Shown: piece after piece, positions 1 through 64,000 of the stretch | Layout: each line of letters opens with the position of its first letter | Numbering within the stretch: position 1 is the first letter of the stretch | Sequence record: OP114733 | Direction: 5' to 3' (one strand) | Source: Escherichia phage vB_EcoM-pEB20 | DNA: 64,000 bases | The notes under the pieces: generated by a model | Told to the model about the DNA's origin: nothing | Seen by the model: only the letters and a program-made list of their open reading frames with translations | Database searches by the model: none | Position numbers and translations under genes: made by a program

Positions 1-4
1 TGTT

Positions 5-1288
5 TTATTCATCAACAATAATTTTTGGTAGCTTAACACCTAATAAAACAGACAAATCTGAACGTCCTGCCATTTTATCCATGTCCCCACCATCAATTAT
101 TCTCGCTTCTTTTTCATCTTTTGCTACTGTGTAAGGATTTGCTGATAAAGCATATCTAACCAATAATCCGATAGACGGTTGCAAGCTTTCTGGATCAACT
201 ACAACTTTAAAAGCACCAACATGTTCCGGGTCATCTAAATCTACTCCTTCAGTGTATGGAGCATAAAAGATGGACCCTACAATTTCTTTTTCGCCGATAT
301 TTTCTACAACACCCACAATAACATAATCTAATGGACTGTTGGTATCGCAGTAAAGAGGTAATCCATTTGCCAAGAATCCATAAGCATTTTGTGAAAGATA
401 CTTGTCATCTTCTGGCTTATGTTTTAACCAACCGGAAGCAGCAAGAATAGCAGCTGCACGAGCTGAGGCTACACAAAACGTTGCAGTATAAGTTGTCTCT
501 TTTTGAATGTGTGATACCATTTCACACACCATTCGATATAATGAACGACCTGCTTCTGGAGCGGATGCATAGCTCAAGTCAATAAATCCGGTGTCAGTAA
601 TTCCAGTAACTTTATAACGTTTCGATACAGTAATTAAAGACTGAAGAATATCTTTATTAATTTCATCAGCCATTTCAGTAGCAAGCAAATCCTCTAAGAA
701 GTTAGGGGCATCAAATCCATTCGCTTCCAAATCTTGCGCTAATTCAACCGTGAGACCAGTTTTAAGTTTGCGAGATTTGACTGAAGTTTGCCATTTATTA
801 ATCTGGAATCTTGCATCAGAAATTTCGCTATCAGAGCTTTCAAATTTGCTTGTTACCGCTGCATCTGAAAATAACCGTACCTTTAAATGAACGACTGCAA
901 TCTGAAGAGCTAATTCTAGATCACTTTCTTGAATATCTGCAAATGGTGTATCTTCTAACACTTTATAGACGATATTATTATATTTGAAAAAATCACCTTT
1001 ATTTAGTGTGACTTTTGATTCTTCTGTGAGCTCAGTAATTTTTTCTCGGTCTACATATCCAACTTCGCCAGCATAAGTAGCACCAGTTTTAAATGTAAAT
1101 TCATTGTCTGGGTTAAGATATTTAATACCATAAAAAGCAGCAACAGGTTGATTAGTTCTTTGTGTTGCTACAATGTCAGAATATATTAATTTAGTCGTAG
1201 CGCGAGTCAAAGCAACGAGATTTGGGCGGCCAATTGAGTTGCTAGTAGACGTTGTAGATTCACGCAATAATTTTTGGATTTTACTCAT
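5..1288 (-). CDS. 24: capsid vertex protein gp24
   Basis: 427 aa ORF, same length as T4 gp24; sits directly before gene 23 in T4 order. Confidence 0.85.
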   Translation of the reverse strand: MSKIQKLLRESTTSTSNSIGRPNLVALTRATTKLIYSDIVATQRTNQPVAAFYGIKYLNPDNEFTFKTGATYAGEVGYVDREKITELTEESKVTLNKGDFFKYNNIVYKVLEDTPFADIQESDLELALQIAVVHLKVRLFSDAAVTSKFESSDSEISDARFQINKWQTSVKSRKLKTGLTVELAQDLEANGFDAPNFLEDLLATEMADEINKDILQSLITVSKRYKVTGITDTGFIDLSYASAPEAGRSLYRMVCEMVSHIQKETTYTATFCVASARAAAILAASGWLKHKPEDDKYLSQNAYGFLANGLPLYCDTNSPLDYVIVGVVENIGEKEIVGSIFYAPYTEGVDLDDPEHVGAFKVVVDPESLQPSIGLLVRYALSANPYTVAKDEKEARIIDGGDMDKMAGRSDLSVLLGVKLPKIIVDE

Positions 1289-1315
1289 TGCATTTTTTCC
1301 TTATGTGATATAGAT

Positions 1316-1323
1316 TATTTATA
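1316..1323 (-). promoter_or_regulatory. late promoter TATAAATA for gene 24
   Basis: plus-strand tatttata (rc TATAAATA) about 28 bp upstream of gene 24 ATG. Confidence 0.6.
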
Positions 1324-1329
1324 AAGATT

Positions 1330-1359
1330 GTTTACAACGTATTTGGTATGTGATACTAT
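1330..1359 (+). promoter_or_regulatory. T4-type early promoter (GTTTAC -35, TACTAT -10)
   Basis: GTTTAC then about 18 bp then TACTAT, 30 bp upstream of the ORF at 1390. Confidence 0.45.
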
Positions 1360-1389
1360 AGACTTATCAACTACAGAGGAGTAAACAAA

Positions 1390-1659
1390 ATGACTAAAGC
1401 ACGTTTCTTACGAGATACTTTAAAAGTTCTAGAAGCTGAAGCAGTTAAGTTAGTAGAAAAATATGGTGCAAAAGTTAATGGTAATGCCTTCAACAAAGTA
1501 TGGATGAAAGTTGATTCTGAAGCTCGAGCTAAAGGTTATTGGGCCACTGATAAACTTGCATCATTCAAAAACAAAGATGGTTCTCCGGCATATGTCCAAG
1601 AAGGTATGCCTAATTGGCAAAATATTTTGAAAACTTACATCAAAATTGCACAGAAATAA
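1390..1659 (+). CDS. hypothetical protein (early cassette between genes 24 and 23)
   Basis: 89 aa ORF with GAGGAG SD; opposite strand to flanking late genes; occupies the position of segD in T4. Confidence 0.55.
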   Translation: MTKARFLRDTLKVLEAEAVKLVEKYGAKVNGNAFNKVWMKVDSEARAKGYWATDKLASFKNKDGSPAYVQEGMPNWQNILKTYIKIAQK

Positions 1660-1668
1660 AACCAAAAA

Positions 1669-1688
1669 TGGGAGACCGAAGTCTCCCA
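1669..1688 (-). terminator. hairpin terminator downstream of gene 23
   Basis: tgggagac-cgaa-gtctccca stem-loop followed on minus strand by TTTTTGG. Confidence 0.6.
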
Positions 1689-1711
1689 AAATAAGATTTA
1701 ATCAATTAAGA

Positions 1712-3280
1712 TTAGATGCCTTTTACATATACACGGCGGAAGTAAGCGTTCTTACCAAGGCTGTTCAGGATAGACGGCATACCGGACTGGATGCGAGCAC
1801 CTGGAGCCTGCAGGGAACTTTCAGCAAACGGGTTAACACCGATACCGTAACGAGTTTTAAAGCCCATTACCGGCTGGAAGTTCTTAGGATCGGAACCACG
1901 CAGTGGGGTAAGTGCAACGTAAGGAGCATAGTAAATACCTGCATCCATTTCGTTAGCGCCTTTGTAACCAACGGTGAAGTAATCCTGTTTAGCATACTGG
2001 TCGATGTATACGCGGTATTTACCACCAAGTACACCGGCAAATACAGACTTAGTAGTGTCGGTATTAAAACCAGAAGCCAGACCCTGTGCAGCGTAAGAAA
2101 TACCAGTATCAACTGAAGCCAGTACGTTAACTACGTTACGGGAAGCGATAATGAAGTTACCTTCACCACGACCGGTTTGACGAGCAATTTCAACTGCTTC
2201 TTTATCAATCTGGAACAACAGAGCTTTAAAGCTTTCGCCGGCCCAACGAGCACCACGGATATCAATCGGGTCCTGGAAGTCAAATACACCAGCTTTAGAA
2301 CCAACGATATTAGTCATACCAGATTTACCAACCTGAGCGGAGTAGTTAATCCAGTCAACAACTTCACGGTTGATTTCCAGCATAATTTCAGTAGCAAGAA
2401 TACCACTCAGTTCAGCATCAGCATCCATACCGTGTACTGCACGGAGGTCTTGTGCCAATTCGATAGAGTAAGCTGCTTTCAGCTGACGAGATTTAGCTTC
2501 AATAACTTGTTTGTCGATACGGAAGCCCATTTCGTTCCACGGGTTGTCGGTAGAACCATTGAAGCCTTCCTGAAGTTCAGCGATAGAAGTAGCCATACCT
2601 TCAGCGATTTCTACCAGTGCGCCAGCTTCCATTTGTTTGATAATTTCTGCATCTAATTTAGCTGCATCATCAGCACTTGAACTAATTGTTACTTGAGCAG
2701 AAGCTTGCAGATATACAGTACCAGTTTCCTGGAAGAAGTGAGTATAGATATCACCTACTGTGGTTTGTGTGCTAGCAGCCAGAGCTGGGAATTTCTTAGC
2801 AGCACCCTGACCAGAGAACATCGCATCTGGAGCATACATCGGATGGAAAGCTTCTTTAGCGCCAGCAGCGATAGGGTCTTTACCATATACTGCACGGAGA
2901 GCAAATACCTGACCGGTAGGGCTGTTCATAGGCTGAACACCACAAATATCAAAAGCGATCAGATTAGGAATAGCACGACGAACCATACCCATAACTGCTG
3001 GCCCAATCTGGGTTACTGCACCAGAGGTTTGACCTGCTGCGATGTTCTGAGCATTATAACCATGGTCACCACCAATTTCAGCTTCGGTCAAGAAAGAACC
3101 AAATGCCTGAGCGATTTTCTCGTCTTTATATTCAGGGGATACTTCGAAATCTTTTTCCTGGTTTTCGAAGATTTTAGCGATAATAGCCTGCTTGCTATTA
3201 GCGATTTCCGGCAGGCCTTCACCTTCCAGCAGTTCTTTCCATTTGTCTACGAGCTGAGCTTTAGTTTTGATAGTAGTCAT
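1712..3280 (-). CDS. 23: major capsid protein gp23
   Basis: 522 aa; N-terminus MTTIKTKAQLVDKWKELLEGEGLPEIANSKQA matches T4 gp23 from memory. Confidence 0.95.
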   Translation of the reverse strand: MTTIKTKAQLVDKWKELLEGEGLPEIANSKQAIIAKIFENQEKDFEVSPEYKDEKIAQAFGSFLTEAEIGGDHGYNAQNIAAGQTSGAVTQIGPAVMGMVRRAIPNLIAFDICGVQPMNSPTGQVFALRAVYGKDPIAAGAKEAFHPMYAPDAMFSGQGAAKKFPALAASTQTTVGDIYTHFFQETGTVYLQASAQVTISSSADDAAKLDAEIIKQMEAGALVEIAEGMATSIAELQEGFNGSTDNPWNEMGFRIDKQVIEAKSRQLKAAYSIELAQDLRAVHGMDADAELSGILATEIMLEINREVVDWINYSAQVGKSGMTNIVGSKAGVFDFQDPIDIRGARWAGESFKALLFQIDKEAVEIARQTGRGEGNFIIASRNVVNVLASVDTGISYAAQGLASGFNTDTTKSVFAGVLGGKYRVYIDQYAKQDYFTVGYKGANEMDAGIYYAPYVALTPLRGSDPKNFQPVMGFKTRYGIGVNPFAESSLQAPGARIQSGMPSILNSLGKNAYFRRVYVKGI

Positions 3281-3297
3281 TTGTGTTAACCTTTAAA

Positions 3298-4110
3298 TTA
3301 GAAACGAGATGCGACTTTCGCATATAAACTTACATTAGAATTCTGTTCTACCTGAGTTGTGGTAGTGTCAACTGCTTCGGCAACAAAATTAAGACCGGCA
3401 GCGTCATTGTCAACTGTATTTATACTTTCGGTAATAGCGGCTTCTTCTTTAGTAGAACCTTTAACCATTTCTACAATAGCAGTTAACTTAGTACCAAATG
3501 CGTCAGAATAATCCATACCTTCAACCAGGCCAATAACTTTTTCTTTCTGAGATTCAGTCAGGTCTTTTACGCTTTCATTAATAGCGGTTTCACGCTGAAC
3601 GTAATTGATATATGCATCACGTTTGGTAACTTCTTCGAACAAACGAGCGGTTTCTTCTTTATGTTCGGCCAGCTCTTCTTCCATTTCTGCTACAACATCT
3701 ACAGATTCTTCTGGAACAACAACGTTATGTTCAACAAACAGTTCTTTCAGACCACCAAGCATGGATTCGAACAAATCAGCTTTAATGCCTTTATCAACTG
3801 CGATTTGGTTTTCTGCGAGCCATTCTTTTGCAAGATGGTCCAGGAATTTAGAAGCTTGTTCAGCCAATTTTTTATCAGCTTTCTCTTCAGCATCTTCTTT
3901 AGCCTTTTCAACTTCTTCTTCGGCCTTTTCGGCGATGGCTTTGATATGAGATTCAGCCAGTTTGACTGCTTCCTGCTTAACGGTGGCTTCGAATACAGTG
4001 CTGAAATTAGCTTTAACGTCCGGAGACAGTTCTACTGATTCGAAAACACTATTAAGAGCAACTGAAGTCTCGATGTTCTGAGCTTCTTTCAAAAGTTGTT
4101 CTTTGATCAT
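3298..4110 (-). CDS. 22: prohead scaffolding core protein gp22
   Basis: 270 aa acidic, Glu/Lys-rich coiled-coil protein between 21 and 23. Confidence 0.85.
   Translation of the reverse strand: MIKEQLLKEAQNIETSVALNSVFESVELSPDVKANFSTVFEATVKQEAVKLAESHIKAIAEKAEEEVEKAKEDAEEKADKKLAEQASKFLDHLAKEWLAENQIAVDKGIKADLFESMLGGLKELFVEHNVVVPEESVDVVAEMEEELAEHKEETARLFEEVTKRDAYINYVQRETAINESVKDLTESQKEKVIGLVEGMDYSDAFGTKLTAIVEMVKGSTKEEAAITESINTVDNDAAGLNFVAEAVDTTTTQVEQNSNVSLYAKVASRF
3417..3424 (-). promoter_or_regulatory. candidate late promoter for gene 23 inside 3' end of gene 22
   Basis: rc TATAAATA about 137 bp upstream of gene 23 ATG; no closer match found. Confidence 0.3.
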
Positions 4111-4140
4111 TTTAGTGTCCTGTGGTTTAGATTACATTAT

Positions 4141-4148
4141 TATTTATA
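4141..4148 (-). promoter_or_regulatory. late promoter TATAAATA for gene 22
   Basis: rc TATAAATA 31 bp upstream of gene 22 ATG, overlapping gene 21 stop. Confidence 0.5.
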
Positions 4149-4785
4149 ATGCTTTTAAACTCTCTGCGAGAGCTTTAAATGCTTCGTCAGCACTGTTTTT
4201 GGTGATTTCCACCGAATTTTCTGATTCTGATATTTGTTTAGGAGTAACCCAAGCATCTGGAGCAGAAGGTCCCCATACGGCATCTACGCCGACGGTTAAT
4301 TTAAATCCTTCGTTCACGATACGGTACCCTTTATTGGTGTCGGTTAAAGAACCAAGACCACGAGAGGAAACACCTGGAATCCAACCAGCTCGTATATTAG
4401 CAGCTAATTTATCGCCGGGACCATGGTCGCCTTCAATAATTCTAGCACGTCCATATACATCGTTTCCTTTCCACCACATATCTTCAATAATGATAGCGGC
4501 TTGCATAGGGTCAACATTTGCACGAGGTGGATGATTTAATTCTCCAAGGGCTTGTTTGGTTGCGACTTGTTCTTTAATATAGTCGCTTACGGCTTTTTCC
4601 AAAACGCGTTTAGGATATAAACGTTTATTTCGGTTAACAACCTCTGCCTGAAGAAAAATACCTTCTATATAAAGCCCTGGTTTTAAGCCAGAATCTTTTC
4701 CATCATGAGATTCCAACATTGGAACGCCATCAATAATCTCACCGGGTTGACCCCAAGTTTCAATAAGTAACTCGGGTTTATTCAT
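4144..4785 (-). CDS. 21: prohead core protease gp21
   Basis: 213 aa; position and length match T4 gp21 (212 aa). Confidence 0.85.
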   Translation of the reverse strand: MNKPELLIETWGQPGEIIDGVPMLESHDGKDSGLKPGLYIEGIFLQAEVVNRNKRLYPKRVLEKAVSDYIKEQVATKQALGELNHPPRANVDPMQAAIIIEDMWWKGNDVYGRARIIEGDHGPGDKLAANIRAGWIPGVSSRGLGSLTDTNKGYRIVNEGFKLTVGVDAVWGPSAPDAWVTPKQISESENSVEITKNSADEAFKALAESLKAL

Positions 4786-5210
4786 TAGCTTAATCCTAAT
4801 GCTTTACGACGTTTAAGAGCCTTTTTACGCTTACGCAAGCCTTTAACTTGGCCTGAAGGGTTAGCTTTTTTAGCTTTAACGACCTTACGAGCGATTTGTC
4901 TACGTTTTGCTTTAGAAAGACCAGTTGTTTGGAACGCGTTACGTTCACGAGTTTTACGGTCTTTAGTGCGGGTGACTTCACCACGAGAAGAAACATGTTT
5001 AACGATAAACTCATTTAACTGTTCTTCATTAATAATGGAAGCCATTGCAACAGCTAAATCCGTTTCAGTTTCAAGCATGTTCTCGATAATAGTATTTATA
5101 TCGTCAATATCGAGAGCAGAAGACAATGCATCGATTCGGCCCTGTGCTTCAGGAATAAGTGCTTCGACATTTTCGAGTACCAATTCATAAGATTCAGGGA
5201 TAAGATACAT
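4785..5210 (-). CDS. 68: prohead core protein gp68
   Basis: 141 aa with basic C-terminus; same length and position as T4 gp68. Confidence 0.75.
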
Positions 5211-5440
5211 TATTCATCGTCCTCATCATCTTCGTCTTCGTCGTCATCGCCTTCATCAGCGTCGTCTTCCGAAGCTTTCTTTTCTTCTTCAGGTTCTTCG
5301 CCTTCAATCAAAAATTGAGACGCGATTTCTGCTTTGCGTGCTTCAATCAAACGAACCGTTTTTTCTGCCATTGCACTTTCAAAAAACTTTCGAGTAGCAA
5401 CGAGGTCGTTTGATTTAATAGCTTGAATTAAATCGTCCAT
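5210..5440 (-). CDS. 67: prohead core protein gp67
   Basis: 76 aa with poly-acidic C-tail [18 protein letters not shown]; position as T4 gp67. Confidence 0.75.
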
Positions 5441-7011
5441 TAAAAATCCTCTTGTTCTTGGTCGGGGTCTTGGAAACGAGCCTCTTTCGACTCTTCTTCA
5501 ATTTGCTTAGCCTCTTGTTCAATTTCCTCGTCAGACATCTGAAGAATATCTTTCATAGCTGTTCTGTGAGAAATATATTTACCAATAAATGGTTCGGCCA
5601 TCTGAAGCATATTAATGCGACGCTCCAGAATCTCAGCATCCTTTAATTCCGAGAAATAACTATCCCGATGAAATTTTATCTTAATATTATTTATTTCATC
5701 ATTCCACTCATCTTCTGTAATAATTCCTTTAAGAATTAAATTAGTTTTAAGCGGGTCTAGGAATATCTCTTCAAATTTATGTTGCAGCTCACGAATAAAT
5801 TTACCAAATGATAATTCATCTCGTGTAATAGAAGTACCAGCATCAAACTGTATACCACCTTGGTCACTTGGAATACGGGTAATAGGAATACGTAAAGCCA
5901 TATAAAGCGCATTACGGAACCAACGTACATCTTCCATATTTCCAGTATTATCTGCACCCGGTAATGTGTCAACTTCTGTTACTGCTTTACCATCACGTCG
6001 TTGTAACCAATAATCTTCGGTCATCGACATAATATGCTGTTGGTTTTTAATCTTGCCTGTAGTAGCATCATATGCAATACGGTTTTTCATCGTATTCATA
6101 ACATGTTGCATATGTTCTGCTGCTTTTCTTGAAGGCATATTACCTGTATCAACGTACCATACACGACGATCAGGAGCACGAGTAATACGATAAATTACTA
6201 CGGCATCTTCAAGAAGTTTTAATTGGTTCGCTGGCTTAATAGCCCGATGCAAATAACCGATGATATTTTTACCACAACAATCAACTAAACCAGAATGGGC
6301 ATAAACAATCGCAGCTTTAGGGATTTTTATTTTTGTGCCAGCTTCATATATGCGTCCATCACAAGCATAAGATTCGTGTGATGTGTCATAAATGAAATAT
6401 TCTTTATAACCCTTGACTATTTTAACACCGGCTTCAGTGGTTGTAATAACTTCACGGACGTATTGAACTTGACGTGGGTCTAAACGACGAAGCTCTTTAA
6501 TACCTTCTTTAGGGCGTTTAGGGTCAATAATTTTATGGAAGAAAATTCGAGAATCTACATACCAACGCCTAAAATGGTCTGAACCTTTACGTTGGAAAGA
6601 TAAATGATTCAACACTTCGTTAAATTCATCCAACATCATTGATTTTATATTTGGACTAAATTTTGTGTTGTCTAAATTTATAGAAACGACTTCTGTATCA
6701 TCTTCATATACGATAGCATCAGAAACTATTTCAGAGACTGCATTATCTACTTCATAGTTCGTCATCAAATTTCGATACGTATCGATTAATTCACGGGTTG
6801 ATTTGAGCCCTGGTTCTTGACTACCGAACATTCTCTGAAACATAGCATTATATGTTTGCTGTGCTTCATTTTCAGATACTTCATATTCTTTAGCGCCGTC
6901 GTCCAATTTTGGTGCGGTGATAGATTCTAAATTTTCTTTTTCTTGGTCTTTGTAATCACGTTCGTCCATTTTTGCCCATGGAGCAAACAAACTTAAGATA
7001 TTAAATTTCAT
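5440..7011 (-). CDS. 20: portal vertex protein gp20
   Basis: 523 aa; length and position match T4 gp20. Confidence 0.9.
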
Positions 7012-7039
7012 TGTATTCTCCGAATGGGAATTATAGTTA

Positions 7040-7047
7040 TATTTATA
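7040..7047 (-). promoter_or_regulatory. late promoter TATAAATA for gene 20
   Basis: rc TATAAATA about 30 bp upstream of gene 20 ATG. Confidence 0.55.
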
Positions 7048-7095
7048 TGGACTTCTCCGTCATCACGGGAAGCTGGGGATTTCTCCCCAACCAGA

Positions 7096-7587
7096 TTATT
7101 CCCACCAATCAAGAGCAAGAGTTACTTCGAACGTTTCAATCTCGTTATTGCTGTCCCAGTCAAGAGATACTTCGCCAACGTTAGTAGGCCACAAGCCGAC
7201 AATTTCAACTTCTTTGGTGACCGTTTTAGCATCACGGGCAAATTGACGAACGATAGCAGACTTTTTATATTCAGCAGGTTTACCACCGGTAATTTCATTA
7301 CCTTGTCCTGCTGCAATACCTTGCCAATCAACAAATTTCTGACGAATGCTATGAGCATCATCGTTCATTACTGTAATAGTCCAATCATCGAATGTACGAT
7401 CACCGGCCACGTTAATTTTACGGTTCATATAAGAAACAGGAACCTTTTCAACGATCGCAGCAGGAAGAGCCGTAGCACGACACTGGAAGCTAAAGTTTTG
7501 CCCAAGATAAGAGATTTCTACTTCGAACAGGTTAGGGCGAGCAAAATCACCTGATTCGAAGGCACGAGTTACGTCATCTACAAACAT
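7096..7587 (-). CDS. 19: tail tube protein gp19
   Basis: 163 aa, same length as T4 gp19; between 20 and 18. Confidence 0.9.
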   Translation of the reverse strand: MFVDDVTRAFESGDFARPNLFEVEISYLGQNFSFQCRATALPAAIVEKVPVSYMNRKINVAGDRTFDDWTITVMNDDAHSIRQKFVDWQGIAAGQGNEITGGKPAEYKKSAIVRQFARDAKTVTKEVEIVGLWPTNVGEVSLDWDSNNEIETFEVTLALDWWE

Positions 7588-7659
7588 ATTAGCCTCTGTA
7601 GTAATATGGGCTTAGGATTAACCGGAGGCCCATAGAATTAATTTTTAAACGATATAGTA

Positions 7660-7667
7660 TATTTATA
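7660..7667 (-). promoter_or_regulatory. late promoter TATAAATA for gene 19
   Basis: rc TATAAATA in the 18-19 intergenic region. Confidence 0.5.
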
Positions 7668-7688
7668 TGGGCTACCGAAATAGCCCAT
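7667..7688 (-). other. stem-loop downstream of gene 18
   Basis: atgggcta-ccgaaa-tagcccat inverted repeat; no U-run on minus strand. Confidence 0.35.
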
Positions 7689-7699
7689 CAGGCGTCTTA

Positions 7700-9682
7700 T
7701 TAGGCACCTACAGCACCAATTAGTTCGTCGAAATCGGCACCCGTTGCTGTTGCTACAAAGTTCAACGTAATATAATTTATCGATCTCGCAGGTTGTAAGT
7801 AGAAAGTAGCTACAAATTCATTACGGTCTATAACTGCTGGTGTGTTATTGGTAGTATCACAAACAACTTTAAAGTTATATACACCACCGAGAGCTTTAAT
7901 ACCCTGTAGATATTGAGAAGTCTCTGTACGGAAAGAAGAACGGGTAAACGCGTTGTTCAATTCAAACAGGCGATATTTGGATGCTGAACCAATGTTCGTT
8001 TTAACCATATTGAACAAACGACGAACGTTAATACGGTCAAATGGTGAAGGAACAGAAGTGGCAGTTTTATCACCGTACAGAACATACCCATCACCACCGG
8101 TACCAGTAACAGGGTTAATAGCTTCCTGATACAAACGATCACGCTGCGCTTGGCGAGTTTCAATTGCAAGCTTAATAACGTTAAGAATTTGTCCACGGTT
8201 ATAACCGGCAGGAGACATCCAAGGCTGAGAAATATTGTCTGTGCGAGCACAAAGACCGGCAATATCAGCAGCTAATGGAACCCAACGATTCACGTCATTA
8301 TATTTGTCATATTGATATTTATAGTTACCGTCAATAGCAGCATAAGTAGAACTTACATTAAAGTTATTATCAGTGTAAGTTCCTGATGCAGTACGCCAAT
8401 CAACCAGATTATCAACTGCACGATTAACAGGAATACCGACTATAGTTGCACGTGGTGGTGAGCAAAGAACCAAGCAATCTTGGCGAGAATCACCAATTGC
8501 TACAACATGTTTCTGAACTGTAGAAGCAACTTCTAAAGATTCACCTGCACAAGAACCAGCAATAAACAACTGCGCATTAACAGATTCGCGGTCAGCAAAC
8601 AAATCCCAAGCTTCCATTAAATCACCAGCGTCAACCGTTTCATTAGATGATAAGCCACCACCCAGTTTGATTACGCCAGAGAAACCTTTTGGCCAACCTT
8701 GTGCAGTAGCGAAAATATAATTGCTTGCGCCTTTAGCAAAGAAATCATCAATAAAGATATTACTACCATAAATATCGCGTTCACCGCGTTTAGTAGAAAG
8801 AACTACACTCTGGACTACAGCATCGTTACGACGAACGATAATTGCATATTGGTCATCAGACTGTGGGCCATATCCAAAGATTGCTTTAGCAGTAGATGCA
8901 CGAGTACCACCATCAGGATAAATTTTTAACTGGGCTGAAGCACCTTTGTCATAGTCTGCTTTAGATACGATTTCAATTTCGAGCTGGTCGCCAAGTTCAC
9001 CAGGATAAAGAGCAACTACGCCCGGGACACCATATTTTTTAATAGATTCTTGGAAAGTTAGAGAAGTAATAGCTTCTTCAGAAGTTTCAACTTCAGTTAA
9101 CAGAATACCCGAATCGGTTACGATAGAACCAATTGTAATAACGCCAGAGAGACCAGAAGAAGAACTGGCAACTTCGGCGGTCCAGTTAGAACCCAATGCC
9201 GGATATTCATTAATTTCTTTTGCACGAGCAATAATTTTACCGGTTGGGATATAAATGTTAAGAATTTTACCATCGACATCAACCGAAGTGACATAACCAT
9301 CTGCTTCAACAGTTTCGGTCAAATACTTAACGATAATTTTATCACCAACTGCATAGTTACTACCAGCAGCAGAGATTGTGAATTCAATATTGCCTGCTAC
9401 AGGAGATGAGTTCTTAGCAGTATCACGGTCAACTGCGCGTACAACACGAAGGTCATTACCATATTGAAGGAAGTTCATAGCAGACATGAAATAATCTGCT
9501 GTATCCGTATTAGGAGTACCAAACATATCAACTAATGCAACTTCATCAGTGATTTGTTTAATCTGGAATGCAGGTCCCCATTGGAATTTTCCAGCCAGGG
9601 CAGCAGTACCAGTGGAGTTATTAACTACAGTACTCTGTACGGTAGTTTCTTTGAGCTCAACGCCCGGAGAGAGAAGTGCCAT
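7700..9682 (-). CDS. 18: tail sheath protein gp18
   Basis: 660 aa; length and order match T4 gp18. Confidence 0.9.
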   Translation of the reverse strand: MALLSPGVELKETTVQSTVVNNSTGTAALAGKFQWGPAFQIKQITDEVALVDMFGTPNTDTADYFMSAMNFLQYGNDLRVVRAVDRDTAKNSSPVAGNIEFTISAAGSNYAVGDKIIVKYLTETVEADGYVTSVDVDGKILNIYIPTGKIIARAKEINEYPALGSNWTAEVASSSSGLSGVITIGSIVTDSGILLTEVETSEEAITSLTFQESIKKYGVPGVVALYPGELGDQLEIEIVSKADYDKGASAQLKIYPDGGTRASTAKAIFGYGPQSDDQYAIIVRRNDAVVQSVVLSTKRGERDIYGSNIFIDDFFAKGASNYIFATAQGWPKGFSGVIKLGGGLSSNETVDAGDLMEAWDLFADRESVNAQLFIAGSCAGESLEVASTVQKHVVAIGDSRQDCLVLCSPPRATIVGIPVNRAVDNLVDWRTASGTYTDNNFNVSSTYAAIDGNYKYQYDKYNDVNRWVPLAADIAGLCARTDNISQPWMSPAGYNRGQILNVIKLAIETRQAQRDRLYQEAINPVTGTGGDGYVLYGDKTATSVPSPFDRINVRRLFNMVKTNIGSASKYRLFELNNAFTRSSFRTETSQYLQGIKALGGVYNFKVVCDTTNNTPAVIDRNEFVATFYLQPARSINYITLNFVATATGADFDELIGAVGA

Positions 9683-9712
9683 TTTAATTCCTCTTAATTT
9701 GCTTTATTTTAT

Positions 9713-12026
<2,314 letters not shown>

Positions 12027-12035
12027 ATTTACCTC

Positions 12036-12860
12036 TTATTGTTTTCTAGGACCAGGAGGGGTTGGTGGAGTCGGGATTGGAATATCATGAGTATAAGTTT
12101 GTTCAACTTCACCATTCCAATCTTGTGCTTCAACGTCTCTCGGTTTAATTTCTGTATCAACTGATTCAAAAACACTGGCGGCTGTTTGAAGGTCTCGTTC
12201 ATTAGCATGAAAATCAAGATAAGTCGTTTTAATAAGGCCTTCTGCTGCGCCTACCGGAGGATACATCCATCCATTTACTTCAAATGTTAATGACCACTCT
12301 AAACGTCGACGAGATAAATTATCACCGTCTATTTGTTCATCCATTGCTGCTGCCATCCATACGACTTTAATATCCCTTTCAAATGGAATATCCTGCCCAT
12401 ATTGCTCAATCATAGTCGTATTAAAATGCGGCTGAAAATATGGAATAATTTGCTCAACGATTTGGAACATATCATCTTCATAACGAGTAAAGATGCTCAG
12501 TTCAAAAATCATTTTAATTGGTGATGGGTTGTATTGGTCTACAATATCCTTAGTTGATTTACTCAAAAGAGAGTTATTCAATATATTCGTTTTAAACGTT
12601 GGGTTATAAACGAAATCTACCATTTGGAGATTTATACGTGGTAGAATAGTTTCGACTTTAGCCACATCTTCTTGTGAGTTTATAGAGGTCCATTTATTAA
12701 GTTTCATCATAAAGTGCTCTTTAGATGCATACGTAATAGGAACTCTAATTAATTTATTGCCTGTAGACAATTGACGGTTAACTTGGATATTTGAAAACAA
12801 ATCGCCCATCATTGTGATATATCGCCTGAACGACGAGTTGTAAAAATAGCCAAACATCAT
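12036..12860 (-). CDS. 15: tail completion / sheath stabilizer gp15
   Basis: 274 aa; position between 16 and 14. Confidence 0.85.
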   Translation of the reverse strand: MMFGYFYNSSFRRYITMMGDLFSNIQVNRQLSTGNKLIRVPITYASKEHFMMKLNKWTSINSQEDVAKVETILPRINLQMVDFVYNPTFKTNILNNSLLSKSTKDIVDQYNPSPIKMIFELSIFTRYEDDMFQIVEQIIPYFQPHFNTTMIEQYGQDIPFERDIKVVWMAAAMDEQIDGDNLSRRRLEWSLTFEVNGWMYPPVGAAEGLIKTTYLDFHANERDLQTAASVFESVDTEIKPRDVEAQDWNGEVEQTYTHDIPIPTPPTPPGPRKQ

Positions 12861-12909
12861 TTCTCCTAACCGGCCTTTCGACCGGTGTTTGCTTTATCTT
12901 ATCTATTTA

Positions 12910-13674
12910 TTAATTCATAAACCCATCGTCAAATGGTGAATTTTGTCTACCACGGTTGTTAACTACTACATACGGCTCAACGTATTCACTTGCCTCTGAA
13001 TTGATTTGCTCAACTTCAGAATATTCATCGATATTAATGTCATGGATACCGTCAAGATTTCTAACAGGGTTAAGTTCCAAGTCACTAAATTCAGGTATAT
13101 TGATACCTTCATTTTTCTGAAGCACCGGATTGATTTCTTCGCCAGAGTAAATAAACTTGCCTGCAGTAATTTTACGAATCGCATTTTTACCTACTTGATA
13201 GAATGGGTCATATGGTTCAACCCAGTTAATCTCAAACAAACTGTTGTCCATCGGGAAGTATATTAAATCACCTTCCTTGGGCTCCTGATTGTTGACCTGG
13301 TGTTTGAAAAGACCTGGGTTAATAGATAATGTAACTTCGTCTTGAACTTGCATTCCGAAGTTGCTGAAGAACGATTTCGCTCCTTCATAACCTTCAAAAG
13401 AGTTCAGATATGCAGCAAATTTCCATGCTTTAGTAAATTTATTTTTAAGGTCCTCACCAAAGATAAGGTCCACAGCAACATATTCACGTGGAACATAAAA
13501 ACATTCAATACCGCGCATCTGTATGCTTTCTGCCACTAGAACATCGGCTAATGTCTGACTATTCTCATAGTTATTAAAATTGATAAATGGATTGAGGATT
13601 TCAGTCTCATTTGTCTGAGAATACCCACCACGATTTTCTAGCTTGGCGAAAAGATTTTTATCATAAGTTGCCAT
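12910..13674 (-). CDS. 14: neck protein gp14
   Basis: 254 aa; position and size as T4 gp14. Confidence 0.85.
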
Positions 13675-13675
13675 A

Positions 13676-14602
13676 TTAACCTACCAAAATACCTGCAGGA
13701 GGGTCCAGTAAATATAACTCTTCTCGTAAAGCTTCTTTCTCTAAACGAGCTTCTTCAATTAATCGAACACCATCAACAGTGACGCCACCCGGTAACATCA
13801 TACCTTGATGTTTAGCAAGAATTTGTCCATTAAGCTCTTTAGCTAATGCAGTTGCATAATCTTTAACCCAGCGGTTGTTATATGCGCCTTGTTTAGTTGC
13901 AGGATCTTCACCAACTCGACGTCCAACCAAATTATGGTCTGGATTATCATAACGTTCAGAAATAGACCATGAATCACGAGGACCGACCTGTCCGTACCCT
14001 ACTGTATTTCCTACCATCTTATGGGTCTCGATATAAGAGCGAACATACGATTCAACGATAATGACATCTTTCTGTCTAAAGTTACCCATTACTTTTAATT
14101 GCTCGTTTGCAGAGTTAAACCAAAAATCTGGAAGAGGAGCAATCATATCTTGAAGCATACCCATATAAGATACTAATTGAGAATAATACCCGAGGTCAGC
14201 GCCAAAAGCGTTCGGACCGTAGAATTTACCACAATTACTACCCATACCACCTGAAACACCAGCCATTCCTAAAAGGAAATCGGTGAACCATGGATAAGTT
14301 GCATTACCATCCATTGAAGTAATAGAGCCAACGTTTGTTCTTATAATTCTTGTTACAGCAAATACATTAGAACCACGCATATCAAATACGCCGTGACGGT
14401 ATTTTTCTTCGTCATCAACAAAAAATACATGGAAACCTTTATTCAACCCGTCAAAATGGTATTCGCCATAAAGTTCTAACGCTCGTGAAATACAATCATA
14501 AATTTGGTCTGTAGTTAATTCAACATTTACAATAGGAGCGCCTAAACGACGTAATATTACATCCTTTAATTCTTTAGGGTTTTGTGCATTATAACCTGAC
14601 AT
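13676..14602 (-). CDS. 13: neck protein gp13
   Basis: 308 aa; position and size as T4 gp13. Confidence 0.85.
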
Positions 14603-14613
14603 ATAAATCCTTT

Positions 14614-14629
14614 AGGGCCCGAAGGCCCT
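14614..14629. other. GC hairpin between wac and gene 13
   Basis: agggcc-cgaa-ggccct; T-run follows on plus strand only. Confidence 0.35.
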
Positions 14630-14634
14630 TTTCA

Positions 14635-16083
14635 TTAAGCTGTAGGAAGTTCAACCCATGCACCATCTTTGCGAACATAGAATTTACCGTCTGAAGGAGC
14701 ATCTTCAATATATCCAGCGTCCTTAAGAGTTTGGATTTCAGCTTCTGCAGCGGCCAAATCAGTTTCAAGAGTAGCAATTCTAGAAGTTAAACCATTAATT
14801 GTCGTATCATGACTTTTAACTGTAGGCAATATACCGCGTTCTTCAACAGTTGAACCATTTGGGTTGGTGCCATTTATAAGAGTATTTAATGTGTTTACAG
14901 AACCCTTAATTCCTGTGGAATTAGTCCCAACATCAGTTTGAATGTTCTGAATGTCATTACTCAGCCCACCGATAGTTCCTTCGAGCTCTCGAGTACGATA
15001 AAGCAAAGAGCCGTCTGGTTCCGGTTTCCCACCTGAAGCGTCAACACCAACTACGTTATTTAACCATGACACATTAAAACGCAGTCCTGACGAAGAATCA
15101 GAGCCGACAACAGTGTTCAATGCTCCGATAGCATCAGTATTGAGTTTAATACGTCCTTGGATTGTAGTAGGCAAATCATCAGCGCCAATGGCAGTTTCTA
15201 CTGTAGTCAAACGAGGTTTAATACCACCTGATTGATTGAGCTCAAGATTAATGTCGTTTATTGCTGAACTATTTGCATTAGTGGTAGTAATAATAGAAGT
15301 CGTATTAGGATACCCAATAGACTGTTTAATGCCATCCAAGTCAGCATTTTGACGCGACAAAGTTAAATCAATACTGGAAAGACGACTAAACACTGGAGTA
15401 GTGAAAGAAGTGCGAGGTCCCATTTCTTCGCGCAAGTGTTCAACTTCAATAGTTAAAGAGCCGACGTCAGAATCAGCAAATTTAGTTTCTAGATCAGTTA
15501 ATCGAACACCATGGTCAACAATTACTGAGCTATTAGTCATAATACGGCGTTTCATACCAGTGCTATCATTTCCTGGAGTAGGAACCCCATTAATATCTTG
15601 ACCAGTATATTGTCCTAATTCATTTTTAATCCAAAGCAGGTCATTACGAACCGTTCTATAAACTGAATCTGTTTCCTGATTATAAACACCAATATCATCA
15701 GTATTCGCATCAATATGTTCATTCAAATCATTCAATTCACTAGCATGGGTTTGAACTGTGACTTTAATGACATCAATATCTTGGGTGTTCTGGCCTATCT
15801 GTGCAAGAGCATCAATATCCCCAGAAACATCTAAAATGCCTTGAATAACTTTGATATCTTCATTGGCCGTATTCAAAGAAGATGCTATAGTTTTAATATT
15901 AACATCTAACGCTTCTACGTTACGTTGAACTTCAACAATAGGACGGTTCATTACACCTTCAGAACCGTATTTTGTGTCAGCACCTGTTATTTCTTCATCG
16001 TTTTTAATCCATTCAATACGACTCTGACCCGCTTCTGGCGGGCCGTCAACATATGGTAAATCTACCAGAGATATATCAGCCAT
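14635..16083 (-). CDS. wac: fibritin (whisker) Wac
   Basis: 482 aa segmented coiled-coil protein with foldon-like C-terminus YVRKDGAWVEL. Confidence 0.88.
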   Translation of the reverse strand: MADISLVDLPYVDGPPEAGQSRIEWIKNDEEITGADTKYGSEGVMNRPIVEVQRNVEALDVNIKTIASSLNTANEDIKVIQGILDVSGDIDALAQIGQNTQDIDVIKVTVQTHASELNDLNEHIDANTDDIGVYNQETDSVYRTVRNDLLWIKNELGQYTGQDINGVPTPGNDSTGMKRRIMTNSSVIVDHGVRLTDLETKFADSDVGSLTIEVEHLREEMGPRTSFTTPVFSRLSSIDLTLSRQNADLDGIKQSIGYPNTTSIITTTNANSSAINDINLELNQSGGIKPRLTTVETAIGADDLPTTIQGRIKLNTDAIGALNTVVGSDSSSGLRFNVSWLNNVVGVDASGGKPEPDGSLLYRTRELEGTIGGLSNDIQNIQTDVGTNSTGIKGSVNTLNTLINGTNPNGSTVEERGILPTVKSHDTTINGLTSRIATLETDLAAAEAEIQTLKDAGYIEDAPSDGKFYVRKDGAWVELPTA

Positions 16084-17666
16084 TATTTTACCTTAATGAT
16101 ATAGTTTAAAGAAATATTCCATGGGCGAGTTTCATTTCCAATTAATTCTGGACGATTCATGGTATATCTAGAGTTACGCTGAGACGCTGGATCAATTTCA
16201 TATCCTTCGTTAGTAAAATATGAACGGTTATCCCAGTCAAGTCCTTTACGAGTACCAACAAAGTTTGAACGACGAGTATTACCAAATGCACCGGAATCGT
16301 CATATTCGCCAAAACCGCCTGCGTGTTTATGATATGACATCTGTTGTTTTTGCACTTCACCAACATATCCACCGGTACAACCAACTCCTAAACGAGGTTT
16401 ACCAAATTGGTCATTACCATTAACATTAGGGTTAGTTAAATGTGTACCACGACCTGAGCCGCGAACAAATAATCCACGCATATCAGGCAAGCCCGGGTTA
16501 GAAGAGCTACCACCATATCGTGTCCCAATTCTGGAAGCATATACCGGACATTCTGAAGCAGAAACGGTCCCACCGTGACAGAAGCGCCAGTCAGAACTCG
16601 GTAAACTATCTGCAGCCCACATTGTAATAGAGCCAACTGGAAGAATTCTGTCTAATTCATTTTGAGTCACAATACGATTGCCTTGAATATAACCACCAGT
16701 CATATTGACATTACCAGTTATATTAGCGCCACCGGAACCAACCGTCAGCGTATTATTAATGCGAAGAGTGCCATTAATAGTTTGTCCGCCTCGTTGGTGG
16801 ATAACATCAGCATTCCAAGCAAGAGCAGAAGAACCATCGCCACCTGATTGGCTACCCGCTTGTGTAGTTAAACGAACAACTCCACGTAAAGAAGTTGTAG
16901 CACCACGCCCGTTTAATGTTGCGCCGGTCACTACAACTGAAGAGTTGTTACTATTTACTTCAGTCTGTGTCCCTAGTTTAACGACACCTTTATTAGTTTC
17001 TGATGCTACTGAATTCATAAAGGTATAAGGTGAAATTGCATAGCCTTCACGCAGGGTGCCTTGTTGTGCTTGAGCGACTGTAGCCAAACGAACAACACCG
17101 GTAATAGATTCGCTGGCGTCACTATTATTTGGAGCAATTTGTGAAATAAGTTTAATTGCTAATTGCTGGGTTTTTAACGGGGTCATTGCCGTTGTATCGT
17201 CAGAACCAGCTAATGCCGCAGCAGAAGTTGAAATTTTAATTACACCATTTGTTGCTTCTGTTGATACTTTTGTCTGGAATACATTGTCTATTTTTTGATT
17301 CAATTTAAGCGGAGTAATTGATGCATCGTCAATAGTTCCTGTTACTGCTTCATCTTCAGTAGCATAACGAGTTAAGCCATATTGAGTTTCGGTTGCATTA
17401 GGATATTGTAGACGAGCATTCAGTGTTGCCGGAGTAACAGCTTTACTATTATCTAATCCATCAATAACTTCTTGTGGAGTAGCTATTTGAATAATTCCTG
17501 GTGTAGTAGTTGTTGCTTCTGGTACACCATTAACACCTGAAGGAGAAATAGCAGCTAATGCGGCTTGGACATTAGTGACTGTATCTGGAAAATTCGACCC
17601 CGTAGGGTCGAATTCAACGTAAATGGATTCGTTTGAAACGTGTTGGTATGTATTGTTATTACTCAT
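16083..17666 (-). CDS. 12: short tail fiber gp12
   Basis: 527 aa, same as T4 gp12; Gly/Thr/Asn-rich repeats. Confidence 0.88.
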
Positions 17667-18322
17667 GAGGCTCTCACAAAGTGGTAGAAAACGGTAGGAG
17701 TATTATGGTTATCAAGAGTAACCGTTTGGGCACCCAATAAATTCCATGTTCCGTATCCGGATTTTGCTTCAGACAAAATTTCTTGCGAAATTGTTACACC
17801 AAACGAAGCATATGTTGGCAACACATGACGTTGGTTATCTAAATATGTCACCTGAAGTTTATTACCTTCGGACGGATGGTCTTTATAAGAAGAAATAGCG
17901 ATTTGATTAGCAATGGCTTCTTGTAAAGCTATACGAACTTGTGCCGTTAATTCGTTATCAGTCATACCGATTGTTGCTTTAACCGCAAGTCCAAATACAT
18001 TAATAACGACCGGCGTTCCAGGGGCCAAAGTATCGTCGAGAACATCACCAGAAAAAGTCCAATAATCAACTTGTGCTGTACCTTCAGGCGATATGCCTGA
18101 AGTGTTTGTGACAACAGTACCAATATCAGCTCGTGCCATATTATGGACATCATTTATTGCAGATTCTACGTTAGCATCATAAAAACCACGAGCTAACTGA
18201 GAAATAGTCACGGAACCTACAGCTTGGTTGTTTAAAACATCAATTTGAGCTGGATTTTTTCTGTAATTCAAAAAATCAGCATGACGGGAAATAACTCCCG
18301 CCTTTGTATTAAGTACAGTCAT
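17663..18322 (-). CDS. 11: baseplate wedge / short-fiber attachment gp11
   Basis: start trimmed to [12 protein letters not shown], giving 219 aa as in T4; TAATG overlap with gene 10. Confidence 0.85.
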
Positions 18323-20127
18323 TATGCAATCCTTACCCAACGGTATACAGTTATAGATGGCTGAATATTAGTTATAGAACGCGCTGGAACATGAGATCCA
18401 TTAGTCTTTGCATGGTCTTCACGATATTTAGTGTAAATAGGACCTTCTTCATCCGGGTCGTATTGGCAACCGCCTATAATTACTGTACCATTATCATCAG
18501 AAATAAGAACCTTTTCGTCGGTTTGTGTAGCCGGTAAATCAGCATTTTCTAATGTGATGGTTGTTACACCAACGGTACCACCTGCGGTATGAGTAGGGTT
18601 ACCATTGACGTCAAGGTCATTATTATTTAATGCAAAATTAGGATCCGACGCGTCGTCATTCCAACCTGCTAATACTTTGCCTTGTCCCCAAATTTTCCAC
18701 GAACCAAAACCTAAATAAGTGGCCGGATTATTAGGGTTAACCGCATTTTCGTAAATAGTCCCGACAGGATAAATTGTATCAAATATTGCTGAGATAGTCG
18801 AGAATTCACGTTCATACTTAGGAACAGGTTCTACATTAGGCCATCCAATTTTATCGAAATCAGTTAATGCAACGTCACCAGTAATTTCAATGTTAGACCC
18901 TTGAGAAACATATTTCTCATCAGCGACATCAAGGATTTCTTCCATTTCAAGAAGAGTTCCTAAATCGTTATTAAACCATGTGATGGTAATAATGTCTTGG
19001 TCTTCAAATTGACGGTCAAACAGAATTGCGCTAGGGATATTATCAGTATATTCAATCGCATAATCTGTATACGATTGAGTCCATGTCCCACCGAGATTAG
19101 CGCATGACTCTTCAGAATCAGCATCCACGCCTTCACAACGGAAAATAGGAGTTCCAACAGTACCAGCTAATTCTTGGAGAATACCATTGAAGCGAACTTC
19201 TAATGAATTCGGGTTAGGTGGTTCCGTAGGATTAATACCAAATGCTGTAAATGGAATAGACCGGAACGTACTCAAATCAGTGACGTAAATACTTCCGTCA
19301 ATAGACTTTTTAGCAGTCAATTTACTATCTAAAATGCGAACTTGGCGACGAGTATATGAACTACGCCACTGAGAAACACCGTCTAGGAATGTCTCAATTT
19401 GTACAGTGTCGCCAACATTACATGGTTGACGTAATCTAATATTAAATCCATCAAGTGCAACCAGTTCACCAGGATTAGCGCCTGGAGAACCAAAATCACT
19501 ATTATCACTGAATACATCACCATAATACAATTCGTTGCCACGATGTTTTACGCGAATGTTGTTAACGTTATAAGAGGTCCCGTTAAAAACATCCATGAAA
19601 TCGGTCTGACCTTGGGTTTCAACCAGATATTCTCTACGAGCAACATTACTAATGTCAGAGCTAACTATTTTATCAATTTGTTTGTTCTTGATGTATTCCC
19701 AACGTCCAGGAGCACAATAAACTAATTCTAAATCAGAGAACTGAACGTTAATTTCTACCGGAGATGAAGAACCTTTAATCGTGTCTCCGTTTGCCGGAAT
19801 TAAAGTAACAGGGTTAATGTTCCAAGTTGCAAATACGTCACGAGCACGAATAACTTTATTATAGTCTGCAATTGTCCCTTTAGGAAGATTTACCGAAACT
19901 CGTCCAGAAGTAGTATTAATTGCATAAGATTTACCCCAAGCAGCCTTAAGATTAAGACCATCAGCCGCATCATAAGTCTTCCATGCACCAGCTGCATAAG
20001 GAACTTCACCATCACCTAATTCATAATAGATTTCGTCAAAGTTCTCATTTATTTTTTCACCACCTCGACGAAGGTAATCGCCTTGTCCGTCATCAACGAC
20101 GTTACCAATTTTAATATTTTGTTTCAT
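18322..20127 (-). CDS. 10: baseplate wedge protein gp10
   Basis: 601 aa; order 9-10-11. Confidence 0.88.
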
Positions 20128-20999
20128 TATTGAGCGACCCCAATTTTCTGAGTTGAGATAATTTTAACTGCCGAACGTAATCCAATAATATCGGATGTAA
20201 TCGTCATAGTAGCAAAGTTGTTAATAATACTAAAGCTAATATTAGCAATCTCGTCGGTTTCATCTACATTACCAACTCGCATTACTGCAAATTCGGTAGA
20301 AAGAACTTCTGAGTTAATTGTATCTATTAGAATATTTATTTCGCATGTTTTTATTTTTCTACCGTCAGCAGATTGGCATGTAACAAGCAATTTAGCCATG
20401 TTATAATCTGTGCGATAAAACAGAGGAATAGAAACTGTGTTTCCTGTAAGACTCCAAGTTCCATCGACAGGAGATTCTTTCTGCCCAAACATGCTATCAG
20501 TAGAATAATTCCATACTGAAGTTGGCCCATTAAGTTCAACACAACGAAGAACAACATGGGTATAAGGGGTGGAAATAACAAGATTATTAAGAACACCTTT
20601 AATCGAACCATCGGTTACTTGGATACTTAAAGGATTGTTAACAGAAATAGACCCATTAGAGTTTATGAATTCTACAGAGTCACCTAATTCAGGACGGTCA
20701 ATAATAACAATCACACCACCATCAGAAGCATCAATATCATGCATAGTGCCTGGTTTAATAGGAGTTTGATAATCGACCGCCTTTCCTTTTTGATAATAAC
20801 CTGTGGCATGAATAGTTTGACCTGTAGGTCCGGTTCCATCTGCTACGGCCATTTTACGTTGATCGCCAAATGCATTGTAAATAGCGTTGATATCGTCATT
20901 TATTTTATTACCACCGTCGAATAAGATATCACCTGTTGAGGCATTACCAATTTCGCCGGTATCGATTAATTGTTTAGGAGTTTGCTTAAAAAATGCCAT
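20127..20999 (-). CDS. 9: baseplate wedge protein gp9 (long tail fiber socket)
   Basis: 290 aa; position before gene 10. Confidence 0.85.
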   Translation of the reverse strand: MAFFKQTPKQLIDTGEIGNASTGDILFDGGNKINDDINAIYNAFGDQRKMAVADGTGPTGQTIHATGYYQKGKAVDYQTPIKPGTMHDIDASDGGVIVIIDRPELGDSVEFINSNGSISVNNPLSIQVTDGSIKGVLNNLVISTPYTHVVLRCVELNGPTSVWNYSTDSMFGQKESPVDGTWSLTGNTVSIPLFYRTDYNMAKLLVTCQSADGRKIKTCEINILIDTINSEVLSTEFAVMRVGNVDETDEIANISFSIINNFATMTITSDIIGLRSAVKIISTQKIGVAQ

Positions 21000-21032
21000 A
21001 ATTCTGCCTTTTGTTGTCCGATATTATATTCT

Positions 21033-21040
21033 ATTTATAG
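21033..21040 (-). promoter_or_regulatory. late promoter TATAAATA for gene 9
   Basis: rc TATAAATA 34 bp upstream of gene 9 ATG. Confidence 0.55.
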
Positions 21041-21050
21041 ATACAAAAAT

Positions 21051-21068
21051 GGGAGCCCGAAGGCTCCC
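21051..21068 (-). terminator. hairpin terminator after gene 8
   Basis: gggagcc-cgaa-ggctccc followed by TTTTT on minus strand. Confidence 0.6.
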
Positions 21069-21071
21069 TAA

Positions 21072-22076
21072 TTAAAACATAAACAAAATGTTAATTTCTT
21101 CTGTTTGGTCCATTGCCATAATAACAGGTGGTCGGTTTTCCATATAAATCATTTCACCGGAATGACGTTGCAGGTCTCTAGGGTCGTAATAATCCTTTTC
21201 TGCTTTAACATTAGGGTCATTTGGATTTTTCTTAGCTTCTAACGGGTTTGCGATAATTGATATCTGTCTAAAACCCTTGTTACCAGGCAAAGCTGCCTCA
21301 GGGAAATAAACAGAATCAAAATATGCTTTAAACCGCATCGTATTAGCTTTAACACGGTAAATCAAACCGTAGTCATCTTGTTGCCAAGTTAAGTTATTTT
21401 CATATCCCCAACGGGTGGGGTCTTCTTTAATTTCTTCCGGCCATGGAACTACAAGATATTCGTTAGTGCAACGGTTAATTGACACATCGGCAGGAATCTC
21501 ATAAAGGTATTCCCAAATATATCCATCACCGGTTTCGATAACCCCATTAGCATCGCCTCTGCCTTCAGGAGGAGACATAGAACGAACAGACGGAGTCCAT
21601 TTACCACCCAATTTAAGACATTCATCTTTATTATCTAAAGATTCTATTGAACAGAGCCCTACGTCAGGGACATCTAAACAACGGTAAATTAACCAACCGG
21701 CTCCAACTTCTGTCGCGTTGTACGGAGCAGTATTACATGCGACTATATCGTTAATTCTAAACGTGTAAGGGTCTGGATATCGCACATCTCCCCAATCACG
21801 TCTAGGAATAACAGAATCTAACATTGAAGGTAAAACTTTAACGGTACCCATCATATGGGTCCACATATCAGTAACACCAAGAACAGAATCTGTAGGATAA
21901 GGTGGGGCGAAGCCCACCTCATTTTCATTTGACGCCCAAGGCTCTGAACGTCCAAACGTAATATAAATGGAGTTCTTATCATCTCCATCCCCAACTGAAT
22001 TATAAAAATTCAGCATTTTCTCTGTTCTAAATTTTGATGTAACTATTGCACGATAGATAACACTTGAATCATTCAT
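21072..22076 (-). CDS. 8: baseplate wedge protein gp8
   Basis: 334 aa, same as T4 gp8. Confidence 0.88.
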   Translation of the reverse strand: MNDSSVIYRAIVTSKFRTEKMLNFYNSVGDGDDKNSIYITFGRSEPWASNENEVGFAPPYPTDSVLGVTDMWTHMMGTVKVLPSMLDSVIPRRDWGDVRYPDPYTFRINDIVACNTAPYNATEVGAGWLIYRCLDVPDVGLCSIESLDNKDECLKLGGKWTPSVRSMSPPEGRGDANGVIETGDGYIWEYLYEIPADVSINRCTNEYLVVPWPEEIKEDPTRWGYENNLTWQQDDYGLIYRVKANTMRFKAYFDSVYFPEAALPGNKGFRQISIIANPLEAKKNPNDPNVKAEKDYYDPRDLQRHSGEMIYMENRPPVIMAMDQTEEINILFMF

Positions 22077-25000
22077 CTAATTTAACCTGTGGTGGATTCA
22101 CGGGGTCTCTTGGATTTCCTACATTATCGATTAACCGTTGTTCAACCAAATCTCTAAATCTAGAGAATGTTGTTCCGGACGCATCAAATAATGGGCTCAT
22201 CAGTTTACGTCGTTCCGATGGAAGTTGACCTTGAAATATGGAGTTATTGTTTTCAGCGTTATAATCTTCAGGCAATGGATAATCTTGACCAGCCATAGGG
22301 CCTATTTCATATATCGCTTTACCTGTAATAGGATCAAACTCAACATTTCCTTGTGGGTCTAATTTAGCCACTCGGTCTGCATATTTAGTCGGTAATCCAG
22401 AATCCCACTTATAGTTTTTGTATTTATTAATAATGGTTTCAACATGTTTAAGTGTTAATCCGGTGTTAATAAACATTGTGAGAAGGGTAATTGCGATAAA
22501 TCCAAATCCAACCGGATGAACAAAACGTAATACGTCTGATTTCCAACGAGATGATGGAAGTTTAGATTTAATCTTCATTACGTAGTATGCTCTACCACGA
22601 TTTATGTAATCGATGTTGTTCTGAGAAAGCTCTTTACCTTTAATACCACGAACAATTTCACCTTCAAAACCAGGGAGTCTTTCAGCTTTAACTTCCTGTC
22701 CTTGGATTAAACGACCTAAGAGGTTGTGAATTGTTACAGTCCATTGTAATTTACCTTTAGAGTAACTTCTCTCGATATACGTTACATTACAACGTCCTGT
22801 AGCGGTGTATATGGTTTGTCCGACCAAATCTTCTGTCAACGAATCAGATTCAATGATGATATCATATTCGGTCCCGGAACTAGATTCAATTTCAATTTCA
22901 ACATCTTCGTTATAAAGCACTTTAAACAAGAATTTATATGACGCTTCGGTTCCTTTAGTTGAATAGAAGTCATAACTTCTTGATTCAAAGAAACGAGACA
23001 CTAAATCGCGTTTTTCGGCATTTAAGTAAATGTTTCGTTTATAAATCTCAGACCATAAATATTCCCACGCATGTTCTTCGCGCGGATATTGATTTTTAAT
23101 AAGATTTAAAAGGTTGTTATAATGGGTCCCATAACCGTCAGAAAGATACTGAATATAAGCCTCGCAGAATGCTTCAAAGTTTGTATTATCTAAAAGATAA
23201 GACTCCGGCATCATTGTAGTGAGCAATGGTCGTAAATCTGGGTCTGCAATACCGTCCTCTTCTACAGGAGTCCATGTGGTATCTTTTTCTTGGTTTTGTA
23301 ATGATGCTGTTAAGAATATATTAGTAGGCTTCCAAATTATAGAAACATTATCTCTAACACGATAACTAAAATCATAATAAGAAATAATCTCACCTGATGA
23401 TTTATAGAAAATCATGCCGGATGCATATTTTTTAAATCCGGTGAAATCTACGTTAGGCATCACTATTGTACAGTCACCGTCCTTCCAATATTCATGAACT
23501 TCACGGTCTGAAGAACTAAGTGGATGATTCTCAATAACCTTAGTGTAAAGTAAATCAGAATAAATTACAACGGCCTTGTCTGAGTTATTAATCCAACAAC
23601 GAGTACCAGACTTTCTAGAATAACTAAAGAATGGCTCAGCATAGTATTCCATTGGTTGGGGAGTGAACGATTCCCATTGAGAGTCTTCAGTTGAAATAAA
23701 TGCCATCATATGATAATGTTTATCAGCCAGCCATTCACGAGGATACTCATATTTAACAGCACCGATTAAACCGTACTTGACTTGTGTTTTTGGGTCGTCA
23801 ACAATATCTGATTCTAGAAATTTAAAATTACTAGATGAAATAGATAACTCAACACCATCAGTAGACATACTGGTGTACCCAGGTTCAATACGACGGCGTT
23901 CTTCTTCAGTATTACCAAACACACGTTTAAATGTGCCAGCATCATGGTCTAGAACGTAAACACCCTTATCAGCAGAATCAACAATAGGAGTGGTCCTCGG
24001 GTCGTCATTAAGATTAACAACTTCACCGATAATCAGTGCAAATATTTTACCACCGACAGAATCCATTTTATAGCAAACTGCCTTAGGGTTACCTGTGATG
24101 TTAAATGTTTCTTGTTCAAACAAACGTTCGGAATATGTCGGAGATAACGGGTCTGAATCAATAGGGGCATTACTAGTTTTAATAAAACGAACTTTATCTC
24201 GAGCAGCAACGTATACATAATCGTCATTGCAAACGATAGCTTCTGCAATACGTGATACGTTAGCAGGTAATGATGCGTAGTTACCAAATATTTCTACATC
24301 AAATCCTAAATTTAACTGGTCACCAATTTTAGCAAATGTTATATCTTGAGAACTAAATCTAACATCATCAGCAGACCAACGAACGTCAGTTGATTTACGG
24401 CCGTAAAATAATTTATCATACCCAAGAACATACGTGGTGTAATCTGTCTGGTAATACACTGTTCTTGATACAGGGTACCCTACACGGTCATTAAACAATT
24501 TAACCGATTTCCAGGTTTGTCCCTTATCATTAGAGACTTTAACCACAGGCTGATACCGTTCAAACAAATAAAGAATTCCTTCGGATTCCATCAAATAAAC
24601 ACGGTTTATATCATGACACACCTGTTGAATCGAACCTTGAATTTCATGATACTCGTTTTCGCCAATAATGAAATTTTTAATAGATGAAATATCCGCATAA
24701 GCAGGGCTAAATTGGAACGATTCATTCATTAGAGCTGCCATTATAGTGTCGTTATTAAAATCGACATAAGCCATGTTGTTATTTGTAAATTTTTCTCTAA
24801 TAAAAGTGTTAGCCAATTGCATTTCAATCATATGTTGAAATGTATACGCGTTAGTCTGAAATGATTCAAATATTTCGGTATATACCCAATCAGATCTCTC
24901 AAAGCCTTCAGCGGCAGTTGATACACGAATAATATAAGAAGTTAATGGGTCTAAACTATTTTCGAACCAGTTGCTATTAGGGGTATATCCTAAATTTATC

Positions 25001-25167
25001 CATCTGTAGCTGGCAGGGGGAATTATTCCCCCGTCTGCCGTTTTAGTCTCAGCGATTTCTACGAAATAGTAGAAATTAGCACCAACGTCATCCCAGCGTA
25101 TTTGAACTTGGTTAGCGGACAACTTGGATATTCTGAGACTTGTGACTGCTGGCGCTTTTACTGTCAT
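22069..25167 (-). CDS. 7: baseplate wedge protein gp7
   Basis: 1032 aa, same as T4 gp7. Confidence 0.9.
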   Translation of the reverse strand: MTVKAPAVTSLRISKLSANQVQIRWDDVGANFYYFVEIAETKTADGGIIPPASYRWINLGYTPNSNWFENSLDPLTSYIIRVSTAAEGFERSDWVYTEIFESFQTNAYTFQHMIEMQLANTFIREKFTNNNMAYVDFNNDTIMAALMNESFQFSPAYADISSIKNFIIGENEYHEIQGSIQQVCHDINRVYLMESEGILYLFERYQPVVKVSNDKGQTWKSVKLFNDRVGYPVSRTVYYQTDYTTYVLGYDKLFYGRKSTDVRWSADDVRFSSQDITFAKIGDQLNLGFDVEIFGNYASLPANVSRIAEAIVCNDDYVYVAARDKVRFIKTSNAPIDSDPLSPTYSERLFEQETFNITGNPKAVCYKMDSVGGKIFALIIGEVVNLNDDPRTTPIVDSADKGVYVLDHDAGTFKRVFGNTEEERRRIEPGYTSMSTDGVELSISSSNFKFLESDIVDDPKTQVKYGLIGAVKYEYPREWLADKHYHMMAFISTEDSQWESFTPQPMEYYAEPFFSYSRKSGTRCWINNSDKAVVIYSDLLYTKVIENHPLSSSDREVHEYWKDGDCTIVMPNVDFTGFKKYASGMIFYKSSGEIISYYDFSYRVRDNVSIIWKPTNIFLTASLQNQEKDTTWTPVEEDGIADPDLRPLLTTMMPESYLLDNTNFEAFCEAYIQYLSDGYGTHYNNLLNLIKNQYPREEHAWEYLWSEIYKRNIYLNAEKRDLVSRFFESRSYDFYSTKGTEASYKFLFKVLYNEDVEIEIESSSGTEYDIIIESDSLTEDLVGQTIYTATGRCNVTYIERSYSKGKLQWTVTIHNLLGRLIQGQEVKAERLPGFEGEIVRGIKGKELSQNNIDYINRGRAYYVMKIKSKLPSSRWKSDVLRFVHPVGFGFIAITLLTMFINTGLTLKHVETIINKYKNYKWDSGLPTKYADRVAKLDPQGNVEFDPITGKAIYEIGPMAGQDYPLPEDYNAENNNSIFQGQLPSERRKLMSPLFDASGTTFSRFRDLVEQRLIDNVGNPRDPVNPPQVKLDE

Positions 25168-27137
25168 TGTGAAATAGGCTCCAAATCTATAGTTAAGTAC
25201 TGAGGACGTAAGTCATTTTCGAATACGATTAACGAACCATCCTTTGTAAAAATAATATCATCTGCAGGGTCGGAATAAAGTTCAATTGTTTGAACTTCAA
25301 AACGGTCTGAAGTGAGGTCAATTTTAGCAATGTTCCAATAAATCGAATCGGCAGGATAATTCACTTCACCAATTGAATAGTATTTGTTTCGTCCGTCAGT
25401 AACAGTAAGTTTATTAAAATCATTACCTGTATAAGGTTGTATATTTTCGTTTTCAACAACATCGCCATCTGCAAATGGACCAATAATAACTTGACCTATG
25501 CCACGGTCATTACGGTCAGAAGATACTATGCGAACACCATATTTAATAGTTTCGTTTGCATTTTCTGGATTAGGTCTGTGCGAATCAAACGAGAATATAT
25601 TAGATTCCATCGATCTATCTTTAATCTGATTATTGTATTTAATACCGGCCTCAGGCGTTTTATAGAAGTTTTGTACTTCTCGAACCATTTGAATAGTAGC
25701 TGAAGAACCAATAATAGAAATATCTGCGTCATCGACATAAGTTAGCATTTTAGATTTTGCAAACGATGAGTTAAAAATTTCTACATCTTCAATATAATAA
25801 CGGTCAATTTTATTAATAATTTGCCCTTCAAGATATTGTTCTGATTCTTGGAGTTTATTCAACGCGTATGTAACTTTGATATTCATTTTGATAAACAAAT
25901 AATCAGGCGAAATAACAACAGGTGTAATAGTCCCTAAGTTATAATCATTCAAATAGTTTTTGATATCATCACGTTGGACAGAAGTCAAATACAATCCAGA
26001 TTTAGGCTTAGCAGCAATATATGCGTACCCGGGTTTAGATGAATCTGTGAATGTTTGAACTGCTTGAATAATAGAACCAAACCGCTCAGAGACGAATGTG
26101 TCATAGTCGGAAGCGGTTACACAACGTTGTTGAGTTTCGCGTTTAATTGTGCCTAATTCTCTAATACGTTCAATATCTTCAGGGTCTCCGCCACCATCGG
26201 CCCCAACAAAGTCTGGGTTATTGCTAGGGTTCTCATTAATATCGATTACCGTGATATTAGCTAATGTATCAGCATAAGAAAATCCTACAGCACCGTTAGC
26301 ATCTGCGCCATTAGTAGAAATATACTCAATTACGATTTTAGAACCCTGAACAGGTTTAAGGCCACCAATATAGTTAGATGTTAACGCACCTTCTGACGTG
26401 TTAATAGAGATTTCGCCTTCACCAAAATAAAATTCGGTGTTCCCATCAACTGTTTCACGCATATAATAGATTGTTGACGTAGAACCAGCGTGAACCATCG
26501 ACTTACGAGTCCAGTTAATCCATTCTGCTCCGTCAACATACAACTTAACCAAATTACGGTCAATATTCTTATCACGAATAATGATAGGTTTTAATCTATC
26601 AAATGTTAATTCAGTGCGAACAATACGTCCTTGAGCTAATCGAAGACGTGGAAAATATTGGTTATTTTTGTCTTTAACTACAATGACATCTTCAGTAGAA
26701 ACAAAGTTATATGGGTTAACAGAAGTATCTTTAGCGTATGCTAAGAAACGAGTGCCACGTGGAATGGTGATATAGTTTCTATTCAAAGCGTCAGTACACG
26801 TAAGCATGATTTCTGTTTGTGCAGCCGATTTGGATGCAGGCAGATATCCGTTATCTTGAGCCGCTTGTACAACAGAACTACGCAAGTTTGCAGTACGCAT
26901 AAAACTTTCATACACTGCACTATTACTAAACTGTTGGATGTAAAGAGTGTTATATGCTAAAAGGTCGCACAATACGTTTAAGCGTGAACCTTCAAAATCG
27001 TAATCAAGAAATTCATTCTGCCCGTTGAGCCATTCTATAATGTTCTGTTTGATTTCGGCAAATGTGCCCCCGATAAAAATCTCGGGAATAGCATTCGCTG
27101 TTCGGGTTAATTGATAATTTACAGGAGTGTTTGCCAT
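25164..27137 (-). CDS. 6: baseplate wedge protein gp6
   Basis: start trimmed to MANTPVNYQLTRTANAIPEIF as in T4 gp6; about 657 aa. Confidence 0.9.
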   Translation of the reverse strand: MANTPVNYQLTRTANAIPEIFIGGTFAEIKQNIIEWLNGQNEFLDYDFEGSRLNVLCDLLAYNTLYIQQFSNSAVYESFMRTANLRSSVVQAAQDNGYLPASKSAAQTEIMLTCTDALNRNYITIPRGTRFLAYAKDTSVNPYNFVSTEDVIVVKDKNNQYFPRLRLAQGRIVRTELTFDRLKPIIIRDKNIDRNLVKLYVDGAEWINWTRKSMVHAGSTSTIYYMRETVDGNTEFYFGEGEISINTSEGALTSNYIGGLKPVQGSKIVIEYISTNGADANGAVGFSYADTLANITVIDINENPSNNPDFVGADGGGDPEDIERIRELGTIKRETQQRCVTASDYDTFVSERFGSIIQAVQTFTDSSKPGYAYIAAKPKSGLYLTSVQRDDIKNYLNDYNLGTITPVVISPDYLFIKMNIKVTYALNKLQESEQYLEGQIINKIDRYYIEDVEIFNSSFAKSKMLTYVDDADISIIGSSATIQMVREVQNFYKTPEAGIKYNNQIKDRSMESNIFSFDSHRPNPENANETIKYGVRIVSSDRNDRGIGQVIIGPFADGDVVENENIQPYTGNDFNKLTVTDGRNKYYSIGEVNYPADSIYWNIAKIDLTSDRFEVQTIELYSDPADDIIFTKDGSLIVFENDLRPQYLTIDLEPISQ

Positions 27138-27145
27138 TTTAATTC

Positions 27146-27439
27146 CTATTTTATAAAGACTTTTGACGAGGCCTGAGAAACAGTATCCCCGCATGAAATT
27201 GGGTCAGCCATTTGAACGGCCTTTTTACCGGTGACGTATACTTTAGATGTACGAGGTTCAGTAACACCTCCATGAGTCTCGTATGGTTTTTTAATTTCTG
27301 TATGAGGTGTTATTTGGTCTCCTGCCACAAGAACAGGAATACCGCCGGTGAACACTTTAGATTGGGAAGCATTTATTACAGTAGGAGGCCATGCTTCATG
27401 ACCTGCTGTAACGCACTTGTCGTAACTTAAGCCAGACAT
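27146..27439 (-). CDS. 5.4: PAAR-repeat spike tip protein gp5.4
   Basis: start trimmed to [21 protein letters not shown]; 97 aa as T4 gp5.4. Confidence 0.85.
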
Positions 27440-27441
27440 TT

Positions 27442-27957
27442 TCACGGCCTCACATAAACATAGTTTCGTAATTGATGAGCCCATTTGCTCCAATTTCCTA
27501 CTATAGTTTTTGTATAAACCTTAGTAAGAGTTTTTTGTACTGGAGCCGGTGGAGGTTCTGTACCAGAGTCACTTCTAGAACCGCCTGATGAATTTTCTTC
27601 TTGGTAGTTATAAATCATTTCAACCGTATAACTAAACACTTTACGAAGATTCTGAGGAGCTCTCCACAAATATAACTGTGTGGATTCATCTTTTGGTAAA
27701 TCATCCCATGAAGATGCGGTTTCAAAATCATCATTTAATCGGTATTTCAATGCATTTGAAGAAAAGCTAAACACACTTTCATATGTTCCATATAAACGAT
27801 TGCCATCTACCGTAATGCCTTGTGTCGGTTCATAATCTGTTATATTTATTGACACTAAAGTTTCGGTTGTTTCTAACTGTGGAGTAAAAAGGACGTCAAT
27901 AGACGCCCCTTCCATGTCTTCTCCTAAGTCGGTATTTAAAGGAAGTATTTGTGCCAT
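27442..27957 (-). CDS. conserved baseplate-region protein (5.1-like, by position)
   Basis: 171 aa ORF between gene 5 and 5.4. Confidence 0.55.
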
Positions 27958-27960
27958 ATA

Positions 27961-29694
27961 TTACCCAATATCAATACGAGATCCGTCAACGGTGTATTGT
28001 CCTGAAGCTACTGAGCTCATTGTAGACATTGTTTCCGCCCAATCCCCGGCAACAGTTATATCAACATTACCATTAACAGTCCATTTAACGTTTCCGTTGA
28101 CGGTGTAATCATGATTCCCTTCGACCTGAGTTTTAGCATCACCTTTAACAAGAATATCTGCATTTCCGTCAACAACTATTTTGATATTACCCTTAACGTA
28201 AAGAGTTCCATCGCCTTCAACAGTTTTAGATTGGTTACCACGAATAAAGATTGTGTCATTGCCGTCTATTTGATGGAGGCGGTCTGCCATGTTATAATAT
28301 ATTTCATTAGCACCAACGTTAACAAGCTTATCGCCAGAAATCAAAAAGTTCCCATCACCATTAGTGATGTCAAAAAGGTCTTCTACAGTTTTACGAGTAC
28401 GACGGCCGGATGGAGAAACTTCCTCATATGACCCTGTTGGATGAACTAAGCGATAACGTTCATTACCTGGAGTATCGTCAAATTCTTGGATATGACCACT
28501 TTCTGTTTCCATAGCATGAACGTATGGATACTCACCACGATAACTTGATTCTGGTTCTTTAAAAAGGATGCGTGAATCTAATGGAACAGGAGGACCAGCC
28601 GGGTCTTCCGGATCGGTATTTCTAGTAACTAAATCGGCACCAACTCCTGGTGAAGGCGGCGTTTTAACAGGGACACCGTATGATTCCATGTTACCGGTTA
28701 AAATAATTGTTGTTACACGTGAAGCGCGTCCTTTAGTCTGTTGGAACCATAATGAATCGCGTCCAGATTTGTATGCAGTTTTCCAATCGCCTGTGGCCAT
28801 TGCTTTAAGCATAGTATTGAATTTTGCTACGCCACCAACGCCCATTTGGAAGCACATGTTTTCTAATGCCATTTGGCGAGATCTGTTCATTTTAGCATAA
28901 ACAGGACCTACTTTAGAATTAGAACGAATGTCTTTCTGCATCTTAGCAAGGTCTTTCTCAAATAACGCTGTTGCTTCTTCTAATGTAATAGTTCCGGGAT
29001 TTCCTGTTACTTCACGCCCTACTTGATCGGATAACAATTTATTAATTCGAGACATATCTCGGGTCTTTTCCATTACGATAAGGTGTCCAATACCTACTGT
29101 AGGATACCCGAGATGGTCCCAATACACTTTATCACGAAGACCTTCGTCACGACGTAACATTTCTGTTATTGTAAAATTAGGGTCATCATCTTCTGGAATA
29201 TTTGCTAAATCTGTATCGTCTGGGTTTATACCATAATCCAAGTTGTTATCTTGAATTACGTTAGAGTTCGAATAATAACCAGCTTCACCACCTTGGTTTA
29301 ATACGTTCGTATCATTACCTAAACGTCGCGGATACTGGCCTGTCGGGTCTGAAAAACCTTCAAGTCTATTAGGCTTTTCACGTACGATTCCGCCGTATGT
29401 ACCAAGTACGATCCCGTTTGTTTTCCATTTGTCTAAGAAATGACCATATACTCGAGTTCCTTCAACAGGACCTGTAACAGAACCACCAATACCTGACATT
29501 GATGCAGACGTAATAGGTTGAATAACAGTCATCCATGGAAGTTTTTCAGTAGGAATACCCTGCACATCGCCTTGTACTCTCTGTGCGGGATGAAGACCAA
29601 CGACTCGAACTCGAACTCGCCCTTGTTTTAATGGGTCCATTCTGTCCTCGACAACACCCACGAACCAATTAAGGCTACTGCTAATCATTTCCAT
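27961..29694 (-). CDS. 5: baseplate hub / tail lysozyme gp5
   Basis: 577 aa; N-term MEMISSSLNWFVGVVED; lysozyme motif GYPTVGIGHLI; C-terminal VxGxxxV beta-helix repeats. Confidence 0.93.
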   Translation of the reverse strand: MEMISSSLNWFVGVVEDRMDPLKQGRVRVRVVGLHPAQRVQGDVQGIPTEKLPWMTVIQPITSASMSGIGGSVTGPVEGTRVYGHFLDKWKTNGIVLGTYGGIVREKPNRLEGFSDPTGQYPRRLGNDTNVLNQGGEAGYYSNSNVIQDNNLDYGINPDDTDLANIPEDDDPNFTITEMLRRDEGLRDKVYWDHLGYPTVGIGHLIVMEKTRDMSRINKLLSDQVGREVTGNPGTITLEEATALFEKDLAKMQKDIRSNSKVGPVYAKMNRSRQMALENMCFQMGVGGVAKFNTMLKAMATGDWKTAYKSGRDSLWFQQTKGRASRVTTIILTGNMESYGVPVKTPPSPGVGADLVTRNTDPEDPAGPPVPLDSRILFKEPESSYRGEYPYVHAMETESGHIQEFDDTPGNERYRLVHPTGSYEEVSPSGRRTRKTVEDLFDITNGDGNFLISGDKLVNVGANEIYYNMADRLHQIDGNDTIFIRGNQSKTVEGDGTLYVKGNIKIVVDGNADILVKGDAKTQVEGNHDYTVNGNVKWTVNGNVDITVAGDWAETMSTMSSVASGQYTVDGSRIDIG

Positions 29695-30269
29695 TATGCA
29701 ATCTCCATCTCACGAATCAAATCAGTAATAAACGAGTTTATATCTTCTTTTGCAACAATTTTTATTTTACGAAGTTTTTCGTTATCTAATACTGCCGCTT
29801 CATAAATATCTACTGCAGCTAAAGGTCCTTTATATTGTGGATACTTACGAGCTTCATCACCTTTATCGTACCACACTAAAGGCTCGTCAGGATATGAAAC
29901 CAAATTGTAAAATTTCTCACGGTTCTCATTAATATGGTAAAGAACTTGGTCGCCGCCTGCATTAGCATATTTCTGAATAGAAGCTTGATACGCTGCTTCC
30001 TGAGATGTAATCCAACCATAATACGGGTCGTAGTTATCGTTGCACATCAAAAGAACCCAGTATAATTGAGGGTTGCCATAAATGATATTCGCTAGTTCTT
30101 CAGGACGCGGAGAGCCTTTAATATAATAAGAACGTAATCTATAATTGGCAGCAACACGCTTAAAGTACTCTTTATAGTTACGAAATATGTCTGTCATAGG
30201 AATAGTAGGTGCATTCTTATCAACTGTTTTAGCACTATATCCTATTGGGTCGAAGAATGTAAATAACAA
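29694..30269 (-). CDS. 53: baseplate wedge protein gp53
   Basis: 191 aa; N-term MLFTFFDPI; adjacent to gene 5. Confidence 0.85.
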   Translation of the reverse strand: MLFTFFDPIGYSAKTVDKNAPTIPMTDIFRNYKEYFKRVAANYRLRSYYIKGSPRPEELANIIYGNPQLYWVLLMCNDNYDPYYGWITSQEAAYQASIQKYANAGGDQVLYHINENREKFYNLVSYPDEPLVWYDKGDEARKYPQYKGPLAAVDIYEAAVLDNEKLRKIKIVAKEDINSFITDLIREMEIA

Positions 30270-30296
30270 GATAGTCTCCTTCCAATATGAAATTGG

Positions 30297-30304
30297 TATA
30301 AATA
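30297..30304 (+). promoter_or_regulatory. late promoter TATAAATA for gene 4
   Basis: TATAAATA 27 bp upstream of gene 4 ATG, followed by AAGGAGG. Confidence 0.55.
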
Positions 30305-30311
30305 ATAATAC

Positions 30312-30319
30312 TATTTATA
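30312..30319 (-). promoter_or_regulatory. late promoter TATAAATA for gene 53
   Basis: rc TATAAATA back-to-back with the gene 4 promoter. Confidence 0.45.
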
Positions 30320-30330
30320 AGGAGGACAAC

Positions 30331-30780
30331 ATGGCCTACTCTGGTAAATGGGTCCCAAAAAATTTAAAAAAATACCGTGGAGACCATACCAAAATAACGT
30401 ATCGTTCAAACTGGGAAAAATTCTTTTTCGAATGGTTGGATAAAAATCCAGAAATTATTGCATGGGGTAGTGAAACAGCAGTAATTCCATATTTTTGTAA
30501 TGCTGAAGGTAAGAAACGTCGATACTATATGGACATATGGATGAAAGATGCATCAGGCCAAGAGTTCTTTGTAGAAATAAAACCAAAGAAAGAAACTCAG
30601 CCACCTATTAAACCGGTGAATCTTACAACTGCGGCTAAGAAACGTTATATGAATGAAATCTACACGTGGTCTGTGAACTGTGACAAATGGAAAGCTGCTT
30701 CTGCTGTTGCAGAAAAGAGAAATATAAAATTTCGAGTTCTTACCGAAGACGGACTTAGGAAACTCGGATACAAGGGGTAA
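30331..30780 (+). CDS. 4: head completion protein gp4
   Basis: start at [12 protein letters not shown] after strong SD; 150 aa as T4 gp4. Confidence 0.88.
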
Positions 30781-30782
30781 TT

Positions 30783-31604
30783 ATGAGCATATTCCAAATT
30801 ATATCTGAAGGCGTACAAGCCCCTAAGATTGCTCAGTCTATGAATGAAAGAAAATGGATTGAGATAGGATTAGAATACAAGAAAGCTAAAGAGAAAGGAA
30901 TCACTGCAAAAGCATTTGCAGAATCAAAAGGAATAAAATATTCATCGTTTACATCTGCAATGTCTAGATATGCCTCGTCTATTAAAACTGCCCAGAAAAT
31001 TGAAACGCTTGAATCTAAACCTAAAAATAAACTCAATAAGCAAGAACGTCAACTTCTGATGATAAACTCGTTTCGTAGTTCAATACGAGAAAAGATTAGA
31101 AACGAAGGCGCAGCAGTAAACAACAAATCATCTAAGTGGTTTGCTGAAACGATTAAGAAAAGTGTAAAAGGTCATAAAGTAGTCAAGCCTACACCAGGCA
31201 AAATTTATACTTACGTGTATGATGCTAAACATAAAGATACTCTGCCGTATTGGGACAGATATCCTTTGATTATTTATTTAGGATTAGGTAAACATAATTT
31301 GATGTATGGGTTAAACTTGCACTATATCCCACCTAAAGCACGTCAACAGTTTCTTGAAGAATTGCTGAAGCAATATGCTAGCACAACTACTATTACTAAT
31401 AACACAAAGTTGAAGATAGACTGGAGCAAGGTGAAAGGATTTCAAGGTGCTGATAAAATGATTAAAGCGTACCTGCCTGGTCATATTAAGGGAACAATAA
31501 CAGAAATCGCTCCTAAAGACTGGGCCAACATAATCATGTTACCTACTCAGCAGTTTATGTCAAAAGGAAAACGTTTCTCGGCGAATACTGTTTGGAAATC
31601 TTAA
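30783..31604 (+). CDS. 2: DNA end protector protein gp2
   Basis: 273 aa; order 4-2-3-1 as in T4. Confidence 0.85.
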
Positions 31605-31706
31605 TTCTATTCTCTTCCGTTCTTCTGATATTCTGTTGAACCGGATTAATGGAAGAGACCTAAAACCATTATACTGCATTTTTATTAAAGCGTTTTTGAG
31701 GTGCTT

Positions 31707-32291
31707 ATGACTCGTCCAACGAGACAGATTTTTAACCAAACAAATATAACAAACTTTGTTGTAGATATCCCAGATAGTACACGAACTTCAGGTTTTGTGC
31801 TCAATGCCCAAACGGCTCCACTACCTGGTGTGAGAATTCCTGTTGTTGAAACAGTGACCGGCACGATGGGGTTAGGACGTGCAATGCGTGCAGGCACCAC
31901 ATTTGAATATGACCCTTTTGTTGTACGATTTATAGTTGATGAAGACATGACGTCCTGGATGAACATGTATAAATGGATGCTCAGCACTAATAACTATATA
32001 ACCGGACATAATACGGCACACTCCGATGGTCCTGAGTTTGTTACTTTGCACATTTTAAACAACAATAAGACAGAAGTAGTTTTGACGGCGAATTTCTATA
32101 AACCATGGATTTCTGATTTGAGTGAAATTGAATTTAGTTACACTGAAGATTCTGACCCTGCCGTTACGTGCGTAGCAACTATTCACTACGCGTATATGAC
32201 GATAGAAAAGGATGGCGAAGTCATTGTATCTCAACAACCGCGTCAAGCGGTCGAATCTAAATCCATTTCTAGACACCCTTCCTTGCGTTAA
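31707..32291 (+). CDS. 3: tail tube terminator gp3
   Basis: ATG MTRPTRQIF after GAGGTG; position between 2 and 1. Confidence 0.8.
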   Translation: MTRPTRQIFNQTNITNFVVDIPDSTRTSGFVLNAQTAPLPGVRIPVVETVTGTMGLGRAMRAGTTFEYDPFVVRFIVDEDMTSWMNMYKWMLSTNNYITGHNTAHSDGPEFVTLHILNNNKTEVVLTANFYKPWISDLSEIEFSYTEDSDPAVTCVATIHYAYMTIEKDGEVIVSQQPRQAVESKSISRHPSLR

Positions 32292-32344
32292 TCGCTTCTA
32301 GCTCCGTATGTTATAATCGCTCATAAATTATATGAGGAAAACCT

Positions 32345-33079
32345 ATGGAGCTAATCTTTTTAAGTGGCATCAAACGTAGTGGTAAAGACACTACTGCTGA
32401 TTACATCAATTCAAACTTTAAATCTGTAAAATATCAATTAGCATATCCAATTAAAGACGCTTTAGCAATTGCCTGGGGTCGTAGGCATGCTGAAAATCCT
32501 GATGTATTCACAGAGTTGAAATACGAATACTTTGAAGGCATTGGATACGACCGTGAAACACCATTAAATCTCAATAAGTTGGATGTTATTGAATTATTGG
32601 AAGAAGCGCTAATTTATTTGCAAAGTCAATATTTGCCGATTAATAATGTTAAAGTATTATCATCGTTAGAAGGTGGATATTCGTATCTAGATATTAAACC
32701 ATATGAAGCCCTGCGTGAAGCTATAAATAATATCAACGACACATGGTCAATCCGCCGTCTTATGCAAGCCCTCGGTACGGATGTTGTCGTTAATTTATTT
32801 GACCGTATGTATTGGGTTAAACTTTTTGCATTAAACTATATGGATTATATTGGAAGTGATTTCGATTACTATGTTGTAACCGATACACGCCAAGTCCATG
32901 AAATGGAAACCGCTAGAGCGATGGGTGCTACAGTTATTCATGTGGTTCGCTCTGGTACGGAATCCACCGATAAACATATTACAGAAGCTGGGTTGCCTAT
33001 TGAAGAAGGCGATTTAGTTATTACAAACGACGGCTCTTTAGAAGAGCTTTATTCTAAAATTGAAACAATCTTAAGGTAA
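32345..33079 (+). CDS. 1: deoxynucleoside monophosphate kinase gp1
   Basis: 244 aa; P-loop GIKRSGKDT. Confidence 0.9.
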   Translation: MELIFLSGIKRSGKDTTADYINSNFKSVKYQLAYPIKDALAIAWGRRHAENPDVFTELKYEYFEGIGYDRETPLNLNKLDVIELLEEALIYLQSQYLPINNVKVLSSLEGGYSYLDIKPYEALREAINNINDTWSIRRLMQALGTDVVVNLFDRMYWVKLFALNYMDYIGSDFDYYVVTDTRQVHEMETARAMGATVIHVVRSGTESTDKHITEAGLPIEEGDLVITNDGSLEELYSKIETILR

Positions 33080-33083
33080 TAAA

Positions 33084-33769
<686 letters not shown>

Positions 33770-33783
33770 TTTTCACAAAAACA

Positions 33784-33813
33784 GTTTACATAAGGATGAT
33801 GGTGTGTTACTAT
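33784..33813 (+). promoter_or_regulatory. T4-type early promoter
   Basis: GTTTACA then spacer then gtgTTACTAT upstream of 33850. Confidence 0.4.
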
Positions 33814-33849
33814 CATCCTATCAAATAAACAAACCAAACGGAAAAACAA

Positions 33850-34161
33850 ATGAAAACTTATCAAGAGTTTATCGCTGAAGCTACTAAAGCCGATAAAAAT
33901 TTTATTATTAACACCACCGGTCCGTTAGATGATGAATACGCTAATGCTATTATTAAGTCAATTTCTAATCAAGGCGTTGAAGTAACAAATTTCGAATATA
34001 AGAAAAATGATACTTATATGGTAATTAGTATCAAAAAAGGTTCAAAGGCTAAAATTAAATCTGCATTTGGTGTTATGCGAGTTGACCAAATTGATAACCA
34101 TGATTTTTCACAAACAGGGGTCAAACGCCAGAATACTATTTCATCTAAAGGCATAAAATAA
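33850..34161 (+). CDS. internal protein with capsid-targeting sequence
   Basis: N-terminus MKTYQEFIAE matches the T4 internal-protein CTS. Confidence 0.7.
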   Translation: MKTYQEFIAEATKADKNFIINTTGPLDDEYANAIIKSISNQGVEVTNFEYKKNDTYMVISIKKGSKAKIKSAFGVMRVDQIDNHDFSQTGVKRQNTISSKGIK

Positions 34162-34190
34162 TTTACAACACGATAGGACTATGTTATAGT
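34161..34190 (+). promoter_or_regulatory. early promoter in stem-loop cassette (PeSL-like)
   Basis: ATTTACA -35; 9-bp inverted repeat ataggacta/tagtcctat around the -10. Confidence 0.4.
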
Positions 34191-34222
34191 AGTCCTATCA
34201 AAACAACAAAATGGAACCTAAA

Positions 34223-34486
34223 ATGAAAACTTTCAACGAATTCATCTCAGAATCGTCTGGTATGAAAATTAACAAAGCGGTCAATCAGGTTATTGCTGAT
34301 ATTCTTAATTTGTATAACATTGACTTAACTCCGCATATCACGCTTGGTAACAAACGAAACTTTTTCGTATTTGACACATCCGAACTTGATGAAAATCAGT
34401 TCAATAACATTCAACGTTTTGCGAATGATAAAGGTCTTCGACACGAGCCTGGTGGCTATAAAAAATACGCAATATATTTGAAATAA
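34223..34486 (+). CDS. internal-protein-like (CTS variant)
   Basis: N-terminus MKTFNEFISE. Confidence 0.55.
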   Translation: MKTFNEFISESSGMKINKAVNQVIADILNLYNIDLTPHITLGNKRNFFVFDTSELDENQFNNIQRFANDKGLRHEPGGYKKYAIYLK

Positions 34487-34555
34487 AGGTATACAAGCCT
34501 ATAGGGATATGTTATAGTAGTCCTATCAAAACAAATGAGTAAATGGAGAAATAAA

Positions 34556-34741
34556 ATGAAACGCGCTGAACTGATTCGTAATGTTGCTGTAGTAATTGCT
34601 TCAATGGCTTTTAGCTTTTCAATGTTTGTAGGATTCATTTGTGGACTACTGACAACAACTGAAAACTCTATCTCATTGGTAGTAGCATTTCTAATCGGCT
34701 TAATCGCTATCGTTATGGATAAAATTGCAAAAGGTGAGTAA
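34556..34741 (+). CDS. small membrane protein
   Basis: about 61 aa with two hydrophobic helices; in-frame ATG also at 34535. Confidence 0.5.
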   Translation: MKRAELIRNVAVVIASMAFSFSMFVGFICGLLTTTENSISLVVAFLIGLIAIVMDKIAKGE

Positions 34742-34742
34742 A

Positions 34743-35105
34743 ATGAAATATCACGTATATGCTGATTTTGAAGCAAATCCTTCTAAAGACCCTGATTGCC
34801 GTTTGATACGCAGACCATTTGATTCAGCGGCTCAAGCATGGGCTTGGATTAAAACTTGTACTCCTTCTTACACTTTCTTTGAAGTGGTAGACGATAACGG
34901 TGTTCTGCATCCGGAACCTACAGAAACTATTAATTTCCTTCTGTTTGCTGGTTACGATTGTTATCCTCTTGGCGGTATTGATGATCTTGTTGCTACAGGA
35001 AAAACTGTTGAGGCTCTTCGCGAAATTTATAAAAACGCAGAAGAAAATTTTGACTGGTATCATATTGTTGATGCTCATACCTTTGAAGTGGTGGAACATT
35101 CATGA
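34743..35105 (+). CDS. hypothetical protein
   Basis: ORF with AAGGTGAG SD. Confidence 0.5.
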   Translation: MKYHVYADFEANPSKDPDCRLIRRPFDSAAQAWAWIKTCTPSYTFFEVVDDNGVLHPEPTETINFLLFAGYDCYPLGGIDDLVATGKTVEALREIYKNAEENFDWYHIVDAHTFEVVEHS

Positions 35106-35392
35106 TTCTTTATGCTAAAGTGTCATCTATTGAGAACGGATACGAAAGCGATCAACGTGCAGCTAAAGCACTAGTCGATGACTACGGTATTCTGACTAAC
35201 TTTGAGGTTGAAAAGGTTTACATCGACCGTTCGTCTTCACAGGTCAAATTACTATGGGAAGACCGTAAATTTAATACAGTGAACTTTGATTTCTTTATTG
35301 AAACTGAATCAGGTCCAATGGAATATAATATTTTCAAGAATCCTTTGAAATTACGTTGCATTGAATATAATTACATTAATATGGTACGGTGA
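35102..35392 (+). CDS. hypothetical protein
   Basis: 96 aa ORF, ATGA overlap with upstream. Confidence 0.5.
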   Translation: MILYAKVSSIENGYESDQRAAKALVDDYGILTNFEVEKVYIDRSSSQVKLLWEDRKFNTVNFDFFIETESGPMEYNIFKNPLKLRCIEYNYINMVR

Positions 35393-35396
35393 GTAA

Positions 35397-35912
35397 ATGA
35401 ATATTTGTTTAGGCAGTACAATTCCTAAGGGTTACGTAATTGATGTCACCACTTCGGAAAATGATGGTGACAACTATAAAACTAAAACGTTGTTTGGTGT
35501 AGAAGAGCATGAGCTCCAACAGTTTAAATATCTCTTGAAGAAATTTAAGAGTCGTCATTCTAGCACTAAAGCTGAACATTACTGTGGTAATACACCATTC
35601 AGTGATTGCTCGCTTTTAATCTATGAATACTTGGTTGAAGGACTGTTCTCAGACCAGCTTTATCCAGAATTCATTAAAAAGGTCTTTGATATTGAAGTCG
35701 ACCTCGGTAATAAATCTGAAGAAGATGAATCACGTGTATTTGACCTGTTCCGTGAGAATGGATATTTGGTATCAGAAGGTCTCATTGATATTCTCGGCCA
35801 TGCTTCTGAATATTATGATTATGATTTCTTGCGTGTAGTTGAATGTGTTGAATTTGCTTATATTGAAGAAGAAATCGTTTTGCCGACTGTTAAAATGATT
35901 GATTTGCTTTAA
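35397..35912 (+). CDS. hypothetical acidic protein
   Basis: 171 aa ORF. Confidence 0.5.
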   Translation: MNICLGSTIPKGYVIDVTTSENDGDNYKTKTLFGVEEHELQQFKYLLKKFKSRHSSTKAEHYCGNTPFSDCSLLIYEYLVEGLFSDQLYPEFIKKVFDIEVDLGNKSEEDESRVFDLFRENGYLVSEGLIDILGHASEYYDYDFLRVVECVEFAYIEEEIVLPTVKMIDLL

Positions 35913-35991
35913 GAATTATGTGTTATTATTAATTCATACCCTCTATTACCAAAGGTGCTCTAAAGTGCCTTTCATAATAGAAAGTTATTTA

Positions 35992-36065
35992 GGCCCTGTA
36001 GCTCAACGGTTAGCAGCAGTCCCCTCATAAGGGAAAGGTTACCAGTTCGAATCTGGTCTGGGTCA
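35992..36065 (+). tRNA. tRNA with anticodon CAU (Ile2/Met type)
   Basis: cloverleaf folded by hand; anticodon loop CTCATAA; T-arm ACCAG-TTCGAAT-CTGGT; CCA not encoded. Confidence 0.7.
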
Positions 36066-36071
36066 TATATT

Positions 36072-36148
<77 letters not shown>

Positions 36149-36166
36149 ACTTTAAGTGAGGAAAAT

Positions 36167-36511
36167 ATGAAAGGCAATATTTATCTGGTAGTTCATGATT
36201 TAACGTTTTATTTTAACGAACATGATACAGTTATTTCAGGCCGATTGATTAATTTGTTATACCAACACGCAGATTACATCTATGTTCAAAATGAATTCGG
36301 CCATTGGAAGTTCATTAAAAACCGTTCCAGGTTAACTAGTTTTGAATACTTTGACCGTAAAGACCTTTTAAACGAAATTCCATTGCAACATCGGTTCCAG
36401 AAACGCGAATCATTATATTATTGCCGTCATATACCAAACGCCGAATGTGTTAATGAAGCGATTAATCTATGGCGTCGGCGTCGAGAGCAAATTGATGATA
36501 TGCCAAAATAA
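36167..36511 (+). CDS. hypothetical protein
   Basis: ATG MKGNIYL after GAGGAAAA; the longer track ORF would overlap tRNA-Arg. Confidence 0.5.
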   Translation: MKGNIYLVVHDLTFYFNEHDTVISGRLINLLYQHADYIYVQNEFGHWKFIKNRSRLTSFEYFDRKDLLNEIPLQHRFQKRESLYYCRHIPNAECVNEAINLWRRRREQIDDMPK

Positions 36512-36822
36512 GAAGCCGGGTCGCTACCGGCAAGTCGTCGGACTGATGTTCCCTGGGTAAGGACTAGCCTTAATAAATCTTTATGTTTTGTTAATGCTCC
36601 CTTACATCACAGCAGAAACGGCGCACAGAATTATCGATTCGAGGAAATATCTTTGCCGTAAGCCGAGTAGCGTTTTTGACGGAACGTTCGGATATGGTCG
36701 AGATATGGCCTTTTAAAAATATTAAGTAGCGTCAACTACTTAATAACCAGGTTCAAATCCCGGCGTTTCGTACAAACACTTGCCTTAGCAGGTGGAACCC
36801 CGACAAGGTTGCCGCAAGGCTT

Positions 36823-36853
36823 AGCCCCTTCCGAAAGGTTGGGGCTTTTTTTT
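36823..36853 (+). terminator. rho-independent terminator
   Basis: agcccc-ttccgaaaggtt-ggggct followed by TTTTTTTT. Confidence 0.7.
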
Positions 36854-36897
36854 GCATAATAATAAATAGATAAGTTAATTAACTTAGGAAAAGTAAC

Positions 36898-37362
36898 ATG
36901 AAATCATATGCAGAATTTTTGACTGAACAATCTAGTTCAGATGTAAAAGCCGCTGCGATTGCAGCAATTCAAGCAGGTAAATATTCTTACAAAGACGCCT
37001 CTGATGAAGAACGTTTCCGTTTTATTAGAGATTTTAAAGCCGAAGGTTTTACTAATGCTAATACTGTTAGCCGAGTTTTTAAAAGCCTAGCTGCGTCAGG
37101 TGAATTGTTCCAGAAAGCTACAGGTAAAGCACCTGCGCCAAAAACAGACCCTAAAGCAGCTCAAGAAAAAAATATCGCCAAAGGAATTATTTCTAAGTAT
37201 GAAGCAATTCTTAAAGAGCTTTTAGTAATCAAAACAGAAGGCCAGAAACTGGCACGAGCACATAGCTTCAAAGATAATCCTCACGCTCATAGCCTTGAGT
37301 ATGTTGAAGATATCCAAAAACTTATTAAAGACCGTATCTGGTCTGCTAAACAAATTAAATAA
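36898..37362 (+). CDS. internal protein (IPIII-like) with capsid-targeting sequence
   Basis: N-terminus MKSYAEFLTE; 154 aa Ala/Lys-rich. Confidence 0.65.
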   Translation: MKSYAEFLTEQSSSDVKAAAIAAIQAGKYSYKDASDEERFRFIRDFKAEGFTNANTVSRVFKSLAASGELFQKATGKAPAPKTDPKAAQEKNIAKGIISKYEAILKELLVIKTEGQKLARAHSFKDNPHAHSLEYVEDIQKLIKDRIWSAKQIK

Positions 37363-37367
37363 TAGAA

Positions 37368-37396
37368 TGCCCCTTCCTTATGGTTGGGGCCTTTTG
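37368..37396 (+). terminator. rho-independent terminator
   Basis: gcccc-ttccttatggtt-ggggc then CTTTTGG; same hairpin family as 36823 and 52604. Confidence 0.6.
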
Positions 37397-37428
37397 GTAT
37401 CTAGGGCATAAAAATATTTCATAAAGTT

Positions 37429-37458
37429 GTTTACTTCTTCCCTAGATGTGTTACTATA
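37429..37458 (+). promoter_or_regulatory. T4-type early promoter
   Basis: ataaagttGTTTAC then spacer then gtgTTACTAT; same architecture as 1330. Confidence 0.45.
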
Positions 37459-37485
37459 GACCTATCAAAACATGAGGAGAATATT

Positions 37486-37791
37486 ATGAGTCTTTACACT
37501 GAACTGAATAAAAAATCTGAAGAATCTGCTGAAACTATTTTTAAAAACGTGCAAAAGCGTATTTTAGAAAAGATGTATAACACCGCAGCTAAAGGTGAAA
37601 AATCTTGCCGGTTCCCGATGAGGTGTTCTTCCGATTTATGCGCAAATACTATTGAATGGCTGGAAAGTGAAGGTCTTACGGTAGAGAAAAACCCGGCGAC
37701 TTCTATTGACAGCGAATCATATATTAGTATTTCTTGGGATAAACCTCGTATGAATGAAGGACACTACAAGTTGTTAAGTTGGAAAAATTAA
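37486..37791 (+). CDS. hypothetical protein
   Basis: 101 aa ORF after SD GAGGAG. Confidence 0.5.
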   Translation: MSLYTELNKKSEESAETIFKNVQKRILEKMYNTAAKGEKSCRFPMRCSSDLCANTIEWLESEGLTVEKNPATSIDSESYISISWDKPRMNEGHYKLLSWKN

Positions 37792-37859
37792 AAATAATGA
37801 TGTACAAGCACCAAGGATGGTGATACTATAGACTTATCAACTACAGAGGAGTAAACAAA

Positions 37860-38024
37860 ATGACTACTTTAATTATTTGGTTTGATGAAAATGAAGAAAC
37901 ATACTGTGTGAATATTGGTGAAAGTCCAATGCCTGAATTTGAATCCTCGGATAAAAACTCTGTTGTATCTTGGGCTGAAGGTTATAAAGCAGCTAAAGGT
38001 GACGTTGAAATAATTTACATCTAA
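37860..38024 (+). CDS. small hypothetical protein (54 aa)
   Basis: manually found; leader and first two codons identical to the ORF at 1390. Confidence 0.4.
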   Translation: MTTLIIWFDENEETYCVNIGESPMPEFESSDKNSVVSWAEGYKAAKGDVEIIYI

Positions 38025-38070
38025 GTAAGTTTATGTTATAGTAATCACAACAAATCAAGAGGAAAACAAA

Positions 38071-38298
38071 ATGGCTAAAGTTAGTATTGATGTCGTTGAT
38101 TATGAATACACTGAAGAAGTTATTCGCAACCGTCACCCTGAAGTTCGTATCGATTCAGTCCAAGATTCCAAGTTCTGGACAACCGAGCTTAATCTGAGTG
38201 GTCCTTATGAAGCTGTTAAGAAGTTCATGGTTGAAGAATACTGCGAAGGCATGCACCCCGAAGACGCCAAGTTTTATGTCAATTTGATTAAAAAATAA
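38071..38298 (+). CDS. hypothetical protein
   Basis: 75 aa ORF. Confidence 0.5.
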   Translation: MAKVSIDVVDYEYTEEVIRNRHPEVRIDSVQDSKFWTTELNLSGPYEAVKKFMVEEYCEGMHPEDAKFYVNLIKK

Positions 38299-38335
38299 TT
38301 TACAAACTCTTGAGAGCAGAGTATAATGCTCTCAT
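38298..38335 (+). promoter_or_regulatory. early promoter with -10 inside a stem-loop
   Basis: ATTTACA then spacer then TATAAT; inverted repeat gagagca/tgctctc flanks the -10. Confidence 0.45.
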
Positions 38336-38368
38336 TGGATAATAAACCACCAATTGAAAGGTAATAAT

Positions 38369-38962
38369 ATGAACACACTGAAGAAACTTGTTGAATTCAT
38401 CCGCACTAAACTGGGTACTGCTATGGCTAAAAATCTGACTGTCGAAGAACAGTATAACGCAGCTGCAGATAAGTTGATTACCCAAATCAAAGAACTAAAA
38501 ACAGCTTCTGTTAAATCTATTAATGAAGAAAAACGTATTCGCGAACTTGTTAATGAAAAGAACAAGCAAGCCGCTTCTAAGGAACGTGAAATTCGTAAGC
38601 TCTTGGCTGAAGGACAAGATGTTACCATGCATGCTAAGCTTGGTCTTCTGTATCGTCGAACTGCCGAACAACTTAATACAAAAGCTGACGGATATGCCGC
38701 TATGCGAATTGAAATTGCTCGTAAGGTGGTTGAACTTGACGATGCTCGTCAGAACCTGGCAATCAAACTCGAATACATTCGTGAAACTCGAGCAGCCAAT
38801 GCCCTTGGTATCTCTACGGCCGATGATGTAATTGAAATCGCTGCACTGACTAAGGTTGATATCGAAGACACTCTGACTCGTGTTGAAACGTTCAATGGCA
38901 CTCCAGTCGGCGTCGAAACCACTTCTGCTGATGTACAAGAATATATTAACTCTTTGAAATAA
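38369..38962 (+). CDS. coiled-coil protein (possible PspA/IM30-like fold)
   Basis: about 197 aa of heptad-like helical sequence. Confidence 0.5.
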
Positions 38963-38968
38963 AATAAT

Positions 38969-38990
38969 ACGGAGGACTCCGGTCCTCCTT
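38969..38990 (+). terminator. rho-independent terminator
   Basis: ggaggac-tccg-gtcctcc followed by TTTT. Confidence 0.65.
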
Positions 38991-39011
38991 TTGGATAATA
39001 AAGGAGTTAAC

Positions 39012-39614
39012 ATGCGAAACCAAAATAATGATATTGACTCAATGTTCGAAGAGTTCCGAGATAAGGTAAATCCACCTACGTCTTTAGTTGATTCATTACG
39101 ATATGTTGCAACCGGACGTAAATGGTACTGGTCGTCTTCTTATGAGACCGCCGAGAAAACGGCTAGCCATAGCAGAAAATCTTTATTAGCCCCAGGTATT
39201 ATGATTCATGATATCGGAGCTATTGCTAAACTAGTTGCAGACCATGATATTAGATTCACTGATTTCGTTGCTCCTACGTGGTCTGTTTGTTGTTTAAACA
39301 CTGAATGGGAATATATCAGCGAACGCTCTGAAGATTATTATGGTTTTAGAGATAAGCTTCTGAGGTCTAATATGTTTTATATCGATACAGAAGTTCTAGT
39401 CGATAATAAAAAATATTACTTTACGTTAATCATCGATTCTGAAACTATGTATGAAGGCAAGCCTTTGCTTAAAAGAGTTGATGCTTTAAGTGCTATTGAT
39501 GCGCTTTATGAAACTATGGTTGTTAGTCCTAATTTCACTAACAATTTAATCCTTGAGCAATTTATTATGGAATGTAGAGAATATGTCAAAGCCAACCCTA
39601 TACATGCCAAGTAA
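39012..39614 (+). CDS. hypothetical protein
   Basis: ATG MRNQNN after AAGGAG; C-terminus contains EQFIMECREY. Confidence 0.55.
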   Translation: MRNQNNDIDSMFEEFRDKVNPPTSLVDSLRYVATGRKWYWSSSYETAEKTASHSRKSLLAPGIMIHDIGAIAKLVADHDIRFTDFVAPTWSVCCLNTEWEYISERSEDYYGFRDKLLRSNMFYIDTEVLVDNKKYYFTLIIDSETMYEGKPLLKRVDALSAIDALYETMVVSPNFTNNLILEQFIMECREYVKANPIHAK

Positions 39615-39978
39615 GCCCTGGGCATACGAATACAAACGTAAATTAATCCCAAATGAAGTACTATTTGGCCCTATTTTAGCTTTAGCATTTTTAATCTTTA
39701 TGATTATAGGAGCTATTTTAGATTCTAGTGAAGTTATATCGTCTGATGCAGTGTTTTTACTTATTATAGTCGGGTCGTTTATTGTGCCATTTTTATTAAT
39801 GCCTATTAATTGGGTAGGATATTGGCACCAAGGCCGTCATCACAGAGCCCGATTAAGAGAATGGAAAGTTCAGTGCGCAAAAGCCCAAGCTCAGTATGAT
39901 GAAGCTGTTAAAAAGTATGAATATGAAGAAGCTATGGAATTCGTTAAGGAAATAAGATGCAAAAGCCTCAACTCTTAA
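39583..39978 (+). CDS. membrane protein
   Basis: two hydrophobic helices; C-terminal EFVKEIRCK. Confidence 0.5.
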   Translation: MSKPTLYMPSKPWAYEYKRKLIPNEVLFGPILALAFLIFMIIGAILDSSEVISSDAVFLLIIVGSFIVPFLLMPINWVGYWHQGRHHRARLREWKVQCAKAQAQYDEAVKKYEYEEAMEFVKEIRCKSLNS

Positions 39979-40316
39979 CCGTATGGCCTTCTCTTGGTGA
40001 GAACATTCTAATTTTTATTATGAGTATTGGCATGGGATTTGCCTTTGGATTAGTTGGATTTCTTATTGACGGCGTTGTGTTAGGATTTATAGGGAACACT
40101 GGTGGATTCACAGACCAATGGCAGGACTTACGATATACTCAAGCCTTTGCATCCATTGCATCATTTTGTACTATAGTCTATTTTTACTACGATTTTATAA
40201 ACCATAACAAGAAAAATAAAAAGGTTTACGCTTCTCAAATGATTAGTTATAATGAACTCCTAGCTAGACGTGAAAATGAAACAATCGAAAACTTTATTAA
40301 GGAATGTAGAAAATGA
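39957..40316 (+). CDS. membrane protein
   Basis: 119 aa, two transmembrane helices; C-terminal ENFIKECRK. Confidence 0.55.
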   Translation: MQKPQLLTVWPSLGENILIFIMSIGMGFAFGLVGFLIDGVVLGFIGNTGGFTDQWQDLRYTQAFASIASFCTIVYFYYDFINHNKKNKKVYASQMISYNELLARRENETIENFIKECRK

Positions 40317-40618
40317 GTAAGATTATTGAAATTAAAGTACCAGAGTTTAATGATGCCAAATCCGCTTCAGATGCAATTTATAAACTTCTGAATCAAGCTG
40401 AACGTATCGAAGAAGAAGCAACAAAGATCGCAGACCAATATGCCGTATCATTTTCTGTAGGTGATTATGGTAGCGGTCGTACTTATTATCCTAAGGGTGA
40501 AATCGTATCCCAGTGGATGAAAGATGAAATTGAAAATAATGGTGGCGATGTTAAGCGTGAAGGTAATGGTTACGTTATTACTGAAGGTGCTTGGGTTTCG
40601 TCTTCTGCGTTGTGCTAA
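40313..40618 (+). CDS. small protein, GWVSSSxxC family, paralog 1
   Basis: 101 aa ending GAWVSSSALC. Confidence 0.55.
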   Translation: MSKIIEIKVPEFNDAKSASDAIYKLLNQAERIEEEATKIADQYAVSFSVGDYGSGRTYYPKGEIVSQWMKDEIENNGGDVKREGNGYVITEGAWVSSSALC

Positions 40619-40627
40619 GGAATCATT

Positions 40628-40900
40628 ATGTCTAAAGAACAAACCGAACTGGCTGAAGCTGTAGCAAAAATCTATGCAGCTATTGAGGCTGCCAAAGAAA
40701 TTGCTGATAAACAAAACACAACATTCGACTTGTACCCAGCTTATGGTATGGGTGGAACCTATCATTCACCCGGACATCTTAAAGCCGATCTTGAACGTTG
40801 TACAAAAAACGGCTATGCTGAATGGGCTGACGTTTACCAATACGACTACAACCTGAGCCTTGAAGATGGCGGTTGGGTTGCATCTTCTCACACTTGCTAA
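40628..40900 (+). CDS. small protein, GWVSSSxxC family, paralog 2
   Basis: 90 aa ending GGWVASSHTC. Confidence 0.55.
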   Translation: MSKEQTELAEAVAKIYAAIEAAKEIADKQNTTFDLYPAYGMGGTYHSPGHLKADLERCTKNGYAEWADVYQYDYNLSLEDGGWVASSHTC

Positions 40901-40909
40901 GGAAACAAT

Positions 40910-41107
40910 ATGTCTCGTGAATTAGATTGTGCTGTACGTACGGCAGTAGCTGCTCTGGAAAACCTGTTCCAAATTGCAACAGAAGAACGCGAAGAAGTTA
41001 CATTATGGATTGAAGATAACGCAGGTCTGAATCTCCAGGACGCGATCTCATTATCCCACAATAGTATCACTGTTCAAGGCTGGGTATCATCTAGTTATTC
41101 TTGCTAA
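40910..41107 (+). CDS. small protein, GWVSSSxxC family, paralog 3
   Basis: 65 aa ending QGWVSSSYSC. Confidence 0.55.
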   Translation: MSRELDCAVRTAVAALENLFQIATEEREEVTLWIEDNAGLNLQDAISLSHNSITVQGWVSSSYSC

Positions 41108-41111
41108 AACA

Positions 41112-41140
41112 GTTTACAACAAGATAGGGCTATGTTATAG
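41112..41140 (+). promoter_or_regulatory. early promoter in stem-loop cassette (PeSL-like)
   Basis: GTTTACA; inverted repeat atagggcta/tagtcctat around the -10. Confidence 0.45.
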
Positions 41141-41169
41141 TAGTCCTATCAAAACAAATGGAGTCCACA

Positions 41170-41409
41170 ATGATTTATTACGAAAGTATCGGAACCAAAG
41201 TGGTTGGTAAAACCATTACTCGTGAAAAGTTTGCAAAGATATTCGATATGCGTTATAAAAAATCTGAACACAAAGGCATCCGATTCGAAGATGCGCACTG
41301 TACAATTTGCCCTTATAATGAAGACATAAACGGTACAATCGTTCCATTGGTAGAGGCTTCACATGATGACCTCTGGGATGAATATGATATCGCATGTCGT
41401 GAAATTTAA
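41170..41409 (+). CDS. hypothetical protein
   Basis: ATG MIYYESIG after AAATGGAG. Confidence 0.5.
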   Translation: MIYYESIGTKVVGKTITREKFAKIFDMRYKKSEHKGIRFEDAHCTICPYNEDINGTIVPLVEASHDDLWDEYDIACREI

Positions 41410-41437
41410 GTTAATGAATTAATCCGAGGAAAATATT

Positions 41438-42394
41438 ATGATGTTGGTTATTGGTTCTCGTGCACTTCACTATCACGGTCTTATTGATTCTAGCGCTATT
41501 AAAAATAGTGATTGGGACTTTATTGCGGACCAATGTTCTTGGAATGCATTCAAAAATCAAATGATGGGTGTATATGTTCACCAAGATAACCCTGATGTCC
41601 AAGTTTTCAAATGCTTCCATAATGGACGCGAAACTCATTTTGAAGCATATATTGTTCCGGCAATCACTAATGTCCGTGAATTAGTCGGTGAACTCACTCC
41701 TGAAGATTTCACGTCTTCTTATGACCTTTTAAAATACGCCAAGAAAAATTTGACTAAAGACCGTTTGAACGGGTTTTACTGGGCAACTCCTGAGATATGT
41801 CTTGCAATTAAGATGTCTCATCGTTTCAAGAAAAATAATCCATTCTTTTTAAAGACTATGAACCATATTCAGTATCTTCGTGGTAAAGGTGTTACACTGG
41901 ACGATGAACTTACTGAAATTATGCTGAAACGCCAGAAAGAAACCTTGAATTATGCTCACCCAGTTCTTGACACTTCTAAAAGTGCGTTCTTTAAAGATGA
42001 CATCTATACATATGACCATGATACTATTCATGAAGCCATTGCACTAACAGACCGTCCAGCGTATACATTTTACATGAAAGATGGTTCTGAAGTCATGACC
42101 TCACGCGAGAAGTTCGAATCATTACCAGAAATGGTCAAATTGGCTGGTGTATACGAAGAATCATGTGTACTAGCGTTAGAACGTTCTCAGATTCCTAATA
42201 ACTTTGAAATCCATCCACGTGATAGTTTTATGATGGCTCTTGAAAAGGTCTGTACTTCAATCACATCAGGTTGGTTCCGTGAATACGCCTGGGAAAACCA
42301 CAGCAAAGTAGTAAGTATGTACCAAAGCTTAGGACATGACGATTACGTCAAACGTTTCAAACAAAATTTCCATATGGTAAAACCTTTCAAATAA
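41438..42394 (+). CDS. hypothetical protein with weak nucleotidyltransferase-like N-terminus
   Basis: 318 aa; N-terminal GS...DWDF resembles a GS-x-DxD motif with non-canonical spacing. Confidence 0.5.
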   Translation: MMLVIGSRALHYHGLIDSSAIKNSDWDFIADQCSWNAFKNQMMGVYVHQDNPDVQVFKCFHNGRETHFEAYIVPAITNVRELVGELTPEDFTSSYDLLKYAKKNLTKDRLNGFYWATPEICLAIKMSHRFKKNNPFFLKTMNHIQYLRGKGVTLDDELTEIMLKRQKETLNYAHPVLDTSKSAFFKDDIYTYDHDTIHEAIALTDRPAYTFYMKDGSEVMTSREKFESLPEMVKLAGVYEESCVLALERSQIPNNFEIHPRDSFMMALEKVCTSITSGWFREYAWENHSKVVSMYQSLGHDDYVKRFKQNFHMVKPFK

Positions 42395-42406
42395 TTTCGC
42401 AAAACT

Positions 42407-42436
42407 GTTTACATCTTGATAGGACTATGTTATAGT
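42407..42436 (+). promoter_or_regulatory. early promoter in stem-loop cassette (PeSL-like)
   Basis: GTTTACA; ataggacta/tagtcctat inverted repeat. Confidence 0.45.
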
Positions 42437-42464
42437 AGTCCTATTAAAACATGAGGAGAATATT

Positions 42465-42770
42465 ATGAAATTAGGCGAAACCAACCGAATTGGTCTTTTA
42501 ACAATATTTGTATCACTTTTTTACGCAGCTCTTTCTGTTGCAGTATTACAAAAGGCTTACAGTATGGATGGTGTTCCTGGTTTTGTATTCTTATCGCCGT
42601 TTTTGCTATTCGTTGGAGCATTGTTATTATATGCCACGACTAGTTTCGACCATAATGTCTGGGTCAATTATAAATGTAAATTGTCTGAAGAAGAACACGC
42701 AGAAGCTCGTAAAAAAGCTATTGAATCTACCAATCTAGAAAATTTCATTAAAGAATGTCGAGGAAAATAA
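42465..42770 (+). CDS. membrane protein
   Basis: 101 aa, two transmembrane helices; C-terminal ENFIKECRGK. Confidence 0.55.
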   Translation: MKLGETNRIGLLTIFVSLFYAALSVAVLQKAYSMDGVPGFVFLSPFLLFVGALLLYATTSFDHNVWVNYKCKLSEEEHAEARKKAIESTNLENFIKECRGK

Positions 42771-42771
42771 T

Positions 42772-43458
42772 ATGAATAGTTCTAAAGTGTTTAATAGTCA
42801 AGCTCGTGCAGTAGGTGGTTTTGCTCATGCGATTAAAAATGACCAGATTAAAAACGAGCCTATGTTCTTTAACTGCGATTTGAATTTTGCTTTTGATAAT
42901 GGCGGCCCAATTACTCGTAGCTTTATCCAAAATCTTCCTGACGATTGGAAAGACTCGGATGTAGTATTTGATTCACGAGTCCACATGTTGATGCCTGGTT
43001 GGTATCCTGCTATCCCAGGTTATCACCATGACGATGTACCACGCCCGGATATTCCGGTTGGTCAACATTTTATTACTGCAGGACAACCTGACTATGACAA
43101 CCCTCGTTACCATTCTGAACATATTCTTGGTCTTGTTAACGCTGATGTGTGTCCTACTCATTTTGCAACAGGAACTGCAGAGTTCAGTCAGATTCCTGAT
43201 GGCGAACTTATCTATCGCCAGTGGCACAAAGAAGTCCTCGAAAAAATTGAAAAAGGTGAACTAGAGAAATGGGAAGCTCCAGACCGTACTCTTCTTCAGT
43301 TTGATTGGCAAACATGGCACACTGGCTCTCATGCAATTAGTAATGGATGGCGTTGGTTCGGACGTGTATCTCGTAATACAGACCGAGTTAAAAAGATTAC
43401 CAATGAAATTCGTGTCAATGCTCAAGTTTATCTGGAATTCCCTATGGAAGGCTGGTAA
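42772..43458 (+). CDS. hypothetical protein with His/Asp cluster
   Basis: 228 aa; segment HMLMPGWYPAIPGYHHDDV could be a metal site. Confidence 0.5.
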   Translation: MNSSKVFNSQARAVGGFAHAIKNDQIKNEPMFFNCDLNFAFDNGGPITRSFIQNLPDDWKDSDVVFDSRVHMLMPGWYPAIPGYHHDDVPRPDIPVGQHFITAGQPDYDNPRYHSEHILGLVNADVCPTHFATGTAEFSQIPDGELIYRQWHKEVLEKIEKGELEKWEAPDRTLLQFDWQTWHTGSHAISNGWRWFGRVSRNTDRVKKITNEIRVNAQVYLEFPMEGW

Positions 43459-43949
43459 TGATTAACAAAACATATTGGTCTAATATTGACGACGGCAATG
43501 AAGGTATTTCGTACTATTCAGTGGATTGGACAGGATGTCCATCCTACTTAGTGAAACATATTTGCCAAGAATTTAAAATCGACCAGCCAGCAGGTATTAT
43601 TGTGAACAGATACATTAATGGATATCAACCTATCGATGAAGTAATACGAACAACTCAAGCTGAGCTTGAAAAGTTTTTCAATAAGTGCCAATGGATAACA
43701 GGATGGATTATATTTGTACCGTCGGTATGGTTTTTTAGTACTAAGGTGAGTTCTTTCGGTTTTGTTGATATTACTGCTATCTTATTAGCATCTAGTATCA
43801 TAAGTGTTGTTGGTGGCATCATTGGCGGCGGTGCCGCCGCTATCATTATTAATCTTATTAAAAGTAGTTTACAAGAACGTAAAGACAAGATAAAAGCCAA
43901 GAATAATGAAGTTGAACGTTTTATTACCGAATGCAGGAATTTGAGATGA
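43458..43949 (+). CDS. membrane protein
   Basis: 163 aa with hydrophobic core; C-terminal ERFITECRNLR. Confidence 0.55.
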   Translation: MINKTYWSNIDDGNEGISYYSVDWTGCPSYLVKHICQEFKIDQPAGIIVNRYINGYQPIDEVIRTTQAELEKFFNKCQWITGWIIFVPSVWFFSTKVSSFGFVDITAILLASSIISVVGGIIGGGAAAIIINLIKSSLQERKDKIKAKNNEVERFITECRNLR

Positions 43950-44182
43950 GTATAGCAATTTACATTAAATCAGAATCATGTGATAGTTATCTGTACACAT
44001 ACGATAAAGATGTGTCAGAAGAAAAAATCAAAGACGACCTTAATATGGACCTTGATATGTTCTGTCCTATTGCAGATTACAAACTTGCGGTCTCTAATAG
44101 TGAAAGTCCATCTAAAGAAACGCGCATTGAAGAATTTATGTCCGAATTAATGGCCAAATCATGGGACCGAGATGATGAGTAA
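43946..44182 (+). CDS. hypothetical protein
   Basis: ATGA overlap with upstream stop; about 78 aa. Confidence 0.45.
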   Translation: MSIAIYIKSESCDSYLYTYDKDVSEEKIKDDLNMDLDMFCPIADYKLAVSNSESPSKETRIEEFMSELMAKSWDRDDE

Positions 44183-44630
44183 GAAAAATAAAGTGAAAGA
44201 ACTATCAGCCGGTATTATTTTCCTTACCGAAGATAAAGAATTATTCATGGGGCGTGTAACTGGTTCTCGTCCTAAAGGTTCTTTAGCTCATCGGTGGGAT
44301 ATTCCTAAAGGACGTGTCGAGCCCGGTGAATCTCCTATTGAAGCCGCTATTCGCGAATGCGAAGAAGAAACTGGGTTTACACAATATGACCCTGCCTTCC
44401 TGAAAGACCTAGGTGAACATCATTACTCAGACAATAAGAATATTCATCTGTTCCTATATACCATCCCTGTAGAGCACGAGCAATTCAGAAACAGTGTTTG
44501 TAATTCCTATCATACATTCCCAGACGGACGACAGATTCCTGAATTTGATGCATTCGCTTTAATTAAACCTTCTCAATGGGAATATGTAATGGGCAAATCA
44601 TTATATAGGGTGCTCACTACCCTCCTATAA
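44172..44630 (+). CDS. nudE: Nudix hydrolase NudE (e.1)
   Basis: Nudix box GRVEPGESPIEAAIRECEEETGF; adjacent to lysozyme e. Confidence 0.85.
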   Translation: MMSKKNKVKELSAGIIFLTEDKELFMGRVTGSRPKGSLAHRWDIPKGRVEPGESPIEAAIRECEEETGFTQYDPAFLKDLGEHHYSDNKNIHLFLYTIPVEHEQFRNSVCNSYHTFPDGRQIPEFDAFALIKPSQWEYVMGKSLYRVLTTLL

Positions 44631-44638
44631 GTAATAAA

Positions 44639-44662
44639 TACCTCCTATAAACATGGGAGGTA
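44639..44662 (+). promoter_or_regulatory. stem-loop sequestering the lysozyme ribosome-binding site
   Basis: tacctcc-tataaacatg-ggaggta pairs the SD GGAGG 5 nt before the e ATG. Confidence 0.6.
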
Positions 44663-44664
44663 TT

Positions 44665-45153
44665 ATGAATATATTTGAAATGCTTCGTAATGACGAAGGT
44701 CTTAGACTGACTTTATACAAAGACACTGAAGGCTTTTGGACGATTGGCATCGGCCATTTAGTAACAAAGAACCCGTCTTTAGCCGTAGCTAAAGCTGAAC
44801 TTGACAGAATGATCGGTCGTAAATGCAACGGTACAATTACCCTTGATGAGGCTGAAAAGCTATTTAATGAAGACGTTGATAAAGCCGTCCGCGGAATCTT
44901 GGGTAATGCTAAACTTAAACCGGTATATGATTCTTTAGATGCGGTTCGTCGATGCGCATTGGTTAATATGGTCTTCCAAATGGGTGTATCAGGCGTCGCC
45001 GGTTTTACTAATTCTCTTCGTATGCTTCAACAGAAACGTTGGGATGAAGCGGCAGTAAATCTAGCCCAATCTAAATGGTATCGTCAGACACCTAATCGTG
45101 CGAAACGCGTAATCTCAACATTTAAAACAGGAACTTGGAAAGCGTATATATGA
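44665..45153 (+). CDS. e: lysozyme (endolysin) e
   Basis: [32 protein letters not shown] matches T4 lysozyme; 162 aa by coordinates. Confidence 0.95.
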
Positions 45154-45431
45154 AAACATATAGTGAATTTTTATCAGAATCTATTCTTAACGAAGCTACT
45201 GACACATTTGCAACTAAGCTAGGTGCAGCTTTGGTTGAAGCTGAAAGTCTATTAGCACGTATTTCTGAACTTGCTAGTAAGATAGATACTCGCAAATTTG
45301 AACGTACCAGCGATATCGCTAAGCTTGAAGCCTTGTTACGTATGTGCGATAAACCGGAAGAAATCGCTAAGAACGGCTCGCTAATGAAACAACGTCTTGA
45401 AAAATATATTTCAGGCGCTTCGGAAAAATAG
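45150..45431 (+). CDS. internal protein with capsid-targeting sequence
   Basis: N-terminus [10 protein letters not shown]; ATGA overlap with e stop. Confidence 0.65.
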
Positions 45432-45432
45432 T

Positions 45433-45462
45433 GTTTACTTCCTCCAAGGACTTTGATACTAT
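45433..45462 (+). promoter_or_regulatory. early promoter with flanking inverted repeat
   Basis: GTTTAC; cctccaag ... cttggagg inverted repeat spans the -10 and includes the denV SD. Confidence 0.45.
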
Positions 45463-45489
45463 ACATTCATCAACTACTTGGAGGAAATT

Positions 45490-45903
45490 ATGACCCGTAT
45501 CAATTTAACACTTGTTTCTGAACTGTCCGACCAACATCTTATGGCTGAGTATCGTGAATTACCACGCGTATTTGGTGCAGTCCGTAAACATGTTCAAAAC
45601 GGTAAACGTGTAAAGGATTTTAAAATCTCTCCAACATTTATCTTAGGCACAGGTCACGTAACATTCTTTTACGACAAACTCGAATTTTTACGTTTACGAC
45701 AAATCGAGCTAATCGCTGAATGCTTGAAACGTGGTTTCAAAATCAAGGACACGACTGTCCAGGATATTTCCGACATCCCTGCCGAATTTCGTAATAATTA
45801 TGTCCCGTCCGAAGCGTCCATTGCGATAAGTCAAGCACGCTTAGATGAAAAAATTGCTCAACGTCCGACTTGGTACAAATACTATGGTAAATCAATTTAC
45901 TAA
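45490..45903 (+). CDS. denV: endonuclease V (pyrimidine dimer DNA glycosylase) DenV
   Basis: [12 protein letters not shown]...[17 protein letters not shown] matches T4 DenV; 137 aa. Confidence 0.95.
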
Positions 45904-45910
45904 GGAAAAA

Positions 45911-46171
45911 ATGAAAATGTATCAAGAATTTATCACTGAAGCAGATGCCAAAGGTCCTAAATTTAAAGTTAAAGCTTTCATTGGTGATGCGGAAGACTTT
46001 GGCTCATTAAAACGTAATGGGTATTCTTTCTTAGGTGGCAATGGTAAAGAAATCAACACCTATGCAAAACGTAGTGAAATTGCTTATGTTGTAGCAAGCC
46101 CTAAAGTAGATGTTGACGATATTGGATACGATTTTAACAACTTCGGAATTATTTCTGGCGGTAAAGATTAA
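45911..46171 (+). CDS. internal protein (IPII-like) with capsid-targeting sequence
   Basis: N-terminus MKMYQEFITE; about 86 aa. Confidence 0.65.
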   Translation: MKMYQEFITEADAKGPKFKVKAFIGDAEDFGSLKRNGYSFLGGNGKEINTYAKRSEIAYVVASPKVDVDDIGYDFNNFGIISGGKD

Positions 46172-46174
46172 ATT

Positions 46175-46204
46175 GTTTACGCTTAAGTATTAATATGGTA
46201 TAAT
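46175..46204 (+). promoter_or_regulatory. T4-type early promoter
   Basis: GTTTAC then about 18 bp then TATAAT. Confidence 0.5.
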
Positions 46205-46235
46205 TACTCTATCAAAACAAACAAGGAAACAAAAA

Positions 46236-46550
46236 ATGAAAACGTATAAAGAATTTATTGCAGAATCCGCCAACCAACGCGTTGAAGGTGGTTATATTTG
46301 GATTGAACAAGTTGAGCCACCGAGCCGCACTTCTACAGGTAAATGGAAAATTACTGTTGACGGTCCTGGCGGTAAACGTAGGACTCTTAAAGAAATTAAC
46401 GGGTACTATGAAGAAGCTCTTTCGGATGCAGGAACTTACATGATGCAAATCATGATTAAAAACCCTGAAAACCGTTTTGCAGCTAAAGTCTTCCGCCGTA
46501 TTGGTAATAAACTTTATGATGCATACTCTAAAAACTTCCCTAAAGAATAA
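46236..46550 (+). CDS. internal protein with capsid-targeting sequence
   Basis: N-terminus MKTYKEFIAE. Confidence 0.65.
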   Translation: MKTYKEFIAESANQRVEGGYIWIEQVEPPSRTSTGKWKITVDGPGGKRRTLKEINGYYEEALSDAGTYMMQIMIKNPENRFAAKVFRRIGNKLYDAYSKNFPKE

Positions 46551-46575
46551 CATAAATTAAAACAATAGGAACAAA

Positions 46576-46905
46576 ATGAAAACATATCAGGAGTTTATCA
46601 CTGAAGTTACATTATCTGCGGAACAGAAAGCTGCTATCGAAGAAGGTAAAAATCCCAAAGTAACATATAAAGTAAATAGTAAAGGCGTTTTTGATGGCTT
46701 GGTTCAAGACCCTGAATTGAAAAAAGCTCTTTCTAAAACTAATGCGTACTTTGCTCCTAAATTTAACACAGCCGGTGTACTTATTGGATTGGATGTATTC
46801 AACTCTAAAGGTGTTCTATCTAATGCCTTTGGTTATGCCGCTAACAAAATTACCAAAGCCGCATGGGAATCCAATACCAAACAAGCTCAAAAGCCTAGAG
46901 TATAA
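46576..46905 (+). CDS. internal protein with capsid-targeting sequence
   Basis: N-terminus MKTYQEFITE. Confidence 0.65.
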   Translation: MKTYQEFITEVTLSAEQKAAIEEGKNPKVTYKVNSKGVFDGLVQDPELKKALSKTNAYFAPKFNTAGVLIGLDVFNSKGVLSNAFGYAANKITKAAWESNTKQAQKPRV

Positions 46906-47077
46906 TTCTTGCCTAATAAATGGAAACGCAACCTCTCCTCATGAACGTCGAGTCCTCTGAGTGATGTACCTTTTCCAACCTGTAATAAGGTCGAGCGCAA
47001 TGCGGTAATGGGTTTACATAGCGAGTCGAAGGACCTAACATGTGCCACGGAATGGCCCAAACCTTAAGAGAAATAAT

Positions 47078-47617
47078 ATGAGAACATTTTTAACTGGACC
47101 TTATCTATCCCTGATGAATGCTTTTACACACCATTCTGATGCTAGAGTAGAAGAAATTTGTAAGAACGGTTATGTCCCGCCATTTGAAGACGTACTCAAG
47201 CAGTACTGCACACTTCGTTTAGACGGCGGCCGACAATCAGGTAAATCAATTGCTGTGACTAACTTTGCTGCTAATTGGCTGTATGATGGTGGAACAGTTA
47301 TTGTTCTTTCTAATACTTCAGCTTATGCTAAAATTTCTGCTGGCAACATTAAAAAAGAATTTTCTCGTTATTCTAGCGATGATATTCGATTCCGTTTATT
47401 TACTGATTCTGTTCGTAGTTTTATTGGCAATGAAGGTTCTAAATTCCGTGGATTAACGCTTTCTCGTATTCTGTATATAATTGACGAGCCTATTAAAGCT
47501 CCTGATATGGATAAGATTTACAATGTACATATTAAAACAGTCCAACACTGTTGCAAAAGCAAATATTGCATCGGCGGTAATGCTCGTCCTCAATTTTTTG
47601 TGATTGGAATGCAATGA
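47078..47617 (+). CDS. small P-loop NTPase
   Basis: Walker A GGRQSGKS and Walker B-like ILYIIDEP; about 179 aa. Confidence 0.55.
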   Translation: MRTFLTGPYLSLMNAFTHHSDARVEEICKNGYVPPFEDVLKQYCTLRLDGGRQSGKSIAVTNFAANWLYDGGTVIVLSNTSAYAKISAGNIKKEFSRYSSDDIRFRLFTDSVRSFIGNEGSKFRGLTLSRILYIIDEPIKAPDMDKIYNVHIKTVQHCCKSKYCIGGNARPQFFVIGMQ

Positions 47618-47922
47618 TGACAACTATTGAAGTTTTTGAGTATTGTTATAACAGCCCAGTATGCAATAAAAGGGCTCTTGTAGAAAATTACGAGATTTAC
47701 CATTTTAAACCTAAACGATACCGTTTGACTAAAGGTCCGTTCGCAGGGCAGCAGGTTCTTTGTACTGCTCCTAATGCACGGTTGATGACTAGTATTCCGC
47801 ATTTCAAAATGGAATTTATTGACGGGCCATTTAAGGGATTAATCACTCAAAGTTTAATGGCGTTTAATTCCGACCCATTTTTGATTAAAGAAAAAACTTG
47901 GATAAATTTATTTTCTAATTGA
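47614..47922 (+). CDS. hypothetical protein
   Basis: 102 aa, ATGA-coupled to the P-loop ORF. Confidence 0.5.
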   Translation: MMTTIEVFEYCYNSPVCNKRALVENYEIYHFKPKRYRLTKGPFAGQQVLCTAPNARLMTSIPHFKMEFIDGPFKGLITQSLMAFNSDPFLIKEKTWINLFSN

Positions 47923-47928
47923 GGTTAT

Positions 47929-48291
47929 ATGAAAGCATATCAAATTCTTGAAGGTACACATAAAGGCACTATTTATTTTGAAGATGGTACTCAAGCCCGG
48001 ATTATTGTCTCTAAAACTTTTAAAGAAGACGCTATTGTAGACCCAGAAATTTTCTACGGTTTGCATGCCCGTGAAATTGAAATTGAACATCAACCTAAAG
48101 TTAAAATTGAAGGTGGTCAACATCTGAATGTTAACGTTCTGCGTCGTGAAACTCTAGAAGATGCAGTTAAGCATCCGGAAAAATATCCGCAGCTGACCAT
48201 CCGTGTATCCGGTTATGCAGTTCGCTTTAACTCTCTGACTCCGGAACAGCAGCGCGACGTTATCGCTCGCACCTTTACTGAGAGTCTATAA
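47929..48291 (+). CDS. autonomous glycyl-radical cofactor (GrcA/YfiD-like; T4 Y06I-like)
   Basis: glycyl-radical motif RVSGYAVRF; C-terminal 60 aa resemble E. coli GrcA from memory. Confidence 0.8.
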
Positions 48292-48515
48292 TGGCTAAAT
48301 TGATTATAGAAGGGTCTGAAGATGTTTTAAAATGTTTTGCCGCCTGGTTTAGTTGCTCAGGCGAGCAATCATTCACTGAAGCATTTAGAACGGGTGATAT
48401 TACTGGAAAATATCCGACAACCGATATCACTGTACGTGGATATGGTATTAATGAGCCTATCCAATTGGTCGAATATGACCTTGCCACCGATGAGGAAATT
48501 CCTTATGTCGATTGA
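48291..48515 (+). CDS. hypothetical protein
   Basis: 74 aa ORF. Confidence 0.45.
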   Translation: MAKLIIEGSEDVLKCFAAWFSCSGEQSFTEAFRTGDITGKYPTTDITVRGYGINEPIQLVEYDLATDEEIPYVD

Positions 48516-48771
48516 AGACATCAAAGGCTACAAGCCGCATACCGATGATAAAATCGGTAAAGTGAACGCTATTAAAGATGCAGAAGTCCGTCTTGGATTG
48601 TTGTTTGATGCTCTGATTGAAGAAGCATATATCTTGAAAGAAAATGAAACAGAGCAACAAACCAAAGAAGATATGGATGCAGTGCAGGCTCTTAAGTATG
48701 CTAAGCAACATCTAAAAGAAGCCAGCATGTGGGCGTGTCGTGCAGTATTTCGACCTGAGGAAAAATACTAA
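48505..48771 (+). CDS. hypothetical protein
   Basis: ATG MSIEDIKGYK inside a longer track ORF. Confidence 0.45.
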   Translation: MSIEDIKGYKPHTDDKIGKVNAIKDAEVRLGLLFDALIEEAYILKENETEQQTKEDMDAVQALKYAKQHLKEASMWACRAVFRPEEKY

Positions 48772-48986
48772 TGGCTTCTACTATTACTGGGTTATTGGAC
48801 TTTCAAGAAAAGGTCAACAAAATTTGTAGTGAATACTTAAAGTATCTTGAAGAAGACCTTGAAGATTGTAAGGAAGAAGGCGAAGAAGACTATGCTGACC
48901 AGCGTCGACGCCAAATCGAAGAGATGAGGCATTTCGCCAATATAGTATCTAAAGAATCTTGGGCTTTAACTCCATTTTATCAATAA
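48771..48986 (+). CDS. hypothetical protein
   Basis: 71 aa ORF. Confidence 0.45.
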   Translation: MASTITGLLDFQEKVNKICSEYLKYLEEDLEDCKEEGEEDYADQRRRQIEEMRHFANIVSKESWALTPFYQ

Positions 48987-48990
48987 AGTA

Positions 48991-49020
48991 GTTTACTTCT
49001 CCTCTAGTTGTGTTACTATA
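48991..49020 (+). promoter_or_regulatory. early promoter with flanking inverted repeat
   Basis: GTTTAC; cctctagttg ... caactagagg flanks the -10 and includes the regB SD. Confidence 0.45.
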
Positions 49021-49047
49021 GACCTGTCAACTAGAGGAGAAATCAAA

Positions 49048-49506
49048 ATGACTATCAATTCAGACGTTTTTATCCGCCGTAATAAACTCCGTCGAATCTT
49101 TGAAACGGAGTTCCGCAAAATAAATGCCGGTATAAAAGATGCTGCAAAGTCTCTTGGACTACCAGGCTTTCATATCAAGTATTCTCAACATCTCTTAGAT
49201 CGTGCCATCCAGAGAGAAATAGATGAGAATTACGTTTTTGAATTATTTCATAAAGTAAAAAATCACGTTAAAGAAGTTGCAGAATTTTTGTCAATGCCGG
49301 CACGTCCAGATGTTGATGAAGATTTTGTCGAAGGTGTCGAGTATCGTCCAGGCCGTTTAGAAATAACTGACGGAAATCTTTGGTTAGGACTTACAGTTTG
49401 TCGCGAAAATCCGGCATTCAAAATGAAGACTCTTCAATGCAGAATGGCTATTATTAACAGTAAACGACTACCAGGAAAAGCTTCTAAAGCAGTGATTAAA
49501 ATCTAG
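49048..49506 (+). CDS. regB: RegB site-specific endoribonuclease
   Basis: 152 aa; MTINSDVFIRRNKLRR...KYSQHLLDRAIQREIDE...RLPGKASKAVIK matches T4 RegB. Confidence 0.92.
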   Translation: MTINSDVFIRRNKLRRIFETEFRKINAGIKDAAKSLGLPGFHIKYSQHLLDRAIQREIDENYVFELFHKVKNHVKEVAEFLSMPARPDVDEDFVEGVEYRPGRLEITDGNLWLGLTVCRENPAFKMKTLQCRMAIINSKRLPGKASKAVIKI

Positions 49507-49514
49507 AGGTAAAC

Positions 49515-50057
49515 ATGAGAAAAGCACTACTCGCTGGTCTATTTGCTCTTTCATTATCAGCACATAGCTCCGAGCATACTTTTAGTAATGTCCAACTCGA
49601 TAACTTGAATTATGCTTATCAGTTTGGGGAACAGTTTTCTAAGGACGGAAAATTTAAAACGCATGAAAATATGCATAAGAAAGGACTTGGATACATAATG
49701 GCCGCAATACTATGGCAGGAATCATCCGCCGGTATTAATCTTAAAGATAAGAAAGGTCACCATGCGTATGGAATGTTCCAAAATTATCTACCAACAATGA
49801 GGGCAAGAATTAACCAGCTTGGTTATAATATGACTGATGCCCAAATTAAGAAAATGCTATCTAAGCGGTCTAATTCAGCCAGATGGGCTTATATCGAATT
49901 TTCTTATTGGTTAAATATACATAACGGGGATATAAGAAAAGCTATATCCTCATATAATGCGGGATGGAAGACAAGTGCTGGAAGTAAATATGCTTCTGAA
50001 GTCCTAGAAAAGGCTAATTACCTTAAATCAAATAAACTACTGGAAATAAAAGAATGA
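49515..50057 (+). CDS. secreted lytic transglycosylase-like protein (SLT motifs)
   Basis: signal peptide MRKALLAGLFALSLSAHS; motifs WQESS, AYGMFQ, SYNAGW. Confidence 0.65.
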   Translation: MRKALLAGLFALSLSAHSSEHTFSNVQLDNLNYAYQFGEQFSKDGKFKTHENMHKKGLGYIMAAILWQESSAGINLKDKKGHHAYGMFQNYLPTMRARINQLGYNMTDAQIKKMLSKRSNSARWAYIEFSYWLNIHNGDIRKAISSYNAGWKTSAGSKYASEVLEKANYLKSNKLLEIKE

Positions 50058-50401
50058 CCAAAATGTTGGCTTTAATAGTTGGCTTGGTTTCATTTAACGC
50101 TCTTGCTAATACTACATATACTGATGTAACGGAGTATACAAACAGAACGGCGTCTGATTATTGCGGTAAAAGTCAAGAGTGTAAAGTAGATTTTTCACAA
50201 AAATTGTTATATGCGTATAAAGACGGAGAAAAAGATGGGGCGTCTAGTAGGTTCAAGGCGTCTACCTTAATTAAAAGATACTATAAAAAATGGCAAATAT
50301 TAGAATGCTCGGTGGCGGAACCTAAAGATAAGGCAGCATGCAATTCTATGGTGGACCGTCTAGTTGACTCTTATAATAGAGGACTTGCAGCAAGTGATTA
50401 A
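50054..50401 (+). CDS. small secreted protein
   Basis: 115 aa with N-terminal signal peptide; ATGA-coupled to the SLT-like gene. Confidence 0.55.
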   Translation: MTKMLALIVGLVSFNALANTTYTDVTEYTNRTASDYCGKSQECKVDFSQKLLYAYKDGEKDGASSRFKASTLIKRYYKKWQILECSVAEPKDKAACNSMVDRLVDSYNRGLAASD

Positions 50402-50861
50402 AAACTATATCAAGGGCGATATTGTCGCCCTGTTTTCTAAAGGTAATAATATTGCTCACGGGTGTAATTGTTTTCATACAATGGGCGCCGGTGTAGCAGG
50501 CCAATTAGCAAAGGCTTATCCAAAAATTTTAGAAGCCGATAAACTTCAAACCGAATTCGGAGACGAGTCTAAACTCGGGACTTATTCGGTTTATGAAAAA
50601 TATTTTAAGACCCATAAAGCTTATTGCTTTAATCTTTATACACAGTTTGAGCCGGGACCTAATTTTGAGTACTCTGCTTTAATGAATTGTATAATAGAAT
50701 TAAATGAATTCGGAAAGAATAAGATAACAAAGCCTGTAATTTATATGCCAAGAATTGGTGCAGGTATTGGTGGTGGAAACTGGGATGTCATCGAAGAGAT
50801 TTTAGATACGTATTCCACTAAACTAGAAATTGTGATTGTTGATTGGGAACCGTTATTATGA
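50394..50861 (+). CDS. macro domain protein (TARG1/DarG-type ADP-ribose hydrolase fold)
   Basis: GTG start assumed; motifs KGDIVALF, HGCNCFHTMGAGVAG, MPRIGAGIGGGNW. Confidence 0.7.
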   Translation: MIKNYIKGDIVALFSKGNNIAHGCNCFHTMGAGVAGQLAKAYPKILEADKLQTEFGDESKLGTYSVYEKYFKTHKAYCFNLYTQFEPGPNFEYSALMNCIIELNEFGKNKITKPVIYMPRIGAGIGGGNWDVIEEILDTYSTKLEIVIVDWEPLL

Positions 50862-51070
50862 ATATACATTATCCACATCCATATGATCCAAAGAATAAGG
50901 CAGTAATTATTCGTCAATGGGAACGCATTTGTCGTACTAAATGTCCAATTAATAGTCCACATGATGTAGATAAAGACTACATCGGAACATTCGTTGAATA
51001 TACCTTTATTGATAAGAAAGGCCGTAAACAACATGTAGAAGAATATTGCTTAAAGGTGACATGGCTATGA
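50858..51070 (+). CDS. hypothetical protein
   Basis: ATGA overlap with macro gene stop. Confidence 0.45.
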   Translation: MNIHYPHPYDPKNKAVIIRQWERICRTKCPINSPHDVDKDYIGTFVEYTFIDKKGRKQHVEEYCLKVTWL

Positions 51071-51273
51071 GTCAAACAAAAATTCTTACAGGTGCTAAAT
51101 GCGAAAAATGCGAATGGCCTGTAGTTTTTGCTTTATGCAATGACGAAATGGCTTGTGATTTTGATTATTGGTGTTACTGTTCGAACAAAGGTTGTAGCAA
51201 TCATAAAGGTGAAGGGTTTTACTCAGGATTTTACCCTTACCCAGATTTCGTTAAAGAAGGTGAACCTAAATGA
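51067..51273 (+). CDS. cysteine-rich (zinc-binding?) small protein
   Basis: 68 aa with CEKCEW ... CDFDYWCYCSNKGC. Confidence 0.5.
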   Translation: MSQTKILTGAKCEKCEWPVVFALCNDEMACDFDYWCYCSNKGCSNHKGEGFYSGFYPYPDFVKEGEPK

Positions 51274-51452
51274 AATTGACTAAAGAAGAGAAAGCTAAAC
51301 TGTTCGAACTTATCCATGACCTATTGGATGAGCAAGCAGCCACCAATGCGTACGATGAATATGCTCCTTTAACAGATGAAGAATATAATGCATTGATGGA
51401 ATCATTTGACAGGAAAGAACAAGAACTCATTGACTACGTGAATTCACTATAA
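51270..51452 (+). CDS. hypothetical acidic protein
   Basis: 60 aa. Confidence 0.45.
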   Translation: MKLTKEEKAKLFELIHDLLDEQAATNAYDEYAPLTDEEYNALMESFDRKEQELIDYVNSL

Positions 51453-51461
51453 AGGACTCTT

Positions 51462-52043
51462 ATGGCTAGTTTAATTTTTACCTATGCCGCTATGAACGCT
51501 GGTAAGTCTGCTTCATTACTTACTGCCGCACATAACTATAAAGAACGTGGCATGGGTGTATTAGTTCTTAAACCGGCTATTGATACTCGCGATTCAAAAG
51601 GTGAAATAGTCTCTCGTATTGGTATTCGTCAGGATGCCAATATAATTACAAAAGACATGGATATCTTTGAATTCTATAAATGGGCTGCAGCACAAAAGGA
51701 TATTCACTGTGTATTTGTTGACGAAGCTCAGTTCTTAACTACTGAAAAGGTGTATCAACTTAGTCGTATTGTTGACGTATACAATGTGCCGGTAATGGCA
51801 TATGGACTACGAACAGATTTTAAAGGTAATCTATTTGAAGGTTCTCAAGCATTAATGGCTATTGCCGATAAGCTTGTTGAACTTAAAGGTGTCTGTCATT
51901 GTGGTAAAAAGGCCACAATGGTAGCTAGAGTCACGGAAGACGGACTTCCAATTACAGATGGCAGTCAAATTGAAATTGGTGATACAGATAGATACGTGTC
52001 ATTATGCCGGAAGCATTGGAACGATTTGACAGGGTTGTTATAA
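51462..52043 (+). CDS. tk: thymidine kinase
   Basis: 193 aa; P-loop AAMNAGKSASLL; C-terminal zinc knuckle CHCGKKA...CRKH. Confidence 0.93.
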   Translation: MASLIFTYAAMNAGKSASLLTAAHNYKERGMGVLVLKPAIDTRDSKGEIVSRIGIRQDANIITKDMDIFEFYKWAAAQKDIHCVFVDEAQFLTTEKVYQLSRIVDVYNVPVMAYGLRTDFKGNLFEGSQALMAIADKLVELKGVCHCGKKATMVARVTEDGLPITDGSQIEIGDTDRYVSLCRKHWNDLTGLL

Positions 52044-52070
52044 ATACTAATATCTAACCAAGAGGTATAT

Positions 52071-52283
52071 ATGCAGCAATTAAACGAAAGACAACTTCGT
52101 AATCTTACTGTAACCCAATTGGATGAAATCCGAAGAGAATTAGGACATTCTATTTCTCATTTAAACGAGGATATCCGTCAAACTGGTTCTAAAGCTGATT
52201 ATACACGCAAGCGCAAGCTGGAAAAATACCTCACAGATGTTAAGGCCGTCCAAAGGCGAAAAATAAATACTGGCCAAAATTAA
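52071..52283 (+). CDS. hypothetical protein (rI.-1 position)
   Basis: 70 aa between tk and rI. Confidence 0.5.
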
Positions 52284-52295
52284 CAGGAGGCCTAT

Positions 52296-52598
52296 ATGGC
52301 CTTAAGAGCGATAGCTGTCATGGCGATGCTGGGGTTTTTTGCAGCAACAACTCCTATCGTTGGTACTGCATATATCGACCCATATTTTGATAACTTTATG
52401 GAATCAGGGATTAAAAACGTATATACTTTGTTTGAAATTCAAAATGTCGAGAATTCTGAAAAATTCTATAAGTATATGGCAAAGCATTACAAAAATAGCC
52501 CCTGTGATGATGCATTTGAATGTCATGAACAAGGCATAAAAACTGCCAGACAATTTGCTGAGTTCATGAAAATAAAATTAGAGCCTACATCTATCTAA
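52296..52598 (+). CDS. rI: lysis inhibition regulator RI (antiholin)
   Basis: 100 aa; signal-anchor MALRAIAVMAMLGFFAATT then DPYFDNFMESGIKNVY; matches T4 RI. Confidence 0.88.
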   Translation: MALRAIAVMAMLGFFAATTPIVGTAYIDPYFDNFMESGIKNVYTLFEIQNVENSEKFYKYMAKHYKNSPCDDAFECHEQGIKTARQFAEFMKIKLEPTSI

Positions 52599-52603
52599 TT
52601 TAC

Positions 52604-52633
52604 TAGCCCCTTCCTTATGGTTGGGGCTTTTTG
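52604..52633 (+). terminator. rho-independent terminator
   Basis: agcccc-ttccttatggtt-ggggct followed by TTTTTGG. Confidence 0.65.
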
Positions 52634-52643
52634 GCATCTATCA

Positions 52644-52672
52644 GTTTACTTCTCCTCAGGTTGTGTTATAGT
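52644..52672 (+). promoter_or_regulatory. T4-type early promoter
   Basis: GTTTAC; -10 gtgTTATAGT; partial inverted repeat ctcctc ... gaggag. Confidence 0.4.
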
Positions 52673-52699
52673 AGTCCTTACTTACTAGAGGAGAACGTT

Positions 52700-52879
52700 A
52701 TGACACGTAAAGAAAAGATTTCTAAGTTAATGTTTTTGATTGAAGAGTACGCTAATGCGGTATCTGATTGGGAAAATGCCCATGGTTGCGAAGATGGAGA
52801 CATCGACATTAACAGAGCTATGAAAAAGATGGCCGAAGCCCACACCGAATTGCAAATGTATGTTAACGAGATTATGTGA
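52700..52879 (+). CDS. hypothetical protein (rI.1 position)
   Basis: ATG MTRKEKISKL after GAGGAGAA. Confidence 0.5.
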   Translation: MTRKEKISKLMFLIEEYANAVSDWENAHGCEDGDIDINRAMKKMAEAHTELQMYVNEIM

Positions 52880-52886
52880 GGATATT

Positions 52887-53093
52887 ATGCTTTACGATTA
52901 TACTGGAAAATCTGAAGACGGTGTACTTGAACTTTTACCTGAAAGCGCTGAAGATGATGATATGGTGGTGATGTTTTGTAAAAATGGTCCTGGGGATAAG
53001 GGATGGATTTATCTTCGCCAAGAAAATGACCTAATTGTTTTGGACCCTAAACAAGTTGAAGAACTTTATCAACATTTAAAACATAATCGGTAG
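52887..53093 (+). CDS. hypothetical acidic protein
   Basis: ATG MLYDYTGK. Confidence 0.45.
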   Translation: MLYDYTGKSEDGVLELLPESAEDDDMVVMFCKNGPGDKGWIYLRQENDLIVLDPKQVEELYQHLKHNR

Positions 53094-53122
53094 TTTACAT
53101 GCTAATAGGACTATGATATAGT
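53093..53122 (+). promoter_or_regulatory. early promoter in stem-loop cassette (PeSL-like)
   Basis: GTTTACA; ataggacta/tagtcctat inverted repeat. Confidence 0.45.
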
Positions 53123-53150
53123 AGTCCTATCAAATCAATTGGAGAACAAA

Positions 53151-53261
53151 ATGAAACTTTTGCTTATCGCTTATGTTGTAGTACAATACAATTATCCGAT
53201 GTTTACTTATAACATGGTAAACGGCATAGTGAATCTTATTGAAACGAGTATGGTAAAATGA
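53151..53261 (+). CDS. very small hydrophobic ORF (36 aa)
   Basis: ATG after TTGGAGAA; MKLLLIAYVVVQY...; found manually. Confidence 0.3.
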   Translation: MKLLLIAYVVVQYNYPMFTYNMVNGIVNLIETSMVK

Positions 53262-53373
53262 CCCGTGAACAAGCTAATAAATTGATGGACCTTATTTAAT
53301 TTTTATAGAAATCAGGTTGATGCTCGTCAGAATGATTTGGTGAATTTTGTTGAAACTTTAATTGGTGAATAAT

Positions 53374-53904
53374 ATGAAAACTGTAATTGAAACGACTGAG
53401 TTGTTTGGTGATTTATGTATCGAAAAACGTGGTTATGCGTACGTTCTGACGCAAGAAGATGATGTTGTTACTATTCTTCCTATGGAACTAGACAAGATTT
53501 TGAAACTCAATCCACCCGGCCATGCATCTGTAATTAACATTGATGAAGACCTTCAAGTTCGTTTTTATCACAGTCTTTATAGTGGGGTTAATATCGAAAC
53601 AGAAGATGAATGCCTTTCTATCAATAATTGGAAAACATTCGTCACTAAGGTGAAAGAATTCATAGAATCTGAAACAGCCAAAAAGGCCAAACTTCAATGG
53701 GCTAAATGCCGTAATGCTTTTATTACAAATCAGGACCGCCCTGACTATACAACAGTCCTAGGCGTTAATCCTTCTTATGAAGACGGTGATGTCGTAGTTA
53801 TTCGCCAAATTGATGACCTTCGTCAGCATATCATTACATTAGACAAAGATGAAGCAGTTGCTCTTAAAGCTTATCTCGATTCTATTATCCCGACTTTGAA
53901 ATAA
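53374..53904 (+). CDS. hypothetical protein
   Basis: MKTVIETTEL...; 176 aa. Confidence 0.5.
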   Translation: MKTVIETTELFGDLCIEKRGYAYVLTQEDDVVTILPMELDKILKLNPPGHASVINIDEDLQVRFYHSLYSGVNIETEDECLSINNWKTFVTKVKEFIESETAKKAKLQWAKCRNAFITNQDRPDYTTVLGVNPSYEDGDVVVIRQIDDLRQHIITLDKDEAVALKAYLDSIIPTLK

Positions 53905-53913
53905 GGAATTATT

Positions 53914-54387
53914 ATGATTATCAATGAAAACTCTTGGCATTTTAAAATTTATGCCGCGTTCAATAGTACATGGAATCGCCCGAAAACGTTGTGTGCTTAT
54001 TTTTGGAAAACGTTAATCCCAGTATTGGCTGTTTCAATTATTGGATTTGCGATTTTAGCAGCAGTCACAATCATTGGCCATGAAATTTTAACTAAATTCT
54101 TTGTTTTTAGCAGTCTATGGACATTAGTTCCAGCCTCAATTGGTGTAGGCATTTTATTGGTAGCAGTCATGGCTTTTATTTCTACCGGGTTGGTAATTGG
54201 TCCGTCTTGGTTGTTAGACAAATATAACGACAGAAAATATTATAAAGAAATTGAGCTCATTGCACAAAACCAAGAACGAATTAAAAATGGACTTGAGCCT
54301 ATTGAACGTAAGAAATCATTAATAGGCGAATACCTTAAAGCTCGTAAAGAAAAAGTCTGTCCTACTCTTGAATATAAGGCTAAATGA
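53914..54387 (+). CDS. membrane protein
   Basis: 157 aa with three predicted transmembrane helices. Confidence 0.55.
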   Translation: MIINENSWHFKIYAAFNSTWNRPKTLCAYFWKTLIPVLAVSIIGFAILAAVTIIGHEILTKFFVFSSLWTLVPASIGVGILLVAVMAFISTGLVIGPSWLLDKYNDRKYYKEIELIAQNQERIKNGLEPIERKKSLIGEYLKARKEKVCPTLEYKAK

Positions 54388-55373
54388 TGAAAACAATTAT
54401 GAAAGGCTACTTTGGTAGCCACCTTTATGGAACGTCTACCCCAGAATCTGACGTTGATTTTAAAGAAATTTATGTCCCTCATGCTCGTGATATCTTGACC
54501 GGTAACGTTAAAGAACATATGAGCAAGAACACGAATAACACATCTTCTAAGAACACAAAAGACGACGTGGACCATGAGTTATATAGTCTCAAATATTTCT
54601 TTAAACTAGCTGCGGATGGTGAAACTGTCGCATTAGATATGCTTCACACTCCACCAAGTCTAGTAGTTAAATCTGATTTGCCTGATGTATGGAAGTATAT
54701 TCAAGATAACAGGTCTCGTTTCTATACCACTAACATGAAATCTTATTTAGGGTATGTCCGTAAGCAAGCTTCTAAATATGGTGTCAAGGGTTCTCGACTG
54801 GCTGTTCTTCGTCAAGCCCTTAAACGTTCTAATGAATGGGGACAATACTTTGATAACGGTGCAGTAATTCGTTTATCACATATGAAGAATGTTCTGCCTG
54901 TAGGTGAATTTGCTTCATGGGTTGAAATCGAAAACGAGAAAACAGGTAAGCAAACATTCTATAATCTGTTAGACCGTAAATTCCAAGACACGTTAACCAA
55001 TAAAGAGTTCAATGCCATCCTGGTTAAACTGGAAGAGAACTATGGTGAACGTGCTCGTAAGGCAGAAGCTAACGAAGGTATTGACTGGAAAGCATTGAGT
55101 CATGCATGTCGTGGTGGACTTCAATTATTGGAAATTTACAAAACCGGCGACCTGGTTTACCCACTTCAGGATGCTCCATTTATTCTCGATGTTAAGCTTG
55201 GTAAACATACGTTTAAAACTGTACAAGAATTCCTAGAAGATATCGTTGACCAAGTTGAACATGCGTCAGAACAAGCTGCCAAGAATGGTATGCAACAAAA
55301 AGTAGATATGAGTTTCTGGGATGATTTCCTTGAGCAGGTCTATCTCGAAAATCATAATTCTTACTATAAATAA
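54384..55373 (+). CDS. polymerase-beta superfamily nucleotidyltransferase-like protein
   Basis: N-terminal GSHLYGTSTPESDVDF fits the GS-x9-13-DxD motif; 329 aa. Confidence 0.6.
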   Translation: MMKTIMKGYFGSHLYGTSTPESDVDFKEIYVPHARDILTGNVKEHMSKNTNNTSSKNTKDDVDHELYSLKYFFKLAADGETVALDMLHTPPSLVVKSDLPDVWKYIQDNRSRFYTTNMKSYLGYVRKQASKYGVKGSRLAVLRQALKRSNEWGQYFDNGAVIRLSHMKNVLPVGEFASWVEIENEKTGKQTFYNLLDRKFQDTLTNKEFNAILVKLEENYGERARKAEANEGIDWKALSHACRGGLQLLEIYKTGDLVYPLQDAPFILDVKLGKHTFKTVQEFLEDIVDQVEHASEQAAKNGMQQKVDMSFWDDFLEQVYLENHNSYYK

Positions 55374-55404
55374 ATAGATAAATAACCATTAACTTGAGGT
55401 AAAT

Positions 55405-55686
55405 ATGAAAAAATTAGTAATTGGTTTATTCGCAGTAATGATGGCATTCTCTGTTGGTGCTACCACGGGTTCAGCCAGCGGTAGTGCAGGAACTGGTGGT
55501 AACCAGTCTTCTGGGCCTTCCAACGGTTCGGTAAATGCATCACATTCTCAGGGTATTGAGAATATCAAATCAAGCTATATTAATAGCACGGCCGGACAAG
55601 CAACTGAAGCATGGTCAAAGGGTCGAGTAGTTACACGCTCCGTATTCTGTGATATGCCTAATTATGTTGCTAAGTGCGATAAGTAA
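55405..55686 (+). CDS. small secreted Gly/Ser-rich protein
   Basis: signal peptide MKKLVIGLFAVMMAFSVGA; two C-terminal Cys. Confidence 0.55.
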   Translation: MKKLVIGLFAVMMAFSVGATTGSASGSAGTGGNQSSGPSNGSVNASHSQGIENIKSSYINSTAGQATEAWSKGRVVTRSVFCDMPNYVAKCDK

Positions 55687-55690
55687 ATGT

Positions 55691-55710
55691 GGGGACCTTC
55701 GGGTCCCTTT
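55691..55710 (+). terminator. rho-independent terminator
   Basis: gggacc-ttcg-ggtccc followed by TTT. Confidence 0.55.
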
Positions 55711-55737
55711 AGGGGGTTAAAATATTTTTAAAAAGTG

Positions 55738-55768
55738 GTGTACATGCTTTTAGGATATGTTATTATAG
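55738..55768 (+). promoter_or_regulatory. candidate early promoter
   Basis: GTGTAC -35 variant; -10 TATTATAG; downstream tagacctatc motif. Confidence 0.35.
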
Positions 55769-55804
55769 ACCTATCGAAACGAAATGAGTAAATTGGAGAA
55801 TAAA

Positions 55805-56785
55805 ATGTTCAACGTTCAAATCAAAAAAGGTATCTATCGTAATAACGAAATCTCTGGTTCTTATGTTGCCACAAAGACCTGGTTCCCGGCAAAGCTTAAT
55901 CCTGAATGTTCCCACTTAGGTGATGGTAAAATTTTCGTTATGATTGATGGTTCTGAACGTGGAGTATGGGTCTTCAAATCAGACATCGTAATGGAAGGAG
56001 TTGAGACGTCACCGGTTGCAGTTGTTGAAAGCACTGAAGATATGAAAACTCGTATCAACAAACGCTTTAAAGTAATGAACATGATGACGAATGGTATTAT
56101 CGATGGCAAAATTCGTTCACTCATTATTTCAGGTGCAGCCGGTATCGGTAAGACGTATTCTCTGGATAAAGCACTTAATAGTGCTAATGATAACGGTTTC
56201 ATCAAATACAAAAGCATTAATGGTAAAATCTCTGGTATTGGCCTTTACGAACAACTTTGGCTCAACCGTGATGCAGACAGCGTTCTCTTAATCGACGACG
56301 TTGATGTATTCTCAGATATGGATATCTTGAACCTTCTTAAAGCAGCATTAGATACCGGTGATAAACGCAAAGTTTGTTGGAGCACTGCGTCATCTTATCT
56401 TGATGATAAGGGTATTGATAAAGAATTTGAGTTTGAAGGTACTATCGTTTTCATTACAAACGTTGATATTGATAAAGAGTTAGAACGCGGTTCGAAACTT
56501 GCTCCGCACCTTCAAGCTTTAGTATCTCGTTCAGTGTATCTCGACCTTGGAGTACACTCTAATGAAGAGATTATGGTTCGAGTTGAAGATGTAATATTAT
56601 CTACTGACATGATGCAGAAACGTGGCTTGACTGATGCTGAAACGTACAAAGCATTGTCCTGGATGAAGGCTAACGTATCTCGTCTTCGCAATGTATCATT
56701 ACGTACGGCTCTTTATGTAGCAGATTTTATTTCAACTGATAAAGATGGTTGGGAGGAAATCTCTGAAGTAACTTTACTGAAATAA
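55805..56785 (+). CDS. AAA+/P-loop ATPase
   Basis: Walker A ISGAAGIGKT, Walker B VLLIDDVD, sensor-like FITN; about 326 aa. Confidence 0.65.
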   Translation: MFNVQIKKGIYRNNEISGSYVATKTWFPAKLNPECSHLGDGKIFVMIDGSERGVWVFKSDIVMEGVETSPVAVVESTEDMKTRINKRFKVMNMMTNGIIDGKIRSLIISGAAGIGKTYSLDKALNSANDNGFIKYKSINGKISGIGLYEQLWLNRDADSVLLIDDVDVFSDMDILNLLKAALDTGDKRKVCWSTASSYLDDKGIDKEFEFEGTIVFITNVDIDKELERGSKLAPHLQALVSRSVYLDLGVHSNEEIMVRVEDVILSTDMMQKRGLTDAETYKALSWMKANVSRLRNVSLRTALYVADFISTDKDGWEEISEVTLLK

Positions 56786-56923
56786 GCTTATAGGAAGTTC
56801 TGAGGTAACAAAAGCCATAAAGATGAATAATCATATGGCTTACCTCAAAGAAGGACACCAGGAACCTACTGAGGGCATAGAAATATTTAAAAATAATGAT
56901 GTACAAATCAAAGAGGATATGTT

Positions 56924-57211
56924 ATGGATTTTATGCAAAAAATTAAAGCCGCAGTCGAACTGTATGCTCATCGTATGGTTAGTTCTACAATGCAATATAG
57001 CGAGGAGGTTCGCCAGGACTCTTCCTTGAAAGGAAAAACTAAAGCCTTAATTACCTTAGATCGTTTGCAAAAGAATGCCATAGAGATGCTCCAGTACGAC
57101 AAGGGTGTATATAAGAAAGAACAGGAAGAGAAACTTAAATCTGAAAAATTACAAAAAATCCCGAAGTCTGTTTGGTTCAGTGGAAAAAATACCGAAAAAA
57201 GTTTCTTTTAG
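56924..57211 (+). CDS. hypothetical Lys/Glu-rich protein
   Basis: 95 aa; chosen over overlapping frame 56823-57029 on composition. Confidence 0.4.
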   Translation: MDFMQKIKAAVELYAHRMVSSTMQYSEEVRQDSSLKGKTKALITLDRLQKNAIEMLQYDKGVYKKEQEEKLKSEKLQKIPKSVWFSGKNTEKSFF

Positions 57212-57213
57212 TT

Positions 57214-57245
57214 GTTTACAAGGTCTATGGTTATGTTATTATAGA
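57214..57245 (+). promoter_or_regulatory. T4-type early promoter
   Basis: GTTTACA; -10 TTATTATAG; tagacctatcaa downstream. Confidence 0.4.
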
Positions 57246-57269
57246 CCTATCAACTACTGGAGGTAAAAC

Positions 57270-57797
57270 ATGAACGCTAAAGATATTTTCAACCTGGTAA
57301 ATTATAACGACGGTAAATTTAAATCTGAAGCACAAAGCAAGTTCTTTAATGACGTTGCTTATGGTAACGAGATTACCGTGGACGGAGGTCAGATTTTCAA
57401 ATCTCGCTGGAATTGGATTGTTATCATCGATTCAGTTGGAATTGTGGAAGTCTACAAAAACACTAACAAAAAACGTACATTATTCTGGTCTCGTGAAACT
57501 AACGAGCAGTACAAAAAGGATAAAGCATCTCGTTTATCCAAAGTAACCCAGGAAGATATCGAGTTTATCAAGAAAGATATCGAGATGTACGAAAATTTAA
57601 TCGCTGAAGACCAGGCAGTACTCGATAAGTTTGATGAAATTAAAGCTTCTCGTGAAATCCCTGACTTCATGAAAGAATCAGTAAACGAACGATACGCTCT
57701 CACTTCAGAACGTATTGCAAACTATACAAAACAGAAAGCAGAACGTATTAGTACTCTTCGGAAATTTGAAGAACGTTTAAAGACGGTTCACGCATAA
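57270..57797 (+). CDS. hypothetical protein
   Basis: 175 aa after SD GGAGGT. Confidence 0.5.
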   Translation: MNAKDIFNLVNYNDGKFKSEAQSKFFNDVAYGNEITVDGGQIFKSRWNWIVIIDSVGIVEVYKNTNKKRTLFWSRETNEQYKKDKASRLSKVTQEDIEFIKKDIEMYENLIAEDQAVLDKFDEIKASREIPDFMKESVNERYALTSERIANYTKQKAERISTLRKFEERLKTVHA

Positions 57798-57859
57798 ACG
57801 CTTTACCCAAGGACGGGTTATAATGGTTCTGAGTTCCAATTCAATCTGAGGAAATAGTT

Positions 57860-58855
57860 ATGAGCATTACATCTGATGCGGTAAAACATGAAATTAACGG
57901 TTTATGTGCTTCACAGATTAAAGTGTGGTTTAAAGACCATAATGATCGCAGAGCACTTAATTATGAACAAATTGCTATCCAAGTTCATCAATTACTGGTT
58001 AGTAAATTTGATTTTCATATGCCGTCTGAAATCTATACTAATCTGCCGCGAGCACTTATTAAAGCGTGTAAAGGTTATGGAAAATCAATGGCTGATGGAA
58101 TCTTCAGCGCGCTGAATAAACTTAACGTTCTGTCGATGATTAACTCTAACAACATCCTTCGTAATCTAGGACGTACTGATTTGTTCGGTCGTGAACAGGG
58201 TAAAATGCCTTTGAAATGGATTGTTGCTCATCTTAACGAGAACCAAACACGTTTTATGGCCGTAACAGCACGCTTACAAATGGGCCTAGATCGTCAGATG
58301 AACTTTAAAACTCATCCACGTTATTCAGGTTCAACTGACTTTTATAAATGTGAGCTTCAAAAGGTTGCAGGTAAAACTGTCTTAGTAGTTCGTGTAACGT
58401 TTGAAGGACGACGTCAAGGATATTTTGACATAATCGGCTCCGGGCTTAAACATTGTGGATTTATCGACGAAGTTGATATCAAGCGAGACGGCATTGGATA
58501 CCGTATTGGATATGTTTGTACTCTTAAAGAAGAGATTTCAGGACCAGCACCAGGACTAAAAGACGTTAGATATAAAGACGAGCTCATTGAAGAAATAAAA
58601 GAAGTTGAATATGATATCAACCAAGAAGATGCTCTTAAAGACCTTATTGACGAACTAAACCAAGACTTTATTCCGGTTCAGAAATTTGAATCAAAACATG
58701 CTGAGCAAATCAAATACTTTGAAGCTTTGATTAACGAACTTAATGTAACTATTCAACAGACCGACGATGAAATCTCACGATTAGCAGGCTTAAATGGTAA
58801 AAATAAAACAGAACGAGCTAATCTTATTCAAGTAGTAAAACTTCTTAAGGAATGA
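57860..58855 (+). CDS. hypothetical protein with C-terminal coiled coil
   Basis: 331 aa. Confidence 0.55.
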   Translation: MSITSDAVKHEINGLCASQIKVWFKDHNDRRALNYEQIAIQVHQLLVSKFDFHMPSEIYTNLPRALIKACKGYGKSMADGIFSALNKLNVLSMINSNNILRNLGRTDLFGREQGKMPLKWIVAHLNENQTRFMAVTARLQMGLDRQMNFKTHPRYSGSTDFYKCELQKVAGKTVLVVRVTFEGRRQGYFDIIGSGLKHCGFIDEVDIKRDGIGYRIGYVCTLKEEISGPAPGLKDVRYKDELIEEIKEVEYDINQEDALKDLIDELNQDFIPVQKFESKHAEQIKYFEALINELNVTIQQTDDEISRLAGLNGKNKTERANLIQVVKLLKE

Positions 58856-58864
58856 TGTACAACC

Positions 58865-58894
58865 AAGGAAGGTTGGAGTATAATAAATTTTTCA
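58865..58894 (+). promoter_or_regulatory. T4-type early promoter
   Basis: ATGTACA -35 variant; ccaaggaaggttgg then TATAAT; near-duplicate of 59851. Confidence 0.45.
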
Positions 58895-58910
58895 ACATGA
58901 GGAATATAAA

Positions 58911-59846
58911 ATGGCTTCTATTACACGTAGAGAACTTATCAAAGAATTTACCTCGAACGCATATACCCCAGGACCTAATCCTATCCGTATGCCTGTAAAG
59001 ACTCCTGAAGAGATTGAGGAAATCTGTTCATATTATGGGATTAATTCTCGTAAGTTTACTCAATTTGAATGCGTTACTAACACACCCGTTAAAGAGTTCA
59101 TTAAAAATGGTGAGTTCAGCCGTTTATTAGCCAAACAGAAACTTCGTAATTTTTGTATCGGCGGTTACGGACAATATTTCGCTAAGCAGTTCCGGAATAA
59201 CCTTAACAATCTGATGGCCATTGCTTCTCGTATTCGTCCTCAAGCAATTAACATGAAACATTTGAAATATACTTACGATAAGTTGGAAATCATGGTTATC
59301 AGTGAGAATGAGTTCACTCTCACGTATAAACCTAAGAATGATAACGTTGCTCGTGTATTCCACCAAGCGTTGGAAGTGTTAGGTGATAATATTCACCAGA
59401 TTAAAGCAATTTATTCTCGTGAGCTTAATATTATCAACCCTATCAAGAATAAGGGCCATATCGCTATCCAGGCTCGTGTATCTATTGGTAAAAAGGTTCC
59501 TGCGCCATGGTGGCACAAAGACTCTGAATACTATCAAAATCTTAAAAAGGAAAATGCAACGTTCGAAGCGTCAATTACTGCAACACCAATTGGCCATGCT
59601 GAAGTTCTAGGTGCATATTCTACTGCTCCATCTATACACATTTCACCGTCGACTAAACTGGAAATCTCTAACGGTCTTCTTCCTGCCGAAGATTACCATT
59701 ATAATCAAATCAAGGCCACTGTAGACCAACTATCCGTTGAACTTGACAAAGCACAAGCTAAGCTTCGTGATGCTCAACAAGTAGTTACCAAGCTCCAGTT
59801 GCAGTACTCTAAACTTTTTAACGCAATGAATGCGTTAAAATCATAA
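58911..59846 (+). CDS. hypothetical protein with C-terminal coiled coil
   Basis: 311 aa. Confidence 0.55.
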   Translation: MASITRRELIKEFTSNAYTPGPNPIRMPVKTPEEIEEICSYYGINSRKFTQFECVTNTPVKEFIKNGEFSRLLAKQKLRNFCIGGYGQYFAKQFRNNLNNLMAIASRIRPQAINMKHLKYTYDKLEIMVISENEFTLTYKPKNDNVARVFHQALEVLGDNIHQIKAIYSRELNIINPIKNKGHIAIQARVSIGKKVPAPWWHKDSEYYQNLKKENATFEASITATPIGHAEVLGAYSTAPSIHISPSTKLEISNGLLPAEDYHYNQIKATVDQLSVELDKAQAKLRDAQQVVTKLQLQYSKLFNAMNALKS

Positions 59847-59850
59847 ATCA

Positions 59851-59880
59851 GTTTACAACCAAGGATGGTTGGAGTATAAT
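59851..59880 (+). promoter_or_regulatory. T4-type early promoter
   Basis: GTTTACA then 18 bp (accaaggatggttggag) then TATAAT. Confidence 0.55.
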
Positions 59881-59908
59881 GAATTTATCTTAACGAGAGG
59901 AAAATATT

Positions 59909-60859
59909 ATGACACGTTCACATTACATTGAATACTTTGCAGGTCTTATCGCTAACGTTCATGCCCAACGTGCTTCTGGTGCACTAGGATTTGATGTTCC
60001 ACACCGAGATGTAGTAAGTGGTATTCTTCGCGATTTTGGTACATACACAGGCCAAGAAAATCATATCTGTAAAGATACTCAGAATGCGTATTCTCATTCA
60101 TTAGGGACGCTGCTTCAATGGTTCAAACGTTCTCGTTTATTATCTTCTACTGTAGCTCGCGATAACATTAAAAACTTTATGAAACCGAGCTTTATTAAAT
60201 CTGTGACATCTAAAACTGATTTGGTTGAATTCACTATTGTTAATGATGTTAAAAAGACTCATTTGGCTGATTGGTTATCTACCATTCCTGAAACTAAATT
60301 TGCTGATAAATTTGCTTGTGAATTCAATAAACAAGTGAATATGCTTTTTAAACATTCTCGTAAATTATTCACTGGCGGTGATGGCCGTACAAATAAAGTT
60401 CATGTTAAAGATTGGGTTACTGCAGTATTCAAACCAACTGGTAATGGTAACGCATCATTATCAATTGATATCCAGGTTCCTTATTACTACTCACGTAATC
60501 TCGGTACCATGAAAGCCGAAGAAATTAATAAGCACAACAAAACTATTCGTTCGTTGTCTTATAAACTTATTACATTGTTAGAGACTATGGATGTTGTTGA
60601 AACGTTCGACGAATCCGAAGATAACGGTTCAATGTTATATAGTTCTCGTACCCGAATTAAGTTGAAGAACCCTAACGAGTATAAACTTAAGACTATTAAA
60701 GAACCTAAAGTAGAAAAGGTTGATATCATGGCTGAAGAACGTGAATATCTCAAATCTCGTCTGAAAGAAGTCGAAGCCCAGATTGCAGAACAAACTAAAT
60801 CGTTAAAAGCTCTGAATGCGAAAGCGGATGGTTTACGAAATGCCATTGAGGTGTTATAA
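59909..60859 (+). CDS. hypothetical protein with C-terminal coiled coil
   Basis: 316 aa. Confidence 0.55.
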   Translation: MTRSHYIEYFAGLIANVHAQRASGALGFDVPHRDVVSGILRDFGTYTGQENHICKDTQNAYSHSLGTLLQWFKRSRLLSSTVARDNIKNFMKPSFIKSVTSKTDLVEFTIVNDVKKTHLADWLSTIPETKFADKFACEFNKQVNMLFKHSRKLFTGGDGRTNKVHVKDWVTAVFKPTGNGNASLSIDIQVPYYYSRNLGTMKAEEINKHNKTIRSLSYKLITLLETMDVVETFDESEDNGSMLYSSRTRIKLKNPNEYKLKTIKEPKVEKVDIMAEEREYLKSRLKEVEAQIAEQTKSLKALNAKADGLRNAIEVL

Positions 60860-61164
60860 TGAGCCTACGTCTTTTAGAGGATATTGATATGAGCACTAAT
60901 CATGACTTGGTTAAGTTTATTGACGATAGTTCAAAGATTGAATTTGTTCAGCGAGATAAAATCCACGGTGAAGAAGAGTTCGTTCCTCCGGCATGGAACG
61001 AAATAATGAAAATGGTTGAACGACGTGAAAATGCTGCCAAATCGGCAGCAAAACATCCATGCCCGGAATGTGGAACTATCCAAGTCCAACTGGTTAACTG
61101 GACCACTGATAACTTGAAATTGAAATGCCGTAAATGCTTCCACAAATTTGAGAGAACATTATAA
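60859..61164 (+). CDS. zinc-ribbon protein
   Basis: 101 aa; CPECG ... CRKC four-Cys motif. Confidence 0.5.
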   Translation: MSLRLLEDIDMSTNHDLVKFIDDSSKIEFVQRDKIHGEEEFVPPAWNEIMKMVERRENAAKSAAKHPCPECGTIQVQLVNWTTDNLKLKCRKCFHKFERTL

Positions 61165-61577
61165 TGAGATATAGCCTTCGTTGTTTTATCGCAGCTTTAG
61201 TTTTTGCTATTATTCCATTCATTTGGAACAGCCAGAATACTTACATGGAAACTAAAGTAATTCCTGTGGAGGTAGTGGAATTAATCTCAGGCCAATCTAC
61301 AGGAAAATATTCTAAATTAGAATTTATTGCAGTCTATAAAGATGAGCAAGGACGAGTTTTTGACAGGCGTGTATCACCGTCGTTTTATACGCTTCTGAAT
61401 AAAGGTGATACGATAGCTATAGAAATTCGTGAGATGGATATCAAACAAACTACTAAAGATAACTTGATTTGGTTCTTTGGTACGGTGTTGTTGGTTTCTA
61501 TCTGTATCACAGGTTTTATTACATGTATTGTATTTGGCATTGCATATTTAATCGATGAAAGGAAAAATAATGTTTAA
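61164..61577 (+). CDS. membrane protein
   Basis: 137 aa; N- and C-terminal transmembrane helices. Confidence 0.5.
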   Translation: MRYSLRCFIAALVFAIIPFIWNSQNTYMETKVIPVEVVELISGQSTGKYSKLEFIAVYKDEQGRVFDRRVSPSFYTLLNKGDTIAIEIREMDIKQTTKDNLIWFFGTVLLVSICITGFITCIVFGIAYLIDERKNNV

Positions 61578-61833
61578 AGTGTACGGGTATGACTCTACTA
61601 TTCATAAATGCATTTATTGTGATAATGCGAAACGATTGCTGACTGTTAAGAAACAGCCGTTCGAATTCATTAACGTGATGCCAGAAAAAGGTGTTTTTGA
61701 TGATGAGAAAATTGCTGAGCTTCTGGTTAAGCTTGGACGTGAATCACAAGTCGGATTGACTATGCCTCAAGTGTTTGCTCCTGACGGAAGTCACATTGGT
61801 GGATTTGATCAACTGCGAGAATATTTTAAATGA
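61570..61833 (+). CDS. nrdC: thioredoxin/glutaredoxin NrdC
   Basis: MFKVYGYDSTIHKCIYCDNAKRLL matches T4 NrdC; redox site CIYC. Confidence 0.92.
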   Translation: MFKVYGYDSTIHKCIYCDNAKRLLTVKKQPFEFINVMPEKGVFDDEKIAELLVKLGRESQVGLTMPQVFAPDGSHIGGFDQLREYFK

Positions 61834-62045
61834 TGCTTGAAGGAACTGATTATATCCATGACTACCGCGGAAGCGCGGTATATGTAGGTGATGAAGTTGC
61901 AGTTTATTATGGGTATGGAACTTTGATGACAGCCAAGGTTATTCAAATTAAAAATAATCGTGCTAAACTCGAAGTTTATTATTCTAATGGCGAAAAGTCT
62001 ATTTCTAAATGGAAATACGGCGATTGCATGGTCAAACTGGGGTAA
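61830..62045 (+). CDS. hypothetical protein
   Basis: 71 aa, ATGA-coupled to nrdC. Confidence 0.5.
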   Translation: MMLEGTDYIHDYRGSAVYVGDEVAVYYGYGTLMTAKVIQIKNNRAKLEVYYSNGEKSISKWKYGDCMVKLG

Positions 62046-62047
62046 AT

Positions 62048-62218
62048 ATGATTTACGATATTAGTGCAGCAAGAGCTCCATCAATGGTTACTATTCCTGT
62101 TGAAGAATTAGATCGTCTTCAGAAAATTGAAGAGCTTCTTTGGGAAATTGAATCTGATTTGCCATCTGGGCTAGAATCCTGGATTGATTATGAAGAACTT
62201 AATAAGCTCCGCGGTTAA
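62048..62218 (+). CDS. hypothetical protein
   Basis: ATG MIYDISAAR. Confidence 0.4.
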   Translation: MIYDISAARAPSMVTIPVEELDRLQKIEELLWEIESDLPSGLESWIDYEELNKLRG

Positions 62219-62267
62219 ACCATGGTATTCGGCTCGATGGGAGACGGTCGAGCCAGACGTCGAAACA

Positions 62268-62297
62268 GTTTACAACGACGAAGAAACGTGTTATGAT
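62268..62297 (+). promoter_or_regulatory. candidate early promoter
   Basis: GTTTACA; -10 gtgTTATGAT; preceded by hairpin ggctcga ... tcgagcc at 62230-62253. Confidence 0.35.
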
Positions 62298-62346
62298 GAA
62301 CCTTCAATAAATGAATTAATTGATATGGAAATGGGAAGAGATTATT

Positions 62347-62517
62347 ATGCAAGTTAAATTATTGTACCGTTTATTAAAAAATGGCAAGCATGATTGGTAT
62401 TTGCTTATTAAAACCGATCCGAATTTTTTCTCTGGACAACCATTTACAGTTCGTCCTACTAAACGTCAGCTTCGCAAAGCTAAACGTTCTCATCGTAACT
62501 TTTATAGAGAATATTGA
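62347..62517 (+). CDS. small basic protein
   Basis: MQVKLLYRLLKNGKHDWYLL...; 56 aa. Confidence 0.4.
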   Translation: MQVKLLYRLLKNGKHDWYLLIKTDPNFFSGQPFTVRPTKRQLRKAKRSHRNFYREY

Positions 62518-62518
62518 T

Positions 62519-62944
62519 ATGAATATTTCTGAAACTCGCGGTAAATGGTTCAAGATTGTTAAAGAAGATGAAGAACTACAAGTCAAGTTTCCTGAATTAA
62601 AGAAAGGAACAATCATCAAGGTAATTGGTACTACGACCGAAGATGGTTATGGCGACCATGGCATTATTGAAGTGATGTTGAACACTGGTGAGAAACTTTG
62701 CATCTATGACCGTGATACTTCTCTTTGGTGCTTCTGGGAATCACATTCAATAGATGAACTCGAAGAAATTGATTCGGCTGATATTGCGGATGTGCTAGGT
62801 AGTAAACTTGGCGAATTCGAAGGTGAACGTATTTCTTATGCATTAGCTAAATTAGCCGGACAAGAAAATAACGACGGCTATGAAGGTAACCTGATGCAAG
62901 CAGCCGCAGAATACATTGAATATTTAGAAAGACGTTTAAGTTAA
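62519..62944 (+). CDS. hypothetical protein (at the position of T4 pin)
   Basis: MNISETRGKW...; 141 aa immediately upstream of gene 49. Confidence 0.5.
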   Translation: MNISETRGKWFKIVKEDEELQVKFPELKKGTIIKVIGTTTEDGYGDHGIIEVMLNTGEKLCIYDRDTSLWCFWESHSIDELEEIDSADIADVLGSKLGEFEGERISYALAKLAGQENNDGYEGNLMQAAAEYIEYLERRLS

Positions 62945-62979
62945 TAAATACCCTTATCTATTTAAGGTAAGGGTTTATC

Positions 62980-63453
62980 ATGTTATTATCAGGCGCAAAA
63001 TATAAAGAAGAAAAACAAAAATTTTATGATGCACAGAACGGTAAGTGTCCTATTTGCCACCGTGAATTAGACCCTGATGTTCAAGGTAACCATCTTGACC
63101 ACGACCACGAATTAAACGGGCCAAAAGCAGGTAGAGTTCGTGGGTTACTCTGTTCTCTGTGCAACGCAGCAGAAGGTCAAATGAAGCATAAGTTCAACCG
63201 TTCCGGTCTTAAAGGTCGTGATGTCAACTACCTAGAATGGCTTGAAGCTCTTCTTGCTTATTTGAAACAAGATTATTCTGATAATAATATCCATCCTAAT
63301 TTTGTTCCAGACAAAACTAAAGAGTTCTCAAGACTAGGTAAAGAGGAAATGATGGCCGAGATGCTTCAAAGAGGATTTGAATATAATGAATCTGATACTA
63401 AAACACAATTAATAGCTTCATTCAAAAAGCAGCTTAGAAAGAGTTTAAAATGA
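62980..63453 (+). CDS. 49: endonuclease VII (Holliday junction resolvase) gp49
   Basis: 157 aa; MLLSGAKYKEEKQKFYDAQNGKCPICHREL...HLDHDHELNGPKAGRVRGLLC matches T4 EndoVII. Confidence 0.93.
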   Translation: MLLSGAKYKEEKQKFYDAQNGKCPICHRELDPDVQGNHLDHDHELNGPKAGRVRGLLCSLCNAAEGQMKHKFNRSGLKGRDVNYLEWLEALLAYLKQDYSDNNIHPNFVPDKTKEFSRLGKEEMMAEMLQRGFEYNESDTKTQLIASFKKQLRKSLK

Positions 63454-64000
63454 AAATTGAAAAAGAAATTGAAGGATTAATTCATAAAACTAATAAAGAT
63501 CTTTTGAACGAGAACGCTAATAAAGATTCTCGTGTTTTTCCAACTCAACGGGACCTTATGGCTGGTATTGTGTCTAAGCACATTGCCAAAAATATGGTCC
63601 CGTCTTTTATTATGAATGCGCATGAAAGCGGAATCATTCACATGCATGATATTGATTATTCTCCTGCTCTTCCGTTTACCAATTGCTGTTTAGTCGATTT
63701 AAAGGGGATGCTTGAGAATGGATTTAAATTAGGCAATGCTCAAATTGAAACGCCTAAATCTATTGGTGTTGCTACTGCAATTATGGCACAAATTACTGCA
63801 CAAGTTGCTTCACACCAGTATGGCGGAACTACATTTGCGAATGTCGATAAAGTTCTTTCTCCTTATGTTAAACGCACATACGCTAAACATGTTGAAGATG
63901 CAGAAAAATGGCAAATCGCTGATGCGTTGAATTATGCTCAATCCAAAACAGAAAAAGATGTCTATGACGCGTTCCAAGCTTATGAATATGAAGTAAATAC
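63450..64000 (+). CDS. nrdD: anaerobic ribonucleotide reductase NrdD (5' part, truncated by window end)
   Basis: MKIEKEIEGLIHKTNKDLLNENANKDSRVFPTQRDLMAGIVSKH matches T4 NrdD N-terminus; ATGA overlap with gene 49. Confidence 0.9.
   Translation, partial: MKIEKEIEGLIHKTNKDLLNENANKDSRVFPTQRDLMAGIVSKHIAKNMVPSFIMNAHESGIIHMHDIDYSPALPFTNCCLVDLKGMLENGFKLGNAQIETPKSIGVATAIMAQITAQVASHQYGGTTFANVDKVLSPYVKRTYAKHVEDAEKWQIADALNYAQSKTEKDVYDAFQAYEYEVN

Follow-up and report, generated by a model that had tools for sequence, protein, structure and literature searches.

The gap between capsid genes 24 and 23 was analyzed in a stretch of 64,000 nucleotides from Escherichia phage vB_EcoM-pEB20 (OP114733), called the window in what follows. 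The source is a Mosigvirus, an RB69-like T-even phage, and over the 601 bases around the gap it shares 99.2–99.5% identity with many other RB69-like phages of this genus, including O157 typing phage 3, ST0, HX01, JS09, PhAPEC2 and SA79RD. The capsid genes run on the minus strand (Table 1), and the counterpart of gene 24 in the 99%-identical SA79RD is annotated as head vertex protein. Reading from gene 24 towards gene 23, the gap contains a minus-strand late promoter, then an early-type promoter, a leader containing GAGGAG, an 89-aa ORF and finally a UUCG hairpin. A previous sequence-only reading of this DNA had described an opposite-strand 89-aa ORF with a GTTTAC/TACTAT early-type promoter, placed back-to-back with the late promoter of gene 24, and had taken the hairpin for the gene 23 terminator; all of these elements were found in place, with the T-run of the hairpin on the minus strand only.

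Table 1. Positions in the window of the features at the 23–24 gap and at the second locus of the 47-bp repeat
Feature	Position	Strand	Remarks
Gene 24 (capsid vertex protein)	5-1288	-	427-aa ORF; left gap border
Gene 24 late promoter TATAAATA	1323-1316	-	reads TATTTATA on the + strand
Early (sigma-70) promoter, -35 GTTTAC	1330-1335	+	6 bp from the late promoter
47-bp repeat, copy 1	1350-1396	+	extended -10, ~24-nt leader, SD, ATG ACT A
Extended -10 TGaTACTAT	1351-1359 (TACTAT 1354-1359)	+	18-nt spacer; TG ahead of the hexamer
Shine-Dalgarno (SD) GAGGAG	1376-1381	+	8 nt ahead of ATG
89-aa ORF	1390-1659	+	ATG at 1390, stop 1657-1659; phrog_6003
Gene 23 intrinsic terminator	1659-1688	-	stem 1669-1688, T-run 1668-1659
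Gene 23 (major capsid protein)	1712-3280	-	right gap border
Gene 22	3298-4110	-	
tRNA-Met and tRNA-Arg	35992-36148		same e-to-tRNA variable region as copy 2
Copy 2 early promoter	37800-37829	+	-35 ATGTAC 37800-37805, 18-nt spacer, TGaTACTAT 37821-37829
47-bp repeat, copy 2	37820-37866	+	exact also in RB69, mogra, LF82-3
54-aa acidic ORF	37860-38024	+	phrog_5461; RB69ORF145c; e-to-tRNA variable region
Next early cassette	38013-38073	+	ATTTAC-18-TATAGT ... AGAGGAAAACAAAATG; ahead of Frd3-domain ORF
Frd3-domain ORF	38071-38298		

The late promoter of gene 24 is annotated as T4-late in SA79RD and is listed for RB69 as the predicted promoter Pl:109573 (Nolan et al. 2006, PMC1524935, supplement). 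Likewise, the early promoter of the gap is annotated in SA79RD, and early promoters at both the gap and copy 2 of the repeat were predicted in RB69 (Pe:109605 and Pe:72567; Nolan et al. 2006, PMC1524935), with RB69 early-promoter HMM scores of 29.9 for the gap site and 33 for the copy 2 site. Both gap promoters and the ORF, which is annotated as hypothetical in ∼120 relatives, had already been annotated or predicted in related phages. Compared with T4-type early promoters (the consensus of Miller et al. 2003 and the RB69 set), the promoters show no essential difference: the gap sequence matches GTTTAC(N14)gtggTAttaT, the 17–18 nt spacer and gtgaTAyTAT are shared, an A/T-rich sequence lies upstream and a same-strand ORF lies behind, while copy 2 has a weaker −35 (ATGTAC). 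From the promoter sequence and its spacing we infer that the gap promoter is active and that its transcript starts near A1366. The ∼24-nt leader is predicted by folding to be unstructured as RNA (z +1.3). The AT-rich sequence of the late promoter occupies the position expected for an UP element of the divergent early promoter.

At the other end of the gap, the minus-strand terminator consists of an 8-bp stem, UGGGAGAC-UUCG-GUCUCCCA, followed by TTTTTGGTTT, with a folding energy of −16.5 kcal/mol. The hairpin also forms on the plus strand (−13.5 kcal/mol), where it is followed by AAAAUAAG with no U-tract, and it scores as an intrinsic terminator on the minus strand only. The same hairpin is identical in JS98 and in metagenomic relatives. 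A search of the gap against Rfam gave chance-level matches only, far under the gathering scores.

The 89-aa gene and the gap it occupies

A tblastn search with the 89-aa protein returned 239 phage records, ∼120 of them at an identity of at least 80% and all from Mosigvirus-type genomes, with the other 119 below 60%. JS98 (Dhakavirus) and VR20 (Gaprivervirus) have a distant allele (33–37% amino acid identity) in this gap, with strand and promoter type unchanged, and metagenomic relatives of the ORF at 61–71% identity are also located in the 23–24 gap. Since homologues occupy the same place in Dhakavirus, Gaprivervirus and metagenomic lineages, the gene has long resided in the gap. The pattern of substitutions (pN 0.19–0.21 versus pS 0.69–0.78; dN/dS ∼0.13 for JS98 versus LF82-3) points to a real gene under purifying selection. 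It is also a gene that seems dispensable, being apparently broken in RB69 and mogra and absent from both T2 and T4. In the RB69 reference record the ORF has two frameshifts, which could be real or old sequencing errors, and is annotated as two fragments; the mogra record holds a 51-aa fragment.

The protein is basic (pI 9.8) and is modeled by AlphaFold as helix, helix, beta hairpin and helix with fair confidence (pLDDT 83.6). Comparison with PDB structures gave no match (best TM 0.28), the sole match in BFVD was the protein's own diverged allele, and the modeled fold would thus be an orphan. Searching Pfam gave only a sub-threshold match to DUF4859 (17.9 bits against a cut-off of 22.6), and PHROGs assigns the protein to phrog_6003, a family without a functional label.

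Across T2, T4, JS98, VR20, LF82-3 and the metagenomic lineages, the gap between genes 23 and 24 proved to be a polymorphic position whose borders are more constant than its content. The late promoter is followed 5–6 nt on by an early-type −35 in the window, JS98, VR20, T4 and three metagenomic lineages; the −35, the extended −10 and the spacing to the late promoter are conserved across genera, with differing spacer sequences, and the gap closes with a GC hairpin carrying a CGAA/UUCG loop. In T2 the gap is empty, with the late promoter followed directly by the hairpin. Elsewhere the cargo varies: T4 has segD, the window has allele A of the ORF, JS98 and VR20 have allele B, and the Mosigvirus LF82-3 has allele B together with a SegD homologue (57% identity).

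As the earlier reading had stated, T4 carries segD, a free-standing GIY-YIG homing endonuclease gene, between genes 23 and 24, and it lies there on the opposite strand. The T4 locus is the same slot, with the same opposite-strand orientation, the same divergent geometry (TATTTATA-5 nt-ATTTAC-18-TATTAT) and a similarly built hairpin ahead of gene 23, whereas the cargo in the window is an unrelated 89-aa protein and no endonuclease. Within the window slot no GIY-YIG endonuclease ORF was found, the 89-aa ORF being the sole ORF and having no Pfam domain above threshold, and among the gaps compared an endonuclease is present in LF82-3 and T4 only. The gap gene also resembles a phage moron in that it is a lone, dispensable accessory gene with its own promoter and an end hairpin, placed between essential late genes. 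Unlike a moron, it belongs to a lytic phage, is an early-type gene running opposite to its neighbors, and undergoes exchange via conserved flanking signals rather than illegitimate insertion.

The 47-bp repeat within a family of early cassettes

The 47-mer GTGATACTATAGACTTATCAACTACAGAGGAGTAAACAAAATGACTA occurs exactly twice in the window, both times on the plus strand, with no further copies at up to three mismatches and no match in 100 dinucleotide shuffles. The sequence-only reading had described an exact duplication of the −10, leader, SD and first two codons ∼36.5 kb away, in front of a different small ORF. Exact searching and pairwise alignment bear this out in full: the two copies are identical across all 47 bp, the identity breaks off sharply at both ends, and copy 2 precedes a 54-aa ORF. 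A metagenome scan for the 47-mer found the same two contexts only and no third locus, and its 23-nt core was not found in a scan of IMG/VR.

Copy 2 lies in the variable region between e and the tRNA genes, and in RB69 its locus is between e.8 and a frd.3-like gene. Its promoter is preceded by the A-rich AAAAATTAAAAATAATG, which contains the TAA stop of the upstream ORF. The 54-aa protein encoded behind it is acidic (pI 4.05) and 98% identical in amino acid sequence to its T2 orthologue.

Searches for repeats and for promoters identified ∼20 related cassettes, each an early promoter with its leader, on the plus strand of the window. They follow a common plan: a GTTTAC-like −35, 17–18 nt, TAyTAT or TATAGT, often AGACCTATCAA or AGTCCTATCAA, GGAG, and an ATG 25–35 nt past the −10. 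Over the 47 positions, the 190 pairs of 20 cassettes have a mean identity of 50% (sd 12%). With 100% identity over 47 nt, the pair at 1330 and 37800 falls far outside this distribution: the runner-up has 78.7%, and no other cassette pair of the window has an exact run longer than 30 nt; at a per-site identity of 0.787, 47 matches in 47 have a probability of 1.3e-5. The 47-bp repeat is the closest pair of a cassette family and not an isolated duplication. In other T-even genera, alc, regB, denV and frd.3 stand behind versions of the 47-mer at 85–87% identity, and the gap leader of JS98 contains a 31-nt exact match to another cassette of the window, at 37450.

These cassettes closely resemble the PeSL (promoter-early stem-loop), a composite regulatory cassette of T4-type phages that borders indels and recombines between the −10 and the SD or ATG (Arbiol et al. 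2010, PMC2839356; Comeau et al. 2014, PMC4122927). PeSLs are known from RB49/phi1, T4/PST and KVP40/nt-1 (PMC2839356; PMC4122927), and none are described for RB69-like phages in Arbiol et al. 2010 or Comeau et al. 2014. In RB49, crossovers between the −10 and the SD or ATG were mapped experimentally, and mini-circles with one ORF and one chimeric cassette were documented (Arbiol et al. 2010, PMC2839356). Both kinds of cassette consist of an AT-rich stretch, a sigma-70-type −35 and −10, a short leader, and an SD and ATG at the 3′ end; both are dispersed in many copies ahead of small early ORFs and sit at indel or replacement borders of close relatives. In the two 47-mer cassettes, the boxes, ∼17 nt apart in PeSLs, are separated by 18-nt spacers, and the 3′ end is GAGGAG-8 nt-ATG. 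The ∼20 cassettes of the window correspond to the many dispersed related copies per genome that characterize PeSLs, and indel or replacement borders with chimeras are found at copy 2 (SF, SHSML-52-1, mogra and RB69) and at copy 1 (LF82-3).

The likeness is incomplete, however. The two 47-mer cassettes have no stem-loop, which belongs to the definition of a PeSL: folding from the −35 to the ATG gave z-scores of −1.4 (copy 1) and −0.7 (copy 2), while a stem-loop is present in the window cassettes at 41112 (z −2.8), 48991 (z −3.9) and 45433 (z −4.7). In PeSLs the AT-rich region upstream of the −35 usually contains the stop codon of the preceding gene; here it includes the stop of the upstream ORF at copy 2, and at copy 1 it is the late promoter and leader of gene 24, with no stop codon. 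Also unlike PeSLs, copy 1 adjoins a divergent late promoter within the conserved capsid block and has its hairpin at the far end of the gene, and the exchange proposed here would have joined cassettes 36.5 kb apart with no gene moved.

Cassette recombination in relatives and the origin of the identity

Relatives of the window record recombination at the cassettes of both loci. At copy 2, SF has no 54-aa ORF, and the first 32 nt of the 47-mer are fused there to AAACAAAATGGCT of the next cassette (38013-38073 in the window); the structure of this junction places the crossover inside the shared AAACAAAATG, just 3′ of the copy 2 GAGGAG. SHSML-52-1 lost the 54-aa ORF with the same partner cassette via a different chimera, in which a T2-like promoter half is joined to a frd.3-type leader near TATCAA. 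Upstream of copy 2, mogra and SHSML-52-1 have a different gene, joined at the cassette border, and RB69 has a different module upstream of the neighboring ORF, again joined at a cassette border. As in PeSLs, the crossovers in SF, SHSML-52-1 and LF82-3 fall between the −10 and the SD or ATG.

At the gap, a sliding comparison showed LF82-3 to be ∼100% window-like in gene 24, in the promoter and in the initial 32 nt of the 47-mer, as far as GAGGAG. Past GAGGAG it is ∼94% JS98-like through the ORF and continues into the 57%-identical SegD homologue, and from the hairpin into gene 23 it is again ∼100% window-like. This pattern of tracts marks the SD and the hairpin as the two breakpoints of a swap.

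We consider it probable, at about 0.72, that the 23–24 gap is a self-contained early transcription unit in a polymorphic slot, and that its 47-bp identity to copy 2 arose through cassette exchange or gene conversion. Situated 6 bp from the divergent late promoter, an early promoter for host sigma-70 (GTTTAC-18-TGaTACTAT) would start an RNA near 1366, and the unstructured ∼24-nt leader with its strong SD would permit immediate translation of the basic 89-aa accessory protein. The shared hairpin would end gene 23 transcripts and, on the plus strand, may mark or stabilize the 3′ end of the early RNA. The ∼20 PeSL-type cassettes would act both as portable expression signals and as homology patches for the very active recombination of the phage, and a single exchange or conversion between the gap cassette and that of the 54-aa ORF could have made them identical between the extended −10 and codon 2. 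It would be at these cassettes and at the terminator hairpin that relatives have lost or exchanged neighboring genes. That this pair was homogenized by recombination is argued from the other cassette pairs, which are at most 79% identical.

RB69, mogra and LF82-3 all carry the exact 47-mer at copy 2, so that the event would predate the divergence of the sequenced Mosigviruses. Ongoing concerted evolution of the two copies was considered and rejected because of private changes: the RB69 gap copy has three mismatches to the 47-mer, one metagenomic gap copy reads ATGTCTA, and one metagenomic genome has GTGG in copy 2. Since the copies drifted independently in some genomes, homogenization would be a past event and not a continuing one.

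The direction of copying was approached with T2 as outgroup for copy 2, and with JS98, VR20 and three metagenomic lineages as outgroups for the gap. The T2 orthologue of copy 2 has two differences in the 22 nt upstream and an ORF at 86% DNA and 98% protein identity, and between these conserved flanks its leader is 6 nt longer and divergent, which suggests that the leader may have been replaced at copy 2. The 5′ part of the 47-mer (TATAGACTTATCAA) and the AGACTTATCAA part match the T2 orthologue of copy 2, and the latter is not in the gaps of three allele-A relatives; the JS98 gap has a close variant of it, AGACCTATCAA. The stretch CAACTA..GGAG..ATGACTAAA resembles the gap of a diverged relative, though such motifs recur in many cassettes. 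These outgroup signals conflict, and copying may have run in either direction. An import of the second codon, ACT, from copy 2 was also considered and was dropped, as a start with ATGACTAAA is shared by a 71%-identical relative whose leader differs.

Other origins of the identity have to be weighed against exchange. Chance, or convergence on the early-promoter consensus, could draw on the recurrence of parts of the 47-mer (TAyTATAGACyTATCAA, GAGGAG and AAACAAAATG) in other cassettes, but the empty shuffles, the 78.7% identity and 30-nt run in other pairs and the probability of 1.3e-5 reduce it to a negligible prospect. Functional selection could instead have kept the copies identical if both genes need the same initiation sequence, be it as stoichiometrically co-expressed partners or through a shared operator for an RNA-binding regulator or for RegB cleavage at GGAG; leaders containing GGAG are a known type of RegB target. 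The repeat spans exactly a functional unit from −10 to start codon, the two products have opposite charges, and the 47-mer is exact at both loci in many independent genomes. Nevertheless, SF and SHSML-52-1 keep the 89-aa ORF without the 54-aa ORF, T2 combines an empty gap with a 54-aa ORF behind another leader, and RB69 and mogra records show the 89-aa ORF apparently broken with copy 2 intact; on these presence and absence patterns, an obligate partnership of the two proteins was rejected. Other early cassettes work at only ∼50% identity, and the identity extends upstream of the inferred transcript start, where it would be superfluous for an RNA operator, and selection of this kind is in our view unlikely. 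Highly improbable is a recent mobile insertion of the 89-aa gene from the e-to-tRNA region, with the leader brought along by a PeSL mini-circle of the kind documented in RB49. The polymorphism of the gap, empty in T2 and holding segD in T4, is in accordance with such an insertion, but homologues of the ORF (33–37% and 61–71%) stand in the same gap with the same promoter and hairpin and with other leaders in Dhakavirus, Gaprivervirus and the three metagenomic lineages; integration of a circle would also leave two flanking cassettes where the gap has one, and no paralogue of the 89-aa ORF lies near copy 2.

Read as cassette exchange, the finding is a clear example of the known gene swapping of T4-type phages at promoter-leader cassettes and not a new kind of element. 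Its value lies in how cleanly the locus preserves the rewiring of T-even genes, with one cassette seen in five states: as an exact copy at two loci, as a chimeric deletion scar formed in two independent ways, as the left border of an endonuclease-carrying tract, as the conserved partner of a late promoter across genera, and as absent in T2. With it, the PeSL concept also covers RB69-like phages and a position amid the capsid genes, and it shows how a replaceable slot can be delimited by a cassette at one end and a terminator hairpin at the other.

Probable early transcription at the gap

Evidence on early transcription was taken from published gene-level RNA-seq counts for T4 at 5 min after infection, comparing wild type with motA-am and a ΔdksA host with the wild-type host; the library was stranded, and the reads were possibly counted without regard to strand. 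From wild type to motA-am, the counts go from 43447 to 429 for rnlB, from 5297 to 133 for gene 24, from 1952 to 749 for segD and from 3194 to 541 for gene 23, with ΔdksA fold changes of 0.68, 0.78, 2.5 and 2.1, respectively. In motA-am the read density over the segD region is ∼1.1 reads/bp; gene 24, immediately upstream, has 0.10 and rnlB 0.43. Both segD and gene 23 are raised in the dksA deletion, like transcripts from early promoters, and rnlB and gene 24 are not. These counts are suggestive of a MotA-independent start in the homologous T4 gap with some read-through into gene 23. A literature search on segD transcription found no mapped start site.

It is also conceivable that the promoter-like sequence is unused, the ORF being read through from middle promoters upstream of rnlB across the antisense gene 24, with the repeat as a neutral relic. 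Read-through of this kind has been suggested for segD of T4, for which no specific promoter was found according to the Edgell 2010 review, and the 3-fold drop of segD RNA in motA-am does imply that it depends partly on middle transcription. However, the reads retained over the segD region in motA-am exceed those over gene 24 and rnlB, different genera keep the −35, the extended −10 and the distance to the late promoter despite differing spacers, and the RB69 early-promoter HMM gives the gap site 29.9, all of which makes an idle promoter very unlikely. We accordingly retain the reading of the gap as an early transcription unit of its own; applied to T4, the comparison suggests that segD, long described without a promoter, sits behind a conserved early promoter. 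This probable promoter and the slot-like character of the 23–24 gap are, in our view, the most interesting by-products of the analysis.

A bolder version can be put forward only tentatively, and we regard it as doubtful. The gap would be an integron-like landing slot shared by T-even genera, in which a fixed late/early promoter pair and a fixed hairpin enclose exchangeable cargo, segD and the two deeply diverged alleles of the 89-aa gene included, and the promoter that T4 segD seemed to lack would be this early one. Since no U-tract follows the hairpin on the early strand, transcription from there may continue antisense into gene 23 and could be a defined source of the long-known 'anti-late RNA', damping premature gp23 expression.

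A retained promoter-like sequence upstream of T4 segD

T4 retains a promoter-like unit (ATTTAC-18-TGaTATTAT-GGAG-ATG) ahead of segD, which occupies the interval between genes 24 and 23; the unit is separated by 5 nt from the late promoter of gene 24. In published RNA-seq counts, which are possibly not strand-specific, segD still had ∼1.1 reads/bp at 5 min in a motA-am infection, versus 0.10 for gene 24. This speaks for a MotA-independent promoter in a region where a review found none for segD (Edgell 2010).

In the RB69 reference sequence and in phage mogra, the 89-aa ORF found in this interval in the window is split by frameshifts, leaving the annotated ORF188c and ORF189c in RB69 and a 51-aa fragment in mogra. 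Genuine pseudogenes would account for both split ORFs; the alternative, for RB69 only, is old sequencing errors. In a T-even relative represented by a metagenomic contig, two tandem gene 24-like genes of the Gp23 family (427 and 426 aa) both lie upstream of the interval, in place of a single one.

Folds and hairpins at early cassettes

In early cassettes 48991 and 45433, and also in 52644, the promoter spacer and the Shine–Dalgarno (SD) region of the cassette's own gene have complementary sequences. Folded as upstream read-through RNA, the first two reach −21.6 kcal/mol (z −3.9) and −17.8 kcal/mol (z −4.7), respectively. These folds would conceal the SD in read-through RNA; RNAs begun at the own promoter of each cassette are missing the 5′ arm. 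The arrangement resembles the read-through control known for T4 e, 49, soc and I-TevI, with the difference that these cassettes use early promoters.

One subfamily of the early cassettes carries a 9-bp inverted repeat across the −10 box, the place described for the stem–loop in RB49 PeSLs (Arbiol 2010, PMC2839356). Elsewhere, near-identical GC hairpins (family D8; two copies 94% alike) lie immediately 5′ of early cassettes, and these pairs match the classic PeSL layout as terminator-plus-promoter composites. A second hairpin (family D14) is flanked by sequence that matches the gene 23 terminator region at 78% identity.

Positions of the features (in the window unless stated)
Feature	Positions	Sequence
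Region with the unit upstream of segD, T4 AF158101	106561-107322 (L009, T4 stretch, 562-1323)	
Split ORF, RB69 NC_004928	109291-109531 (L007, RB69 stretch, 9292-9532)	
Split ORF, mogra	65653-65918	
Tandem genes, contig ERZ27245996 k123_278436 (L011)	337-2901	
Spacer/SD arms	48991-49052	CTCCTCTAG..CTAGAGGAG
Spacer/SD arms	45433-45493	CCTCCAAG..CTTGGAGG
Spacer/SD complementarity	52644-52706	
−10 inverted repeat	34161, 34489, 41112, 42407, 53093; also 57214, 33784, 38298	ATAGGACTA tgt TATAG TAGTCCTAT
D8 hairpins	37369-37403, 52606-52640, 36824-36858	GCCCCTTCCTTATGGTTGGGGC
D14 hairpin	21037-21086	GGGAGCCCGAAGGCTCCC
MK(T/S)Y ORFs	34223, 36898, 45150, 46236, 46576	
54-aa acidic ORF	37860-38024	

Small early proteins

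Mosigvirus and T2-type phages share the 54-aa acidic protein at 98% amino-acid identity, with DNA identity only ∼86%, and its conservation is unusually strong for an uncharacterised small early protein. Five small ORFs (families D4 and D6) open with a common motif, MK(T/S)Y..EF(I/L)(S/T/A)E, and their first 30 nt are 73–80% identical in DNA; they may form a paralogous early-protein family or may instead have a common N-terminal module.

Follow-up and report, generated by a model that had tools for sequence, protein, structure and literature searches.

What are the two small genes that lie between the anti-CBASS gene 57B and a trna.4-like gene in this phage, and against what might their products act? 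The initial annotation had picked out two ORFs immediately downstream of 57B by their N-termini, MKTYQEFIAE and MKTFNEFISE, and had read these as capsid-targeting sequences (CTS) ending in the (L/I)xE site of the prohead protease. In the window (the whole 64,000-nt stretch of DNA that was analysed) both ORFs are present on the + strand directly 3′ of 57B (Table 1), and residues 8–10 are I-A-E and I-S-E respectively, in agreement with that description.

Identity of the two genes

When the window was scanned in six frames with the pattern MK.[YFW].[EDK]F..E, seven ORFs were found, beginning at 33850, 34223, 36898, 45150, 45911, 46236 and 46576, and none was found in 200 shuffles of the window used as the control; the presence of CTS ORFs is real and statistically solid. 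A GGAA-type Shine–Dalgarno sequence lies 6–12 nt 5′ of the MK... ATG in all seven, which makes 34223 a better start for the second ORF than the in-frame ATG upstream at 34211. The upstream ATG would give a product beginning MEPKMKTF...; no ribosome-binding site precedes it, and the CTS would come to lie four residues inside the protein, so that this start is probably a mis-annotation. We note that this MEPK-MKTF... start is the one used in RB69 ipI and in the cluster representative P0001.

The window region is 94–97 % identical to RB69-like Mosigvirus phages, among them SF, phiE142, mogra, APCEc01 and RB69, and the phage is an RB69-like T-even phage of the genus Mosigvirus. The first protein is, on sequence similarity, a member of the Ip7 family. 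It matches PHROG 2667 ('internal head protein') over its full length (E=1.9e-38) and has 100 % identity with a protein of phage p000v, 98 % with the 'internal head protein' of phage SF and near-identity with RB69p156 (Ip7), and its phage mogra counterpart is annotated 'internal head protein 7'. More distant matches are to the gene annotated ip7 in phage T2 (66 % identity, 100 % coverage) and to P0023, the 'Ip7 protein' of WG01 (63 % identity); genes annotated ip7 are known in T2, VR5/VR7 and WG01, and the window protein is homologous over its full length. Homologues occur in 281 phage records, and the T2 ip7 product, RB69p156 and the 'internal head protein 7' of mogra and Shf125875 have the same CTS, MKTYQEFIAE. 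The C-terminus of RB69p156 is 5 residues longer than that of the window protein, with otherwise no difference of substance. An exhaustive HMMER search of 1.84 billion representatives with the Ip7 profile returned only 4 hits, corresponding to two Ip7 relatives, one Ip7–Ip9 fusion and one repeat protein, the last of which is considered spurious. No Ip7 relative lacking a CTS was among them, and judging from this search Ip7 has almost no relatives outside the T4-like phages.

The second protein belongs, by the same kind of comparison, to the Ip9 family, whose name derives from the T-even phage RB15 (UniProt Q38376). It matches PHROG 7673 ('internal head protein') over its full length (E=2.2e-48), its phage mogra counterpart is annotated 'Ip9 putative internal head protein', and homologues are present in 175 phage records. 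Identity to Ip9 of RB15 (Q38376, P0011) is 70 % with 100 % coverage (E=6e-31), and the proteins of RB15, VR5, VR7 and VR25 (approximately 70 % identity over the full length) are alike in CTS type, size and kind of locus. The window protein differs from RB15 Ip9 in being 87 rather than 90 aa long, with a post-CTS linker shorter by 3 residues, and its CTS is MKTFNEFISE whereas RB15-type Ip9 has MKTYQEFISE; its gene is the second after 57B, while RB15-type ip9 is the first. A link between Ip9 and the 2H phosphoesterases (Acb1/57B-like), prompted by the common TPHITL motif, was considered and rejected. Ip9 contains one H-x-T/S motif only, its His41 is not conserved among homologues (Y, R, E or C in that column), and the blastp match between Ip9 and 57B extends over just 8 residues.

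The full-length PHROG matches and the named relatives bear out the proposal that both are CTS internal-protein genes. In the profile searches, PHROG 2667 and 7673 gave 'internal head protein', and Pfam, NCBIfam and PADLOC gave no match. The sighting itself is not new, as both genes are already named and annotated in close relatives.

Table 1. Positions of the features discussed; coordinates are those of the window, except that the prefix L denotes other phage contigs
Feature	Position	Strand	Remarks
gp22 scaffolding core protein	3298..4110	-	presumed CTS-binding core; Pfam T4_CASP, E=1.5e-89
gp21 prohead core serine protease	4144..4785	-	expected to cut after CTS Glu10; Pfam Peptidase_S77, E=2.9e-107
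gene 1 (dNMP kinase)	32345-33079		5′ of 57A
57A	33084-33314		between gene 1 and 57B
57B / acb1, anti-CBASS 2H phosphodiesterase	33314..33769	+	Pfam PF23474 Acb1, E=1.3e-58
early-promoter/stem-loop cassette copy 1	33785..33829	+	TTTACA, 17-nt spacer, TG-extended TACTAT
ip7-family internal-protein gene	33850..34161	+	103 aa, MKTYQEFIAEATKADK...; PHROG 2667 and homologues
CTS of ip7-family ORF, MKTYQEFIAE	33850-33879	+	codons 1-10
early-promoter/stem-loop cassette copy 2	34162..34206	+	TTTACA, 17-nt spacer, TG-extended TATAGT
ip9-family internal-protein gene	34223..34486	+	87 aa, MKTFNEFISESSGMK...; PHROG 7673 and homologues
CTS of ip9-family ORF, MKTFNEFISE	34223-34252	+	codons 1-10
segment unlike RB69	34250..34488	+	blastn, window vs RB69; ipI mature part in RB69
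early-promoter/stem-loop cassette copy 3	34490..34534	+	TATACA, 17-nt spacer, TATAGT; 5′ of trna.4-like gene
trna.4-like small membrane protein	34556..34741	+	PHROG 1692; residues 8-68 of ORF 34535-34741
third CTS-type ORF, MKSYAEFLTE	36898-37362	+	154 aa; between tRNA genes and e.8
lysozyme e	44653-45153		just before IP locus 2
CTS ORFs of IP locus 2	45150-45431, 45911-46171, 46236-46550, 46576-46905	+	flanking denV
denV	45478-45903		amid CTS ORFs of IP locus 2
free-standing Ip9-domain genes	L004:2507-2725, L005:2492-2716, L009-L012:4001-4219		Kagunavirus and Seuratvirus
YX22 972-aa protein with Ip9-like end	L008:2625-5543	-	PHROG 3867
YX22 101-aa protein, MKPFIEYFKE	L008:2245-2550	-	next gene; T4 CTS spacing
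YX22 protease	L015:34270-34935	-	Peptidase_S77, E=1.9e-29

A variable locus and its promoter/stem-loop cassettes

The gene order in T4 is 2 - 3 - 1 - 57A - 57B - ipI - trna.4 - trna.3 - trna.2 - tRNAs (NC_000866), and the order 57B - ORF - ORF - trna.4 in the window corresponds to the T4 slot 57B-ipI-trna.4. The view that the T4 ip genes are not at this position is wrong, since T4 ipI sits directly 3′ of 57B, and the description of the two ORFs as extra cargo genes does not stand either: the genes are variable occupants of a locus rather than additions to it, and T4, RB69 and Bas37 all keep internal-protein genes in this slot. RB69 has two of them (57B-Ip7-ipI-tRNA.4, where Ip7 is RB69p156), as does Bas37 (KarlGJung). 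The left flank of the locus is the conserved gene 57B, whose window copy is 85 % identical to that of T4. The trna.4-like gene, the counterpart of RB69 tRNA.4 and T4 trna.4, is the conserved right flank, and is followed by trna.3- and trna.2-like ORFs and then by tRNA-Met and tRNA-Arg (35992-36148). We note that the anti-CBASS gene 57B (Acb1) here adjoins two internal-protein genes, which are candidates for counter-defence in their own right.

Two highly variable internal-protein loci and more than 30 internal-protein variants are reported for T-even phages, findings that PMC2839356 and PMC4122927 credit to Repoila et al. (1994). Both window genes are within one of these loci (57B-trna.4, the other being around e/denV), and the two ORFs are very probably ip7 and ip9 alleles in IP locus 1 of an RB69-like T-even phage. 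As a discovery this matters little: the genes, the CTS and the hypervariable locus are credited to the 1994 paper.

Each of the two genes, and the trna.4-like gene after them, is preceded by a copy of an early-promoter/stem-loop cassette (Table 1). The three copies form a 43-nt repeat family (D1) at 33787-33829, 34164-34206 (the reference copy) and 34492-34534, in each of which a -35 element of the TTTACA type is separated by 17 nt from a TG-extended -10 element, and copy 2 is the best promoter match of the region in a promoter scan, at 10/12 positions. Copies 1 and 2 have embedded hairpins of 11–12 bp with stems unlike in sequence (33793-33819, -15.4 kcal/mol, z=-4.3; 34172-34199, -16.6 kcal/mol, z=-8.2). 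In copy 3 the palindrome is degenerate, and it folds no better than shuffled sequence (z=0.1). T4 has the same promoter/stem-loop arrangement 5′ of ipI and of trna.4. IP-associated elements of this kind are described as T4 early promoters with AT-rich stem-loops, again credited to Repoila et al. (1994) in PMC2839356 and PMC4122927. Like these elements and the PeSL cassettes (Repoila 1994; Arbiol 2010; Comeau 2014), in which repeated units flank each small gene, the window cassettes coincide with exchange boundaries, although the T-even elements are analogues and not homologues of the RB49/phi1 PeSLs (Arbiol 2010).

The boundaries are evident in a blastn comparison with RB69. Homology extends from 33000 to 34249 (93.6 %), taking in Ip7, cassette 2 and the second gene's CTS codons, and begins again with cassette 3 at 34489 (93.4 %). 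Since homology breaks only at 34250-34488, only the part coding for the mature domain has been exchanged, ipI against ip9; the exchangeable segment has the CTS codons as its left border and cassette copy 3 as its right. Other arrangements of the same genes exist, in that the order is Ip9-Ip7 in some Tequatrovirus genomes, for example N2, KIT06 and Pu-Krd-SF5, and ip7 and ip9 are approximately 11–13 kb apart in VR5, SP18 and UP19. In OLB35 the 77-aa product P0017 ('ip7 protein') results from an in-frame deletion that joins the Ip7 core, ending in ...KAKIKSSF, to the C-terminal 32 residues of Ip9, DENQFNNIQRF...AIYLK, which shows that the Ip7–Ip9 tandem occurs in other phages and is prone to deletion. 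The module would consist of a T4-type early promoter with its AT-rich stem-loop, a GGAA Shine–Dalgarno sequence, a 10-codon CTS and an unrelated small basic alpha/beta domain, and recombination between the conserved CTS codons and the promoter/stem-loop repeats would swap mature domains among related phages. The arrangement variants and the OLB35 fusion fit such cassette shuffling through CTS and promoter/stem-loop sequences.

The remaining CTS ORFs lie elsewhere in the window. The ORF at 36898-37362 lies outside both classical internal-protein loci, with a terminator-like hairpin and a AATAAATAG motif on its 5′ side, and is likely to encode an unannotated internal protein. It belongs to PHROG 2280, of unknown function; homologues are found in 511 phage records, and among 25 listed ones all that are annotated say 'hypothetical protein'. 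RB69ORF149c, at the same site in RB69, has the CTS and a different mature part. In IP locus 2, the protein encoded from 45150 and Bas37_0261 (annotated ipI in Bas37) have 48 % identity, and the gene at 46236 has an early-promoter cassette of its own, TTTACG...TATAAT...CTATCAAAACAA.

Predicted packaging and the mature domains

The first 10 residues of IPIII are sufficient to package even foreign proteins; within them residues 4 and 7 matter in targeting and residues 8 and 10 in processing, and Asp at position 10 blocks cleavage (PMC9026906). Both window ORFs conform, with Y/F at position 4, F at 7, I at 8 and E at 10, and the ten-residue propeptide of the first is identical to the T4 IPII and IPIII propeptides (NC_000866). 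The gp23 capsid protein and gp20 portal are also encoded in the window, together with the gp21 protease and gp22 core protein listed in Table 1. By analogy with T4 IPIII, the CTS would give each precursor an affinity for the scaffolding core, so that it is built into the prohead, and the gp21 protease would cut after Glu10 (I-x-E). The mature proteins (about 10.3 and 8.9 kDa) would then stay in the head with the DNA and be injected with it, and so could act ahead of any phage gene expression. We infer targeting, cleavage and injection from the identity of the motif and from the gp21 and gp22 genes. A literature search for Ip7 and Ip9 returned only unrelated papers, and no proteomic report on either protein was found in the library searched.

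Predicted mature Ip7 has 93 aa (pI 9.5) and predicted mature Ip9 77 aa (pI 9.0), compared with 76 aa and pI 9.0 for IPI*. In AlphaFold models both proteins begin with a short CTS helix and continue as a compact alpha/beta domain. The Ip9 model (pLDDT 89.7) has the topology alpha-beta-beta-alpha-beta-beta. In the Ip7 model (pLDDT 76) residues 16-81 form a core of topology beta-alpha-beta-beta-alpha-beta, and residues 85-103 at the C-terminus are a basic, disordered tail. Neither protein had a match in PDB sequence searches, and no function was obtained for either from families, solved structures or fold matches. By blastp the mature parts have no sequence similarity to IPI, IPII, IPIII or Bas37_0260 beyond the CTS; homology to the McrBC inhibitor Bas37_0260 (MZ501089) was considered and rejected, the alignment being of the CTS only.

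Candidate targets and the Ip9 domain outside the T-even phages

The T4 proteins Ip1, Ip2 and Ip3 are inhibitors of GmrSD type IV enzymes, each of a different one (PMC12373910), and Bas37_0260, the product of the second gene of the 57B-trna.4 locus in a T4 relative, inhibits McrBC (bioRxiv 10.1101/2025.11.20.689424). With all four of the characterized T-even internal proteins acting in this way, an anti-type-IV role is the best guess for Ip7 and Ip9, and GmrSD- or McrBC-like type IV enzymes are candidate targets; the hint at GmrSD in the initial annotation, given there by way of T4 IPI, is for the window proteins a reasonable guess. RB69 DNA contains arabinosyl-hmC and is attacked by GmrSD enzymes (PMC6024577), and we propose tentatively, as something that could well prove true or false, that Ip7 and Ip9 each neutralize one specific variant of a host nuclease attacking incoming DNA hypermodified with arabinosyl-hmC. 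Since every T-even internal protein so far tested is a type IV inhibitor, Ip7 and Ip9 are good and cheap candidates for the next inhibitor–target pairs, especially for phages with arabinosyl-hmC DNA.

The closest parallels extend only so far. T4 IPI, whose IPI* form inhibits GmrSD, occupies the same slot 3′ of 57B behind the same early-promoter/stem-loop element, and has an N-terminal propeptide ending in E and a basic mature form of approximately 8 kDa like those of the window proteins. Its propeptide, however, has 19 residues rather than 10, its mature domain has no detectable similarity to Ip7 or Ip9, and anti-GmrSD activity is reported for IPI only. Bas37_0260 is likewise the product of the second of two CTS genes in its locus and has an identical CTS, but there is no similarity to the window proteins past the CTS region.

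A modestly new point is that Kagunavirus and Seuratvirus siphoviruses have the mature Ip9 domain as a protein of 72–74 aa that lacks a CTS. The start Met of these free-standing proteins aligns with Met14 of the window protein. On four independent contigs of 41–45 kb the gene is always the first in a rightward array of small genes, following a divergent region of approximately 480 bp beside an HTH gene and primase/helicase. The Seuratvirus KS_A3 copy (L005) carries the automatic annotation 'internal head protein', which is probably wrong, since the protein is without a CTS. In the Ackermannviridae phage YX22 the same domain is the C-terminal part of a 972-aa protein (PHROG 7673, E=9.4e-11). These comparisons suggest that in the Ip9 lineage an early gene that already existed had a CTS grafted onto it, and the clean cassette boundaries together with the CTS-less relatives show a route by which an ordinary early gene could become injected cargo.

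This distribution bears directly on the target. The free-standing and the fused forms both speak for a reading in which Ip7 and Ip9 are injected but act on some defence or host function that is not type IV restriction, and Ip9 especially could then hit something common to the hosts of siphoviruses. To our knowledge no hmC-type DNA modification occurs in the siphoviruses with the Ip9 domain or in the Ackermannviridae phage, so the Ip9 target may not be a type IV enzyme and may be broader than any single one. Seuratvirus-type phages are nevertheless reported to carry modified DNA, which leaves room for a modification-dependent nuclease, and the uniform record of the characterized T-even internal proteins also speaks for type IV targets; we regard a target of another kind as somewhat unlikely. 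A related and doubtful proposal makes the mature Ip9 domain a portable anti-host module that separate phage lineages deliver in three ways. It would be injected from the capsid behind a CTS in T-even phages, expressed from the leading gene of a small-accessory-gene array in Kagunavirus and Seuratvirus, and fused to the C-terminus of the 972-aa protein, with its CTS-like N-terminus, in an Ackermannviridae phage. If all three forms share one host target, that target would be a broadly distributed defence, and the reach of an Ip9 inhibitor would be wider than that of the subtype-specific T4 internal proteins.

The high pI of both mature proteins and the basic disordered tail of Ip7 would also be expected of generic head-filling or DNA-associated proteins that have no specific anti-defence target. 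We consider this improbable: turnover of the cassettes between near-identical genomes is rapid, the AlphaFold models give the mature domains a compact fold, and T4 Ip2 and Ip3, long regarded in this way, are now shown to be specific GmrSD inhibitors (PMC12373910).

Least probable is that the ORFs are not packaged and encode early cytoplasmic proteins with a vestigial N-terminus: the promoters directly 5′ are of the early type only and in other phages relatives of Ip9 work without a CTS, but T4 ipI, whose product is treated in the literature as packaged and injected, has the same promoter and stem-loop, CTS positions 4, 7, 8 and 10 are conserved across homologues with overall identity as low as approximately 45–70 %, and the ten-residue CTS is enough by itself for packaging, as cited above. 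No canonical late promoter (TATAAATA) was found directly 5′ of either gene, the nearest + strand copies being at 32722 and 30297; none was seen in the sequence immediately 5′ of T4 ipI either, and since that gene shows the same upstream architecture we judge the missing late promoter to be uninformative.

CTS-like capsid targeting in the Ackermannviridae is a possibility raised by the YX22 sequences. The 972-aa protein begins MSKLSFLQFMQE, with the CTS spacing of aromatic, Phe, hydrophobic and Glu residues, the next gene has a similar N-terminus (Table 1), and YX22 encodes a T4-type scaffold as well as a protease. A record labelled 'Enterococcus phage Efm 3-10' (L013, OR844944.1, UNVERIFIED_ORG) contains a gene for a 783-aa protein that in its C-terminal half is almost the same as the YX22 protein; ORFs with the CTS-like N-termini MKPFIEYFKEQ and MKGFQDFLLKE come after it. 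Its Enterococcus host label is doubtful, and the Enterococcus match to Ip9 (H109) was rejected as a sign of spread to Gram-positive hosts, given the UNVERIFIED_ORG status and the close resemblance of the protein to that of YX22.

Follow-up and report, generated by a model that had tools for sequence, protein, structure and literature searches.

The largest repeat families in the window, the whole 64,000-nucleotide stretch of Escherichia phage vB_EcoM-pEB20 (OP114733) analysed here, are T4-type early-promoter cassettes, and the whole is probably best explained if these modules are early promoter/leader cassettes in which a hairpin, formed in read-through RNA, marks the origin of the transcript. 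The phage is a Mosigvirus (RB69-like), with ~97% identity to phages F31, JK36 and RB69. There are 20 cassettes: 19 occupy the + strand from 33.7 to 60 kb, and the late-gene half (30 kb) of the window holds just one. All 20 are intergenic and lie immediately 5' of a start codon, and the genes that follow are internal-protein (IP) genes or genes of unknown function. Promoter-pattern matches within genes (33475, 45667, 60831 and 62268) were excluded from this count. An Rfam search of 30-64 kb returned two tRNAs only, with no known RNA family over the cassettes.

The modules are 60-90 bp long and share one order of parts: an A/T-rich, UP-like tract, the -35 GTTTAC, a spacer of 17-18 nt, the extended -10 TGnTAnnnT, AGnCCTATCAA as the conserved region of the start site, a GGAG Shine-Dalgarno (SD) sequence and ATG. 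The promoter core is GTTTAC-N17/18-TAnnnT, with TGn present ahead of the -10 in most cassettes, and A+T content reaches 75% in the -62..-39 tract vs 62% window-wide. The stop codon of the upstream gene abuts or overlaps the -35, while the SD and start codon of the next gene form the 3' end of the cassette. The GGAG of the SD doubles as the motif recognized by RegB, an RNase of the phage. With their promoter activity predicted, the modules are immediate-early promoter/leader cassettes of an RB69-like T4-type phage. The original prediction had described a recurring module in front of many small genes, and every motif that it listed was found, with small coordinate offsets; self-comparison of the window returned the expected repeat families (D1-D9), which are promoter cassettes, internal-protein gene starts or a repeated terminator. 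The predicted 9-bp inverted repeat is present slightly away from the positions given for it, ATAGGACTA starting at 34173, 42419 and 53105 and TAGTCCTAT at 34190, 34518, 41141, 42436 and 53122, but the 5' arm at 41124 differs (ATAGGGCTA), which results in one G.U pair. TCCTATCAAAACAA is found at 34193, 34521 and 41144. The leader said to be identical at two sites is a 22-mer (AAAACATGAGGAGAATATTATG) at 37467 and 42446, and two long palindromes are real and longer than had been stated (10 bp at 45439/45477 and 14 bp at 48997/49028).

In their sequence anatomy, the cassettes correspond to PeSL and internal-protein-locus elements already published for T4-type phages and appear mostly ordinary, in support of the prediction that they are PeSL-like elements between the small accessory genes of a hyperplastic region. 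PeSLs combine an A/T-rich tract, in which the stop codon of the upstream gene lies, with an early promoter of the sigma-70 type, a stem-loop, an SD and an ATG (PMC2839356). Those of RB49 and phi1 (Arbiol et al. 2010, PMC2839356) have the same layout, with a stem that in most cases lies between -35 and -10 or overlaps the -10, occur in many copies beside small ORFs of hyperplastic regions, tolerate G-T pairs in their stems and are present at indels between close relatives. However, their promoters are near-consensus (TTGACA/TATAAT) whereas those here are of the T4 type (GTTTAC / TGnTAnnnT), their stems are of the polyG-loop-polyC kind whereas those here are A/T-rich and of many sequences, and some stems here pair with the SD, which is not discussed in the PeSL papers. 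Mini-circles have been shown for phi1 and RB49, and a terminator-like effect for one phi1 stem-loop. The elements of PST and T4 (Comeau et al. 2014, PMC4122927) share the promoter consensus TTTACW-N17-TAYWAT, and their AGNA-loop-TCNT stems resemble the AGGA...TCCT found here, but the PST legend places stems 'just upstream' of the promoter whereas the arms here bracket the -10. Similar elements flank the variable internal-protein genes of T-even phages (Repoila et al. 1994, as cited in PMC2839356). RB69-type phages (Mosigvirus) are mentioned in neither PMC2839356 nor PMC4122927. The arrangement is also reminiscent of lambdoid morons, in which a small accessory gene with its own promoter and terminator sits between unrelated genes (the best case here is 1330-1690), although morons have no conserved repeated flanking cassette and no proposed movement through one.

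In ~11 of the 20 cassettes, the spacer is complementary to sequence 3' of the -10, in one of two designs. In class A, the arms lie on either side of the -10 (e.g. ATAGGACTA/TAGTCCTAT), while in class B the spacer pairs with the SD of regB, of denV and of one further gene (at 52700), which leaves the -10 in the loop and the 5' arm at -30..-16 relative to the inferred start site. The class A and class B cassettes outside the IP locus are the following (z, fold score vs dinucleotide shuffles).

38298..38371, + strand: class A early-promoter cassette; stem TGAGAGCA/TGCTCTCA around TATAAT, palindrome GAGAGCA/TGCTCTC; z -2.8
41112..41172, + strand: class A early-promoter cassette; stem GATAGGGCTA/TAGTCCTATC, one G.U pair; z -4.05
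42407..42467, + strand: class A early-promoter cassette; z -3.75
45433..45492, + strand: denV cassette, class B; pairing of TTCCTCCAAG (45439-45448) with the SD, CTTGGAGGAA (45477-45486); -10 in the loop; z -5.3
48991..49050, + strand: regB cassette, class B; TTCTCCTCTAGTTG (48997-49010) with CAACTAGAGGAGAA (49028-49041), GGAG SD included; z -4.9
52644..52702, + strand: weak class B cassette; TTCTCCTC/GAGGAGAA; preceded by a terminator; z -1.0
53093..53153, + strand: class A early-promoter cassette; stem ATAGGACTA/TAGTCCTAT; z -2.4
57214..57272, + strand: nrdC.8 cassette, class A; stem AGGTCTAT/ATAGACCT; z -2.2

Others carry a weak stem, a small spacer hairpin or no significant stem, and are listed here with a canonical terminator and the lone cassette of the late-gene half.

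1330..1392, + strand: lone late-half cassette; drives an ORF of 89 aa that lies antisense between genes 24 and 23
37369..37403, + strand: canonical terminator, GCCCCTTCC-N4-GGTTGGGGC then a T-run; family D8
37429..37488, + strand: early-promoter cassette, no significant stem; preceded by a terminator; leader identical to that of the 42407 cassette; z 0.1
37800..37862, + strand: class C cassette; weak -35 (ATGTAC); small spacer hairpin CACCA-agga-TGGTG
38013..38073, + strand: early-promoter cassette, stemless; z 0.57
46175..46238, + strand: early-promoter cassette, stemless; drives an IP gene; z -0.75
55738..55807, + strand: cassette with a weak stem; -35 GTGTAC; preceded by the terminator GGGACC-ttcg-GGTCCC
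57805..59911, + strand: three class C cassettes (57805, 58855, 59851) 5' of three consecutive nrdC-cluster genes; each with a small spacer hairpin, loop AAGGA; family D9

The notion that the -10 is embedded in an inverted repeat needs qualifying in two ways: 8-9 of the 20 cassettes have no significant stem, and the palindromes at 45441 (denV) and 49001 (regB), which had been pooled with those flanking the -10, are SD-sequestering stems of a different design. Folding gave the same picture: in nine cassettes z ranges from -2.2 to -5.3, but the stem is absent or weak in 8-9 of 20, so that the hairpin is not obligatory. The pairing of GTTTAC with GTAAAC in the 1330 cassette is probably due to chance, its twin at 37800 having the same leader and a different -35.

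Several lines of evidence demonstrate an excess of complementarity. The duplex energy of each spacer with its own downstream part averages -11.1 kcal/mol vs -8.8 +/- 0.67 for permuted partners (p ~5e-4), and 11 of 20 cognate duplexes reach -12.5 kcal/mol or lower. A stem score of at least 9 is reached by 31% of the 166 distinct cassettes collected from the window and its relatives, vs 2% after spacer shuffling and 5% in chimeras. The arms also covary, with series from A-U through G.U to G-C among orthologues of the 53093 cassette and downstream of gene 57B, and pairing is evidently maintained by compensatory changes across genera, T4 included. It would be hard to account for these findings if the similarity between cassettes stemmed from duplication of promoter DNA only and their complementarity were accidental. 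Although several cassettes are clearly paralogous (families D1, D3 and D9), cognate arms pair better than swapped ones, shuffled and chimeric controls score far lower, and the compensatory changes include G.U intermediates, which leaves this the least probable of the readings considered.

The stems fall into 36 unrelated sequence clusters, and G.U is commoner than A.C whether distinct arm pairs (21 vs 6) or clusters (10 vs 3, p = 0.046) are counted. This bias, modest once the relatedness of cassettes is allowed for, speaks for folding of the sense strand. The same properties bear on the idea that the inverted repeats are operators, at which a dimeric protein of phage or host would shut off early promoters. 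The repeat does bracket the -10, and how T4 shuts off its early promoters has yet to be explained (PMC2988021), but with at least 36 unrelated arm sequences, loops of 6 to 28 nt, G.U pairs tolerated on one strand only and many strong early promoters devoid of any repeat, such a function is highly improbable.

The interval singled out by the original prediction is the IP locus, which is organized as follows.

33784..33852, + strand: class A early-promoter cassette; stem AGGATGATGGT/ACTATCATCCT around the -10; drives an IP gene; z -3.9
33850..34161, + strand: internal head protein gene, 103 aa; capsid-targeting start MKTYQEFIAE; phrog_2667, 1.9e-38
34161..34225, + strand: class A early-promoter cassette; stem GATAGGACTA (34172-34181) / TAGTCCTATC (34190-34199)
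34223..34486, + strand: internal head protein gene, 87 aa; phrog_7673, 2.2e-48; a cassette on each side
34489..34558, + strand: degraded cassette; -35 GTATAC; stem ATAGGGATA/TAGTCCTAT with two defects; z +0.67

In the 34161 cassette, the -35 (ATTTAC) overlaps the upstream stop codon, the -10 is TATAGT, and the fold has an MFE of -16.6 kcal/mol (z -4.8). The 103-aa gene is replaced in F31, SSE1, ST2 and others, the 87-aa gene varies among relatives, and the degraded 34489 cassette is the right-hand boundary of this variable module. Overall, the locus displays five alleles in 10 genomes, each bounded by cassettes. Elsewhere, in F31, O157tp3, SSE1, 308Ecol101PP and G53, an extra 66-aa ORF has entered together with a second cassette, precisely at the -35 of the 42407 cassette.

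Such findings raise the possibility that the cassettes are mainly mobile recombination modules (PeSLs in the strict sense), between which exchange excises or inserts ORFs, possibly via mini-circles, with the stem-loop serving this process, e.g. by recruiting a nuclease or recombinase in cruciform or hairpin form. Besides the cassette-bounded IP alleles and the ORF that arrives with its own cassette, this possibility draws on the 47 nt (37820-37866) of the 37800 cassette that are 100% identical to 1350-1396 in a cassette 36 kb away (family D3), on the mini-circles demonstrated for phi1 and RB49 (PMC2839356) and on the distribution of breakpoints. When the window was compared with nine relatives, 13 of 49 breakpoint edges fell in cassettes, which make up 6.6% of the region, i.e. 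~4x the uniform expectation (p = 1e-5). The coincidence of breakpoints with cassettes proposed in the original prediction holds only weakly, however: breakpoints do fall at cassettes, but no more often than at other gene junctions, since under a gene-junction null 13 of 42 edges (31%) are at cassettes vs 25% expected (p = 0.25). Moreover, the two cassettes around the extra ORF have only a few short, scattered matches in common, other indels terminate in capsid-targeting coding repeats, at overlapping start/stop codons or without visible repeat, and the excess of G.U over A.C together with SD-specific pairing points to RNA rather than duplex DNA. A primary role in recombination is thus conceivable but rather doubtful, and a gene-shuffling role of the cassettes is not statistically distinct under the gene-junction null. 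Alongside their function as transcript-origin marks, the cassettes might double as homology patches for ORF swaps, as at the IP locus, because they are repeated and conserved while the intervening ORFs are not.

How would a hairpin mark the origin of a transcript? From the position of the -10, we infer that transcription starts at the A of CCTATCAA, ~7 nt past the -10, and the 5' arm is upstream of this presumed +1 in 55 of 55 distinct arm pairs with a stem score of at least 7. With its 5' arm lying between -30 and 0, the own-promoter transcript would lack that arm and be unfolded, because a start ~7 nt past the -10 excludes it. RNA coming from an upstream promoter would carry both arms and would form a hairpin of -13 to -22 kcal/mol.

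For class A, the computed stems shift SD accessibility by 0-3 kcal/mol only. The hairpin would form right after the upstream stop codon, leave the SD untouched and most likely act as an attenuator or as a 3'-end-protecting structure that insulates neighbouring cistrons. This is a guess, because its basis is one phi1 reporter experiment with a G/C-rich stem, the SD shift is small and there is no T-run. A role as insulator or attenuator has been proposed, and partly tested, for PeSL stem-loops (PMC2839356). The view that the stem-loops are outright intrinsic terminators, which would make each cassette a terminator-promoter pair and its gene a separate transcription unit, goes one step further. 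One phi1 stem-loop cut expression of a downstream lacZ as much as rrnB T1 (PMC2839356), and the hairpins do come directly after upstream stop codons. However, the stems are A/T-rich and 7-12 bp long, a terminator scan of the cassette hairpins returned none, with no T-run after class A or class B stems, and canonical terminators exist separately. Those with T-runs at 37369, 52606 and 55693 precede three cassettes, all with weak or no stem, and further copies of the 37369 terminator lie at 36824-36858 and 52606-52640. Termination by the cassette hairpins is thus unlikely. Another candidate function, an 'anti-anti-SD' role in which the class A 5' arm would keep the UCCU of the start-site region from the SD, was unconvincing: once the 5' arm was shuffled, opening of the SD cost only 0-2.4 kcal/mol more.

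For class B, the predicted consequence is more specific, since at regB, denV and the gene at 52700 the 3' arm is the SD itself. Opening the SD is computed to cost more in read-through than in own-promoter RNA, by 6-16 kcal/mol in class B (regB, 19.5 vs 3.7 kcal/mol; denV, 11.7 vs 2.1; 52644 cassette, 9.3 vs 3.1), and the corresponding values for the 1330 cassette are 7.7 vs 1.4. Read-through RNA would then escape both translation and RegB cleavage, and the genes would be expressed from their own early promoter only. The stems of regB and denV are also found in T4 itself. The regB stem is preserved with four different distal sequences, in Mosigvirus, Tequatrovirus (with two G.U pairs) and two other groups, while for the denV SD five or more distinct upstream partners occur, located within either the spacer or the -10/discriminator region. 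Conservation was counted by anchoring on GGAG/CTCC; MAFFT and RNAalifold applied to 10 regB upstream regions yielded no consensus structure, since the arms are shifted against each other by indels.

Instead of blocking, class B stems could serve translational coupling, a ribosome terminating upstream melting the stem and freeing the SD, so that read-through RNA would yield the downstream product only if the upstream gene is translated as well. At denV and regB, 8-11 nt separate the upstream stop codon from the 5' arm, whose own 5' end holds the anti-SD bases. However, the CTCC that pairs with GGAG begins at least 13 nt past the stop codon, a distance that, judging from ribosome footprints, a terminating ribosome would barely cover, if at all. 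In other phages, moreover, the denV SD finds its partner in the -10/discriminator region, at least 30 nt from the stop codon, and in the T4 genes known to have this architecture it only inhibits (PMC3014915). Coupling is, if anything, a shade less likely than termination.

In those T4 examples, genes e, soc, 49 and I-TevI, an SD-sequestering hairpin contains an internal late promoter (PMC3014915), and this classical arrangement is present in the window at genes e (44630-44667) and 49 (62944-62982). As in these genes, the class B SD is computed to be in a helix in long transcripts, and own-promoter RNA would lack the 5' arm. By contrast, the internal promoter of class B is early (GTTTAC/TAnnnT) rather than late (TATAAATA), the anti-SD arm is in the spacer, and the expected outcome is expression only from the own early promoter rather than only late. 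Judged by predicted structure, class B is a variant of the T4 SD-sequestering hairpin family and not a member of its late class. A literature search for earlier reports of anti-SD stems in early promoters yielded only the review by Uzan and Miller, which lists late-promoter cases alone. It is tempting to speculate, although we hold this tentatively, that anti-SD stems in immediate-early promoters are a conserved, undescribed transcript-origin filter acting on regB, denV and (in T4-like phages) nrdC.8, present in T4 and compensated across at least four phage groups, whereby translation and exposure to RegB would occur only on RNA from the own early promoter. Class A would then be a non-SD version of the same device, and the nrdC.8 promoter is class A here vs class B in the orthologous promoter of T4-like phages.

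For annotation, these results mean that the repeats that stand out most in RB69-type genomes are cassettes for regulation rather than mobile elements or CRISPR-like arrays, and a cassette consensus with positions is now supplied. The PeSL picture is extended to Mosigvirus, with stems that fall into functionally different classes. If the transcript-origin filter is real, synthesis of the proteins concerned would end at early-promoter shut-off despite continuing read-through and middle transcription. The SD-pairing class may therefore provide a simple rule for the brief production of genes such as regB, which would bear on the still unexplained end of T4 early gene expression.

Megablast searches with 33-45 kb and 39-63.9 kb matched over 100 records, at 95-97% identity and across most of each query. 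All belong to RB69-like Mosigvirus coliphages (F31, JK36, mar005P1, RB69 and others), and none is identical. Late structural genes occupy the - strand in the first 30 kb of the window, and from ~30.2 kb genes read in the early-gene direction on the + strand, in the order known from RB69: 2, 3, 1, 57A, 57B, IP (internal head protein) locus, tRNA.4-.2, two tRNAs, e.8...e.2, nudE, e, denV, second IP locus, vs.x, regB, vs, tk, rI, nrdC.x, pin, 49 and nrdD. The interval 34161-34560 lies within the first IP locus, with IP genes at 33850-34161 and 34223-34486. One fetched relative, phage ST2 (OM982647, L105), carries the taxonomy line Guernseyvirinae; Kagunavirus, which is probably wrong since its 40-kb stretch is collinear with, and ~96% identical to, the Mosigvirus window.

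Repeated promoter/stem-loop/RBS cassettes had been predicted here. All the motifs quoted are present, with coordinates off by a few bases, and a self-dot-plot, run as a whole-window direct-repeat search, returned the cassettes as families D1-D3, D5, D7 and D9. The modules are thus genuine repeats, and the dominant ones in the window. Other top families are the conserved IP-gene start (D4, D6) and a terminator in three copies (D8). Scanning for a GTTTAC-like hexamer followed by TAnnnT, combined with an inventory of all intergenic gaps, gave 20 cassettes, named here by start coordinate: 19 on the + strand at 33.7-60 kb and one at 1330. Aligned on the -10, they read aAAA..gTTTACaa...(spacer)...TaTGt TATaaT AgtCcTATCAAa.caa..SD..ATG (SD, Shine-Dalgarno), with 75% A+T upstream of the promoters. 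Seven genes open with the IP capsid-targeting sequence MK(T/S/M)(Y/F)xEFxxE (33850, 34223, 36898, 45150, 45911, 46236, 46576). The cassette at 1330 belongs to a moron-like unit, and its 1350-1396 segment is 100% identical over 47 nt to 37820-37866:

1330-1690, + strand, cassette, ORF and terminator, antisense between late genes 24 (5-1288, -) and 23 (1712-3280, -)
1390-1659, + strand, 89-aa ORF of unknown function (phrog_6003)
~1668-1689, bidirectional terminator

The inverted repeats fall into classes that differ in where the arms lie:

Class A (33784, 34161, 38298, 41112, 42407, 53093, 57214): stem of 7-12 bp, arms at about -27..-16 and -7..+4, loop holding TGnTATAG
Class B (regB 48991, 14 bp; denV 45433, 10 bp; 52644, 8 bp): 5' arm immediately after the -35, 3' arm formed by the SD
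Class C (37800, 57805, 58855, 59851): hairpin of 4-5 bp within the promoter spacer, conserved AAGGA loop

Class A arms comprise four unrelated sequences in the window alone, and class C stems covary (CACCA/TGGTG, ACCC/GGGT, CAACC/GGTTG, AACCA/TGGTT); the denV spacer also holds a CCAAGGA motif. Against shuffles, nine cassettes fold with z of -2.2 to -5.3, and five (34489, 37429, 38013, 46175, 52644) fold no better. Complementarity is cassette-specific: pairing each spacer with the downstream segment of the same cassette gives a mean duplex energy of -11.1 kcal/mol, vs -8.8 +/- 0.67 for permuted partners (p ~5e-4). A stem score >=9 was reached by 31% of 166 distinct cassettes (window and relatives) vs 2% of spacer-shuffled ones and 5% of chimeras.

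Sigma-70 promoters start transcription ~7 nt past the -10, a spacing by which the cassette start site is presumably the A of CCTATCAA. In 55/55 distinct arm pairs listed with stem score >=7, the 5' arm extends no further than position 0, and the -10 lies in the loop or is overlapped by the 5' arm where this spans -12..0. Because the 5' arm is upstream of the start site, RNA started at the cassette's own promoter would lack it, and both arms would occur only in RNA read through from upstream. The cost of opening the SD-to-AUG segment was computed for both RNAs.

SD-to-AUG opening cost (kcal/mol), read-through vs own-promoter RNA
regB (48991): 19.5 vs 3.7
denV (45433): 11.7 vs 2.1
52644: 9.3 vs 3.1
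1330: 7.7 vs 1.4
Class A cassettes: difference of just 0-3

SD masking is a well-supported predicted function for class B. No T-run follows class A or class B stems. Canonical terminators with T-runs (37369, 52606, 55693) separately precede three cassettes whose stems are weak or absent, a hint, resting on very few cases, that terminators and hairpins might be alternative solutions. The terminator GCCCCTTCC-N4-GGTTGGGGC followed by a T-run occurs in three copies (36824-36858, 37369-37403, 52606-52640), 2/3 of them directly 5' of early-promoter cassettes. One copy forms the end of 36512-36856 (+), 345 nt without a credible ORF just after tRNA-Met (35992-36065) and tRNA-Arg (36072-36148). This stretch folds far beyond shuffles (MFE -119 kcal/mol, z -4.6), has no Rfam match and may be the counterpart of stable RNAs C and D from T4's tRNA region.

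Stems persist while their sequences change. In the regB upstream regions of 16 IMG/VR contigs, Mosigvirus retains the anti-SD stem (distal part CTAGTTG/CAACTAG), as do Tequatrovirus (CTTGACTG/CAGTTAAG, two G.U pairs) and another two groups (CTTTATG/CATAAAG, TGTAAGT/ACTTACA); a fifth group carries GGGCCAT/ATGGCCC, a class A stem. Across ~35 distinct phages, the denV SD nearly always pairs with a segment 5' of +1, either the spacer (five or more different sequences) or the -10/discriminator region. T4 has both the regB and the denV stems. At the orthologous promoters of nrdC.8, Mosigvirus has the class A arrangement, and T4-like phages and a third group have class B. Among close relatives, 53093 orthologues form the series GATAGG/CCTATC, GGTAGG/CCTATC (G.U), GGTAGG/CCTACC, and the same substitutions recur after 57B. 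Stems among 231 distinct cassettes form 36 unrelated clusters. Internal G.U pairs exceed A.C pairs, 21 vs 6 counted per distinct arm pair and 10 vs 3 per cluster (p = 0.046), and this excess favours folding of the sense strand, as RNA, rather than a protein operator or a symmetric DNA structure.

Cassette positions were also compared with gene gain and loss. Chaining BLAST matches to the homologous 40-45 kb of nine Mosigvirus genomes gave 31 distinct indel or replacement events. The PeSL (promoter-early stem-loop) picture fits well the IP locus, whose five alleles among 10 genomes run from just past the conserved IP-gene start to the next cassette's -35; the insertion exactly at the -35 of cassette 42407 (an extra 66-aa ORF and a second, degraded cassette, in five relatives); and the replacement of ORF 48771-48986, reaching as far as the regB cassette's -35. 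Other events are unrelated to cassettes (35390-35902, 50851-51262, 61833-62079, 62506-62944, and the insertion at 63454 described below), and deletions at 45941-46607 (O157tp3) and 46210-46556 (308Ecol101PP) have end points in repeats, either the IP-gene leader or the capsid-targeting sequence, for the former a 30-nt capsid-targeting coding repeat. Cassettes contain 13/49 distinct breakpoint edges, 4x the uniform expectation (p = 1e-5), but there is no excess over gene junctions generally (13/42 vs 25% of junctions carrying a cassette, p = 0.25). Cassettes are plausible recombination linkers at particular loci, a role that a sample of nine relatives falls short of demonstrating.

Further differences were seen. 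In 348Ecol098PP, an 866-bp insertion between 49 and nrdD (L005, the fetched stretch of this phage, 35518-36339; window 63454-63509) encodes a putative endonuclease and looks like a cassette-independent homing-endonuclease gain; in the same phage a 250-bp deletion has its right edge precisely at a GTTTAC-N18-TATAAT site inside e.3 (40224-40253). At 62944 a 60-aa ORF is recurrently inserted (five relatives). At 53295-53301 the window lacks 65-70 bp present in 8/9 relatives, in a 112-nt gap where relatives have tk.1, the remnant probably being a strain-specific pseudogene.

PeSLs were defined in RB49 and phi1, with the stem-loop mostly between -35 and -10 or overlapping the -10 (Arbiol et al. 2010, PMC2839356), an anatomy shared by the window cassettes, and were extended to PST/T4 (promoter TTTACW-N17-TAYWAT, stems AGNA-loop-TCNT) and nt-1/KVP40 (Comeau et al. 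2014, PMC4122927); neither paper mentions RB69. SD masking is established for the T4 genes e, soc, 49 and I-TevI, each with a late promoter (PMC3014915); class B shares this logic, but its promoter is early. The window has classical SD-sequestering hairpins at e and 49, with a TAAATA late-promoter-like motif at the 5' arm:

44630-44667, e hairpin, CCTCC...GGAGG
62944-62982, 49 hairpin, CCCTTA...TAAGGG

One literature source mentions no hairpin and has GGAG shielded from RegB by secondary structure. The searchable literature holds no description of the early-promoter version; key older papers lie beyond it, so we claim no priority.

Sequence anatomy and genomic setting thus support the PeSL-like reading, and the window cassettes are a Mosigvirus addition to an already known type of element. 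To that picture are added the caution that breakpoints associate with cassettes no more strongly than with gene junctions at large, the split into classes and, for class B, a predicted function in SD masking.

What the first reader, a model, noticed from the sequence alone, without database searches (positions are those of the whole stretch)
36512..36856. About 345 bp without a convincing ORF downstream of the tRNAs, ending in a strong terminator
The interval has no promoter cassette and no ORF with an RBS. It contains a tRNA-like T-arm fragment (ggttcaaatcccgg near 36748) and several GC-rich helices (gccgggtcgctaccggc; the 36823 hairpin plus T8). In T4 the tRNA cluster is followed by two small stable RNAs (species 1 and 2, RNA C/D) of unknown function, so this may encode their counterparts.
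Basis: partly seen in the sequence, partly recalled or inferred. Interest (0 to 1): 0.45.

Follow-up and report, generated by a model that had tools for sequence, protein, structure and literature searches.

The report
T4 rnaD and rnaC small RNAs
This gene-free stretch holds this phage's copies of the two small stable RNAs (rnaD and rnaC) that phage T4 makes from the end of its tRNA operon; they have been known for about 50 years and their function is still unknown, so the finding is correct but not new.

Summary
Window 36508-36627 is the orthologue of T4 rnaD (species 2 RNA, 86% identical). Window 36634-36772 is the orthologue of T4 rnaC (species 1 RNA, 135/139 identical, no gaps). Window 36773-36853 is the conserved trailer plus intrinsic terminator of the tRNA operon. 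The close relative ATK47 already annotates rnaC at the matching place. No Rfam family covers either RNA.

There is no coding signal. Stop-free stretches are no longer than in shuffles, variable columns show no 3-base periodicity, and indels are not multiples of 3.

Comparison across at least 10 Tevenvirinae genera supports both folds by covariation. rnaC is a four-way junction. A 7-bp acceptor-like stem stacks on a 5-bp T-arm, forming a tRNA minihelix, and there are two further arms. The loops of those two arms (UUGACG and CGUCAA) are exact complements in all 23 sequences and co-vary twice, so I propose a kissing-loop contact.

rnaC, rnaD and the trailer behave as independent modules inside tRNA clusters.

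Function remains unknown. My best guess is accessory protein-binding RNAs that use tRNA mimicry for processing and stability. This is an already known family, of modest interest.

The parts
35905..35929 (+). Context: probable MotA-type middle promoter of the tRNA operon (TGCTTTA 35905-35911, 12-nt spacer, TATTAT 35924-35929)
   Evidence: Read from the sequence. The block ATGCTTTAAGAATTAT.TGTTATTATTAA is conserved with T4 just upstream of its first tRNA gene. PMC2330249 states that a middle promoter just upstream of the T4 tRNA cluster drives the whole cluster. Calling it a MotA box rests on the known consensus and is an inference.
35992..36148 (+). Context: two tRNA genes, tRNA(CAU) at 35992-36065 and tRNA-Arg(UCU) at 36072-36148
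   Evidence: ARAGORN and the Rfam tRNA model at 52.4 and 71.1 bits. The first is 96% identical to T4 tRNA-Ile.
36167..36511 (+). Context: 114-aa ORF (RB69ORF150c family, phrog_3355, function unknown) inserted between tRNA-Arg and rnaD; its stop codon overlaps the mapped 5' end of rnaD
   Evidence: In T4 and in L014/L025-type phages, rnaD follows the tRNA directly.
36508..36627 (+). rnaD orthologue (T4 species 2 RNA), about 120 nt; ends mapped by homology only
   Evidence: Alignment to T4 rnaD: 86% identity with 3 gap columns. Consensus fold is 94.6% paired against 33-50% in slid controls, with 9 pairs showing compensatory change. MFE -36.7 kcal/mol, z = -2.1.
36515..36531 (+). rnaD 5' hairpin H1: GCCGG / loop GUCGCUA / CCGGC
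   Evidence: The loop is identical in 16 of the 17 aligned sequences; in Clarke_MM3 a longer hairpin replaces H1. The stem co-varies (A-U to G-C in 5 sequences; C-G to A-U in phage A5-4).
36534..36626 (+). rnaD main arm: closing stem 36534-36540 with 36619-36626, conserved internal loop GGACUGA/GAAA, helices H3 and H4, hypervariable apical hairpin
   Evidence: Three unrelated apical variants occur among otherwise near-identical phages.
36628..36633 (+). 6-nt spacer GAAUUA between rnaD and rnaC
   Evidence: T4 has AAAUUA.
36634..36772 (+). rnaC orthologue (T4 species 1 RNA), 139 nt
   Evidence: 135/139 identical to T4 rnaC with no gaps. Covariance model R1 scores 159.7 bits, E = 6e-37, and finds a single copy in the window. 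MFE -43.9 kcal/mol, z = -3.6, 0 of 200 shuffles as stable. The structure is 91.7% paired against about 40% in slid controls, with 25 pairs showing compensatory change and 0 of 500 shuffles reaching it.
36635..36641 (+). rnaC P1, 5' strand of the acceptor-like stem (CGAUUCG); pairs with 36764-36770 (CGUUUCG) with two conserved U.U mismatches
   Evidence: The A-U pair at the third position is G-C in 12 of 23 sequences. Yersinia phage TG1 has all seven pairs standard (U-A and C-G in place of the U.U pairs).
36647..36706 (+). rnaC long arm P3 (four helical segments), closed by P2 (36642-36644 with 36709-36711)
   Evidence: The apical helix has 5 of 7 pairs with compensatory change. Gelderlandvirus, Moonvirus and the Klebsiella phages carry a different arm sequence of the same length.
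36676..36681 (+). rnaC loop L3, UUGACG, proposed kissing partner of L4
   Evidence: Exact reverse complement of L4 in 23 of 23 sequences. TG1 has UUGAUG/CAUCAA and Clarke_MM3 has UUGGCG/CGCCAA.
36712..36719 (+). rnaC single-stranded linker (UUUAAAAA); with the preceding CC it reads CCU-NNN-AAAAAU, with a hypervariable middle
   Evidence: Some GenBank records read it as a tRNA-Lys(UUU) anticodon loop.
36720..36745 (+). rnaC arm P4 (10 bp) with loop L4, CGUCAA, at 36730-36735
   Evidence: 8 of 10 pairs show compensatory change and 97% of cells are paired. The loop is complementary to L3.
36747..36763 (+). rnaC P5, T-arm-like hairpin CCAGG / UUCAAAU / CCCGG; contiguous with the 3' strand of P1; has an A.C mismatch at 36749/36761
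   Evidence: The third pair co-varies (G-C in 11 sequences, U-A in 9, U-G in 1). The window and ATK47 carry A.C there.
36773..36822 (+). Conserved operon trailer: hairpin 36777-36794 (CACUUGC/GCAGGUG), nearly invariant single strand GAACCCCGACAAGGUU, and small GCAA-loop hairpin 36811-36820
   Evidence: It is retained next to rnaD when rnaC is absent (JS98 type). It also occurs in Erwinia phage IT22 with neither RNA adjacent. The small hairpin co-varies (GCC/GGC with ACC/GGU).
36823..36853 (+). Intrinsic terminator: GCCCC-UU-CC-GAAA-GG-UU-GGGGC (36824-45) then U8 (36846-53)
   Evidence: The stem co-varies (GCCCC/GGGGC with GGCCC/GGGCC), and T4 has the stem fully paired. PMC2330249 states that T4 tRNA-cluster transcription terminates after the species I gene.

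Best explanation
Identity. The interval holds the orthologues of phage T4 rnaD (species 2 RNA, 36508-36627) and rnaC (species 1 RNA, 36634-36772). They are followed by the conserved trailer and intrinsic terminator of the tRNA operon (36773-36853). This step is shown by homology, synteny and covariation.

Biogenesis. This step is inferred from T4.
- One transcript starts at the conserved middle-type promoter at 35905-35929.
- It runs through tRNA(CAU), tRNA-Arg and the 114-aa ORF, then rnaD and rnaC, and stops at the U8 terminator.
- Host tRNA-processing enzymes cut out the two RNAs.
- rnaC presents a 7-bp acceptor-like stem stacked on a 5-bp T-arm. That is the minimal shape RNase P and the tRNA 3'-end enzymes recognise. 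It explains why rnaC sits in tRNA clusters exactly like a tRNA gene.

Structure. The secondary structure is shown by covariation. The tertiary contact is my proposal.
- rnaC is a four-way junction.
- The loop of its long arm (UUGACG) pairs with the loop of the fourth arm (CGUCAA), which would lock a compact, nuclease-resistant fold.
- rnaD is a 5' hairpin with a conserved loop (identical in 16 of 17 sequences), followed by a long irregular hairpin with an invariant internal loop and a hypervariable tip.

Function. This is inference only.
- These are non-coding, protein-binding accessory RNAs.
- rnaC is most likely a tRNA mimic that engages or titrates a host or phage protein that recognises tRNA.
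- They would affect fitness on particular hosts rather than being essential.
For: Homology and synteny.
- rnaC 97.1% and rnaD 86% identical to T4, in the same order.
- ATK47 annotates rnaC at the matching place.

Stronger constraint than on neighbouring genes.
- The RNA block is 92% identical to T4, against 70-81% for flanking protein genes.

Non-coding.
-.

Structure.
- rnaC: (91.7% of cells paired against about 40% in slid controls; 25 pairs with compensatory change; 0 of 500 shuffles reach it).
- rnaD.
- Independent MFE folds of 9 of 10 diverse rnaC homologues give the same four-way junction.

Kissing loops.
- 138 of 138 cells paired.
- The only two lineages that changed one loop changed the other in a complementary way.
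- Total length stays at 140-144 nt even where the long arm has a different sequence.

tRNA-gene-like placement.
- rnaC lies directly after tRNA-Met in Kanagawavirus, between tRNA-Phe and tRNA-Trp in Winklervirus, and between tRNA-Trp and tRNA-Gly in Karamvirus and Gelderlandvirus.
- tRNAs score weakly against the rnaC covariance model through the acceptor and T arms.

Co-transcription.
- The promoter is conserved with T4 and there is no internal promoter.

Expression in T4.
- Northern blot of RNAC, and classification of RNAC and RNAD as late RNAs (PMC9697503).

Accessory, host-linked role.
- rnaC or rnaD is independently absent or replaced in different genera.
- In a T4-like phage evolved on the semi-permissive host ECOR34, the one SNP shared by all lines fell in rnaD (PMC12685909).
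Against: - No expression data exist for this phage. All RNA ends are mapped from T4 coordinates only.
- Here rnaD is preceded by an ORF, not by a tRNA as in T4, so its 5' end may be made differently.
- This phage's T-arm has an A.C mismatch (36749/36761), and Kanagawavirus and Winklervirus have T-loops (UGCAUGC, UGCAUCC) that depart from the tRNA consensus. A canonical T-loop is therefore not required.
- The 3' tail is UACA, not NCCA.
- The kissing-loop proposal rests on two compensatory events only. It could equally be an intermolecular (dimer) contact.
- The sequences are related, so the shuffle controls overstate significance. The slid controls are the fairer comparison.
- The function remains unknown in the literature (PMC3014915, PMC9697503). 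Nothing here identifies a partner.
- No similarity to any E. coli sequence was found.
Confidence: 0.9

Rival explanations
1. The block is only a cis-acting 3' module of the tRNA operon. On this view the structured RNA protects the transcript from 3' exonucleases, guides processing and terminates transcription. The excised pieces are stable by-products with no function of their own.
For: - The block sits at the 3' end of the operon in the window, T4 and JS98-type phages.
- The trailer and terminator are the most constantly retained part.
- No trans-acting function has been found in about 50 years (PMC3014915).
Against: - In Winklervirus, Karamvirus, Gelderlandvirus and Moonvirus, rnaC lies in the middle of tRNA clusters and is followed by more tRNAs, so it is not a 3' cap.
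- Loop and internal-loop sequences that pair with nothing nearby are conserved across genera in nearly every sequence. A mere stabiliser does not need that.
- rnaC is 97% identical to T4, which is more than the neighbouring genes.
Confidence: 0.12
2. rnaC is a decayed tRNA gene, a pseudo-tRNA. The 3' 94 nt would fold as a class II tRNA with CUUUUAA as a tRNA-Lys anticodon loop, as some GenBank records annotate it, and the rest would be spacer.
For: - ARAGORN calls a 95-nt tRNA-Met inside the Karamvirus homologue at default settings.
- At relaxed settings it makes similar calls in the window and T4.
- G4507 and G9062 annotate tRNA-Lys(ttt) and tRNA-???(aa) there.
- The internal CGGAACG can pair with the 3' strand CGUUUCG.
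Against: - The alternative acceptor helix shows no compensatory change. It is mismatched in 9 of 23 sequences at one position and broken in TG1.
- The 5'-terminal strand co-varies with the 3' strand, and TG1 repairs both U.U pairs.
- No D-arm or anticodon stem can be drawn.
- The Rfam tRNA model and default ARAGORN find nothing in the window's rnaC.
- The variable linker is 3 to 6 nt long, not a fixed triplet.
- A pseudogene would not keep 25 co-varying pairs.
Confidence: 0.03
3. The interval encodes one or more small proteins, for example the 42-aa TTG-start ORF at 36588-36716 or the 34-aa minus-strand ORFs.
For: Many GenBank records lay 'hypothetical protein' features over the homologous stretch.
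Against: - Stop-free stretches are no longer than in shuffles.
- Variable columns are spread evenly over the three codon positions, 37/31/30 in rnaC and 25/19/26 in rnaD.
- Single-base indels separate the window from T4.
- The 42-aa ORF straddles the rnaD/rnaC junction, and the two halves occur separately in other genera.
- Substitutions are compensatory in RNA helices.
Confidence: 0.01
4. The conserved feature acts at the DNA level. It could be a homing-endonuclease target, a recombination hotspot or a protein-binding inverted repeat (TTGACG...CGTCAA), and the RNA folds would be incidental.
For: - The T4 tRNA region is subject to SegB-driven preferred inheritance (PMC2330249).
- The region is a mosaic of inserted and lost modules.
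- Complementary loops are also an inverted repeat in DNA.
Against: - G-U and U-G pairs are tolerated in helices, which makes sense for RNA and not for DNA.
- Covariation is strand-specific and covers five nested helices.
- Discrete stable RNAs are seen in T4 (PMC9697503).
Confidence: 0.02

Closest known systems
Phage T4 rnaC (species 1 RNA; NC_000866 70908-71046, minus strand)
   Same: 135 of 139 nt identical without gaps. Same length and same position: after rnaD and before the operon terminator. Same predicted four-way junction.
   Different: Four substitutions. One creates an A.C mismatch in the T-arm (T4 has CCGGG/CCCGG) and one changes the T-loop from UUCGAAU to UUCAAAU. Expression has not been measured for this phage.
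Phage T4 rnaD (species 2 RNA; NC_000866 71053-71171, minus strand)
   Same: 86% identical. The 5' hairpin with loop GUCGCUA, the closing stem and the internal loop are all conserved.
   Different: The apical hairpin has diverged and there are single-base indels. In T4, rnaD starts 2 nt after tRNA-Arg. Here a 114-aa ORF lies in between and its stop codon overlaps the mapped 5' end.
tRNA (Rfam RF00005) and tRNA-like RNase P substrates such as the tmRNA tRNA-like domain and bacterial Y-RNA-like YrlA
   Same: A 7-bp terminal stem is directly contiguous with a 5-bp hairpin carrying a 7-nt UUCRAAU loop. rnaC is embedded in tRNA clusters with tRNA-like spacing.
   Different: There is no D-arm and no anticodon arm. 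The length is 139 nt. Tandem U.U pairs are conserved in the stem. The 3' tail is UACA, not CCA. No tRNA, tmRNA or YrlA model matches rnaC even at E = 10.
Loop-loop kissing complexes (HIV TAR/TAR*, ColE1 RNA I/RNA II); comparison from general knowledge
   Same: Two hairpin loops of 6 nt are fully complementary to each other and co-vary.
   Different: Here both loops are in one molecule, so the contact would be intramolecular, or would make a symmetric dimer. It has not been shown experimentally.
E. coli 3'ETS-leuZ, a tRNA-operon trailer that acts as an sRNA sponge (from general knowledge); comparison for the trailer 36773-36853 only
   Same: It lies between the last tRNA-like gene and the intrinsic terminator. 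It would be released by 3' processing. It has a conserved single-stranded stretch followed by a terminator hairpin and a U-tail.
   Different: No sequence relationship was found with any E. coli sequence. No evidence exists that the trailer accumulates or binds Hfq.

Membership tests
T4 rnaC (species 1 RNA) | Full-length sequence homology to the T4 rnaC gene | tested here: met
   135/139 identical with no gaps. Covariance model built from 23 homologues scores 159.7 bits.
T4 rnaC (species 1 RNA) | Location within or at the end of the phage tRNA gene cluster, on the same strand, upstream of the operon terminator | tested here: met
   The order is tRNA(CAU), tRNA-Arg, ORF, rnaD, rnaC, terminator.
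T4 rnaC (species 1 RNA) | Conserved secondary structure maintained by compensatory changes | tested here: met
   91.7% of cells paired and 25 pairs with changes on both sides, against about 40% paired in slid controls.
T4 rnaC (species 1 RNA) | Accumulates as a discrete stable RNA of about 140 nt in infected cells | not testable with these tools
   Shown for T4 by northern blot (PMC9697503). No data exist for this phage.
T4 rnaD (species 2 RNA) | Sequence homology to T4 rnaD and position immediately 5' of rnaC | tested here: met
   86% identity over 120 nt, followed by a 6-nt spacer and then rnaC.
T4 rnaD (species 2 RNA) | Conserved fold | tested here: met
   94.6% of cells paired and 9 pairs with compensatory change. 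The closing stem varies only by single G-U changes and one mismatch, so it is uninformative.
T4 rnaD (species 2 RNA) | Starts directly after tRNA-Arg, as in T4 | tested here: not met
   A 114-aa ORF (36167-36511) separates tRNA-Arg from rnaD. This concerns gene order, not the RNA itself. ATK47 and RB69 share this arrangement.
tRNA | Cloverleaf with D-arm, anticodon arm and T-arm, recognised by tRNA models | tested here: not met
   ARAGORN at default settings and Rfam RF00005 find only the two true tRNAs. The relaxed ARAGORN fold uses a helix that covariation rejects.
tRNA | Acceptor stem stacked on T-arm (minihelix) | tested here: met
   P1 (7 bp) and P5 (5 bp) are contiguous and both co-vary.
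Any Rfam 15 family (ribozymes, tmRNA, Y RNA, sRNAs) | Score at or above the family's gathering threshold | tested here: not met
   No match at gathering threshold. At E up to 10 only far sub-threshold chance-level hits appear in the interval.
Intrinsic (Rho-independent) terminator | G+C-rich hairpin followed at once by a U-run | tested here: met
   The sequence 36824-36853 folds as predicted. The stem co-varies among phages. The simple scan missed it because of the internal U.U pairs.

The most novel reading that the evidence does not exclude
rnaC is a tRNA-shaped decoy. Its acceptor/T-arm minihelix gets it processed and stabilised like a tRNA. A kissing-loop contact gives it a compact, elbow-like body. 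It would then titrate a host factor that targets tRNA, such as an anticodon nuclease or another tRNA-directed defence or RNase. The hypervariable CCU-NNN-AAAAAU linker would imitate the anticodon loop of whichever tRNA the local hosts attack. It reads UUU or CUU (Lys), UCU (Arg), UAC (Val) or UUG (Gln) in different genera.

In parallel, the conserved trailer 36773-36853 would be released as a 3'ETS-type small RNA.

This would finally give a function to RNAs that have been unexplained since the 1970s.
Probability: 0.08. Interest if true: 0.75.

Novelty: already known. Interest (0 to 1): 0.25.

Why it matters
The finding itself is a correct re-identification of rnaC and rnaD, so it adds nothing new about this phage.

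What may be useful is the comparative by-product. These are among the oldest known phage small RNAs and still have no function and no Rfam family. Many GenBank records annotate them as hypothetical proteins or spurious tRNAs.

The analysis gives four things.
- A covariation-supported structure for each RNA.
- A specific, mutable tertiary contact in rnaC (UUGACG with CGUCAA).
- Evidence that rnaC, rnaD and the trailer are independent modules gained and lost inside tRNA clusters.
- A list of nearly invariant unpaired motifs that are candidate binding sites.

Together with the published convergent rnaD mutation on a semi-permissive host, this makes a host-range or anti-defence role directly testable.

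Tried and rejected
- **Rfam 15.** The gathering-threshold scan of the whole window and the E up to 10 scan of 35900-36950 found no family for either RNA. This excludes ribozymes, tmRNA (including permuted), YrlA and known sRNAs.
- **Alternative rnaC fold.** In this fold the internal CGGAACG forms the acceptor stem, giving a class II tRNA as ARAGORN and some GenBank records call it. It is rejected because it shows no compensatory change and is broken in TG1 and in 9 of 23 sequences at one pair.
- **Coding potential.** Rejected.
- **Host origin or host mimicry at sequence level.** There is no blastn match in 5,426 complete E. coli genomes.
- **More divergent homologues, to add independent covariation events.**
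  - Two IMG/VR pattern scans and one metagenome scan returned only the sequence types already in hand, plus chance hits in G+C-rich contigs.
  - The known range therefore stays within Tevenvirinae of Enterobacterales.
- **rnaD in other phage families.** The rnaD-like copy in the Vequintavirinae phage A5-4 is a single case, 85% identical to JS98. I read it as lateral transfer or a chimeric assembly, not a wider distribution.
- **Anticodon-loop reading of the rnaC linker.** No flanking stem can be drawn, and the variable part is 3-6 nt long. I kept it only as a low-probability speculation.
- **Literature.** Searches found no functional study.
  - The classic T4 genome review (PMC150520) is not held.
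  - A September 2026 preprint on H-NS and antiviral immunity mentions rnaC once, but could not be opened.
- **Recalled, not verified.** From memory, 1970s-80s work reported RNase III cleavage of species 1 RNA in vitro and a joint precursor of species 2 and 1. I could not verify these here and they are not used as evidence.
Full report
**What is at the coordinates**

The window is a T4-like phage of the Mosigvirus (RB69) type. The interval's best matches are Escherichia phages MLF4, ATK47 and phiC120 at about 97%.

Two tRNA genes lie at 35992-36065 and 36072-36148. A 114-aa ORF of a known phage family with unknown function (phrog_3355) runs from 36167 to its TAA at 36509-36511. The next ORF (phrog_2280) starts at 36898.

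- The longest listed ORF is 42 aa with a TTG start.
- The longest stop-free stretch is 59 codons, against 65 +/- 15 in shuffles.
- No sigma-70-like site lies on the + strand inside it, and no TATAAATA late promoter is nearby.
- The hairpin gccgg-gtcgcta-ccggc is at 36515-36531 and the T-arm-like ggttcaaatcccgg is at 36750-36763.
- The terminator GCCCC-UU-CC-GAAA-GG-UU-GGGGC plus U8 is at 36824-36853.

One correction is needed. The interval does not follow the tRNAs directly, because the 114-aa ORF lies between them.

**Identity**

The T4 reference record annotates rnaD (species 2 RNA, 119 nt) and rnaC (species 1 RNA, 139 nt) immediately after tRNA-Arg. Alignment gives the following.

| Window | T4 counterpart | Identity |
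|---|---|---|
| 36508-36627 | rnaD | 86%, 3 gap columns |
| 36628-36633 | spacer | 5 of 6 |
| 36634-36772 | rnaC | 135/139, no gaps |
| 36773-36853 | trailer and terminator | 90% |

ATK47 carries an ncRNA 'rnaC; species 1 RNA' feature at the matching place. RB33, Aplg8, RB3 and RB7 annotate rnaC and/or rnaD under the match. Many other records annotate nothing there, or lay 'hypothetical protein' over it.

In the same neighbourhood, protein-coding genes are only 70-81% identical to T4. The RNA block is 92% identical and the first tRNA 96%. The RNA genes are therefore the most constrained sequences in the region.

**Not coding, not another known RNA family**
- Variable alignment columns show no 3-base periodicity.
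- Indels relative to T4 are single bases.
- The only sizeable ORF spans the rnaD/rnaC junction, although the two halves occur separately in other genera.
- Rfam 15 has no match at gathering threshold and only far sub-threshold chance-level hits in the interval at E up to 10. Neither RNA has an Rfam family.
- There is no similarity to any complete E. coli genome.

**Structure of rnaC**

I collected 23 distinct homologues from Tequatrovirus, Mosigvirus, Kanagawavirus, Winklervirus, Karamvirus, Tegunavirus, Gelderlandvirus, Moonvirus, a Klebsiella phage group and unclassified IMG/VR contigs. All are 140-144 nt long.

The fold is a four-way junction with these parts.
- P1 is a 7-bp terminal stem.
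- P2 and P3 form a long arm of about 60 nt.
- P4 is a 10-bp arm.
- P5 is a 5-bp hairpin with a 7-nt loop, directly contiguous with the 3' strand of P1.

On the alignment, 91.7% of cells form standard pairs, against 38-46% when partners are slid by 1-3 columns. Twenty-five of 49 pairs show changes on both sides, and no shuffle reaches any measure. Independent MFE folds of 9 of 10 diverse members give the same junction.

P1 plus P5 is a tRNA acceptor/T-arm minihelix.
- In P1 the third pair is A-U in the T4 type and G-C elsewhere.
- Two central U.U mismatches are conserved in 22 of 23 sequences.
- In Yersinia phage TG1 both are replaced by standard pairs.

ARAGORN, and some GenBank records, instead fold the 3' 94 nt as a class II tRNA using an internal CGGAACG as acceptor strand. 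That helix has no compensatory change and is broken in many members. I reject it.

**A proposed tertiary contact**

The apical loop of the long arm, UUGACG (36676-36681), is the exact reverse complement of the P4 loop, CGUCAA (36730-36735).
- All 23 sequences keep 6 of 6 complementarity.
- The only two lineages that changed one loop changed the other to match. TG1 has UUGAUG/CAUCAA and Klebsiella phage Clarke_MM3 has UUGGCG/CGCCAA.
- The complementarity also holds in phages whose long arm is otherwise a different sequence of the same length.

I propose a 6-bp kissing-loop contact that compacts the molecule. An intermolecular (dimer) version fits the data equally well. With two independent events this is a well-founded hypothesis, not a demonstration.

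**Structure of rnaD**

Seventeen homologues give four elements.
- A 5' hairpin whose loop GUCGCUA is identical in 16 of the 17 sequences. Its stem co-varies.
- A closing stem that hardly varies, so it gives no covariation information.
- An invariant internal loop (GGACUGA opposite GAAA).
- Two further helices with compensatory changes.

Overall 94.6% of cells are paired against 33-50% in slid controls, and 9 pairs have double changes. The tip of the arm exists in three unrelated versions among otherwise near-identical phages.

**Modularity**
- rnaC occurs without rnaD, embedded among tRNA genes with tRNA-like spacing, in Kanagawavirus, Winklervirus, Karamvirus, Tegunavirus, Gelderlandvirus and Moonvirus.
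- JS98-type phages have rnaD joined directly to the trailer, with rnaC absent from this locus.
- In VR20 a 127-aa ORF occupies the rnaC slot.
- Erwinia phage IT22 keeps only the trailer.

The three parts are therefore independent units that are gained and lost like the tRNA genes around them.

**How it most likely works**

Shown: identity, non-coding nature and conserved folds.

Inferred from T4:
- One transcript starts at a promoter that is conserved with T4 just upstream of the first tRNA (TGCTTTA-N12-TATTAT, 35905-35929).
- It ends at the U8 terminator.
- The RNAs are excised by host tRNA-processing enzymes, for which the rnaC minihelix is the natural handle.

Function is unknown in the literature (PMC3014915, PMC9697503). 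I commit to accessory, protein-binding RNAs, with rnaC acting as a tRNA mimic, for these reasons.
- Unpaired motifs are conserved across genera in nearly every sequence.
- The modules are dispensable in whole genera.
- When a T4-like phage was evolved on a semi-permissive host, the single mutation shared by all lines fell in rnaD (PMC12685909).

My confidence in the functional part is low, about 0.2-0.3. My confidence in identity and biogenesis is about 0.9 or higher.

**Verdict**

This is an already known family: T4 rnaC and rnaD orthologues plus the operon terminator. Interest is modest and comes from the structure model and the testable contact, not from the finding itself.

Noticed in passing
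window 35992-36065: ARAGORN calls this tRNA-Met (anticodon CAT), but it is 96% identical to the gene that the T4 record annotates as tRNA-Ile. It is probably the lysidine-dependent tRNA-Ile(CAU) and not a methionine tRNA.
   Followed up: partly
window 36167-36511: A 114-aa ORF (phrog_3355, RB69ORF150c family, no Pfam domain) is inserted exactly between tRNA-Arg and rnaD. In T4 and in several IMG/VR phages, rnaD follows the tRNA within a few bases. The ORF's stop codon overlaps the mapped rnaD 5' end.
   Followed up: partly
window 36773-36822 (and L007:1503-1565, L025, L027-L030): The operon trailer upstream of the terminator is conserved across genera, including an almost invariant single strand GAACCCCGACAAGGUU. 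It persists where rnaC, or both RNAs, are missing. Its layout is hairpin, single strand, small hairpin, then terminator with U-tail. That resembles an Hfq-type small RNA released from a tRNA operon 3' spacer.
   Followed up: partly
L007:1566-1790 (Erwinia phage IT22, Roskildevirus): After the trailer-like element there are about 230 nt with no annotated gene, directly before a tRNA-Met. The stretch ends in a T-arm-like GGGTTCGAGTCCC. No Rfam family matched it.
   Followed up: partly
L006:2495-2620 (Escherichia phage A5-4, Vequintavirinae): An rnaD-like element directly follows tRNA-Tyr in a phage that is not T4-like. It is 85% identical to the JS98 rnaD and has a compensatory change in the 5' hairpin. 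It was the only non-T4-like record seen among the listed hits. It is either lateral transfer or a chimeric assembly.
   Followed up: partly
L058:354-447 (phage G4507) and L059:468-563 (phage G9062): Public records annotate the 3' part of rnaC as 'tRNA-Lys(ttt)' and 'tRNA-???(aa)'. Many other records place 'hypothetical protein' features over rnaC and rnaD. These look like systematic mis-annotations of this RNA family.
   Followed up: yes
L024 (phage VR20), reverse-complement coordinates 8120-8625: The slot between rnaD and the trailer, which holds rnaC in the window, is occupied by a 127-aa ORF with its own upstream region.
   Followed up: partly
L031:1430-1570 (Klebsiella phage Clarke_MM3): This divergent rnaD homologue has its short 5' hairpin replaced by a much longer one, while the flanking motifs AAGAAGC and GCAAGUCGUCGAACUGA are kept. 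Its rnaC (L031:1926-2067) ends in UCCA, a true CCA tail, where T4-type phages have UACA.
   Followed up: partly
window 37369-37403: A second terminator hairpin after the next gene resembles the one at 36824-36853 (gccccttcc...ggttggggc). This explains the two-piece BLAST matches about 890 bp apart in related phages.
   Followed up: no
window 36861-36868: Right after the terminator the window has AATAAATA. Several relatives have the canonical late promoter TATAAATA at that position. The downstream gene's late promoter may be weakened in this phage.
   Followed up: no
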